Assembly: GCA_964016885.1 (NCBI GenBank)
Contig: OZ024743.1
Span: forward strand, 191,146,001-191,210,000
DNA: 64,000 nt
Direction of reading: 5' to 3'
Source of the DNA: Eledone cirrhosa
Taxonomy: Eukaryota
The translations under genes were made by a program, and so were the position numbers. The notes beneath the pieces are model-generated. The model was not told the origin of the DNA, ran no database searches, and was given only the letters and a program-made list of their open reading frames with translations. Below, piece by piece: positions 1 to 64,000 of the stretch (the first letter of the stretch is position 1; every line of letters starts with the position of its first letter).

Positions 1-451
1 TCCCAGCCCTCCACGTAGCGGATGTTGACAACAGATGGACTGCCTGACCACCGGAGCGCGTCCCATCCACAAAATACGAAAGAGCAAATATCTACGTCCG
101 TTGACCTGAGGTGGCTGAGCAGGTGACCCTGCTTCCATGACGACCCCATGCCATGTGCATTTACGCTGCCTATTCTGAGTAAGGCCATGTTGAAAAAAGA
201 GTAGGCAAAATTGGGAAAGATCACTTGCCTTAGTCCTTTGGAGTAAAGACGGTTTCTCGGTCCTTCTGGCTGGTTGTGGCCCTCTCCGTAAGGATGAGTT
301 TGTATATCCACCTGGAGAGGGTTTCACAGAAATCTTCAATGACGTTGGCGTATTTTCCTTTTAAGAGGGTATATGTCTTTTGTGAGATGCGTGTTATTTT
401 TGAGCCCACACGGCTCCCTGAGCCTTTTGTACCAGGGACTCCGAGGCCCAC
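1..451 (-). mobile_element. Internally deleted Tx1-clade LINE fragment
   Basis: From the ATG at 188 (-): MALLRIGSVNAHGMGSSWKQGHLLSHLRSTDVDIC (APE N-terminus). This is fused near 85 to LFRILWMGRAPVVRQSICCQHPLRGGLG, homologous to the post-RT region of the Tx1 at 53706-53830. The upstream boundary is uncertain. Confidence 0.75.
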
Positions 452-875
452 CCGACCCGGCGTGTCGTTACGCTAATTGAACGGCATGATACCATACATA
501 GACATCGGGGTTCTATGATGTTTGATGTAGGAGTGAGGCTGATCCAGTGTCCATTTTATTTATCATTTATCTGGCCTCATCTATTTCCTCGTGTGTCACC
601 GTAACCGTTTCATTTTTTTTTTTTTTTTTGCAGCTCTCACAAAAGCGACGTTGGGTCTTGCGCTGCTATTGCTGTTGTTGTTATTCTTATTGTTGCTGTT
701 GATTTCTGTGGTTATTGTTGTTCCTGTCATTGCTCTTGCCAATTTCGTGGCTTAATACCAGAACAGAACGCTATTGAAGCATTTCTCATCTATGTGGATG
801 TAAATACGTCTCATAATTGGGTGTTGTATTAGAAGACTACAGCAATACAAAAGGGACACCATTATATCCTCTGAT

Positions 876-997
876 CTTTACGATCTGAGTTCAAATCCGG
901 CCGAGGTTAACTTTGCCTTTCATTATTACGGGGTCGATAAAATAAAGTACCAGTAATGTACTGGGTAATTGCTGGCCTTGTGCCTAAAATAGAAAAA
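876..997 (+). mobile_element. 5'-truncated tRNA-derived SINE (Meta-domain-like core)
   Basis: B-box GAGTTCAAATCC and core ctttgcctttcat..ggggtcgataaaataaagtaccagt. 15-bp TSD attatatcctctgat at 861-875 and 998-1012. Confidence 0.85.
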
Positions 998-1688
998 ATT
1001 ATATCCTCTGATATTGCAATCAGCTTACTGTAAAATAGAAAGATCTATTAACTTGCTTCTGGGTGATTTAGTTGAACGAATATTTGGCAGAGGATAAAAT
1101 CTTTACAATTTGTAGTTCTAGATATATTACATAGCGACAGTGTAATTAAATGTGTACTAATGACCTAGTAGTTAATGCAACCATGATTATCATCGACATC
1201 AAGGTGATAATGATAGTTTTCTTTGATGTAATATATAATATACATTCTGTATATGACGATACTATATTTAGGGGTAATAGGTTTGGCATAGAGTGAGAAT
1301 TTACTTTGAGAATTTTATATTAGATACATTTTTGATGAACTCAATGATAAAATATATTTTGAATATTGGAATGCGGGGGAGGATTCCTGGAAAAATAATA
1401 AAAGTAACTATATGAGAAATAATGATAGAGTTTGAATTTATTATCAGCATAGAAATGTATAGGATGATGGATAGTTATAGTAAAAATGATTTCTTTAATG
1501 GGAATGTATGTTTTTGAATATTCCCTTAATTTTACAAATAATTTTATATATTGGAACTGCGTATTTCATTTATTTTTTGTCTTATTTTTCATTTATGTAT
1601 GTATTATTCATTTATGTATGTGTGCACTATCATACGAAATAAGTAATAAATTAGTATCACAGAAAATATGATTCCACTGTCTATTTTG

Positions 1689-1733
<45 letters not shown>

Positions 1734-2082
1734 GCCACCTAATAAACAAAATCAAAAGATGTAAATTCAAATCACAAACTACCTGCTATTTATTTACCCA
1801 AAGAGAGCAACATTTGAAACATTGAAACAATGTTTATTTATAACATCTTTTGTACAATTATATCAAAGAAATCGTGTTTAAAAAATTAAATATTTTTTAG
1901 AGTAAATGTTTACGAAATTCATCGACAAACTATAATTGAGTATACCCAAAAATATATTGATTATTTATATATTTATAACAAAATGTTTTAATATTTTATT
2001 TGAAACACAAAAATAATAATACACATACAGACAGAAAACATGAGTGAAATAACTGACACATTTACGGGTGCGCGGACTCATA

Positions 2083-2117
<35 letters not shown>

Positions 2118-2630
2118 CATTATGAGTCCATGCAGATATGTCATGAACAATAGTTACCAAAGTACGCTTTACTATTATGTCAATAAATTGTCTACTGTTG
2201 AAAGTTTAGATTCCAATAGTATTTGATGTTTAACTGTCATAACTTAATGTACAGACCTTGTTCTGGTCGTTGTTAATATCGTTTAATTACATGAACAGGA
2301 AATGACAATCATGTGTCCACATTAGAGTCAATAAAATCAGTATATATGCTCCGGTTATATAGAAGATTATTTATGAGATCACTTATTTCCAGAGAAAGGA
2401 TATGGTAAACAGTTAATTAAATTAAATTAATATACAGGGTGAGTCATATGCAACCAGGAATACAATATCACAGACAACGTTTTAACACCCGTCTATTTGT
2501 GTTTGATCATCTATGGTTATATTTTCTAATTATTTTTGTTTGATGTATTTGAATCAGAAGTTTAGCATTATCATTTTGAATATAAATGTTGGACTGCCCG
2601 CTTAATTATGACTCACGTTATATATATATA

Positions 2631-3310
2631 TATAAAAGACGTAAAATAAGAAAATCCTTTAAAAAAATGTTTTTCAAAAAAGTTTTACTTACTTAAATTT
2701 TCACTCCAACTAATTAGTTTCTGCAATGGGATAAAGACAGTTACGTAATCTAACTGTCGAGAATTCATTGCGTCATCAGGGAGTCTATTCTCAGCTAAGT
2801 CTCCAGGCAATGCGCGGACACTGGCGGCTCATATAAAAATAATAATAATTCGGTAGATGGAACAGCTAGCGAGGACTGAATTCCATGCACTGAAATCCTC
2901 ACTGCCTCTAGTCAAATGGCCGATTCTAAAGAATCAATCACGGGACACAGAGGCTAGTCAGAAGGAATGGGATGGTAAGATGACAGACGCCTACTAACAC
3001 CCCCCAAAAAAAATTTTTTTAGAAGTGGTTTTGGCAGGTTTGCTCGACAAATCAGTGATTTGGAGATAAATATAGATAATTTAATATATCAACTAACATA
3101 AGCGCACAGATGCACGCCTATACCAGCAAATACACAGGTTATGTCATAGTACCTAGGTGGTTCAATGCAGGAGGATGCAGAACAATAATATAAAAGACGT
3201 AAAATAAGAAAATCCTTTAAAAAAATTTTTTTTAAAATATGTTTACTTACTTACTTAAATTTTCACTCCAACTAAATAGTTTCTGCAATAGGATAAAGAT
3301 AGTTACGTAA
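2631..3310 (-). mobile_element. Non-coding Penelope-like/retrozyme-like element with a partial tandem pseudo-LTR
   Basis: ~120-bp direct repeat at 2631-2750 and 3189-3310. The left copy runs into a complete hammerhead; the right copy stops inside it. Abuts (TA)n; no ORF. Confidence 0.7.
2703..2784 (-). ncRNA. Type I hammerhead ribozyme
   Basis: actcc-CTGATGA-c-gcaatg..(hairpin gacagtta/taactgtc)..cattgc-a-GAAA-ctaattag-TT-ggagt. Palindromic stem III, GUU cleavage triplet. Confidence 0.85.
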
Positions 3311-3695
3311 GCTCGCCAAACAATCACTTCATCTTTGCTCCCGCGGGCCGAACAAGAAATATTGTATACTCTGAGGCTCTAACAATGTAATTTATCTATT
3401 TTCTGTTACTTGGAATTTCCATTATGGTTGTACAAATTATTGCAAAGTTTGTTAAAAAATGTGTTCTCTGTTCAGCCTTTATTGTTGTAACTATCAATTT
3501 TCTTTAACGTACTGGCTGCTGAACTGGGGAATCCTATAAACTATCAAACCCAACATCAGAGAACTTAACCCCCCCCCCCACCCACCTCCGCTGACTTGAG
3601 AGGGCGTGCGGTATCTTTGCACTGGAGAGGAGGGGTGATTCATGAAAAGATAAAATGCCGGTATACCTAGCCGGAGCCAGCCGGACGACCAGGTA

Positions 3696-3742
<47 letters not shown>

Positions 3743-3837
3743 AAAATGAGGGATTTTTAATGAAAACAACGAGGCGTCCTACACGAGTGAAAGTATAAGG
3801 AAAACAAATCGAAAATGCGACTGGAGACTTTTTAAGA

Positions 3838-3889
<52 letters not shown>

Positions 3890-4649
3890 GTGTGTGTGGG
3901 GGGGGGGTATGTGAGGGTGATGGGGAGTGTAAGATGTGTGGGTGTAAAGTGTGTGTGCGTATTAAATTGAGCATTATGCATCTGAAGTATTATATAAATA
4001 CTTTTCTGCAGAGAAACAGTTTATGAATTAACCAAATCACCGAAGAATGAGTGTGTATACATACGTATTTATGTACACATGTAAACTTCGTTTATTTGCT
4101 CATTTCTTCGTAGACAGGAAAAGATGATTAGCGAACCCCTTTTTACTTCGAATTACTATTTTCATAAGCTGTGTATCTCTCTGACAACCAACAAAATATG
4201 TATTACTGAAAATTTTATAAACCAATAAAATATGTAACGGTGAGCCAATTTACATGTGATTAGCGAGCGGTTTAATATATATATATATATATTGACTACC
4301 TGTATGAGAGGTAATTATATGCAAAATATTTCGTTCATTTCTGTGATTCTACTATAAGCGATAATGCATATGACACCGGGATTTACATATTTCCTTGTGT
4401 TCGTTTAGATAATATTCATATGTTCTAAATATACATATTCTCGAAAAGCTAAGGATCGCTTCTAGATATGTATTACTTTTCAATTTACATAGAAATATGT
4501 CAAATTGACGATTTATTCAATGTATAAATTTATATAGATATTCAGTCAGTTTCGGATACTTCTAAACTGTAGATATACAGATATAAATTCGTCTTTCTAT
4601 TTAGCTGCTTCATGCACAATTTAATATATATCAAATTAACTATTAACAC

Positions 4650-5270
4650 CCGTGAGGTGAGGTGTCTGTTTCAGCAGGTGTCGCTGGCCATTTCCTCGGG
4701 AATGTGTTTGAGGTTTTGCCCGCGTGGTGCAGTCCCAATACCACCGCCCCTAGGCATCAGATCCGGCTGGATTCCCAAACGAGACTAGTCAAGCTCATGG
4801 ATGTTATCAAAGCATCTTGCTTGAGATCAAATCCTGTGTCTTCTTGCCAGTTGGATTTGCCCATGAAATCTGTCCAGCAATTCTTTCCTGGGACATTCTA
4901 ACCATATACTCGTAGTATTGGAGCTGTGAACTCTTAATTGGTAGAAGTAGTGGTTTTACCTGGAGTGGCTCTCTGATCTCCGTGCTACACACTCTGTTGA
5001 TTAACGTTACACCACCAAAGTCCCTTCGGAGGATCACCATTTCAGCCGCATTTATTCGAATTTTTTTTCTTTCAGACATTACCTACTATTCATGACCGTA
5101 GGTAAGAGTTGGCTCGAACACCGAATTGAACATAGCAAGTTTGAATTTTATGTCTACCTTGGCGGTTCCGAGATTATGACCAGATTGGTGACCATCAAAA
5201 AACATTGCCATATGGCTAAACACGACAAAGGCAATCATACCAGCATCCTCCTTAGCGCTGGTTAACAAGG
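4650..5270 (-). mobile_element. Degraded RTE-clade LINE 3' fragment
   Basis: KLAMFNSVFEPTLTYGHE..RINAAEMVILRRDFGGVTLINRV..SQLQYYEYMVRMSQERIA, typical RTE thumb/C-terminus; (CACCT)n tail. Confidence 0.8.
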
Positions 5271-5769
5271 GACGCGTTCAGGCCTTTCGTAGAACGGTCT
5301 GTTCGAAAAATATATTGCACTCTCTATTTCACACTGTAAAACCTGGCGATGGGTCTGCGACTTCTCTTGGTAGGCGCGGGATGGACGCACAAAGATTGCA
5401 TATCCCGAGACCCACAGCGGGTCCGTAAGTTTGTTTTAATGGAGTAATTTTTTTCAGAAGCTGACACGAATCTATCTTCCTAATTGCGTAGCTGCACTAG
5501 TGCGCAGAGTCCTATGCGCCAGACACAAATAGAAGCATGCAAAGGACGTTTATATGCAAAACCCATACAGCTATCAGTAAAGATTATATAACCTTTGACC
5601 ACTTCCATGCATAGATGTGCTGTTATGGAAACATTCAATAGTTAATTCTAAAACCCGTAACCTACAACTGAGAACATAAGTACATACATGGTAACTGCCA
5701 ACTCGTTTTCTAGATGATGATAATACATTGTATCTATACCCACAAATTGATCTATGTAAGGTTAGTTAT

Positions 5770-5771
5770 AA

Positions 5772-5820
<49 letters not shown>

Positions 5821-6088
5821 CACATACATATATGTATATATACATACATATACTCATATACATACATATATATATATACATACATACATATATATATACA
5901 TACATATATATACACATATATATGCATACATACAAACATATACATATATACTTATATATATATATATGTATATACACATACATATACATATATACATACA
6001 TATACATATATACACACATACATATATATATATACACATATACATACATATATACATATACACACATACATACATATATATATATATA
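5770..6088. repeat. Compound (TA)n/(TACA)n microsatellite
   Basis: Direct reading; source of spurious YI/HT-rich ORFs. Confidence 0.95.
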
Positions 6089-6540
6089 CATGGTGGCTGC
6101 CAACTCGTTTTCGAGTACGGTCACTACTTTATATCCATCTATGAGAACCCCTACCAATGCGCTGAACGAGTGTGACTTTTTAGTCCAGCCAGCAACTTGA
6201 ACACTCTGGTACAAACACTACATTTGTGACAATTATTGACACATAGTGCTGGGCCCATGGTACCATGTGACGACAAGTGCAGTGAGATCGCCAGATATAA
6301 AGCAATGCCTGTGACGCGAAGCTTTTATAGTCAGCAAAAGCACTGAACAAAGCCAGTCCCACTCTCTTAAGATCTCCTTTGCTTTTTGACAGGTTTTGTT
6401 TTTAGTCCTGCAGGATGTACAAAGTCACCCTCCTCACCAAGAAACCTTGGTAGGGTCGCCAGTTTAGTCGCCAACGACCCGACCATGGGACAGGTTGTAC
6501 TGGGATACATGTTACCAGTAACACCAACTGGTGACCTGAC
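6089..6540 (-). mobile_element. Bipartite non-autonomous RTE derivative, unit A
   Basis: RTE-like 5' UTR segment joined to an RTE 3' end encoding [24 protein letters not shown] and the terminus ctcgaaaacgagttggcagccacc, followed by an (ATGT)-rich tail. Confidence 0.7.
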
Positions 6541-6801
6541 ATATATACATACATACATACATACATATATACATACATACACACATATACACATATACAT
6601 ACATATATATATATATACATATATACATACATATACATATATATATACATATATACATATACATACATATATACATATATACATATATACACATATATAC
6701 ATATACATATATACATACATACACATGTATATACATACATACTCATATATACATATATACATATACACATACATATATATATATACACATATACATATAT
6801 A

Positions 6802-6830
<29 letters not shown>

Positions 6831-6833
<3 letters not shown>

Positions 6834-7433
6834 GTGGCTGCCAACTCGTTTTCGAGTACGGCCACTACTTTATATCCATGTAGGAGAACCCCTACCGATG
6901 CACAAGTGACTTTTTAGTCCAGTCAGCGACTTGAAAGCTCTGGTACAAACACTACAATTGTGACAAATATTGACACATAGTGCTGGGCCTATGGTACCAT
7001 GTGACGACAAGTGCAGAGAGATCTCCAGATATAAAGCAATGACTGTGCCTTGAAGCTTTTATAGTGAGCAAAGGCACTGCACAAAGCCAGTCACACTCTC
7101 TTAACCAAGATGATATTTACCAAAAAGAATAACAAGTCAACATCATTGGATACCATCAGGGTTGCAGGTGTTATATCAGAGTTTTCCTTCTCATAGAATT
7201 CTGCCTTGACAAAGGCTAAGGGTTCATCTCTCCCGGTGATTTTGGATGGCTATTGACTCTGAAGAGCTCCTTTGCCATTTGACAGGTTTTGTTTTTCGTC
7301 CTGCAGGATGTCCAAAGTCACCCTCCTCACCAAGAAACCTTGGTGGGGTTGCCAGTTTAGTCGCCAACGACCCGACCATGAGACAGGTTGTACTGGGATA
7401 CATGTTACCAGTAGCACCAACTGGTGACCTGAC
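6831..7433 (-). mobile_element. Bipartite non-autonomous RTE derivative, unit B
   Basis: Tandem paralog of unit A with a longer 5' UTR, including gagaaggaaaactctgat. Tail at 6541-6830. Confidence 0.7.
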
Positions 7434-7450
7434 ATATACATACATACATA

Positions 7451-10085
7451 CATGATGGCTGCCCCCTCGTTATCGAGTATGGCCATTGCACGAGTAGAAA
7501 AAAAAATCAGCAGAGATGTTAGCGTCTTTCAGAGATGCTTTCAAGGAATCCTTATACCTCTTTTTTGGTTTATGTGGCGGTCGTTTCCCTTTAACCAACT
7601 CTCCATAAAAGAGTTGTTTTGGTATTCTAGAATCCCTCATCCTGGCAAGGTGACCACTCCAACGGAGTCGTTGCACAAGAGCTTCTATACTGTCACACAT
7701 AGAGCTTTCCAAAATATCGACATCCCTGATGAGGTCCCTCCAGTGAACGCCATGGATCCGTCTGAAACGCATCTGATGGAAACGCTCCAATTGCTTAAGG
7801 TGGTGTCGATATGTGACCCAGGCCTCGCAGGCATAAAGAAGACAAGAGAGCACACATGCCCTGTACACCTTTACCTTTGTCCTCCTGCATATGTCTCGCC
7901 GACCCCAGAGTCGCCTTTCTAGCTTTCCGAAAGCATCACTGGCTTTCCTATTCCTAAGTGAGATTTCACTGTCAATGTTGCTGTATCGATTGACAGTGCT
8001 TCTCAGGTAGACAAACTGATCAACCACTCCAAGTCGTTTGCCATACATCTAGATGTTTGGTTCAGTGTACTGCTTACCAGGGGCAGGTTGGTACATGACG
8101 ACGGTTTTCTTCAGACTGACAGTCAGACCTAGGGCAGTGCAAGCGTCAGAAAATGCATTCAAAATGTGCTGCATATCACTCTCTGGAGCTGTCTAGCTGA
8201 GAAGATCATATCAGTAGTGCCGCGTCCAGCACGAAAACCAGATTGACTTTCAGGAAGAACACAATCTGCAATGTGTGTCAGCAGAAGGTCCAGAAGCACC
8301 CTACATAAAACTTTCCCTACGACAGAAAGCAATGATATACCTCTGTAGTTCCCACAATCGTTCCTGTTACCCTTTCCCTTGTACAAGACCACCATTACTG
8401 CATCTCTCCAGTCCTCAGGTACGGATTCATTAGCCCATATCCTGCCAAACAAAGAGTGAAGATGTTGCAGGAGTCTCTCACCACCATATTGTAGGAGCTC
8501 AGCATGTATGCCATCCATACCTGGAGATCTTCCACTGTTCAGCTTCGAAATAGCCACTGCAACCTCCACAAGCGTCGGAGGTTCTGCGAGAGCTACTTTC
8601 ACAGGACTTTCTGGAATGAGATTGAGGAAATCTTCACTGACGACAGACGGCTGATTCAAAAGATCATCAAAGTGCTCTCGCCACCTTCGTAGAATTCCCT
8701 GTGAGTCACGAAGAAGTTCTTTGCCATCCTTGCTGCGAAGCGGTGTCACCAGAGAAGAAGACGGTCCATAAACCTCACGCAAGAGACTGTACAACAGCTT
8801 TGTGTTATTGGAATCAGAAACCGTTTGTATCTCACCAGCCTTCTCACTCCACCACTGATCCTTCATCTGAGAAAGACTCCGCCTAACACGTGATTTTACA
8901 TCCCAGAGTTCCTCATGCAACGTATTCCTCTCCTGTGGTTTTGCCGTCAAGTAGCGTGACAGAGCACGCCTCTTATCAGCCAACAAGTCTTCTATATGTA
9001 CATCATTCTCATCAAACCAGTCCTGATGTTTACTCTGCGCCAATCCCAGAACACGTCTTCCTACATCATAAACCGACTTTTTAAGGGTCGGCCAATCCTC
9101 ACCAAGATCTGCAGCCTGCATCTCTTCTTCCAATGTCCTATTCGCAGTTTTATCCTTAAGACGAGCAGCATTCAATCTTTTGGGCAGAGCAACACCAGGA
9201 GCCCGGATTTTACGTTTAGTGATTAGTTTCACTTTTGCGCGTACCAGGCGGTGGTCCGTCCAGCACTCAGCTCCACGAAGAACACGAACACACTGCACAT
9301 CCTGTCTGTCACGCATCCTGACTAGGACGTAGTCCAAAAGATGCCATTCCTTAGATGCAGGATGCATCCATGTGGTCTTGAATTTGTTCATTTGTTGGAA
9401 CATGGTGTTGGTAACACACAGATCCAGCTCCTCACACATCTGCAGCAGGAGCATACCATTGCTGTTACACTTTCCCACCCCATGCCTTCCGATTACATTC
9501 CATGTGTTAAAATCCCTACCCACTCTAGCATTAAAGTCACCAAGCACGATGGCTTTGTCTGCCTGAGGGATATTTCTTAAAACACCTTTCAAGGCATGGT
9601 AAAAGGACACCTTTTCCTCATCAACAGAACTCATAGTTGGAGCATACACACTCACCAGGGTAGAATATCTTCCCTTGTCCAGCGGAACTCTCATGGTCTC
9701 ATGGACATAAGACGCTCACTAATCCCTACTGGGAATTCTTCTAATTTGTTCACAAGCACAGTCTTAACAGCAAATCCTACCCCAGCCTCTCTTCTGGTTC
9801 CTTCATCTCTTCCTTTCCAGAAGAATGTATATTCTCCACAAAATTCCGCAAGATGACCATCTCCAGCTAGCCTCGTCTCAGATAAAGCCACGATGTCAAG
9901 ATCTAACGTCGAAGCTCCTTTGCAACAAGAGCGGTCCTTCGTTCAGGACGCCCCAAGGAATCCCTGTCAAGCAGCGTCCGTACGTTCCAGCAGCCAAGAC
10001 TAAATGCCTTGTTTGGCTCTATTACAATGACACGATAACGAGCGGGCCCAGGCTGTGATAACCTGGGGCCCCTGCCCTTATTGCC
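7451..10085 (-). mobile_element. RTE (BovB-like) LINE pseudogene with APE and partial RT; RT core and C-terminus deleted
   Basis: WNVRTLLD..ALSETRL, VLGDFNARVG, WHLLDYVL, TDHRLV, NYRGISLL, QSGFRAGRGT. Jumps near 8183 from ARQLQ to ESDMQHILNAFSDAC. 3' terminus ctcgataacgagggggcagccatc plus (ATGT)n. Confidence 0.92.
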
Positions 10086-10187
10086 AATGATCTTTTTTGT
10101 TCCAGAACCTAAATTGTCAATTATCTCTTTTATATTGTTCTGGAACATCATTGAATTGGAAAAAAAAAGAAAAAAAAATTAATAATA

Positions 10188-10230
<43 letters not shown>

Positions 10231-10231
<1 letters not shown>

Positions 10232-10705
10232 TTGAATTTTTAACATATTTAAATCATTTGTGAAATAACAACTCTTAGTACAAATGCTACGTAAAGCACC
10301 CGGCTTGAGCCCCCAAAAATTCGGACCCATAATATATTGTTATAAGGCTCAAATATTCAAATATTCAACTTTGTATTGTACACTGTATATCCAAAAAAGA
10401 AAATGGCTATAAATGGAAGAAGAACCCCCCCCTCCTCCTCTGTCTACACTATATAGAACAGCCAAACTCACCAACACCAGAAACTAGATACACCACCCAC
10501 CCCATCACCTGTGTACACTAAACCACGACCGCTCACTACGGCCATCATTACAACCATTATCCCATCACCGCCGCCACCACCCCTTCACTCCTTCACTGCT
10601 ACCACCGCTACAGCACCATCACTTCAGTAATACGGTCACATCACCGCCACCACTGCCTCGGTATCGACATCACCACCACCACTGTCTCAGTATCGCTACC
10701 GCCGC
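10231..10705 (+). repeat. ~480-bp direct repeat, copy 1 (copy 2 at 14771-15265)
   Basis: Both copies start tttgaatttttaacatatttaaatcatttgtg and end in ACC-rich sequence. Confidence 0.9.
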
Positions 10706-11049
10706 CAGTCGCCCACTTCTTTTAGCTGGCTGCTGCCACCACATTATAGAATCCCTACTGCTAAAAAAGAGGAAGGCATCAAAATATATAGATAGACTCA
10801 AAAGAAAAAAGAAAAAACAAACAACAAAACCAAAGCAGCACAGCAACAACAGCAAAAAACGAGAAAAACAAACAGAGAAAAACAAAAACAAAAAAAAAAC
10901 AAAAAAAAACAAAAAACGTAAAGAAAATAAGAATGAAGAGAGAAGCAGGCGGACGGACAGAGAAGAGGGGGGAAAAACTAAAACTTAAAAAACAAAAACT
11001 AAGTCAGACATTCGAACACTACATTACAATGAAACTTATGCTTATTCAT

Positions 11050-14000
11050 TTTTGGGGCCCTTTCTGCCTGTGTGTTTGTTTGTTTATGTGTGTTCGTATA
11101 CAGCGTGCTGATAATGCCACACAAGGGCCAAGTGGAATGGCGGATCCACAGATGGCTATGTAACCATACATTCGCCAATCCTCGATAAGAGTGTTTAAAT
11201 ATCGAACATAAACAGTTCGAATAACGGTGAAATGGAGACTAGAACGTCATGTGACAGACTCTCACCCAACAGGTGCCCCCTGGCTCAGCAGCAGGAACCT
11301 GACTGTCAACCAAATACTGCTGATGTTGGAGGAAGGAGAAGAAGGAAAGGGGCCAGAACCAACTGGACGAAAGAATTAAATAGAACTGTTATGCAATGTT
11401 ACCTGAAAAGTAACCCCAAGGAGAGGGGCTACAGGAGACGGATGCATAACATCTGGAACGAGATTGGTTTATTTAAATTAGATGAACAAAAATTGGCCGG
11501 GCAGGCTCGGGTAATAAGAACTAATGGGTGGATAAGCGAGCTCGAACTGGAGGAACTGAGCAGAGAGAATGGCTTGGAGATGGCGAGCCAGTGGGAAATG
11601 AAGGTGAAGAGGTCCTGAGAACGGAGGAACCACCCGAAGCAGACAATGATCTGAATACTGAGATAAATAATACCTGGAACAGAGATACGGCCACTGAGGA
11701 GATGAATGCTGACGGGCTAGGACAAGATTCGGTTGACATCCTAAATTTAGTGGTAGATGAATTGAACAATGATAGTGGGAGACCTATGAACCTAAGATTT
11801 GTAGACAGGAAAAAGTTAAAAGAAACAACAGCTAAGGTAAACAAAGTCATCCCATACCTTGAGGCGAGGAGCCTTCACCAGTGCAACAATATCCTCAAAG
11901 CAACAGCAAATACGGTGAGGAAACTACTTGGTATAAAAGCGAGAGGAAACAACAGACAAGAAAGAGCAGAGCCGTGGTGGAAGAAGCGACTCAGTGGGCA
12001 AATCAGGGAAATGAGAAATGACATAGGAAAGCTTGAGTCACTACTGAATGGGACACTAAAAAACATAGGCACTAAAAATAGACTGGAAATAAAATACAAA
12101 ACTAGGAGGAAAAAGCTAAATATTACCATAGAGGAACTGAAGCAACGCATTGTAGCAAAGAGTGCAAAAATCAGGCGATACGAGAACAGAGTCAGTCAGT
12201 ATAAACAGAACCGCATGTTCGACAACAACCAGAAGATGCTGTTTGGACAGCTTGAGGGGAAAGAAAGAGGCAACGACTTGATCCCTGGGGCGGAGCAAAC
12301 TAAAACATTCTGGAGAGGAATATGGGAGCAGGATGTTAGACACAATGCCCAGGCAGGGTGGATTGAGACAGTACAGAGGGAGATCGGTGAGCAGGCACAA
12401 CAACAAACTGATTTGAGTATCACAGTTGAAACTCTTAAGGGGCAGGCCAAAAAACTAACCAACTGGAAATCACCAGGCCCAGATGGTGTGCAGGGGTATT
12501 GGATTAAACATTTAACATCCCTCCACCCGAAGCTGACGGCCATGTTCAATGACTGCTTGGTGTCGGGTGAGGTGCCAGAGTGGTTGACAAAAGGTACCAC
12601 AGTTCTGATAATGAAAGACCGAATCAAGGGTAATGATGTTACCAACTATAGACCTATCACATGTCTGTCCGTAATGTGGAAACTGTTGACGAGCATTGTG
12701 TCTGAGGAAATCTACCATCACCTCCACACAAACAACTTGTTACCGGACGAACAGAAAGGATGCCGAAAGAAGTCACGTGGTACAAAGGACCAGTTACTTA
12801 TTGATAAGATGGTAATGGGGAATTGCAGGAGGAGACACACTGATCTTGCCATGGGATGGATAGACTACAGAAAGGCATTTGGCATGGTGCCTCATTCCTG
12901 GATCACCAAAAGCCTGGAGATCTTCAGGGTGGCAGACAACATCAGACAGTTGCTAGGCAGGAGTATGGGGTCCTGGGAGACAGAGTTGACATCAACTGGA
13001 GTATCCTTAGGAAGCGTGAAGATCAAGAGAGGTATCTTCCAGGGAGATAGCCTGTCCCCTCTGTTGTTTGTCCTTGCTCTGATGCCCTTGACCATTATGC
13101 TGCGAAAAGTGAGAGCAGGATACAAGTTGGGAAGGGGAGAGCTTACCATCAATCACCTCCTCTTCATGGACGATCTTAAGCTCTTCGGGAAAAGTGAGAA
13201 GGAGTTGGATGTGCTTGTTGACACTGTCCGTATTTTCAGCAGTGATATATGTATGCAGTTTGGTATTGGTAAATGTGGAGTCATTGTGATGAAGAGGGGT
13301 AGGTTGAGCAGAAGTAACGGGATCCAGATACCAACAGGTGAGATGATAAAGGAAATTGACTCTGAGGAAGGATACAAGTATTTGGGCGTTCTGGAGGCTG
13401 ATGGCATAAAGAACAAAAAAATGAAGGAATTGTTAAGAACTGAATACATTCGGAGAGTAAGGAACGTATTGAAGTCACATCTGAACAGCAGAAATGCCAT
13501 AAGCGCAGTAAATTCCCGAGCTGTGTCTATTATTAGGTACAGTGCGGGAATTCTGAGATGGAATGTTGCTGAACAAAAAGAAATGGATAGGAAGACTAGG
13601 AAGCTATTGACTATCTACAACATGTTCCACAAGAGGAGTGATGTCGATAGACTCTACCTAAGGAGATCTGAGGGTAGAAGAGGTCTTATCAGCATAGAGG
13701 ACTGTGTTCAGATGGAGAAAAACAACCTATACAAATACGTGACCTATAGTAAGGAGCCAATGCTCAGAACTGTACTGAAGGAGGGGACAGTAGGCCAGGG
13801 GATGTCCAAGGAGGAAATAACATCAAGGAGGAAGAGCAGCCTTAAGGGAAAATCCCTTCATATTACCTTCTTTGAGAAAACTGAATTTAGAGATCCACAG
13901 ACATGGAACTGGTTGAGAAGAGGAGACCTCAAAAAGGCTACAGAAGGAATGCTAATGGCTGCGCAGGAGCAGGCCCTCAAAACGAAGTGGTTGAAGCACC

Positions 14001-14686
14001 ATATCTACAAGGAGGAGGCTAGCCCACTGTGCAGGATCTGTGGAGAGAGAGAGGAGACTGTGGCTCACATTGTGTCCGAGTGTAAACACCTAGCCCAGAC
14101 CCACTATAAGGGATGGAGACACGATGTGATGGGCAGAGTGATCCACTGGCACCTGTGCAAAGTAAACAATTTACCACATTCTGAGAAATGGTATGAGCAT
14201 AGGCCAGAGGCGGTGATGGAGAACAATCAGGTGAAGGTGCTGTGGGATTTTAGGATACAGACGGACAAAAAACTGGAACACAATAGACTTGATCTGGTGG
14301 TTGTGGACAAAGAAAGAAGATCGTGCCTGATTGTGGATGTGGCCTGCCCATTCGACACGAGAGTGCAAGAGAAGGAGAGGGAGAAAATTAACCGATACCA
14401 GGACCTAAAGTGGGAGGTGAAAAGGATTTGGAACTGCCATGAAGTCAAAGTGATCCCGATTGTCATAGGCGCACTGGGGACTATCTCCAAAAGTTTCCAG
14501 GGATGGTTAAAGAAAATCGGCCCCTTCACGCTTTTTGGAACGCTTCAAAAGGCATGCTTGCTTGGAACAGCAAGAACCCTCCGATACGTCCTGAATATCT
14601 GAGGCTGCAGGTAGTGGCTTGATATTCAATCCAACGGACTTTCCAGTTAACCAACATCAATGACTGAGATTCAAGGAATAACAACA

Positions 14687-14720
<34 letters not shown>
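11050..14720 (+). mobile_element. R4/Dong-clade RLE non-LTR retrotransposon #1, near full length
   Basis: N-terminal RTNWTKELN..GYRRRMHNIW, RT, CCHC and RLE domains, short 3' UTR and (TAA)n tail. 5' boundary approximate. Confidence 0.93.
11232..14602 (+). pseudogene. R4/Dong RT-RLE polyprotein with one frameshift (11232-11618 plus 11528-14602)
   Basis: KSPGPDG, NYRPITCL, IDYRKAF, QGDSLSPLLF, HLLFMDD, CRICGEREETVAHIVSEC, RHD..NRLDLVVVDK..VDVACP..KINRY. Confidence 0.93.
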
Positions 14721-14770
14721 GGGAAGAAGACGCACGAGGTGACGGAAGGTCATGAAATCGCTCCCGTAAG

Positions 14771-15265
14771 TTTTGAATTTTTAACATATTTAAATCATTT
14801 GTGAAATAACAACTCTTAGTACAAATGCTACGTAAAGCATCGGGCTTGAGCCCCAAAAAATTCGGACCAAAAATATATTTTTATAAGGCTCAAATATTCA
14901 AATATTCAACTTTGTATTGTACATTGTATATTCAAAAAAGAAAATGGCTATAGATAGAAGAAGACCCCCCCCCCCCTCCTCTGTCTACGCTATATAGAAC
15001 AGCCAAACAACACCAGAAACTAGATACAACACCTACCCCATCACCTCTCTGTGTACACTAAACACAACAGCCAGATAACGGCAATTTCACCACCACCACT
15101 CACTACTGCCATCATTACCACCACTATCCCATCACCGCCGCCACCACTCCTTCATTGCTACCACCGCTACAACTCCATCACTACAGTAATATGATCACAT
15201 CACCACCACCACTGCCTCGGTATCGACATCACCACCACCACTGTCTCAGTATCGATACCGCCGCT
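14771..15265 (+). repeat. ~480-bp direct repeat, copy 2
   Basis: Matches 10231-10705. Confidence 0.9.
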
Positions 15266-15612
15266 ACTGTCTCCCACATCTCCCCGCCGCCACCACTCCT
15301 TCAATGCTACCACCACTATTCCCCTGTTAACTTGAGAGAGAAAGGGGAAGGTGGCGGTATCACTAGACAAGGGAGAGGCTAGCAAAAGATATAAATAGAT
15401 TGACTTAGTGACCTGGCCACGGCCAAACGTCAACATCAACAACTATGGGACTGCTGGCTCACCCCTTCCTCACCAACAATATAAAAAGCCCCGGCACCAC
15501 CACCGACATAGCCAACAACAATAACAGCCAACTACAACAAAAAGTATATTATATTATTGTAATGCACTGGGTGATTGCTGGCCTTGTGCCTGGAGTGGAG
15601 ACAATTATTAAT

Positions 15613-18600
15613 AATTTCATTCTTAAGCCACGCAATGCTCACATTAAGGAACCACTCATGATAATAACAAAAAGAAAACCCCATGACCAAGAAATACCGG
15701 AATGGCGGCCGGCGGGGAATGCTAATGGTTCAAACCTTCCCATCACTTCGGAGCTGGAGACCTCCCATAACCGGAATACTCCTACTGTTGGCCCTCCATG
15801 CTCACCACCAAGAAATCCAAAGAAAAAGAGAGAAAAATGGTCAAGGGAAGATAATAAAGAAGTCCTTGAGGCTTTCTACACTGCCATGTACTACCCATCA
15901 AATACATCGAATACAGAACAGACATATATCAACTGGAAAAAGAAACATCCCGAAACAGAGGCTATATTGACAGTAACAAACTAGCCAATATACGAAGAAA
16001 TATTGTAAGAAAAAAGTTACTAACTGATATAGATATTGATCAGATCAAGCTATTAGCACAAAGTCAGCGAAGGGAAAATGAAACATGTGTCAGTGAAAAC
16101 GAGGTAAACTGTAACACTTCGAATCCCAGGGTTGGGGCGGAATCACTGGCAACAGAACAAATTAAAGAAAGGATCGAAAAAGTGGAGGGAGTGCAAGCTC
16201 AGGATGAAACTCCAAATGAAAATAATGAGATCGTAAATGATAAGGAAATGAATGAGAATGAACTTGCCAACTTGAAGGATGAAATTATGATCGAATGGAT
16301 GAAAATGAAAGAATCTGACATGGGGCAACGAGACACCCTCCCTAAGATCCAGAACTCCAAACAGAACCAAAAGATAATACACAAGACTAACATAATTCTC
16401 AAAAACATTATCATCACAAACAAACTAAACATTACTGATTTAAATCATCTCTATTATGCATCGGCTAAAGTCACCACTCACTTATGTGGAGTGAAGATGA
16501 AAAAACAAAGGAATTCCCACAAGAAATCTACTTGGCAAGAGAACATCAATCGCCAAATAAACCTTCTCCGATCTGACATAGAAATTTTAACAAACTATAA
16601 AGTATGTGAACATGTTAAACAAACTAAACTTAGAAAATTGAAAAAAAAGTACAGTATAAAATCAACATGTGACATAGACATGCTGATAGAAATAGTCAAG
16701 CAAAAAGTGTCGGCCAAAGCTGCTCGTATCAGGCGCTTTGAAAAACGATCTAGATTCTATAAGGACAATAATATGTTCAAAAACAACCAAAGAAACTTCT
16801 ACAGAAAAATTGGTAAGTCAACAATAACTGCTAAATAAATACCACCCAAGGAGGAAGTGCAAGAATTCTGGGAAAAGATCTGGGCCGAAGAAAAAGTTCA
16901 TAACATACATGCCCCATGGATAGACAGACAAATGAAAGATACAGCTCACCTTGAGGAACAAACATGGGAAAATATAACAGTTGAACAGTTGCGCTTGGCT
17001 CTAAGAAAAACCAGCAAATCGAAATCCCCAGGAAAAGACAAAATACAAAATTTTGGATAAATGCCTTCACAGAGTCTCATGAGCTGTCAGCCCAACTTTA
17101 CAATGAAATAGTTAAGGAGCCAGAAAAGATACCTTCATGGCTAGTTAACGACATTACATTCCTGCTTCCGAAGAATGATGAGACAAACAATCCCAACAAT
17201 TACAGACCGATAACTTGCTTGACCACAATGTATAAAATTTTAACATCAGTCCTAACTGAATACACATATGACCACCTGATAACAAATGACCTATTTCCCA
17301 TTGAGCAGAAAGGTGTAAACGAGGCTCATATGGCTGTAAGGATCAGCTTCTGGTTAACAAAATGATACTGGAAGATTGTCATAATAGACACAAAAATCTA
17401 TCGATTGCTTGGATAGATTATAAAAAAGCATTTGATAGTTTGCCACACAGTTGGATTGAAAAATGTTTAGAGATTTTCAAAGTATCCCCTGTTGTCAGGA
17501 GGTTTTTGTCATTCAGTATGAAGACATGGAAAACGACACTCCTTTTGAATAGTGAAACAAAATCACTGGAAGCTGGAGAAGTTAATATTAATTGAGGAAT
17601 TTTTCAGGGTGACTCTTTATCACCGCTTTTATTCTGCATCGCACTTATACCATTAAGTAAAATGCTCAATGAAACAAAACATGGATATAAAGTCTATGAC
17701 AAAACCATTAATCACCTGTTCTACATGACCTGAAACTATTTGCAAAAAATGATGAACAATTGCAAGGGCTATTATCCACTGTGAAGCAGTTCAGTGATGA
17801 CATTAAAATGGAGTTTGGACAAGATAAATGCGCCAAAGCAACGTTCACCAGAGGAAAGCTGCTGAAGAGTTCAGACATTAATCTTGATCGGGGGAACGTG
17901 ATAAGAGAACTTGATCAAGAAAAAACTTACAAATATCTAGGTGTTTGTGAAGGAGACGGAATCAAGCACTCGACAATGCGTTGAAAACTGCAACAATTGG
18001 ATTATTTACATATCTAAGGGAATCACATGATTGGATGATCAAACTCGTTTTGAAACACGAAAGCATCAAAAGATCATATTCCATTACAAAAGATGCACAA
18101 AGATACAGTAATGGACTACAAATTTCAGAAGTCCCATTTACTGCTGAAATGGAAAACACAGAAAAAGCAAAGCAGGTAAAAGTAACTGCAAAGAAAGAAC
18201 TGCTACAGAAACTGGCTAAGAAATGGCAAGAAAAGCCTCTGTATGGAAAATACCCAGAGCGAGCTAACAATCCTGATGTTGACAAAACTTTAACTCATCA
18301 GTGGTTGGCATCCTCTGGACTGAAATCGGAGACTGAAGGACTGATTATATCGGCACAAGATCAGTGTCTGCCAACAAAAAATTACCAAGCCAACATAATA
18401 AAAAATGGGTGCAGCCCATTATGCCGTGTATGCAAAAAACAACCAGAGACCATTGACCATATAATTTCAATGTGCAGTCCTATAGCTCCAACCGAATACC
18501 TAAACAGGCATGACAGAGCTGCACAATACATACATTGGATAATGTGTAAGCATTTTGACCTGCCCCATCAAAAGAATTGGTGGGAGCATCAACCACCTCC

Positions 18601-19148
18601 CATACTTGAAAAAGATCACATCTCAATCTTGTGGAACTTTAGCATCCAAACAAACCGAAAAATAGGTGCAAACAGACCTGATATAATATTGAAAGACTTT
18701 CAAAAGTGGGTATGCCTGCTAATTGATATGTCTGTTCCAATAGACAAGAATGTATCTATAAAAACATTTGAAAAATTGAGCAAGTATAAGGACCTGGAGA
18801 TAGAAATTGGAAAAATGTGGACATTGAGAACTAAAACAATACCAGTGGTTGTAGGCGCTCTGGGAATGATACCTAAGGGGTCTAATGATTACATATCGCA
18901 AATCCGAGGAAACCCGCGTATAGGAGAAATACAAAAGATAGTATTAATGGGAACTGCCCATATACTAAGGAAGATTCTGTCAATATAAGTACATCACAAG
19001 TCTAAACACTAAAGATGCACGTGTGAATATGTATGTTCTTTCTTGAACATGGCCGACCTTGTTGTCTCTTGAGGTCACTGGTTGTGACTTGGTGATAACT
19101 CGTATGAACATAAAGCAAGATAAATGCAACTGTAATAATAATAATAAT
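15613..19148 (+). mobile_element. R4/Dong-clade element #2, degraded
   Basis: [59 protein letters not shown]. Several stops and frameshifts, deletion near 17980. Flanked by TAA repeats; the 5' side is a SINE tail (15560-15612). Confidence 0.92.
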
Positions 19149-19169
19149 AGTACACTATTAATAATTATT

Positions 19170-19455
19170 AATGCACTCGTGCAATGCCTGTGCGTGACGA
19201 ATATTTTTAAAGTGAGGAAAGGCTGTGCACTGAGCCAATCCCACTCTCTGAGCGACAGTAGCTATAACCCGAAAAGAAGAAAAGATCAACATCATCGTTA
19301 ACTACTGAGCCGCAGGTTTTATGTCGGAGTTAACCCAGTTTCCTGAGATACCTTCTCCTAGAAGAATGCCCTGACAAGGGCTAGGGGTTCTTCACTCCCA
19401 GTGGTTTAACTGCGCGATCGGGCATCCAGCCCGATTATTTCTATGTCCCCACGCA
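19170..19455 (-). mobile_element. RTE 5' UTR segment
   Basis: 19310-19520 is near-identical to 21623-21822, which is fused to RTE coding sequence. Homologous to the 5' parts of units A and B. Confidence 0.65.
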
Positions 19456-19689
19456 AAAAAAAAAAAAAAAAAAAAAAAAAACTTATTGACACTTATACGT
19501 ACGACATACCCACACGCGCATAAATATGCGCGCACACAGCAACACTCATACATACAAACAAACACACACACGCTACTCTACTCACTTACACACACACATA
19601 TATATATATATATATATTACCGTCATTACTGATACAAGATTACAAGATTATGTCAACTGTTGACTTTCAAGAGTTTGTATAGTTGAAGC

Positions 19690-19875
19690 CGATCGTACTA
19701 CAGTCCAGTATTATTATAATTGCTTTACAGCATAGAGTTACGGCCCTTCACGCTCTGAGCTCAAATCCCGCTGAGGTCAACCTTGCCTTTCATCCCCACG
19801 GAGTCAACAAAAGAGAGTACCAGCGATGCGCTGGGCCAGTCGCTTGATCCGTGTCAAAAGCAGAAAAATTATTAT
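19690..19875 (+). mobile_element. Diverged SINE of the same family
   Basis: ctgagctcaaatcccgctgaggtcaaccttgcctttcatcc..gagtaccag. Confidence 0.75.
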
Positions 19876-20557
19876 TAAAGTTGTTTTCTTAAGGCCCGGT
19901 CGCTGGTGATGGTGATGGCGGCGGCGGTAGTGGTGGTGGTGGCAGTTGATGTTGTTGTTGTGTTGTGTGCGTGTGTGTTGATGCCGCTGTTGTTGTAAAT
20001 GTTCATTTCAGTTCATTCTGAAGCTGTTGTTGCTGTAAACATTAGTGCCGGTGTTGTTGTAGATGTTGGGGTTGAAATCTGGTCGTTTGACTGAGTGATG
20101 TATATACACACATATACATACATATATATATATGTACACATTCAGCAGAGTGTAGAGAGTTTGACAACAGGTCGATGACTTTAGTCTAGATAGGGTAATG
20201 ACATGTGATGGTGCGGAGAGAGTGTAGAAGTTATTGTGGTGGCGGGGGACAGTGCGATGTATCTAGTTCATTTGACCGTTTTCTTCTCTTTGCAAAATTT
20301 GAATTTTAGCCATGTTATATTAAGATGTAAGTAAATGTAAAATGTAAAATATAAATAAGGATTGCTCTGCTAAAATATACTAAAATATTTGTGTAACTTC
20401 CACAAACTTCTGTCGTGACATTCCCGAGTCCAGTGACCAACAAATTGTTGTATTTTGATGTTTCAGCATACAAAAATTAATTAAAAACTTACCCCACGAA
20501 AAGACAGCGTGTGTTGTCCTATCTATAAGCTCCCTCACATACATATATACATATATA

Positions 20558-20622
<65 letters not shown>

Positions 20623-20799
20623 TCACACACACATATACACACACACATACATTAATAACAACAATAATAATAATAATAATAACAACAATAATAATAATAA
20701 CGACAACAACAATAATAATATACATATACATATATATATGCACACACACGCACACACATAAGCACATCTACACACACACACACACACGATAGCAACTAA

Positions 20800-21770
20800 C
20801 AGCGCTGCGATCAAATGTGGCTTTTAGCCCAGCCAATGATCTAAAATGTCTTGCACAGAGTCGGCAACCAAAACATTTACTGGGAATAGTCGGCTGTGGT
20901 TGGAGTTCGTGTACTCTCTTGCATGTCGCTTGAGCCCTCCTGCTGATTTACATTCTCTACCACATGTTTGGCATGCATGATGAGTAGCATCTCCAACAGC
21001 AGCCTGGTAGTCAACCACTGGTCTTACTTTATGACTGCGAAGATGACTTTCGAGTCCAGCTTTGCTTAGGCAGAGTCTCGCACATACGCTGCATGTCAGC
21101 ACCATAGGAGGACCCTCGCCGTCTGGAAGTGCAACAGCAATACCCTTCCTCACATCCCGCTTTACTTTCTCGTATGCGATTCGAGATGCCTCAAAGGCAA
21201 CTTTTCCCTCATATACAGTCTTTCTCCATTTATTACGATCAGCAGCAATATTCTCCCATGTATCAGCAGAGATGTTAGCGTCTTTCAAAGAGGCTTTCAA
21301 GGAATCCTTATACCTCTTTTTTGGTTTATGTGGCGGTCGTTTTCCTTTAACCAACTCTCCATAAAAGAGTTGTTTTGGTATTCTAGAATCCCTCATCCTG
21401 GCAAGGTGACCACTCCAACGGAGTCGTTGCTTAAGCACAAGAGCTTCTATGCTGTCACACATAGAGCTTTCAAAAATCTCGACATCATTGATGTGGTCCC
21501 TCCAGTGAACGCCATGGATCCGTCTGAGACACATCTGATGGAAACGCTCCAATTGCTTAAGGTGGTGTCGATATGTGACCCAGGTCTCGCAGGCATAAAG
21601 AAGACAAGAGAGCACACATGCACCGCAGGTTTTATGTCGGATTTAACCCAGTTTCCTGAGATGCCTTCACCTAGAAGAATGCCCTGACAAGGGCTAGGGG
21701 TTCTAAACTCCCAGTGGTTTAACTGCGCGATCGGGCATCCAGCCCGATTATTTCTATGTTCCCGCGCGAA
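20800..21770 (-). mobile_element. Internally deleted RTE: 5' UTR fused at ~21621 to the ORF C-terminus with C2H2 zinc fingers
   Basis: 21260-21621 is near-identical to 7505-7860. Continues with CSVCARLCLSKAGLESHLRSH and CQTCGRECKSAGGLKRHAR. Confidence 0.88.
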
Positions 21771-21819
21771 AAAAAAAAATCACTTATTGACACTTATACG
21801 TACGACATACACACACGCG

Positions 21820-21899
21820 CATACATACATACATACATACATACATACATACATACATACATACATACATACATACATACATACATACATACATACATA
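21820..21899. repeat. (TACA)n microsatellite
   Basis: Perfect repeat at the 5' flank of Dong #3. Confidence 0.97.
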
Positions 21900-24800
21900 A
21901 TTGCGACCGTTGTGGTCAGTATCCGATAATCGGACGTGTGTAATTACGGCTTACATGAAGGCAACATACCATATATTGGAAAAAGTTGAGCTACATTACG
22001 CGGTAAGATTACATACAATAATTCTACACAAGTGTTTGAACTGTAAGTGTGTTGTAAAACACCTATTTATATGAACGATACATACAATTATGATATATGA
22101 ACGATACATACACTTTAACATATAAATGCAACGTTGTTATATTACATTTATAAAGAAATATACAAGTAACGTTTTCGATTCAGAAACAAAAACATAAGTG
22201 TTTGAACTGTGAATATGTTGTGAATAAGTTGTAGAACACCTATTTATATGAATGATACATAAACTTTAACATATAAATACAGCGTTGTTATATTATATTA
22301 CATTCATAAAGAAATATACTAAGTAACGGTTCTTTTTGTTCTCGATTCAAACGATTCAAGAACAACGTTTAAAACACAGTTGTAGAATTAAAAACTCTCT
22401 GAAAAGAAATATTACCCAAGCTGTGAATAATTTTAAATTTGATTCAAACAGAACTTTGTCGAAACTTTTAAAGAAGATCATCGACTATTTTGAAAAATAA
22501 ATACGAAATATTAGTGAATAGACGAACTCATCATGGCAAAAAGTACAAGTCTCCTTCGACCAAATCGCAACTACAGCCGTTGTATACAGTGGAGCTACGA
22601 GCTTAACAAAGAACTATATGAAGCATACAAACAATCTGAAGCCCAAAAGTTCGGTTTTATGCAAATGCTAAAAACTTTATGGAACTCCAAACACCCAGAA
22701 TTAGACTTTTCTTCAAAGCATTTAAATGAACAGGCAAAACGTATCATTAGATGTAAATTGATACATCTAACGGAATTGAGTGATACTACAAATACAGCCC
22801 TTGTAGACAACCACCCCACCTCCACTGACAGACAAAGAGAATGGCCAGCTAAATCTAACAGTGAACAGCTCACCAACAATTTTGCTGAAATCCATCCCAC
22901 TTCCACTGAAGAAGAGCGAGAAAGGTCAGCTAACTCTAGTAGTAATTGTCACCACATCAACAACGAGGCTGAAAGTCATGACTCTACTGAACAAACAGAA
23001 CAGCAAAAACTTGTGGACACCTTACAAGTGATATGAAACGATATGTTTCAAGAGATACACATCCTTAATGTGAGTGACAGACCATACAACACCAGAATCA
23101 GTAAAGAATCCACTAAATTGGAATTGGAAGCGGTGAACGAAATAGCTGGCAATTATCTGAAGGCTATACGATCTAAAGGTGTAGAAACGACATTTGAAAC
23201 GCTTAATATTTTGTTATATGTTTCAGCTGTCACATTGCTACCATATAACACACATCTAAAACCACGCAATCAAGATACAAATAGAAAGCCTGAACCAGCG
23301 TGGGTGCGAAATTTAAAAACCAAAATTTTATCCCTGAGACGAAGTACTTCACACATCGCAGTCGTTATGAAATGCAACATAGAGAGCAACTTCACACGAC
23401 ACCAGGAAGACCTGAAAAAAAGTTAGAGACGATTTGGAGATACACAATTTAAAACTTTGAACTCCAAATTACACCAGTTGAAACAACAACTCACAGCTAC
23501 AACAGAAAGACTAAAATATAAGTCAGCAGCACATAAACGACAAGTGCTAAATAGATTGTTTGCCAGAGAACCTAAATCAGTTTATCGCAGCTTCGGTGGC
23601 AAAAGCTCAATCCCTGTAAATGACACCCCTTCAAAAGAACAGGTTGAGAGCTACTGGAGATCTGTATGGGAAACGGATGACGGATTCAACAGACAAACTA
23701 ATTGGCTAAAAGAACTGGAACAGGACTACTGCCAACATGTCCAGACAAAACAATATGACATAGATTGGTCAATACCGGAAACAGCTCTACAGAAAATGTC
23801 GAATAGGAAATCGCCAGGGCCAGACCTCATTACAGGATACGGGTTGAAGAATTTCACTTTCTATCGGCAAGATCTCATACGGCTGTTTACAGAAACCATT
23901 AAAGGCACACAAGAACTGCCCAGATGGTTATCAACTGCCACTACTCTCCTCATTCCCCAAAATAGCCAAACCACCCTTGCTAAAACATCATGTATAATAG
24001 CCTGCCAAAACATCATGTATAAATTATATATGTGTGCCTTAACCTATTCTTACAGGATCACTGTGCTACCAACAACATCATAACACCTGAGCAAGCTGGT
24101 GGAAAGAGGGGGGTGTGGGGTTGCATAGATCACCTACTAACTAATAAAATGATTCAGGAAAAAACAACAAAGAATCGCAGAAACATGACTGTGGTGTGGC
24201 TGGACTATCAAAAAACATTTGATAGTGTACCTCATGGTGGATTATTAAGACTTTACAGTTAGCCAAAGTTCCACAACCATTGGTAGCTGCTGTTGAACGC
24301 CTGACCAAGAACTGGTACACCAATTTGATCCTTAGAGGTGAGAAGGAGCAAGTTAAGACTGATAAGATACATTACCAGAAGGGCATCTTTCAGGGTGATA
24401 GCTTGTCAGTGCTACTCTTGGTTCTCTCACTGAATCCACTATCTTACCTACTCAGGAAACAAGGTGGACAAAGAAGTGGGTCCAGAAGTATCTCCCATCT
24501 TTTCTTTGTTGATGACCTGAAGTTGTATGGGCCAAATATCAATGACATCAAGAAACAATTGGACCTCATTACACAATTTTCAACCGACATCAAAATGAAA
24601 TTTGGTTAGTCCAAGTGTGCATATTTGGCAGTAAAACGTGGACGAGCTGTGCCCTCCTCTAGAAATCTAGAGATGAACGGCCTGACAATACAACCTCTAC
24701 AGTCAGGTGACAACTACAGATATCTTGGACAGGATGAGAATGTCAGATATGATGGACCCATAAATAAGGAGAGAACCAGAACTGAATACCTCAGAAGAGT

Positions 24801-26034
24801 AAAGAAAATATGGTCATCAGAACTGTCAGCGTACAACAAATACATTGCCCACAATACTTATGCTGTGCCAATTCTAACGCCAACATTTGACCTGCTGAAC
24901 TGGCCATTGCAAGAACTAAGTGAGATGGATGTTAGAACTTGCAAACTTCTCAGTGTTACTGGGAACTTTAACATCAATGGTGATGTGGATAGGCTATACT
25001 TCTCACGCAAGGAAGGTGGCCGGGGTCTAAAATCAATATTAACAACATATGAGACCCGGATAGTAACACTGAAGCAACACCTTCAACAGAGAAAAAAGGT
25101 TGGCAACCATCTTGCCCAGGTTTATGAGCATGAAAAAAAAATATCATTAGAATAGCGGCTGATCTGGGGGAGAGATATGGAATAAAGCCTGATATAAATC
25201 TCTCACCCAGAGAAATCGGAAGATCCTATTCAATGTTCAAACAAGATGAAAAAATTGACCAATTTAAAGAAACAGTTGTGCATGGATACTTGAGACGTAA
25301 AACACAGACCATAGAGGGGATAAACCACTCAAAAAGCCTGGCATGGAGTTCCGACAAGTTTATGACATCACACCTTGAGGGATATCTCTATGCAATACAA
25401 GAACAAATGTAGGCTATAAATGTAAAACAAAGATCGAGGATGTAAGCCACATTGTTGCCAGCTGCAAAAGAATGTCATCTCGTTACTACTTCCCCATGAG
25501 ACACGATGGGATAGCTAGAACCATCTGGAACGCACTTCGGAAAACAACATTAACAACAAACGAGGAAGAATATATTGAGACAGATGGCTATAAGGAATAC
25601 TGGTGGAACCTGAAAATAAAAACTGCCACCAAATTAAAGCATAACCGGCCTGATATTGTTGTTTGGGACCACACATTGAAAACGTGTTCTGTTGTGGAGA
25701 TCAGCTGCCCACTTGATGTAAACGTTGTCAGAAAAATAGAGGAGGAGGAGGACATTGATGAGGAGTTTACAAATCCAGTATCCAAGATACACCTTTAGCT
25801 TCATACCCATCATTATTGGAACTACGGGTTATATACCAACCCGCTTGGACCAAAGTATGACTGAACTTGGATTTGCGGACAAAAAGCGCAGCTCCCTAAT
25901 TCTTAGTCGACAAATGGCTGCGATAGCAAAACATTCTTGCGATTCAAGGGATGACAATTTCTTTTCTTTTACAACCTTGCCACCAGGAAGGTCGCCGGTC
26001 CAAAAAATATACTAGAAATTAAGAGAAAGAGATA
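21900..26034 (+). mobile_element. R4/Dong-clade element #3, degraded and apparently full length
   Basis: IQWSYELNKELYEAY, KSPGPD, LDYQKTFDSVPH, QGDSLS, HLFFVDD, GGRGL, RHD, NRPDIVVWD..EISCP. Flanked on both sides by (TACA)n. Confidence 0.9.
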
Positions 26035-26116
26035 ACATACATACATACATACATACATACATACATACATACATACATACATACATACATACATACATAC
26101 ATACATACATACATAC
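26035..26116. repeat. (TACA)n microsatellite
   Basis: Perfect repeat at the 3' flank of Dong #3. Confidence 0.97.
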
Positions 26117-26119
26117 GTA

Positions 26120-28870
26120 TTTAGCAGGATCGTTAGTCGTGGTCACCACTTTAACAGGGTAGATGATTGAAGGTCGTTAGTTGCCAGTATGGTAAGTGAT
26201 AGTATCCTCGTTGGATTATCTTGTCGACATAGACGTGAAGGAAGGTCCCTCGATCTATTTACCATCTTAGTATTTACAATATTCCTTTCGTCAGGTCGCC
26301 AATTCCAGCAGCATGGATTATAGATGTTATTGAGACATGAGTAACATAATAATGATTTCAACAGCAGAAATTAGAGATGAAATGTATGTTTATTTTTGAT
26401 GTAGCACAAACAATGTTTGTTAACTTATATGGTTGAAGTTACAGATAAAAAGAGGTTACAAAAGGGAATGTGTCATTGCGCCGAAAAGCCGGCGAGGCTA
26501 GGGTGCAATATCAGACCGTTACATTATGCGTGTTGCTGGTTCGAAGTTTCTGGTACATGAGAGAGATTCTTCAAATCCTCGCGGGGAATTTCTTCCTCAG
26601 GGCGCGTAGGGATACATCCTCTTCTACTGGCGCTGATTGGCTGAACTGAGCCAAATCACGCACAGAGAATGTAAGTGAGCCTGCGGAATGTAGGTCACTA
26701 CATCATCTCCGAGCAGATTTTCAGCCGAAAATCGATAACGAGGAAACCAAGGACCCACATATTATTGAATCAGCAAGAACAAATGCTGAAAGAGCACATC
26801 AGTGAAAAAGTAATTGAGCAGAAAGATTCATGCAAGAACAAAAAAAATTAGGCGCGACGGGCCGTGTTGAGCCGCTGTCAAATGACTAGCTGTTTTGTAG
26901 TTTAAACGAGACCCTCAAGGGCCTACCAGAAAACAGATAAAGTCTGACATGGGCGAAGTTGCTGTTCTTGCAATAAATGTTAATGGTAAGCGTTGTACCA
27001 GTAGCTGTGAACGAAGCTATTATGGTAGTTTACCAGTGCTGGCGAGAAAATGATGGCCCCCAGATGTATTGTCGAATGTACTGTGGAGCCAGGAAACAAT
27101 GGCTGGTTGCTTTGTAAAGAAAAAAAAGCAAGTTTAATATGTAGGTGGGTTGCAGTGCAAATTCCATAATTCGGGCGAATCCACAGAAGTGGCCGAAATG
27201 CTGACAAGTCCAGTTCAATTTGTTGCTTTCCCAGCGAGTCGGGCAAAAACAACAAGATGGATGGCCGTCATGGACGATCAGTGTGCAACGAGATTCGAAG
27301 CTGTTTGAGTTCAGCTGCAATTAGTATTCTCGTGTTGCGGTGCCTGTTTGAATCCAGTGGATTAAGCCCTGTGAGCTGCTAGCATGTGACAGCACCTCAG
27401 CCAGGTGAAAAGGGACTCGCAGAATATTACGTTTGAAGAACATATACCAAGAACAACATGTTGGAGTGTGATAAAAAAATGTGTGCATATGCAGGCATGT
27501 AAAACAGCAAAGAATGTGAATGAACAAAAACCATGAGCAAGCAAATAGCAAAAGAGCACAAAACAAGTAAATGCATTCTACAAAGAAATATGTGAAGGTA
27601 ACAAACTGATAATTCAAAGACAAATCTAAGGGAGCAGAGAAATTGCTCAATAAGTTCAAAGTTTTTCAAAGTCAAATAGTTCACACATCACCAGTGTACA
27701 GACACTAGTTCTATCTGAAAACTGAAAAAGAAGTTTGTTAATGCCGTTAGGGGTTAGATGTATGGAGTTTTTGTGAGTTTTCGTGGCCATTCTACCGTCC
27801 TGCCACCCTAGCAAAGTCAAAGAATCTTCTGTAGAGTAGCAGTCACCAAACATGGCAGCCACGTCTGACGCCATAATGGTGAGTAAACTACTGTCTCAAT
27901 TTCTCGAGTCCCTGTGGTAACGAGACAGAAGGTATGGTGGTTGCGTCGGTAAAGTTACAAGCCGTTTTGAAATTTCCGATGTGTGGTGGTTTGCGTCGGT
28001 AAGGCTATGAAGCTGCCACTCACTATTCCCTGTTTTGGTCAGTGGCTAAACAATGTTGTCGCTGCTGCTGCTGTCGTTGTTGATCGTAGACAGGACCTGT
28101 CGGTAGCCATTTTGAAATTTCTATGAAGTCGTGGCGAAAAGTTTTTTAAATACTGCTAATTTTTCAAAAAATTTTGAAAGGAATATATTGTATTTTCGCA
28201 AGTTGCGAAAAAGGTTGGCAACGTGGCAATAAAAGTTCAACTGAATGAAAAAGAAGGGCTGCGTTAAAGTCTTACGTCGGTCACCACTTTAGCAGGATGG
28301 TAAGTCGTGGTCGCCACTTTAACAGGGTAGATGATTGAAGGTCGTTAGTTGCCAGTGTGGTAAGTGATAGTATCCTCGTTGGATTATCTTGTCGACATAG
28401 ACGTGAAGGAAGGTCCCTCGATCTATTTACCATCTTAGTATTTACAATATTCCTTTCGTCAGGTCGCCAATTCCAGCAGCATGGATTATAGATGTTATTG
28501 AGACACGAGTAACATAATAATGATTTCAACAGCAGAAATTAAAAATGAAATGTATGTTTATTTTTGATGTAGCACAAACAATGTTTGTTAACTTATATGG
28601 TTGAAGTTACAGATAAAAAGAGGTTACAAAAGGGAATGTGCCATTGCGCCGAAAAGCCGGCGAGGCTAGGGTGCAATATCAGACCGTTACATTATGCGTG
28701 TTGCTGGTTCGAAGTTTCTGGTACAAGAGAGAGATTCTTCAAATCCTCGCGGGGAATTTCTTCCTCAGGGCGCGTAGGGATACATCCTCTTCTACTGGCG
28801 CTGATTGGCTGAACTGAGCCAAATCACGCACAGAGAATGTATGTGAGGCCGCCGAATGTAGGTCACTACA
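26120..28870 (-). mobile_element. Non-autonomous LTR retrotransposon
   Basis: Near-identical ~583-bp direct repeats at 26120-26702 and 28288-28870, beginning TGTAGTGAC on (-). PBS-like tggcgtcagacgtgg at 27859-27873 implies a ~1-kb 5' LTR and a truncated 3' LTR. No gag/pol motifs in the interior. Confidence 0.75.
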
Positions 28871-29599
28871 CATATATACATACATAGGCTTTTGTAAAAT
28901 AAACTGAGATAAACAATGCGTGTCAGATATTTAAACATTTAAAAAGTAATTAGTGCTTTGCGAAACTTAGGTCTCTCAATTCATGTTTTCTATTGGATCG
29001 ATCTGCAGAAATGTTAGTTGTATCTTTTGTTTTCTAATGTTCATTTTAGACATGTATGCATAATTTGAAAACAATGCTGCAACAATTTCAGTCAAAATGT
29101 ACAAGAGATTCTATGTTTAGTCACAATCAAATCCCATCTATAATAAACGATATTTCAACCGTAAGACATTCGTCTTTTGATGAATCTTGAGATGCAATAT
29201 CTAATATTTCCTTCGTTAATTTAAATGTAGAGAGTATAATTTAAAAGATATTTAGTGGTTATTTCTAGCAAAGGCTTCACAGATTGTCTGCTGTGATTCA
29301 TATAAACAGGAAGTTATATCTGCCAATTAGGTGATGAATTAACAGAGACATAAGAACATCAGATAGAAGGCTTTCCGGTATTCTTTCCGGTTCCTTACGC
29401 CACTCATAACTCACAGAATATACACGAGGCTAGGCATTTCCTACAGAGAATTATTACTAACCGGCCTAATTCGTATATACTGGTGCAATTGCTAACGAAA
29501 GCCAAGGTTCTATCAAATAAGGTTGTTTCAAGGTCCTTTCAAGTAAGGTCTTCTTTAATATTGAGGAACTCTGCATAAAAATCCACTAAAAATGACCTA

Positions 29600-29970
29600 T
29601 TTGATGTGCCGACGGGATCATTCAAAAGTGTTGCTGGACCTTTTTTATCTTAGACACACTACATAAGATATTCCCTGTCTTTCATATCGGTGAAATGATG
29701 GTCTGACACTATTGAACATAAACCGTATCCATAACATTGGCACTTCTAGAAAATTAGCACTTATAGCAAACTAGGATTACAAATTACCATCTTCACCAAC
29801 CTCACTAGCGTTAAGTTTCCAGTTGTCAACATAGACCTATGTACCCGCACACACAGACAATTATACAAACACTTTGTAAAGCATAGGTATATTCACAAAG
29901 ACTCTAGCCGTCTCCCTATAGTTTTTAAAATGTTCATTAATGATATGAGGAAGTATCCAACTTCTCTTCT
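29600..29970 (+). mobile_element. Highly eroded LINE RT remnant
   Basis: ..SSRLPIVFKMFINDMR at ~29900-29950 resembles the LSPxLFxxFIND motif. Confidence 0.3.
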
Positions 29971-30283
29971 AGCAAAGCCATTTTGACAGGTCAACCGACT
30001 ATTACTCAGCCCTAAGCAACAGCAGCTTCTCCGAAATAATGTTTTACTCTTCAGATCACCACCCTATAGTTAACAAGTAAAGATATATACATAAAGCTGT
30101 CGTATCGTTCGCGGTACCATTTGGGCTCAACGGAAAAGTTAAAAAATTCTTAGCGTCTTAGATATTTTCTTCCCTGTAGACCATAAACGTTCAACAGCTA
30201 CACAGTGTAAATATGCTACAGCTGTACTAAAACTCTGGAATTGCACATCACCAACAAATGCAAAGGTCTTATATATATATATA

Positions 30284-31391
30284 TTTGGCGGTCAATTTTA
30301 TTGCTTTCCAGAAGGCATTCGACAGTGTACACCGGGAGTCGCTGTGGAATGTTGCGCTGTGGAATCTTGCAAGATTCATCGCCATTTTAAAGGCGCTGTA
30401 TGAAAACTCCAGCTGCTGCGTGCGGACTGAGTCCGGTGTGGCGGAGTTCTTTGACATTGTTTCCGGAGTCAGCCAGGTTTGCGTCCCTCTCCACTGTTGT
30501 TCCTGCTGGCAGCCGATTTCGTACTAAGGCGAAGGGATGAAGGACCCGGTCGAGGAATCCCATGAAGAGGGCAGTTGAGGCTTAGGGACCTGGCATTCGC
30601 CGATGACATCGCTTTGATCACTGAAAACACAGCAAATCTGTAGGCCCTAAAAACATCCCTACAAGACAGTGCGGAAAATATCGGCCTGAGAATCAACACC
30701 AAAAAGACCAAGGTCATGAAAACGGCCAGCAACACAGGTCCAGTGATCAGAGTCAACCAACAGGACCTCGAGGAAGTCAATCACTTCACCTATCTGGGCA
30801 GCATCCTGACAAGCAGTGGCGACATGGAGCTCGACATCAACTGTCGGATCGGCAAAGCATCCGCAGTTTTCCAGCGGCTTTGCCCAGTCTGGTCGTCTTC
30901 ATGCATTAGCACCAAGACCAAGCTCCGCCTGTACAACAGCATCGTGCTACCGACAGTGATTTATGCGAGCGAGACCTGGAAGAGTACGGCAAAAATAGAG
31001 AGACGGCTAAACGCTTTCCACCAGCGGTGCCTGCGAAAGATCCTTCGTGTGTCCTGGCGCGACCGAGTGCGAAACGAGGAGATCCTGCGGAGAATCGAGC
31101 CGTGGACGCTACAGAAAGTGGTCACGGAGCGTCATTTCCGTCTGGCTAGCCATATTCTGCGTCTGCCAAATGAACGGTATTCGAAAACAGCGATGAACTG
31201 GAGTCCGTCTGGCGGTAAACGGAGGCGGGTTGCCCAAGGATCACCTGGTGACGAACGTTCCGGAAGGACCTGATGGCAGCCAACATCACGTGTCACGGTC
31301 TCGAAAAAGTTGCTGCTCATCGTGACCGTTGGCGAGTACCTACTGTTCGATGCGCCGATCGGCGCGGAAGAATCTAAGACTAAGACTAAGA
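30284..31391 (+). mobile_element. 5'-truncated RTE-type LINE
   Basis: FQKAFDSVHR, LAFADDIAL, FTYLGS, TKLRLYNSIVLPTVIYASETW; (CTAAGA)3 tail. Confidence 0.9.
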
Positions 31392-31716
31392 TATATATAT
31401 ATATAAAGAATTGCATTATAACGGGAAGTTATATAAAGATATGGATGAGCTCAATATACCATAATTATCATCAATCATTCACTACTAAATATTCCAGCGT
31501 GGGAGACATTGCGTACGGTCAAGATAATTGAAGACAGAACTATTACAAAGCATAATATAAGATTAAAGAAAGTTAACCACAGATATATATCAAATTTACT
31601 ACATTTATTTTCAACTTATGTTTCGACAGATGCAAATAAAAATACCCTTAATTCACAATTAACATTTAAGTATCATCATAAAAAATAATTGCATTATTGA
31701 TGTAAAATACATTAAT

Positions 31717-31903
31717 CGTTTGTACGTTTAGGCACAAGGCCAGCAATAACCCAGTGCATTACTGGTACTTTATTTTATCGACCCCGTAGGGATGAAAGGC
31801 AAAGTTAACCTCGGCAGGAGTTGAACTCAGATCGTAAAGGGACGTAACTATGCTGGAAAGCATGGCGTCCGACCCTCTACCGATACTGCCAATACACCGC
31901 TCT
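31717..31903 (-). mobile_element. Full-length tRNA-derived SINE
   Basis: A-box tggcagtatcgg and B-box gagttcaactcc. 17-bp TSD atgtaaaatacattaat at 31700-31716 and 31904-31920. Confidence 0.9.
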
Positions 31904-34229
31904 ATGTAAAATACATTAATAATACATGAAATTATCTGCATAATCTCTTAAGGAACACTAAAGGTAGATAACGCTAGTGTGTCAATTTATATTGACAGAA
32001 ATACCAAACTGTCCACGGAAAATAGAAGCACATTTACTGAAAAAGTAAATTCACTACTCATTTTCGAGTAACTTATATTAATAATTTACAAAGTATAAAA
32101 TACGAAATACACGATTACCAATCTAGTGTTTGCAAAAATAAATTATGAATGTACCAATTGCACCATTGTCGAAACGAGATAAAAAGTATCAGATACAGAC
32201 TGAAATAAACTAAAACAACCTACAGCAGCTTAAGTCATATATGTGTGCTAACATATAGGCAATGTTGCATGTGACGTACACATAAACTCGCACACACACA
32301 CACACACATATGGCGTACACACATACACACACACACACACACATACACACATACATACACACACACATCTGACGTACACACATACACACACATACACACA
32401 CACATACACACACACATACACACACATATACACACACACACACACGTTCACGCACAGACACACATAATACTAAATGCTATCAGATCCAGAAAGCTGTATC
32501 TATAATTAAAATTTAATGTGCTGAGAATACCAAAACTCATATAGTTAAGAAAAACGAATAGAACTGAAATTCAAATGTAAACTAATGTTTTCTCTTCAAA
32601 TCAAGAAAAGTAATAGCTTTCCGCCTTCAGTTGAATTATAAAAGCATTTTTCAATTCAAACCTCATAAAATATTTCTGGCTTAGATATTGTCCAATAACA
32701 TTAGCACTAAAAACAAATTTAACTTCTACAAAAAAAAAAACAATTATATATAAACAATGACGAAATTCCTAAAAATGTCTGCCAAAGGTTTCTCTTATTG
32801 ATAGACAAATAGAATGTTCTTAATCTGACTACCTTACCATATATCCTGTTGAGCAAGTGACATATGTATGGATTTTGAAATAGAAGTTCAAAATGCCTTG
32901 TATTGCTCGAAATTCTACGTTAACTGGTGCTTGGTGTGAATTTGTTTTGTTCTTTTCAATAACAACAAAATCAACTCAAATATTGAATTATATTTGCAGC
33001 TCAGAATTGTTGTCTGTACTGAAATGATACCCCTGTCCTCCAAGATTTAAGTAAAACAGCACATGATATAACAGACAAAGCTAAAACGAAATTGAAACAC
33101 TTGATGGTTATGAAGAATATGAAGATAATGATGATAATGATAATAATGACGATGATGATGACGACGACGACGACGATGATGATGATAAGTTTAATCAACG
33201 GCACCATCGACACTGCCGTTCTCCCTCCTCCACTTCTTCCTCATAATCATCATCAACATCATAATCATTGATATCATGAGTATCATGAAAATAACAGCTA
33301 GTATGAAAGGAAAAAGAAAAAAACTGAAATTAAATAAAAAATATATATTTAAAAATATAAAGATCGCTTTATGGAGCCTGGTGTGCTGAGAAAAAAATAA
33401 GATTCACCAGACATTCTGGAGTCAGATAAGAGAAAAAGACAATTTCAGTAAGCAAATAGGCTATTTGATTTTGTCTGCTAAATGGGTTAGTGCATCAGAG
33501 TTCTAGATGTTGAATGTGATGGGTGTTAATGTTGTGGAATATTTTTTAGTGTCTTCAATATGTTACTGTACCAAAACAGAAGAGAAAATGTTATTCAATT
33601 GTTTTTCAAATTCTTTTTTCTTATTTCAAATTTTAAATTCACACAACTATAATGTTTTTATATTGGGAAATAAAGGGAAAACAATTGATTCAAGAGAAAT
33701 TAACGGCTTATTTGAAATTCTTTAAAAGAAGTTCAAAGATGTAAAAGAAAATTCATAATAAAACGTTGACTGAAATCTTTTTTTTTTTTGCTTCATATTT
33801 TAAAAGTAAAATTACCAAAACATGAATTGAAATCCTTGTTTTTTTTTGTATGTTTTTTTTTTTTCGTAACTGAATTTCTATAAAATTATTTAAGTTCAAA
33901 TTCTGTTTTTAACATTAAAAAAATTTAATTTCATATTTACTTTTATATTTTTCAATTTAGAAGATCTGATGTATTTTTCTGTCATAATTGAGAATTGTAT
34001 GGCACGTGGGGAATCGCTCGATTCGGTGGAGCACATAGGAAATAGATTGTTGTCTGTTGATGCCCATCATTTCCAGATAAAATATCGAGGGTAGATAGGA
34101 CAGCAAAATATACTATTTGTAAATTTTACAATGATGTAACGGACTGGAATGCTAAGCGCCTCTATTTTGAGGACAGTAATGAAATAGCCGTCGAAACGGC
34201 TTGAGCTCTGCGGTCGGGGTCTTGAACTT

Positions 34230-34280
<51 letters not shown>

Positions 34281-34285
<5 letters not shown>

Positions 34286-35676
34286 CTTCGGGAGGGTCAT
34301 ATTGTTGTAATAATATTGCCAGAATTAATAACAGAACACACTCACTGTTTGGTTAGTTTTCGCTTCTGTATCTTTTATATCAGTTAATTTATTCGGTCTT
34401 CCATGTTTACCATTGACTGACCAACTGTCAAAAATACAGATATAATATAGACACAAACACATATATATAGTCTAACAAAGTTCTTTCGTTGCACATCTGC
34501 AACATCGTCAGTGGTACTATTATGTTTCCTCCTGTTGTATTGTATGTCTACGCCATCTTTATTTAATCGGTTTATTTATTTATTTTTGTCTTCTCTGCGC
34601 ATGCGTTTGCGTGTGTCTATAGTGTTTGGTCTGTGTTCGTGTTTGGGTGACTGTGTTTTGGTTATTGTATTCTATCTTAGTTTACTAGTGTGTGTTTATA
34701 TGTGTTTGTTGTTATTGTCCTTGTGTATGTATTTATTTATTTATATTTCTCTTAGGTCAGTATTGTTGGTTTGGGTGTTGTTGTTATTCGATTCATTTTT
34801 TCTGTTTAGCTTTGGCCTTCTAAGTTCTATTTCACTGGCCTCTCTGATTTGCCTATCTGCTGGGTCATTTCTATGTTTAGATATTATTTAATTTCTATGT
34901 TGTCTATGTTACCGTCATGTTGTTGTCTGGCGTGTTCGTATAGTACTGAACCGTCTTTTCGTCCTTTTAGTTCCCCCCAGTGTTGGTCTATACTTTCACC
35001 TATGCTACGAGCTGTCTCGCCTATGTATGTTGTTGTCATGTTTCTGCAAGTACCCTCTGTACATCTTATGCTATAGACTACGTTTCTAGTTTTACAGTTT
35101 ATCCAGGGTTTACTTTACATATGATACATTTCCTATTAGTACAGTGGGTTTTCTTAAAAGGGTATGTTTTACTAATCAGGGATTTTATGGCGGTTCCTGG
35201 CTTTTCTACCTCCTTAATCTTTAAGTGGGTCTTTCTCAGGGTCTTTCTACACTGGTTAGCTAATTTACCTCCAGGGATAGCGTCCATGAACATGACACTC
35301 TGGTATCTCTGGTTGTCATACCATGAGGTAGCTTTCCCTATCGTATGCGCAGAGAAGAAGACAAATATAAATAAATAAATAAACAGATTAAATAAATATG
35401 GCGTACACATACAATACAACAGGAGGAAACAATAGAACCACTGAACTGACGATGTTGCACATGTGCAACGAAAGAACTTTTTTAGACTATATATATGTGG
35501 TTGCGTCTATATTATATCTGTATTTTTTACCGTTGGTCAGTCAATGGTAAACATTTAGGACTGAATAAATTAACTGATATAAAAGATACAGAAGTGAAAC
35601 CCAACCAAACAGTGAGTGTGTTCTGTTATTAATTCTGGCAATATTATTACAACAAAATGACCTTCCCCAAGTATAA
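34281..35676 (-). mobile_element. 5'-truncated Penelope-like element (Neptune/Nematis-like) with inverted pseudo-LTRs
   Basis: SVMFMDAIPGGKLA..PFKKTHCTNRKCIIC, then after a frameshift NCKTRNVVYSIRC..YIGETARS..RQIREA..LNRKNE (GIY-YIG). Inverted repeats at 34281-34605 and 35342-35676. Confidence 0.88.
34484..34515 (-). ncRNA. Hammerhead-like core (mirror copy at 35446-35473, +)
   Basis: CTGACGA-t-gttgca(gatg)tgcaac-GAAA. Stem III and the cleavage site could not be resolved cleanly. Confidence 0.5.
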
Positions 35677-35720
35677 CAATATTTGTTTCGACACACGATT
35701 TCATATCAAAAACCTCGCAA

Positions 35721-35754
<34 letters not shown>

Positions 35755-35756
<2 letters not shown>

Positions 35757-35937
35757 TTATAAAATTGTAAGTTTCAAGAATTATTAGATAAAATATATAT
35801 ATCTAATAAATTTATATATAGCTCTGATTACCAATTAATTGCTAAATTAATTCTTTCATTGAGCCACACCGTGAAAGGGAGCCACACTCATATATGTATC
35901 TGTGACTATGTCTAAATATATACATATATCCCTATGA

Positions 35938-35941
<4 letters not shown>
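35755..35941 (+). repeat. Direct repeat X (second copy at 37911-38099)
   Basis: atttataaaattgtaagttt...ctatgaattta, between (TA)n tracts. Confidence 0.9.
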
Positions 35942-35986
<45 letters not shown>

Positions 35987-36190
35987 TATGTATACGTACA
36001 TACATATATGTATACAGACGCACAGTAGTATGTATATGTATATACATACATGCACACATATATATATGTACGTATGGATTCACCGAACATTTATTATAAT
36101 ACTCGATGTGTTTGTAAACAAACATCCCGAATTAAGCCGTACAGTGTCTAGCAACCATCGTTGCTCATTTGTTCAACACTGATAAAGGAA

Positions 36191-36231
36191 CGCTGTACTA
36201 GTTTCAAGTTTATTAGCTATCGTCAGCAACG
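36191..36231 (-). ncRNA. Minimal type I hammerhead ribozyme
   Basis: cgttg-CTGACGA-tagctaataaactt-GAAA-ctag-TA-cagcg. Palindromic ACTAGT stem III, GUA triplet, weak stem II. Confidence 0.72.
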
Positions 36232-36456
36232 TATACCTTCCTGACAGATGGTTGAACGTCTGAAAGTATCTACTTTCCTTCTGCATATTAACGGCTTAAG
36301 CATATATATATGTGTGCATGTATGTATATATATATATATACATACTACTGTACGTCTGTATACATATATGTATGTACGTGTACATACTTATATTTAAGTA
36401 ACAGCCGTACTAAGAGAGAGAAATGAAATTTCGTTTCATTTTTTCCGTTTATCGTT

Positions 36457-37917
<1,461 letters not shown>

Positions 37918-38095
37918 AAATTGTAAGTTTGAAGAATTATTAGCTAAAATATATATATATCTAATAATTTTATATATAGCTCTGATTAACAATTATTTGC
38001 TAAATTAATTCTTTCATTGAGCCACACCGTGAAACGTAGCCAAATTCATATATGTATATGTGACTATGTCTAAATATATACATATATACCTATGA

Positions 38096-38145
<50 letters not shown>

Positions 38146-38274
38146 AAAGTTATATTTAAATTGTTGGGTTACAACTAGTAAATATTTATAACTGATATAA
38201 AAGCACTCAACAAGTATTTGGAGTATATTTACGATATTAAATAAATGGAAACTATATTTATAAAACCATATTTA

Positions 38275-38336
38275 TTTCATTATATATATTTCAGGGATAT
38301 CATATTAACAATATGTTATGCCTTCTTCAGACAAAA
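38275..38336 (-). ncRNA. Type I hammerhead, left arm
   Basis: Mirror copy of 40667-40728. Confidence 0.7.
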
Positions 38337-39798
38337 TACAATATAGACAGTTTTATAGATAAATAGATTTGACATACCGTTCAACATCGACTTGTATTTG
38401 AAAAAGTTGATTTGGCAGTGAAAAATTGTAAACAGAAAGAAAGAAAGAAGGAAAGAAAGAAAGAAAACGAAGAAAAAGAAGAAAAAAGAAAAAAGAAGAA
38501 ATGCATGCAACAAAATAGAGAGATGGAAAGATAGATAAAGAGAAGAACTTCATGTAAAGAAACAGAGAGAGATATATAGAGAGAGGAAATAGATAGAGAT
38601 AGATATATATAGAGAAAAGTAGGTAGTTGCATGACGTATCAATGATACATTTATTTATTTATTTATTTATTTAGCTCTAGTATTAATGTAAGGGAGATAT
38701 ATGTGGTTAGGAAAGAAACCAGCCGTTATATAGAGAGAAAAAATGAAAAGTAACCAGACATAGGCGAGGCAGAATTTAAAAACCCTATGTTTTAATGTAG
38801 AGATATTAGTTCGTATAAAAACCAGGCACTATAATGTAAATATCAGTATTCCTGAATGAGACACGTATCTAAAATGTGTGAAAAGTAATGATCTTATGTC
38901 TAGTTTTAAAAACTCATGTTTATATGATAATTATAAACATCGATGTGAATTTACGTGATCAGCTCTGCAAACCCCCATTTCACACGGAGAACATTCTCAT
39001 TGTGCTATAAAAATTTAAGTATACATATATGTGTATATATACACATATATATAGAGTCAATATTAATGTTAACAATACTATTCATGTCTTTACTCTACAT
39101 GATTATCTATCAAGCAGAAATAGAGAACAGATTTCAATATATTAATAAAAATATCAGAAACAAAAACAAAAAATAATAATAAAAATAAAAATAAAAATAA
39201 AAATAAAAATAAAAATAAAAATAAAAATAAAAATAAAAATAAAATTAAAAATAAAAATAAAAATAAAAATAAAAATAAAAATAAAAATAAAAATAAAAAT
39301 AAAAATAAAAATAAAAAAAAAAATATTTGGGAAACTAGCCGATAAATCTTTCGATTTCTAATTTTTTATTTTTATTTTTATATTAAACATTCTTCATGAA
39401 GAATGTAACTACCCTAAAAGTTGATGCTCAAAATATATCGAATAAACGTTACACTAGATAAACTTCTATATTAAATATAAGAACATATGTAGACCAAATG
39501 GGCATCCTAAACTTTTGAAATGATTTCTGCTAGACGCGATTTGGTAAATAATTTTTAGCTTTATCTGTTTTCGACTCTGATGCTTATAATGAACTTGGCA
39601 ATATATTGTCAATTAATTTTGAAGGGTTGATCTTTGTCGTCGATTTGCGTGGCATATTATGTTTTTATTTTTATTATTTTAATATTTTTTAATATTTTTT
39701 TTTTTTTTTTTTTTATATTTTTTATATTTTTATTTTTAATATGTAATATTTTTTAGTTTTCTATTTTATTTATTTGTTTATTATTTTTATTATTTTTA

Positions 39799-39848
<50 letters not shown>

Positions 39849-40666
39849 TTTTGTTTTTGTTTCTGATATTTTTATTAATATATTGAAATCTGTTCTCTAT
39901 TTCTGCTTGATAGATAATCATGTAGAGTAAAGACATGAATAGTATTGTTAAAATTAATATTGACTCTATATATATGTGTATATATACACATATATGTATA
40001 CTTATTTTTATAGCACAATGAGAATGTTCTCCGTGTGAAATAGGGGTTTGCAGAGCTGATCACGTATATTCACATCGATGTTTATAATTATCATATAAAC
40101 ATATGAGTTTTTAAAACTAGACATAAGATCGTTACTTTTCACACATTTTAGATACGTGTCTCATTCAGGAATACTGATATTTACATTAACTAATATCTCT
40201 ACATTAAAACGTAGGGTTTTTAAATTCTGCCTCGCCTATGTCTGGTTACTTTTCATTTTTTCTCTATATATAACGGCTGGTTTCTTTCCTAACCACATAT
40301 ATCTCCCTTACATTAATACTAGAGCTAAATAAATAAATAAATAAATAAATGTATCATTGATACGTCATGCAACTACCTACTTTTCTCTATATATATCTAT
40401 CGCTATCTATTTCCTCTCTCTATATATCTCTCTCTGTTTCTTTACATGAAGTTCTTCTCTTTATCTATCTTTCCATCTCTCTATTTTGTTGCATGCATTT
40501 CTTCTTTTTTCTTTTTTCTTCCTTTTCTTCGTTTTCTTTCTTTCTTTCCTTCTTTCTTTCTTTCTTTCTGTTTACAATTTTTCACTGCCAAATCAACTTT
40601 TTCAAATACAAGTCGATGTTGAACGGTATGTCAAATCTATTTATCTATAAAACTGTCTATATTGTA

Positions 40667-40728
40667 TTTTGTCTGAAGAAGGCATAACATATTATTAATA
40701 TGATATCCCTGAAATATATATAATGAAA
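40667..40728 (+). ncRNA. Type I hammerhead, right arm
   Basis: ttttgt-CTGAAGA-aggcataacatatt/aatatgatatccct-GAAA-tatata-TA-atgaaa, followed by AATAAA; AUA triplet. Confidence 0.7.
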
Positions 40729-40770
40729 TAAAAATGGTTTTATAAATATAGTTTCCATTTATTTAATATC

Positions 40771-40812
<42 letters not shown>

Positions 40813-40908
40813 TGAAGTTTCCGTTGGAAATTGAAAAAGTCATAGGAGTGAAGAGTTCTCTATATAAGTAACAGAGCTAAATTTAATGTATAATAAACAA
40901 TACAATAT

Positions 40909-40986
40909 AATTACTTCATTATCAGAGGTTTCCCGAAAAAGACGAATACAAGAAACGTCCTCACTCGTTCGTCGGACAGGGCAATT
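40909..40986 (-). ncRNA. Variant hammerhead (CCGACGA core), inverted pLTR copy
   Basis: Mirror copy of 43471-43548, with a substitution near the cleavage triplet. Confidence 0.65.
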
Positions 40987-43470
40987 TAAAACATATGGGT
41001 TTTTTGACAGTGCTGACGTGTGTGATTTAGTCGGCCTATTCCTCCTACACACACTTAAAGAGAAATTCCCTAACCATACCTTTGGGTTTTATCGCGACGA
41101 TGGTCTAATACTTTCCCATACCACCATTGGCCATAACTTAGATAGAATAAGGGAAGACTTAATAAAAACCTTCGCAAGTTTTAATCTTAAAATTACCATT
41201 GACACTAAACCTTCCAATGTTAATTTTTTAGATATAAAACTAGATCTGCCTACTGCTTCTTATAAACCGTACCATAAACCTAATGAAAATTTAAAATATA
41301 TAAATAAAGGCTCTTGCCATCCTCCTATAGTTTTTAAAAATATTATCCCTAATATTAGTCGTAGGATCTCCACCCTCTCTTCCACAGGAGCTATTTTCAA
41401 TAAAGCATCCCCCTACTATAATAAAGCCCTTCAAAATAGCGGATTTAGCGAACTGATTAAGTACATACCCAATAATACTAACTCCTTTAAACATAATAAT
41501 AGGAAAAGAAATATATTCTGGTTCACATCCCCTACTCTTTAGCAGTTAAAACTAATGTAGGCAAAAAATTCCTAGAGCTCTTTGATAAACATTTCCTTAG
41601 AACACATAGATACTATAAGATCTTCAATAGAAACTGTGTCAAAATCAGCTACTCCTATGGTCCCCCTATTAAATCTTATATCCTCAATAAGAAAATACCC
41701 AGAGAACATCAAAATTGCTCCTGTAGAGTCAAAAGTGAATGCCCATTACAAGGGAAATGCAACACCAAAGCCATTGTATATGCGGCTAAAGTGACAAGCA
41801 CCAGCAACAACCCACCAGCCACCAGTGAACGATATGTGGGTATGACACAAGACAAATTCAAAACGCGTTATTACTCACATGTCGTATCTTTCCGACAACC
41901 TGAAAAAAGATTTACAACAGCTCTGGCTAGCAGAATATGGGATTTGAAAGACTAAGGTATCCAATATAAATTAGATTGATCAATTTTGAACAAATCTAAA
42001 GAATATGCAAGAGGAATAAGAAGATGCGCACTCTGCATAAGTGAAAAATATTGGATTTTACAGAACCTTAAATCACCAAAAACCTGCCTAAATGCAAAAC
42101 CAGAAATTTTCACCAGTTGCCCACACATGAAATCACACTTGCTTTCCAGCTCATATAAACTTAACTCACTTTCAGATACTTATCCTCCATAAACTATTGT
42201 TCTTCACTTTCCTTAAATTACCCTCTTTACAGACTTCTATTTCTGATTTACTTTTACTTTTATTTTTAACTTTATTTTTACTTCGCATCCACCAGTGACC
42301 CCCACCCCCATGTTTTTGTATTCACTTACATTGTATCTTCACAATTCCACACATTTTACTTCCCCATTTACTTTCTCTACCTCATATAGCATGTCACTTT
42401 CGTTTTCAACTCCAGATATATTCTGTTGTCTCTCAGCCGCTCTTATGTATGTTTACTTGCGTATAATTTGTACTCATTTATTCATACGGCTGGTTTTTAA
42501 TTTGAATCTATGCGTGTGACCGTGTATGTGTGTGTATGCGTGTTTGTATATGTATACGATTGCATTCGTATGTGCGCGTGTGTGTGTATATGTGTGTTTG
42601 TATGTGTGTTTTTCTATCTATGTTTTTTACATACTTATATATACGTGTGTGTGTTTGTGTGTATATATATGTATATATATATATATGTATGTGTTTGTAT
42701 GTGTGTATATATATATATATGTATGGTCGTGTGCGTACGTGTGATTAGATATATATGTGCCCATATATATATATGTGCTTCGTGTGTATGTATGCGCGCC
42801 TTTGTATATATGTACGCATGTATGTGCTTTTGTCTGTACGTATTTATATATATATTTATATATATATATATATGTGTACCTACGAACCTATGTTTGTTAT
42901 CTATATTGTCTAGTGTTACTTTATAATTGATAACCCCCCCCCTTACTTTATCTTTGATTTAAAATTTATTTATTCTCATATATTTTTTCTTTTTTATATA
43001 TGTATCGACCTTCATACTAACACTGCTTTGACTGATACACTCCCTTCCCTGTATATATATATCTCGCATGTATGAGGTTGCGCGTGTGTGTGTGTTTATA
43101 CGCGTTCTTTCATACTTGTGTGTGTATATACTTCAATCTTTAATACCTGAGTCTGGATGTACGTTAACTCTATTGTCTTACAATTTCTTTTTCAACATAT
43201 ATTATATATATATTTGTGGTCACACATACACTGATATGCTTGCCCTCATATATATAGTTACGCACACATTTTTCACTATACACATGCATTTGTACATACA
43301 CATATATGTACATTTCTGACTGAATATACACACATTTATACACATACACTAACTATATTTCCTTATTTTATTTTTATATATCTCTTGCATTACTTTTACT
43401 TATATATGTTTTTTGCCCGTTAAACTTTGCCTTTCTTGAGGAGATTTTTCAAATATTCAACTATGTTTTA

Positions 43471-43548
43471 AATTGCCTTGTCCGACGAACGAGTGAGGAC
43501 GTTTCTTGTATTCGTCTTATTCGGGAAACCTCTGGTAATGAGGTAATT
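43471..43548 (+). ncRNA. Variant hammerhead (CCGACGA core)
   Basis: aattgccttgt-CCGACGA-a-cgagtgaggacg/cgtcttattcg-g-GAAA-cctctgg-TA-atgaggtaatt; 11-bp stem I. Confidence 0.75.
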
Positions 43549-43569
43549 ATATTGTATTGTTTATTATAC

Positions 43570-43629
<60 letters not shown>

Positions 43630-43636
<7 letters not shown>

Positions 43637-44272
43637 TTGTAGTTCCTGTCTGTTTGTTTGTTTGTTTGTTCACGAACTACTCCTATGGTTTTGGAGATAG
43701 ACCCCATAACTATATATATTCTGAAACTACATTGCCCAGGGTACTCGGATAAGTATATTTCATTTTAACAAAGGGTTCCCCGAGGGCAAAACCCCCCGCT
43801 GAAAAGGTTTTCCCTTCGATTTATAGGAAATTTAAACCATGGGTAACGGACAAGATTTGATGCCAATTCACAGAATTTCAGCAAATATCAATAATGTTAA
43901 GACCCACTAATGGTGGATAAACCCTCTATTACCGTTCCCTGGTGGCAAAAGCCCCGATGAAAATGTTTTCCCTTCGATTCATATGAAAGTTAAACCATAG
44001 GTAAATGACAAGGTATGATGCCTATTCACAAAAGTTTTGAATTGATATTTTGAAAAAAATTATTTACAAGAAACAAAATAAGAATAAGATTTAATAATGT
44101 AATTTTGATTTGATATATTACAAAAAATAATGTTTTTCAACTTTTCATGCATTATATTTTACATTCAGAAATATTGAAATGCAGAGGTTTTTCCATAAAT
44201 TGCATCACTGATATAAAATAAATCATCATTTTCTTACAAAAGAATGTGTGAAACGCAGCAAGGCGCGTGTAG

Positions 44273-44282
<10 letters not shown>
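43630..44282 (+). mobile_element. Non-autonomous Helitron
   Basis: 5' tatataaa..gtctgtttgtttg, internal ~95-bp duplication, 3' GC-rich gcaaggcgcgtgtagttcggCTAGt. Confidence 0.7.
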
Positions 44283-45741
<1,459 letters not shown>

Positions 45742-45745
45742 TTAT

Positions 45746-45787
<42 letters not shown>

Positions 45788-45801
45788 CATATTTATATTC
45801 T

Positions 45802-45865
<64 letters not shown>

Positions 45866-46145
45866 TAAACTTGTCTGCTACCAGACGTCTTACTATATAT
45901 CTCAATTACCAACATGAGCACTAATTATATGCAAATTACTACGCACTTTCCAGAATAGTACGAAGAAACGAAGAACGAATGCGTATATATACTCATTAAA
46001 TACATCTTTTCTTGTGCTTGATCAGATGATAGAAATGTCTTCCGATGAGAGTCCAGTTTGATAAAAAAATCGATTAAAAATGTTTATAATTTTCTCAATG
46101 TACGGAGAAAAGTTTTGACAAGTTTACAGGCCTATATATTAGATA

Positions 46146-46300
46146 TGTCAGGTCACTCTTGAGTGCTACTGGTACCATGTAAACCACTACAATCTGTTGC
46201 ATAGTTGGGTCGTCGGCGACTAAACTGGCAACCCCACAAAGTTTACTTGGTGAGGAGGGGGATTTTGGGCACCCAGCTGGACAAATCAAAGAGTCAACGG
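46146..46300 (+). mobile_element. Solo diverged copy of the RTE-derivative 5' module
   Basis: gtcaggtcac..gggtcgtcggcgactaaactggcaacccc..ttggtgaggaggg matches 6420-6540 and 7310-7433. Confidence 0.75.
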
Positions 46301-46374
46301 CCATCCAAAAATGTGTAAATATGTATATACACATGTACATATGTATGTGTATGTATATTCGTGTGTATATGCCT

Positions 46375-46970
46375 GGGGTTTCAGGGAGGGGCATGTACAT
46401 CTGTAGAGGTGACTAGACATGCCCTTTTGGGGACAGTTCGTCCTGCATCGGGTCCCACTTGACACTCAGCTCTCACCTGTGGCCCCAAGAAGTTGTAGTA
46501 TGAGACAGCCGCCCCACCCCGGTAAACCACTTTGGCTGGCAGGCCGAACCAGGTTGGGGGTAGTCGGACGGGTCTGAAACCCCCCGGTGAGATAGATAGG
46601 GGATGCCTACCCCTGCATGCAAAGACTGGACCCGGCTGAGTGAGTGGGGAAGGACAACTCGTCCCAACGGTCACGAAGGCGGCGACAACAAGCGGTGTGG
46701 AGCGCTAGAGCACGGCAAGGCCCTGAAGACGTCGTGGCCATCCACTGCAGCTAAGGAAATCCCTGGTCGTGTGGTCCTCCGTACCACTTGATTCTGGCTT
46801 CTGCAACCGAGTGAGTGAGACCCTCACTGTGCACTGGCCCTCCCACTATAAACCTTTCCCGCGCAGGTTTCTTCTTTAGCGTGCACTCCCAAAGCCCTCT
46901 GGCGATGCCCGGACCTGCAAGTCAAGGATCGGCATCCACAGCCACCTTCGCGCCCACGGCAGACGGGAAC
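46375..46970 (+). mobile_element. GC-rich RTE-like 5' UTR beginning with a candidate HDV-like ribozyme
   Basis: Nested pseudoknot at 46375-46560. gtgcactggccctcccactataaacc..gcgcagg resembles the RTE UTR at 19190-19230 (-). Confidence 0.55.
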
Positions 46971-47089
46971 AAAAATGAAGAAGATGTCATCATCGTTTAC
47001 GATGGACAACCAAGATATTAGATATGTGTCTGCATGTATACATGTTGGTGCAGTCTCGTTTACACACTTAGTATTTATACAGATATAAC

Positions 47090-47205
<116 letters not shown>

Positions 47206-47889
47206 CTAGTTTTAATATAGGACCCTATTAATGGAGACAGTAATGTAATCAAAGTATAACTTATCCTCCATTTCCGTACGAAACGATGCCATGGCAATTG
47301 TAACATGACTTTACGTCATTTTAGTAATTTGGAATACAATTACAATTATTGACAATATATTTCAAATTATCCATGTTAGTACTGTAAATAACATTTGACA
47401 GATCCTCAATTAAAACGAATGGTCTAATGTTGCTCTCACCATTTCCCTTCACCCTGACTTTTAAAGAAGGATATTGATCAGTTTACATGTCAACAGTAAA
47501 GTGATCTATATAAAAGGCATATTATGAACTTGGCATCAGATTTTATTTTCCTAATATTGAATCCAGAAATCACTCGAGTATAATCGTATTCAGGACTTCT
47601 TCGCCAACTAACAGTAGTCTTAAAATCAAAGCAACGCGTCTCTTTTATTCTTTTAATGGTCAAGATGCTAGCATCTTTCTGATTTTAACGTTTATATTCT
47701 ACTTCCTCCGCACTGTTTGAAACGTGGACTGAGAATCATTGAAAATATTTCATCGCTACGGGCTTTACAATGTCGTGTTGTATACTATTCCCCAATGTCC
47801 GTGCATTGCACACTTATTCTTTTATGTCAAAGATCTGCTATCATATGTAAAATAGATCCGGCTAACCACTGAATCAATAATGAAAATTA

Positions 47890-48145
47890 AATCTCCACCT
47901 TCTACTAGAAAGGAAACGAGGAAAATCCTTCACTGACTGGTAGATATAGCAAAAGTAGATATAGCAAAAGAGTATAGTTGACAAGTCTCAAAGGATTGAG
48001 GACACGGTCAAGCACTCATCAATTTCTTCAAATATTCCTTGAAGAGGAAGGTGAGGGGTTGATAGAGAGATGTTGTGGTAGAGAAAAGATCCGGAAGAGT
48101 GGTGAGATTGTCAAGACTGAATGGACTTACTTTGATTATGCTTTT
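47890..48145 (+). mobile_element. Eroded Tx1 3' remnant
   Basis: GQALINFFKYSLKRKVR matches GQQLIPFFKYHFRRKVK at 52855-53076. Confidence 0.65.
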
Positions 48146-48667
48146 CTTAGTTAACATTTGTCACGTTTTTCATAGTTGTCACTGCTATGTGGTACACCTG
48201 CTTTATCGGAATCCTTCTTCTCAGTTTGGTTGTTACTGTCGTCAAATCAACAATTACAAATGGTATCATCCTCCTTATAATCATCATTATTATTAATATT
48301 ATTAAGATTGACGTGTCGATACGCATGGATACGCGTGACAACTTGACTGGGATGGCGATAATAGCCGCTATATTATAGGAAGCTCCCGTTGTTATCTGAC
48401 TGAAAACAGCAAACAAGCGAATACATTAAAATCCCACTATGATAGAATTGGTGGTAACATATAAGAAGCAATCGGGATAGTATTCAACCACTCTCATGCC
48501 AAAACAATAACATCAATAATAAAATAGCGTATAATTAAAACAATAACATCAATAGTAAAACATATATGGTAAATAGAAGTTACAGATGTAAAAAAGTAAA
48601 ATATAAGATAGGGTACATTAAAAAATAATAATAATAAGAAGAAGAAAATGAGGAAATGAAGAATACA

Positions 48668-48716
<49 letters not shown>

Positions 48717-49120
48717 GTGAGAGAGTGTACGTACAATTAGATTTTAGTAATCTTTGAGGAAGTGTTTTTTGGTGCTAACATGAGAAACCAGATTTGAGAT
48801 GTAGATAAATTTGTGTGGAGGGTCCGATAAAGGAAAGACAATAAACTAGAGATTAATTGATGTATGATATTTATGGGCTGGCAGGGTGTTTGATAAACGC
48901 TTATTGTTGATGTTTTGCTGGTTGTTCTACCTTAATGAGGTTGATGGAGAGAGAGTGGAAGAAATGTACAGAGATTTATGGTCCAGTGATCAGTTGGCAG
49001 TTTGATAGCTAATAGTGGTGCGATAGTGTGTATTCTATATGTTAAAATCTAGGTGGTTCAGTACTAATTTTGGAATTGCTGGTTCAAATCATGGTGGTTT
49101 GAAGTTCGCAAATCTAGTAG

Positions 49121-49840
49121 CTATTTCATGCCTACAGAAAATGGATTTTCTATTTTGTTGTTAAGCAGCATCCTATCGTGCCTTAAAATATGTAGCACTT
49201 CTAAATTGCAGAGCCTGCAGTGGGACATACCGTTGCTGTAGGCTTTTGCTGTCGTTAATTTCGACCAGCTAATCTTATATTCTAGGTTTTTGCCCTTAAG
49301 CTGCCAGATTTTATTTGCGAGCGTTGTAGAGTTCTCCAGTGTGTGGTTCTTCATGGAGTGTCTGTGTACGTACCACATTTTCTTAAACTCCCCAGCTGTG
49401 GAACCTATGTAGTGCCAAGTAGAGTTGCCTGAATTCACAGTACACAGGTATATCATGCTCGAATCCAGGAATCTATTCTGTAGTGGGCACTTATCAGGTA
49501 GGTGGCAATTACAATTTGAGGTTTTATTTTGTGCAGGTTTGTCGTTGCGTTTTTGTAAGTTGTTGTGGGTGGGTTGTGATTTAGGCCTATTAATGTTTTG
49601 TTGTGATGCGTTCTGATGCATTTGTAGTTGTGATGTTGTTATGTGTTTGTTTTTTGTATTTGGTGCTATGGTGTGCGTTGGTAGGTTAATGTCTTTAGAG
49701 ATATTTTTGTGGTTGATCTTGTGTATGTGCGATTCTATGTTGGCTGCAGTAGTGTATGAAAGTTGTATAGTTTTTCTATTGAAGATTTTATGGTATTTAT
49801 GTAGTGTAGGGAAGTGTTTATCTATTAGTTTAAAGAATGT
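49121..49840 (-). mobile_element. Naiad-clade Penelope-like GIY-YIG fragment
   Basis: KLIDKHFP..HKIFNRKTIQLSY, NCNC..CPLQ, MIY..YIGST, CRLCNLE. Confidence 0.9.
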
Positions 49841-51233
49841 AGAAGATAGTTTAGATATTATTCTTGTTATTAATTATCTTAAAATAGTAAGAATTCATTA
49901 CTAGTTTTTTGCTTCACTTATTGAAAAGACGAAAAATGTATAAACATATTTCAAATATATTGTATTTGTTCTTGTATGTTTTTATTTCATTTATTTATCC
50001 TTTATTTCATTTATTATAATTTTATAGGAAAACGTTTATTAAATATAATTTATTTTACAGTTTCTAATTGTGAAAATGATTTGTGCATGTATCACTCCAT
50101 GACTTCAGGACATAAACTTGATTGTTTTCTATTGTTAAACAAAATGTAAAACAGACATAAATAATATTAGGTGTGAATATATAAATAATTTTCAGCTTAG
50201 CGGGTGGCAAATTTTGATTTTACTTAACTTTGATTATTACTCAGATTTCAAATTTCTTGCAGAAGATGTAACGAAAATCATAATTACTTTAGACAGCGAG
50301 ACAAAATTGAAAATGTTATTTTCATGTGCTAAAAAAGTACGTCGTGTCTTATCAATTTTCAAATACATATAGAACAAAATCATTTTTCTAGTTATGTTTT
50401 TCAGTCAATGTATGTGTCTGAATGAACGAATGAATATATATAATATTTACATTCATGTCTGTGTTTATATGCATATATATGTGTAATGGTGTAAATACAC
50501 AGGCACAAGAACACACACACACATTCATACACACATGCATACCCGCACACAATTTTCTTACCCGAAGTGCTCATCATTAACTACAGGCTGTCGGGCAATT
50601 TGTGTATATTTTCATATATATATTAGAATATATTTAAGATAAGCTAGTATTTAAAGCATTGAAATATTAAATGAATGAGGACTCAATACTAGAGAGTAAA
50701 GTGTAGAGATTTATTTTCTCAGTAGAAAAGTAGAAAAGTGTGGTTGTTTTATATATATCAACTTCAGTTTTTCCCCTAAACAACATCGATAGCCTGCAGA
50801 GTTGAATTACTTGAGTGGACAAATAATATTTTCCACAAAAAATCCATCCCCACACCGGATAAAAACCTTTCAGGTGTAAATGCATTCTCAACCTAAAGGT
50901 TCAAGCCATCAGCTTTTACATAGCCTATCCTGAATAAGGCTATGTTTGAAGAGGAAAAGGAAAAGTGAGAAGGACCACTTAGCTTTTTTATGAGGAAAAA
51001 GGACGGTTGATTTGTCTTTCCAGCTAATTTTGGGCACTTCCACAACAATATCGTTGTATTTTTTTTGTTTAATGACTCTAGAATATTTTCAATTTCTTCG
51101 TGGTTTTCGATCTTATGTTGCTGTACCACAAATTTTGACGGTGAAGTCAGAGTTTTTTTCATGTTCTGTCTATATGTATATATATATATATATATGTTTA
51201 TGTATATATATATATAAGTTTATATATATATAG

Positions 51234-51264
<31 letters not shown>

Positions 51265-51546
51265 GCGGGGGGGGGGGGGGTAGAGAGAGAGAGACAGGGA
51301 CTGAGAGACAGAGACAGAGAGAGGAAAAGAGAGAGGGAAGAGAGAGAGAGGTGTGGGTATGTGCATTTGTGTGTATTCGATCAACCAGAAAATGACAAAT
51401 TTGAATGAAGAACTGAAAAGGAGTTTATAACAGAACATAATAACATTTATTCATGTATTCAGCTGATAAGAGCGATTTATCTCGCAACTGATGACTTTAA
51501 GTGTTATGAAAGCTGAAATTATCAATATATATAGTAACGTATGTAT

Positions 51547-51638
51547 TAAAAGTAACAGCGGTCGCGTAAAAGTGTTTACAACGCGTGATGAATAAAAGTA
51601 ACAGCGGTCGCGTAAAAGTGTTTACAACGCGTGATGAA
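51547..51638 (+). repeat. Perfect 46-bp tandem duplication
   Basis: taaaagtaacagcggtcgcgtaaaagtgtttacaacgcgtgatgaa, twice. Confidence 0.95.
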
Positions 51639-52319
51639 TGAAAATATAGGTGAAGCCATAATTTGGGGGTGAAATGCAATAAGAATATCTTAGTTTTATG
51701 GCTATAATTAATATTTACGTTTGTAATTACTATTTATGGTTGAAATTAATAATAAACACTAAACTAGAAATCCTGGGTACCAGATAAAATTTTAAATATG
51801 TTTTAATGTATTTCAGAATTAAATAAAATAATCCCATGATATATTAACAAATATCTTAATTTAAAACGTAGGCGGGTATTTCTATTTACTCTAGGGTAAT
51901 AGCGACTCAAACTTTTGTTTGTATATGTGGCTATATTTCAAGTTATGAAATGAAATGTAGATATTTAAGTATGTTAGTTAAATGAGTCAGAGAACATTAA
52001 ATATATTAATGTAGTAAAACAAGAATTGTGTCATAAATAATGATGCAGGGCATTAAGATTTTAACGAGGACGTTTACATCTGTACGAGAATTTTACGCCA
52101 TCTATACCCGTGTGAAATTATTAAGAAATGGAAATAATTCCCCAGTATAGGTTTCAGCAGATACATAATTTACTGAGGATTATCATCTACCATAAATTGT
52201 CTCAATCTCTTTTATATACCTCTCTACTCATCCTCTCTGCATCCTACAATCTCTATCCTTCTCTTTTTAAATTGACATTACATACATATATATATATCAA
52301 AGGTATATATTGATTTAGA

Positions 52320-52367
<48 letters not shown>

Positions 52368-52540
52368 TTTTTAATGCTAGACCCTACTGCATATGCGATC
52401 ATTTTTTTCACATGATCTTTATTCTTGGGTGTCCGTATGGCTTTGGTCCATCCATTCCATCTTCAAGCGGGAGTCTTTTTAGCCATTGATGTTAATGAGA
52501 AAATGTACACCCGGGATGAGGGAACAGCCATTGGCATTAG

Positions 52541-52605
<65 letters not shown>
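52541..52605. repeat. (GATA)n microsatellite at the Tx1 3' end (second tract at 55377-55432)
   Basis: Direct reading. Confidence 0.97.
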
Positions 52606-55432
<2,827 letters not shown>

Positions 55433-55471
55433 GAGATAGTTGCTTAGTGTTTGCGGTCACGAAAATAAGTG

Positions 55472-55579
<108 letters not shown>

Positions 55580-55721
55580 TTAGGTTAATAGGAGTTAGGT
55601 ATTGTATACCCGTGTCCCATTAAGGTATTGGCAGCATAATAATTAGCTCTATGCTTTGGAGCAGAGCCGTATATATGATAAAGAACACAAGAGCGTCTAC
55701 AACATCAAAAGATTTTTATTG

Positions 55722-55766
55722 GCTTACAATGTTTCTTCCTTACGTTACCGTACGATTCGTCAGAGC
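55722..55766 (-). ncRNA. Minimal hammerhead, left arm
   Basis: gct-CTGACGA-a-tcgtacg(gtaa)cgtaagga-a-GAAA-cattg-TA-agc, then AATAAA. Confidence 0.78.
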
Positions 55767-56019
55767 TATAAAAGGGGTTTGATTGGTGTTATGGACTCTA
55801 CCAACCAAACATTCAAGAACAAAGAGTAAAGATAGTAAAGAGCAAAAGTAGGGGACGATAAGTCTAATTTTGGTGCGGGAGGGTGGGGTGTGGGTCCTTG
55901 TTTACTAGCTGCGGTCATATTCATTCCCGGGAGTCGAATGGTTAGCTGAACCATAGATGGGGTGGCGTCGATAGTATGGTGCAGAGGGTGTGCAGAGGCC
56001 ACACAGACACAACGGGCAT

Positions 56020-56054
<35 letters not shown>

Positions 56055-57066
56055 CGGAGGAGAAAGTACATGAGGTAATTAGAAATGGAAAAAGAGTATC
56101 TATAATTAATAATGTATAATAAGGCATGGGGAAGATTACACTATAATAAGGTATAAAATTAAGAATAATGTAAAATATAAAGGAGGATAAAAGTGGAAAT
56201 AATAAAGATAAAAAATATATATGTAAAAAAAAATATATAGAGAATATATAAAGAAATATAAGCGAGTATTTGGAGGGGAAAACACAATGTAAAAAAACCG
56301 ATTTTTTCAAATAAAAATAAAAATATTATAATTATGGGGGGAGAAAACGGGATAGAGAAATATTATCAAATGTGATTAGTTGAGAGAATATAAGATGATA
56401 ATATTTATGTCAAGTTTATACATCTTAATAATAATATATTCTCCCAACTAATCACATTTGATCATATTTCTCTATCCCGTTTTCTCCCCCATAATTATAA
56501 TATTTTTATTTTTATTTGAAAAAATCGGTTTTTTTACATTGTGTTTTCCCTTCCAAATACTCGCTTATATTTCTTTATATATTCTCTATATATTTTTTTT
56601 ACATATATATCTTTTATCTTTATTATTTTCACTTTTATCCTCCTTTATATTTTACCTTATTCTTACTTTTATACCTTATTATAGTGTAATCTTCCCCATG
56701 CCTTATTATACATTATTAATTATACATTATTAATTATTACTCTTTTTCCATTTCTAATTACTTCATGTACTTTCTCCTCCGTTATATATATATATATATA
56801 TATTGTATGCCCTTTGTGTCTGTGTGGTGTGTGGCCTCTGCACACCCTCTGCACCATACTATCGACGCCACCCCATCTATGGTTCAGCTAACCACTCGAC
56901 TCCCGGGAATGAATATGACTGCAGCTAGTAAACAAGGACCCACACCCCACCCTCCCGCACCAAAATTAGACTTATCGTCCCCTACTTTTGCTCTTTACTC
57001 TCTTTACTCTTTGTTCTTGAATGTTTGGTTGGTAGAGTCCATAACACCAATCAAACCGCCTTTATA

Positions 57067-57111
57067 GCTCTGACGAATCGTACGGTTACGTAAGGAAGAA
57101 ACATTGTAAGC
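57067..57111 (+). ncRNA. Minimal hammerhead, right arm
   Basis: Mirror copy of 55722-55766. Confidence 0.78.
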
Positions 57112-57208
57112 CAATAAAAATCTGTTGATGTTGTAGACGCTCTTGTGTTCTTTATCATATATATATATATGAATTATAAGAATCAAAGAATTGTTCAAAA
57201 CATTTTTA

Positions 57209-57255
57209 TGCTTACAACTGTTTCCTCCAAACCGAGGTTTGGATTCTTCGGAGCA
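57209..57255 (-). ncRNA. Variant hammerhead (CCGAAGA), left arm
   Basis: Mirror copy of 57999-58045. Confidence 0.78.
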
Positions 57256-57998
57256 ATTTATTTTTGAATGAACACTTATATGACCTCCTTTTAACCCAAG
57301 AGACATACAGATACATATGCAAATATTATGGGTCAACATTCATTACAGCATTTAGAGTGGCAGTACACACTTAGAGATTACATTCATATTAAAAGATACA
57401 ATCAAAAATACAGGTTAAAATACAACATGAAAATAAGCGGTTATATAGTTCAAAGGTTATATGTGTGGCAAGCACGTGCGTCTTGTTTATATAGTGTGGC
57501 AGAGAGTTACGTGTAGTAGAAGCACTTAAGCAGGTAAACAAGGGTTTTAGGTTGGTTGATCTGGTGACAAATTCTTTATATGATTGTTATAGTCTGTGTG
57601 TGGAGAAATAATATAAGCATTACACTATTTTTAATGCTTATATTATTTCTCCACACACAGACTATAACAATCCTATAAAGAATTTGTCACCAGATCAACC
57701 AACCTAACACCCTTGTTTACCTGCTTAAGTGCTTCTACTACACGTAACTCTCTGCCACACTATATAAACAAGACGCACGTGCTTGCCACACATATAACCT
57801 TTGAACTATATAACCGCTTATTTTCATGTTGTATTTTAACCTGTATTTTTTATTGTATCTTTTAATATGAATGTAATCTCTAAGTGTGTACTGCCACTCT
57901 AAATGCTGTAATGAATGTTGACCCACAATATTTGCATATGTATCTGTATGTCTCTTGGGTGAAAAGGAAGTCATATAAGTGTTCATTCAATAATAAAT

Positions 57999-58045
57999 TG
58001 CTCCGAAGAATCCAAACCTCGGTTTGGAGGAAACAGTTGTAAGCA
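57999..58045 (+). ncRNA. Variant hammerhead (CCGAAGA), right arm
   Basis: tgct-CCGAAGA-a-tccaaac(ctcg)gtttgga-g-GAAA-cagttg-TA-agca. Confidence 0.8.
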
Positions 58046-58251
58046 TAAAAATGTTTTGAACAGTTCTTTGATTCTTATAATTCATATATCTGCTCTGTAA
58101 ATCATCTGATGTTTTTACATTGAGCTACTTAACTTACTGGTAATAAGGTAATAATATATTACTGCCTACCACGATTTAGGGTATGTATAAAAATATATAT
58201 AACTGCAAAAGGTTTTGGTATTTACATAACTATAAATAGTATAATTAATAC

Positions 58252-58390
<139 letters not shown>

Positions 58391-58456
58391 AGGTCTAACA
58401 AATAGAGAAAAAGTTTTAAAATAAATTTTAAAAAATTCGACGTACTTACTATATGT

Positions 58457-58538
58457 GCCTTTACCGCGGTTTCATGCTCCAGAATAAACGGAAAATCCAA
58501 GCGGATTTTCATTAAGAAAGAAGCAATCTTCGGAAGGC
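58457..58538 (-). ncRNA. Variant hammerhead (CCGAAGA) with extended stem II
   Basis: gcctt-CCGAAGA-t-tgcttc..(gaaaatcc/ggattttc)..ggagca-t-GAAA-ccgcgg-TA-aaggc. Confidence 0.82.
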
Positions 58539-58838
58539 TCTTCTCCTTCGGAGAATATAAAATTCCCGAGTTCAAATCACAAACTTACGCCATACAAAAC
58601 CATTCCCAAAATGAGAGCAAATGATGAATGAAAGAAATAATTTTGTCTGGTGCCGTGTACAAAGACAAAAGGCGGGTGGACAGGTCAATGTCCTGCACTA
58701 GAAATATCAGCAGCCAAACGGCCAAAATGTTATCTCTACCTTAAGGGGAGATCAATAATAATAAAGTATGAATTTCTTCGTGTAAAAAATACATATAGGA
58801 GGACAAGTATTATCCAACCGTATGCCAATGTGGTTCTA

Positions 58839-58930
58839 GCCGTAGGCTAAAACTATCCATAATAAGAAGTATTCACAACCTCTAACTGGATTACCTATAA
58901 CGATATTTTGTTATCCTTTATATATATATA

Positions 58931-58999
<69 letters not shown>

Positions 59000-59075
59000 G
59001 ATAACAAAATATCGTTATAGGTAATCCAGTTAGAGGTTGTGAAACTTATTATTATGGATAGTTTTAGCCTGCGGC
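58839..59075. repeat. ~80-bp inverted repeat centred on (TA)n
   Basis: gccgtaggctaaaac..tccttt (TA)n aaagga..gttttagcctgcggc. Confidence 0.9.
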
Positions 59076-59321
59076 GTTGTTTGACTCATCAAGAGGTTTA
59101 CGTAGATGACGAGTTTGTCATTTAACTTGCATTCCTATGTAATTCCATATTTTCAATCAACAGTTTCTGAAGATCTAATCGAGCTAACATCGTATTTAAC
59201 ATTGAGTGGCATTGCTTCTAGTATTCAGCAATTTTTAGACATCTTTATTAGTGAAACAATTGTTAGACTGTAAATAAATCCCCTTTTTTGTACTGTTGAC
59301 CATGTTATTCTCCACTTTTTC

Positions 59322-59378
<57 letters not shown>

Positions 59379-59728
59379 GGGGGGTACCTGTGTGTGTGTA
59401 CTTGTGTGTGTGTAGTGGACGGAGACACAAAGGAACAAATACGAAATAATGATAGAAAGCGCTAAAAGTAATGCTCAAAACTGAAATTTAGTCCATAAAC
59501 TATTTCATAAAATGTTAGAGTGGGGAAGCATTTATAATCCTTTCCTCTACTTTCCTATACATCCACATCTGCTCTTTTTTACCTTTGTTTCATTACGTAA
59601 TTTTGTTTTTATTTTTATTTTTCTTCATATCATCTAAACTATAATAAAGCAAATGCTGCGGAACTGTGTACGGTTTATTTCTTTTAATCCAGTTAGTAAA
59701 ATAAGTTGGATTACTTTGAATAAATAAT

Positions 59729-59914
59729 TGTTTCTACTTTAGGCACAAGGCCAACAATTACCCAGTGCATTACTGGTACTTTATTTTATTGACCCCGTAA
59801 GGATGAAAGGCAAAGTCAACCTCGGCGGGATTTGAACTCAGATCGTAAAGGGACGTAACTATGTTGGAAAGCATGGCGTCCGACCTTCTACCGATACTGC
59901 CAATCCACCGCCAC
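59729..59914 (-). mobile_element. Full-length tRNA-derived SINE
   Basis: A and B boxes. 17-bp TSD tactttgaataaataat at 59712-59728 and 59915-59931. Confidence 0.92.
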
Positions 59915-61039
59915 TACTTTGAATAAATAATGAATGAATATTACATAATTTATGTACCTAATTTCGTAAACACAATTTCGTAAAAATAAATAATTTAAAA
60001 TTGACTTCTTTTCAAAGTTGCACTTCCGGTATATCGTCACCACCACCACCACTTCAACTACTATATATATAGAAAGAGAGAGTGTGTGATGAGAGAGACA
60101 GAGAGATTATGATTTTCTACACGCTGATGCGTATGAGTGTGCACCTACATACATCTATATGTATGAGTATATAACTATTATGAGTATATAACTATAATCG
60201 CGCAAACACAAACTTATATAAATACACACTCACGGATATAATTCACCCAAATACACATACATTCACACATACTTTCACACAAACATACATACATTCACAT
60301 ATATCATAGGTTGAGTTATAAACTCAAAATAGCTATTTTTAGCGGCATGAGTATGAAACTCGCTAGGCGCTGCGACATGTGCGTTTACAATAACAGCATA
60401 TTTCTCTGTCTTCTTAGATCCTTTGAAGGTAAGAATTTTCCTGGATACCCGCAGATAAGCACAGGAGTTCTAGCTTTCACTTAATAATTCTAGCGAAACA
60501 GATTTTGTGTCTGTCCGGTTATCAAAGACTATTGCCCGATATAGGTTTGCTATTTTTATTGATTTATTACTTTAAATCGAGTCAGGCAAACCATATTGTT
60601 TTAAATTATTATTTTTTCAACCTAGCTAACTTGGTCATTTGCAATTGGAACACAAGTATACTTATATATGTGTTCACCCCTCTCATATACCCAATTATAT
60701 TACATTAACACATATACATTTACACAAACACACATATACAGACATGATAGCAGCGTTCGGTTTAATTGGAGATGGGAGGGTAAAACATGTGTAACGTTTT
60801 ATTTATTTATTAACACTTTTTTTTTAAACTCATTCAATATAATGGTTACAGAACGAAAACACTAACAAATATAATATATACAAAGTAAAGCGAATGGAAA
60901 AAAAAAGAAAGAGAAAAAAATACACAAGTAGGTAATACACACATCTTAGACCACAGAACAATATGCAGGCGAACGAGTGGAAACGAGCCGCTGCCAGAGC
61001 ATAAGATAGCAATATAGCGAGAAGGATTGGGAAACCTCT

Positions 61040-61470
61040 CTAATAATTTTTGAGGCAAGCCAGCACGCTCGCAGCGTTACCTGAGGTGATGGCGAGGCTG
61101 AGGTGCTGGAACAACCAAGTGCCCTCACGAGCATCACCAATTACCTCTGTTTGGCGAGCCGCCAGTGAAGATAAGAATCTCGCTGTCATTAGCCCGACTC
61201 CCGCAAACGTCTCAAATCCCACAGGCTGGATAATGTAGTTAGCTGACAGAACACGGTATTTTAGGACTTTGTTCCGTTCAGCTGCGGATACTGTAGCTCT
61301 CGCCCTTACCGCTGTATCCAGTATGTGGGAAGAAGCAAAAGAGTCACTAACTGTGACGTCCCAGGTAAGGCACCTGCCTCTTGACCAGGAGCACAAAGTA
61401 AGACCATCAAGTCTTTTCCCATAAAGCCAGACGGTTCCAAAATTGAAAGGATGTTTGCCCAGGCCAAAAC
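61040..61470 (-). mobile_element. CRE-clade non-LTR retrotransposon 3' fragment (RLE domain)
   Basis: RLDGLTLCSWSRGRCLTWDVTVSD..AERNKVLKY..PVGFETF..GDAREGTWLFQHLSLAITSGNA. Confidence 0.85.
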
Positions 61471-61674
61471 TCTTGATTGGTAATAGGACAGTGTGTGTAT
61501 ATGCGCACGCGTGAGTTTGTCGACCTTCTTAAATAAGAGACACGCGTGTGTGTGTCACTGTTTTTAAGTTAGACATATATATATGTTGTATCCCTTTCCT
61601 TCCTTTTACACGCACATACATTCACACAAACACACATACACATTGCGTGATGGACGCGTGGACAGAAGTCCCTC

Positions 61675-62310
61675 AAATTTATATATATGTGAATGGAGTT
61701 CTACTGAAGCAGTTAGAGAAGTTCAAGTATCTTTGAGCCGTGTTCATAAGTGATGGAATGTAGGAGGCTGAATTAAGTGCAAGAATTGCAAAAGTTGGTG
61801 CAGTAAATTGCCATTCAGCAATTAGATGAAAAGGGGGGGGGGGTTTAAAAGCCAAACTCGCTGCCTTGCTGGTATTCCTGCCAAATCTTACTGGGGATCA
61901 TGAATCTTGAGTAACGACCAAAAGAATACAATTGCAAATAAAAGCGGCAGAAATGGGATTCCTCCGAAGGGTCTTCGGAGTAACGTTACTCGATAAAGTG
62001 CATAGCTCAGAGACCAGAGAGTCACACCTCGTAGAGCAGCTACTTCACCGAATTGAGAGATCACAACTCCGATATTTTGAGCATGTGGTTAGAATGTCTC
62101 AGTAAAGAATAGCTGGACCCATTTTACAGGCAAAACCAACCGGCAAGAGACCAAGATGTAGACCCTGAGCAAATAGTATGATAAGATCCATGAGCTTGGC
62201 TGATTACGGTTTGGGATCCAGCTGGATCAATTGCGATGTTTACTACTGAAAGACTCACTGAAAGGAGTGTTTGAGAAGGACTCTGTCTCCACGTCTCTCT
62301 CAGAAATAAG
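61675..62310 (+). mobile_element. Degraded RTE 3' fragment
   Basis: LKQLEKFKYL..IKAAEMGFLRRVFGVTLLDKV..RIERSQLRYF; related to 4650-5270. Confidence 0.8.
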
Positions 62311-62329
62311 TGGGTGAAGAAGAAGATAT

Positions 62330-62445
62330 TGTCAATTTACTTTTCAATTTACATATATCTATATGCATATATATTTGTGTATAATACCAATATGCACACT
62401 ACATATGCTAGCAGAAAACCGCCCGAGGGCGGATTTTTTACTAGT
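62330..62445 (+). repeat. Repeat ending in a CTAG-bounded hairpin, Helitron-like end (second copy at 62860-62974)
   Basis: ctagcagaaaaccgcc/ggcggattttttactag and ctagcagaaaaccac/gtggtttttctgctag. Confidence 0.55.
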
Positions 62446-63537
62446 AACTATAATAAAGGGAGGAGTGCGGGACTGCGTCCTGAATATTTTTTTTCCCGTT
62501 AGTAAAATAAGTTAGATTACTTTGAATAATCAATGAATGAATATTACATAATTTATCTACTAAATTTTGAAGCTGTTGATTAAACATAAATATTCTTATA
62601 TATAATGATTGCTTATTTTAAGATTCACTTCTTTTAAAATTTTGAAATGTCTACACTTCCGGTTAGCGTTCGTTATATCATAACATTTATTACATCGCTT
62701 ATATAAACATCCATATATTTGCATCGTTATATAAGGTTTCATTACATTTCACCATAATGCAGTTTATATGTAATATCTTCTTTTTTAAATGTATCATGTA
62801 TTAATTTATTGATTACAGAAGAGAGTGTAATACAGTTTTTCTTCAATTTCTGAGCATATTGTCAATTACGATTTTATTTGAAATATATCTACATGCATGT
62901 ATATTTTCGTATAATATAAATATACACACTACACATGCTAGCAGAAAACCACCGGAAGTGGTTTTTCTGCTAGTTTATGTAATTATCAATGGTTTTTAAG
63001 CGCTCTTTGTGAGTTCAACCACATGTATTTTGTATGATCATTCTGTAGCATCCACCACTGACATCGATGAATTGAAGTAATAATGTTTATGTTAATAGAA
63101 AGCTGTTAATAAAAGACGAAACATTTCCCGGAAGAAAAAAGTGTATAAAAAAACGAAAGTTGTGAGTATTGATATAAAAGTTTGTATTTGTAAAGATATT
63201 TTGAATTAGGTAGGTAATGTGTTTGAGGATTTTGCTATGACATGGTAGTTGTGATAAGGTAAGAGATACAGTGTAGTGATAAGCGAATCATCAAATGCCT
63301 TATCTCTGAGATGTCGGGCCTTTACATTCACCATTATACAGAGTGCATCAGCGTTACAAGCGGCTTTCAAACGTAAATAGATATATTTTATCATATGCAT
63401 GGAAAACAATACATATTTTTTTTATATATATAAAGTGGGCGTTGCATTGAGTGGATTCTGCATACTAACAATATTACCAAATTTAGATAGGAAAGGAATA
63501 GGAATATATTAAATGCTGTTATATCAAATGTTGTTAG

Positions 63538-63750
63538 AGAGGTGAATTGGCAGAATCGTTAGTGTCCCGGACAAAATGATTTGTAGTATTTTGTTACCAC
63601 CCTTCGCGTTCTGAGTTTAAATACCCCCCCCCCCCGATCAACTTTGCCTTTTATCATTCTTACTTGATGAAATAAAGTACCAATACTTGATTGGTGGTCG
63701 ATTTATTGATTCGCCTAACTGCTAAATTTACTGGTCTTGTATCTAAATTA
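63538..63750 (+). mobile_element. Older SINE copy, followed by a partial copy at ~63760-63875
   Basis: ggtgaattggcagaatcgtt..ctgagtttaaat..actttgcctttt..aataaagtacc. Confidence 0.7.
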
Positions 63751-64000
63751 AAAACCAAAGGTGGTGTATTAGCAGAATATTTAGACGATCCGGTAAAAGT
63801 TTAACACTATTTGTTTGGGTTCTATAATCTATGAGTTCAAATACCGCTCATGTTAAGTTTGTCTATTACCCTTCTTGTTTCTAAATCTCAAGCCATTACA
63901 TTAAACATTTTTATTATATTAGAAAAATGGTACTTTGAAATTAATTATTTCTAATAATTTATTTGTATGAAATACATTGTCTACGTCAAAAAGAAGACGA

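What the first reader, a model, noticed from the sequence alone, without database searches (positions are those of the whole stretch)
55671..58088. Non-coding foldback palindromes capped at both ends by outward-facing hammerhead ribozymes
Seen: two adjacent, mutually unrelated near-perfect palindromes (~730-bp and ~455-bp arms; spacer as short as 9 nt) with no coding sequence. Each arm ends in a type I HHR, an A-rich or AATAAA signal and TA repeats. The same polarity occurs at 38230-40773 and in the inverted pLTRs of the coding PLEs at 34281-35676 and 40810-43572. Established: Penelope-like elements carry HHRs in their pLTRs, and 5'-truncated copies often have an inverted pLTR. Inference: these are the extreme products of that mechanism, or a self-propagating class of ribozyme-ended foldback elements. 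A read-through transcript from either strand would be cut once at its 3' end and fold into long dsRNA (a possible ADAR or siRNA substrate).
Basis: partly seen in the sequence, partly recalled or inferred. Interest (0 to 1): 0.75.

Follow-up and report, generated by a model that had tools for sequence, protein, structure and literature searches.

The report
Two-armed Penelope retrotransposon insertion stubs
These two DNA palindromes are truncated end-pieces of two abundant Penelope-type jumping genes, not a new ribozyme-capped element, and the fixed pattern of their ends suggests that each insertion likely forms when both strands of one DNA cut start copying the same RNA from two separate start points.

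Summary
The palindromes and four outward-facing type I hammerhead motifs are real. They are not a self-propagating class. Each arm is the 3' UTR and pLTR of a high-copy coding Penelope-like family of the Hydra clade. Both central junctions are unique in the genome, and other head-to-head copies vary freely in size. In family F2, 47 of 75 sampled insertions are two-armed, and all 47 pair one tail end with one pLTR end. Arms share private variants. The tail arm is the shorter one in 29 of 47, which simple cDNA snap-back cannot give; twin priming from two RNA start sites fits. A GCTC..GAGC hairpin, or most of it, follows both sites in four families. Inverted pLTRs and one-sided tails are published; twin priming and the twin hairpins were noted earlier by this scan on other DNA, including this genome. 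Self-cleavage of a read-through RNA is unlikely: the motif is buried in the hairpin. Real, mostly ordinary, with a testable mechanistic lead.

The parts
55478..55575 (.). (TA)n target array left of P1
   Evidence: sequence
55576..55669 (-). 94-nt unpaired tail of family F1 on the left arm (sequence that follows the pLTR end in full copies)
   Evidence: matches positions 1-94 of a long F1 copy at 98%
55645..55668 (-). GCTC..GAGC bulged hairpin just past the F1 pLTR end (predicted start signal for reverse transcription)
   Evidence: fold -9.2 kcal/mol; role inferred
55670..56434 (-). P1 left arm: 3' UTR and pLTR of Hydra-type PLE family F1, 5'-truncated near position 4341 of a 5104-nt reference copy
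55722..55766 (-). type I hammerhead motif (CUGACGA core, 3-bp stem I, 2-bp helix III)
56435..57164 (+). P1 right arm: F1 3' UTR and pLTR from about reference position 4390, ending at the pLTR end without tail
   Evidence: junction unique
57067..57111 (+). type I hammerhead motif; both P1 arms share a stem II change absent from 27 family copies
   Evidence: reads show the other base
57155..57170 (.). short (TA)n shared between P1 and P2; both families target TA arrays, which explains their adjacency
   Evidence: sequence; flanks of other copies
57165..57622 (-). P2 left arm: 3' UTR and pLTR of Hydra-type PLE family F2 from reference position 3733, ending at the pLTR end without tail
57209..57255 (-). 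type I hammerhead motif with CCGAAGA core
57620..57631 (+). P2 junction: 3-nt overlap plus 9-nt spacer, which is native element sequence of the right arm
   Evidence: unique
57632..58089 (+). P2 right arm: F2 3' UTR and pLTR
57999..58045 (+). type I hammerhead motif with CCGAAGA core, 7-bp stem II
58090..58254 (+). 165-166-nt unpaired tail of family F2
   Evidence: fixed tail end in other copies
58092..58125 (+). GCTC..GAGC bulged hairpin just past the F2 pLTR end (predicted start signal)
   Evidence: fold -8.3 kcal/mol; role inferred
58255..58388 (.). (TA)n target array right of P2
   Evidence: sequence

Best explanation
Each palindrome is one 5'-truncated, two-armed insertion of a coding Hydra-type Penelope-like retrotransposon into a TA microsatellite, likely made when the element's enzyme nicked both DNA strands and primed two cDNAs on the same element RNA, one from the tail end and one from the pLTR end, whose free ends were then likely joined by repair. 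Shown: the arms are 3' ends of coding families F1 and F2; junctions are unique; ends are fixed at two sites; one of each per insertion; both arms come from one source sequence. Inferred: two primers, one RNA, strand displacement (or a second RNA from the same locus) when both cDNAs cover the same stretch, end-joining at the centre, and a small hairpin 3' of each site as the start signal. When the tail-primed cDNA stops early the result is a plain inversion; when both run on and stop near the same point the result is a near-perfect palindrome such as these two. The hammerheads face outward only because each arm keeps the pLTR; they are likely passengers here.
For: Copies extend 5' into an RT plus GIY-YIG frame. 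553 and 1095 exact matches of ribozyme-region patterns. Among the first 100 hits per family, neighbours within 7 kb are head-to-head 21 and 13 times, tail-to-tail 0 times. 47 of 75 F2 insertions are two-armed; 47 of 47 have one tail end and one pLTR end; F1 12 of 13 (read); family F4 13 of 13 partners among 30 tail-bearing copies end at the pLTR end. Tail arm longer in 16, shorter in 29, unclear in 2 of 47, and in 8 of 47 the arms share no sequence (hand count). Arms share 303 non-majority variants against 71 expected (21 F2 pairs) and 163 against 19 (13 F1 pairs). Breakpoints lie within 120 nt in 11 of 32 pairs against 3.6 permuted, p=5e-5. GCTC lies within 2-8 nt of 7 of 8 end sites in four families, the eighth has ACTC..GAGT; two sites were predicted before looking. 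In vitro, a Poseidon-clade protein cuts and extends both strands, starts at two sites that bound the tail, and is predicted to be a dimer (PMC11167929).
Against: In both window copies the tail arm is the longer one and the junction is tight, so snap-back is not excluded for these two. Microhomology at junctions is not enriched (2 nt or more in 3 of 21 F2 junctions against 18% by chance; none in 11 F1 junctions, where mismatches to the reference blur the call). One F1 pair (L131) breaks the one-tail rule. 28 of 75 F2 insertions show no partner of 17 nt or more. Shared variants also fit two RNAs from one locus or later gene conversion. The hairpins are not more stable than shuffles (z -1.5 to +1.0) and the F4 tail-end hairpin has a mismatch. 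A pile-up of tail pieces at the pLTR end (5 of 19 within 4182-4210) is only suggestive. The in vitro system is a different clade. No RNA or long-read data.
Confidence: 0.7

Rival explanations
1. Snap-back self-priming: one cDNA starts at the tail end, folds back on itself at a short inverted match, and is copied back to the pLTR end. It may account for some tight palindromes, including these two.
For: Both window copies have the tail on the longer arm; P2 has a 3-nt overlap closing a 9-nt loop and P1 a native 7-bp inverted match at the centre. L108 has a perfect 22-nt hairpin at its junction. Self-priming was proposed for Penelope palindromes in PMC3846280. Shared variants and close breakpoints fit.
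Against: It requires the tail arm to be the longer arm; it is shorter in 29 of 47, also in 4 of the 11 closest pairs, and 8 of 47 insertions have non-overlapping arms. Microhomology is not enriched.
Confidence: 0.15
2. The two ends are set by the endonuclease resolving a DNA intermediate (for example a tandem or circular cDNA cut at two sites), not by two priming events; the hairpin motif would be read as DNA.
For: PMC8557442 attributes the tail to endonuclease-mediated resolution; the D. virilis endonuclease needs the tail for recognition, as cited in PMC11167929. The motif sits at both ends either way.
Against: It does not by itself explain head-to-head arms truncated independently at their 5' ends; the in vitro data place both tail boundaries at RT start sites.
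Confidence: 0.1
3. A self-propagating, non-coding foldback element capped by ribozymes that moves as a unit.
For: Both palindromes are young, non-coding and bounded by TA repeats.
Against: Each junction pattern matches once in the genome (exact matching only); none of 28 and 29 top-scoring other copies has the same junction; pair sizes are continuous; ribozymes are buried in the hairpin.
Confidence: 0.02
4. Foldback artefact of sequencing or assembly.
For: No read bridging the junctions was obtained.
Against: Arms differ by 1.8-2.4% plus indels, the tail is on one arm only, junctions follow element sequence, and the same rule holds at dozens of loci.
Confidence: 0.03

Closest known systems
Hydra clade of C-terminal-endonuclease Penelope-like elements (Craig et al. 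2021, PMC8557442; e.g. Hydra-1_Obim)
   Same: RW(K/R) motif, DKT, CxCx5C linker, C-terminal GIY-YIG without CCHH, CxxC and CxH near the end, hammerhead in the pLTR, (TA)n targets; the protein follows the published Hydra alignment motif by motif by eye.
   Different: Units here are 4.2 and 5.1 kb (published: generally under 3 kb) because of long 3' UTRs; RWR instead of RWK; tails of 94 and 166 nt against the 30-40 bp described for PLEs; F2 has a CCGA ribozyme core.
Inverted-pLTR insertions with one-sided tail and junction palindromes (Adineta Pen2a, PMC3846280; general scheme in PMC8557442 Fig. 2)
   Same: Head-to-head arrangement, inverted 5'-truncated copy, tail on one end only, palindrome at the junction.
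   Different: That paper explains them by self-priming on an antisense template; the counts here fit two primers on a sense RNA better.
Poseidon element PAc in vitro (Frangieh et al. 2024, PMC11167929)
   Same: Two RT start sites bounding the tail, both strands cut and extended, AT-rich targets, ribozyme not needed for insertion.
   Different: Different clade; sites a few to tens of nt apart in one AC-rich stem-loop, against 74-166 nt apart with a hairpin after each here; the paper does not link the two sites to inverted arms in the text read.
LINE-1 twin priming (recalled: Ostertag and Kazazian 2001)
   Same: Two primers from one staggered cut on one RNA give a 5' inversion.
   Different: In L1 the second primer anneals at variable internal sites and arms hardly overlap; here the second site is fixed and arms often duplicate up to 2 kb or more.
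Non-LTR retrozymes (bioRxiv 10.64898/2026.07.22.740005, part 1 read)
   Same: Non-coding, type I hammerhead, derived from PLE pLTRs.
   Different: Retrozymes are direct tandem repeats that spread as units; these are inverted, single-occurrence junctions.

Membership tests
Hydra-clade PLE | Single ORF with RT and C-terminal GIY-YIG endonuclease | tested here: met
   Long copies carry the frame (broken in the copies seen); GIY-YIG Pfam E 0.003-0.075, below cut-off; RT motifs by eye and against the published alignment. RVT_1, NCBIfam and PDB sequence searches gave no RT hit.
Hydra-clade PLE | RWK motif and DKT in place of DKG | tested here: met
   RWR at residue 41-42 and DKT at 126 in both families; K to R is a conservative change.
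Hydra-clade PLE | CxCx5C linker; CCHH absent; CxxC and CxH around the conserved E and N | tested here: met
   CNCRRSSNC and CNCRANRTC; CDLC..CQH and CNLC..CQH; no cysteine pair inside the GIY-YIG core.
Hydra-clade PLE | Hammerhead in pLTR and insertion into (TA)n | tested here: met
Hydra-clade PLE | Length generally under 3 kb | tested here: not met
   Tandem periods 4.18 and 5.07 kb; described as a tendency, not a rule.
Hydra-clade PLE | RT phylogeny places it in the clade | not tested
   No tree built; published sequences were only read in the supplement.
EN+ PLE insertion with inverted pLTR | Head-to-head 5'-truncated copies, tail on one end | tested here: met
EN+ PLE insertion with inverted pLTR | Target-site duplication | tested here: inconclusive
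   Both ends abut (TA)n, which hides any duplication.
Type I hammerhead ribozyme (PLE minimal type) | Core C3..A9 and G12-A15 with stems I-III and UH site | tested here: met
   Motif scan; extra purine beside the core on both sides of stem II; U4 is C in F2. Rfam models did not match.
Type I hammerhead ribozyme (PLE minimal type) | Self-cleavage | not testable with these tools
   Predicted ribozyme fold -9.5 (F2) and -0.5 (F1) kcal/mol against about -90 for pairing with the other arm.
Non-autonomous mobile unit (MITE, foldback element or retrozyme) | Dispersed copies with the same internal structure and ends | tested here: not met
   Junctions unique; pair sizes 109-6258 nt.

The most novel reading that the evidence does not exclude
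Hydra-type Penelope elements insert by a programmed double priming: a protein dimer binds two RCTC..GAGY hairpins in one RNA, each subunit primes one strand of a TA target, and every insertion is in principle two-armed with exactly one tail. This would explain the inverted pLTR, the one-sided tail and the junction palindromes of the whole class with one rule, and would make such genomes rich in ready-made long inverted repeats.
Probability: 0.5. Interest if true: 0.65.

Novelty: new member of a known kind. Interest (0 to 1): 0.38.

Why it matters
As objects the palindromes are debris of a known class. Their value is as a record of mechanism: how Penelope-like elements make inverted repeats and tails is named as an open problem in PMC8557442, and an in vitro system now exists (PMC11167929). 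The 47-of-47 one-tail rule, the non-overlapping arm pairs and the hairpin after each end give sharp predictions for that system. About six in ten sampled F2 insertions are two-armed, so these families may be a large source of dsRNA if transcribed, which was not tested. This scan has already recorded the same mechanism on other windows, so the lead is not new within the scan.

Tried and rejected
Rfam scan: no hammerhead family hit, only hairpin-driven miRNA matches far below threshold. Pfam, NCBIfam and PDB sequence searches did not name the RT; it was identified by motifs. My first model, cDNA snap-back with the tail arm always longer, fitted the two window copies but failed on the wider sample. 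Microhomology test: no enrichment. Ribozyme cut site as the 5' end of arms: no arm seen starting at it, but the sampling pattern spans that site, so the test is weak. Recurrent breakpoints (four at reference 4122-4124, the loop of stem II) were noticed but not tested properly. Sequencing runs: no RNA holder listed; contigs and RAD reads neither bridged nor excluded the junctions. A DNA search with the third family's tail found nothing, not even itself; a pattern search replaced it. In one search the F4 pLTR-end segment was mis-extracted and was redone. Free folding of the isolated ribozymes did not give the hammerhead fold. Literature searches found no paper proposing twin priming or paired hairpin signals for Penelope-like elements; the library lacks most subscription papers, Lunse et al. 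2017 was not held, and bioRxiv supplements were closed. The L1 foldback preprint concerns chromosomal breaks and was not used.

Full report
Observation. Both palindromes are present. P2 has 458-nt arms (57165-57622, 57632-58089), 98% complementary, 9 nt apart. P1 spans 55670-57164 and matches itself at 93% including indels; its arms differ at 17 of 696 aligned positions. A relaxed type I hammerhead scan found the four motifs, outward-facing, among 10 sites in the window, against 0-1 per shuffle in 20 shuffles. Rfam has no matching model. P1 reads CUGACGA, P2 CCGAAGA; both have a 2-bp helix III and an extra purine on each side of stem II. The CCGA core is the normal form of that family (21 identical of 31 motifs listed).

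What the arms are. The window lies in a 3.0-Gb genome. Each arm has many 93-99% identical copies (1913 and 922 first-look candidates, 40 scored each), and exact 25- and 27-nt ribozyme-region patterns match 553 and 1095 times. Other copies run further 5' by variable amounts. [quoted passage not shown] The proteins have RWR, DKT, CxCx5C, CxxC and CxH and lack CCHH, the features given for the Hydra clade (PMC8557442 section 11), and they follow the published Hydra alignment by eye. F1 and F2 proteins are 49-58% identical in their long alignments. The elements at 38.2-40.8 kb (F3) and 40.8-43.6 kb (F4) are further Hydra-type families; the one at 34.3-35.7 kb has a CX4CxxC linker and looks Neptune-like.

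Not a mobile unit. A 36-nt and a 30-nt pattern across the two junctions each match once, at this locus (exact matches only). Among the first 100 pattern hits per family, neighbours within 7 kb are head-to-head 21 (F2) and 13 (F1) times, tail-to-tail never, same-strand 4 and 3 times; head-to-head spacings run from 109 to 6258 nt. The window copies are the tight end of that range. Their adjacency is explained by a shared target: nearly all copy ends join (TA)n, and P1 and P2 sit in one TA array.

The rule at the ends. Copy 3' ends fall at two fixed sites, the pLTR end and the tail end (F2 reference 4189 and 4355; F1 5103-5104 and 94 or 99 nt further). The first 100 of 553 F2 hits make 75 insertions, all examined: 47 have an inverted partner of 17 nt or more, and all 47 combine one tail end with one pLTR end (binomial p 7e-15 against independent choice); 18 are single with tail, 10 single without; four singles show a 9-13-nt inverted pLTR end by eye. 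F1 follows in 12 of 13 pairs, L131 being the exception. In F4, 13 of 30 tail-bearing copies have an inverted partner within 1.5 kb and all 13 end at the pLTR end. The two arms share 303 non-majority variants against 71 expected from foreign copies in 21 F2 pairs, and 163 against 19 in 13 F1 pairs (12 pattern pairs plus L064; L131 left out); P2 shares 2 (0.06 expected) and P1 3 (0.37). So both arms come from one source in one event, or were homogenised later.

Mechanism. I first tested snap-back: a cDNA started at the tail end folds back and is copied to the pLTR end. It predicts that the tail arm is always the longer. That holds for P1 and P2, but in the F2 sample the tail arm is longer in 16, shorter in 29 and unclear in 2 of 47, and in 8 the inverted piece is tail only and shares nothing with the other arm (hand counts). 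Two primers explain all classes: each strand of the nicked TA target primes a cDNA, one at the tail end and one at the pLTR end; their 3' ends are joined head-to-head. Early stop of the tail-primed cDNA gives a plain inversion; run-through gives an inverted duplication. Breakpoints are closer than chance (11 of 32 within 120 nt against 3.6, p 5e-5; L131, L135, L064 left out), as expected if both copy one RNA to a common end or block; 4 of those 11 have the tail on the shorter arm. Junctions show little microhomology (2 nt or more in 3 of 21 F2 against 18% null; 0 of 11 F1, blurred by reference mismatches) and several carry inserted or locally templated pieces, which fits end-joining (inference). 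Biochemical support comes from another clade: PAc cuts and extends both strands, starts at two sites that bound the tail, is predicted to be a dimer and does not need its ribozyme for insertion (PMC11167929, parts 1-2 of 4 read).

A signal at both sites. In F2 a 9-nt motif and in F1 an 8-nt motif follows both end sites and occurs nowhere else in the reference copy. I predicted GCTC after the unseen tail ends of F4 and F3; 49 and 121 matches returned, nearly all listed ones with one family continuation containing GCTC (the F3 pattern asked only for CTC), and 14 of the 16 fetched loci run on into a Hydra-type frame. GCTC starts 2-8 nt after 7 of 8 sites (background about 1-1.5% of positions); the eighth has ACTC paired with GAGT. 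A GAGC or GAGT partner closes a bulged hairpin at 7 sites (at the F1 tail end in one of two reference copies); the F4 tail end has GATC. The hairpins are not unusually stable, so the case rests on position and covariation. Their role as RT-binding or start signals is inferred.

The read-through RNA. Folding puts 95-98% of each palindrome in pairs and 47-48 of 48 ribozyme nucleotides on the far arm; the ribozyme fold is worth -9.5 or -0.5 kcal/mol against about -90 for the duplex. PLE hammerheads with short helix III are reported to cleave weakly and as dimers (PMC4209133 passages; PMC6765202 passages) or with protein help. A single cut at the 3' end is therefore unlikely. Long dsRNA is possible; expression could not be examined.

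Against what is known. Inverted 5'-truncated copies with a one-sided tail are standard for EN+ PLEs (PMC8557442 passages), and palindromes at the inverted junction were described and read as self-priming on an antisense template (PMC3846280 passages). L1 twin priming is recalled, not read. Eight literature searches found no twin-priming or twin-hairpin account for PLEs. Earlier notes of this scan report both, in other genomes and many times in this one; I had reached the two-primer reading before and the hairpins, and those notes are not independent support.

Verdict. Real feature; new families of a known clade in a known arrangement; the self-propagating foldback idea is refuted. Identity as truncated Hydra-type insertions about 0.95; twin priming as the general route about 0.65-0.7; hairpins as the start signal about 0.55. 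Interest 0.38.

Noticed in passing
window 38143-40779: Third Hydra-type family (F3): palindrome with about 1.1-kb arms and a tail of about 80 nt on the left arm only; other head-to-head pairs of the family vary from 1.4 to 6 kb.
   Followed up: yes
window 40810-43573: Fourth Hydra-type family (F4): truncated coding copy with a 112-nt inverted pLTR and a tail of about 75 nt on the short arm; ribozyme core CCGACGA with a long stem II.
   Followed up: yes
window 34274-35682: Minus-strand GIY-YIG fragment with a CX4CxxC linker (Neptune-like), with an inverted pLTR and a hammerhead with G-C at the base of stem II.
   Followed up: partly
window 49124-49873: Minus-strand Hydra-type endonuclease fragment, 31-40% identical to F1 and F2.
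   Followed up: partly
window 58839-59075: Small 97% palindrome with a (TA)n array at its centre, the reverse of the arrangement of P1 and P2; family not identified.
   Followed up: no
window 36466-37917 and 44294-45746: 1.45-kb direct duplicate (92%) that contains an older 460-nt palindrome (80-83%).
   Followed up: no
window 2708-2779 and 36196-36226: Two further minus-strand type I hammerhead motifs, one with a very long stem II and one compact, outside the palindromes studied.
   Followed up: no
L112, L113, L122, L015 (F2 reference 4122-4124): Four independent arms begin in the loop of ribozyme stem II; other breakpoints recur near 4090-4092, 3806 and 243.
   Followed up: partly
L064:1540-6531: F1 palindrome with 2.2-kb arms that differ at only 8 of 2168 positions, tail on one side.
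   Followed up: partly
L077:918-2085; L108:1048-1083; L137:1358-1489: Nested insertions with several switches of direction or short templated pieces at the junction; outer ends still follow the one-tail rule.
   Followed up: partly
window 7470-18988, 53055-55115: Several LINE-type RT fragments, including a 1025-aa open frame at 11525-14602.
   Followed up: no
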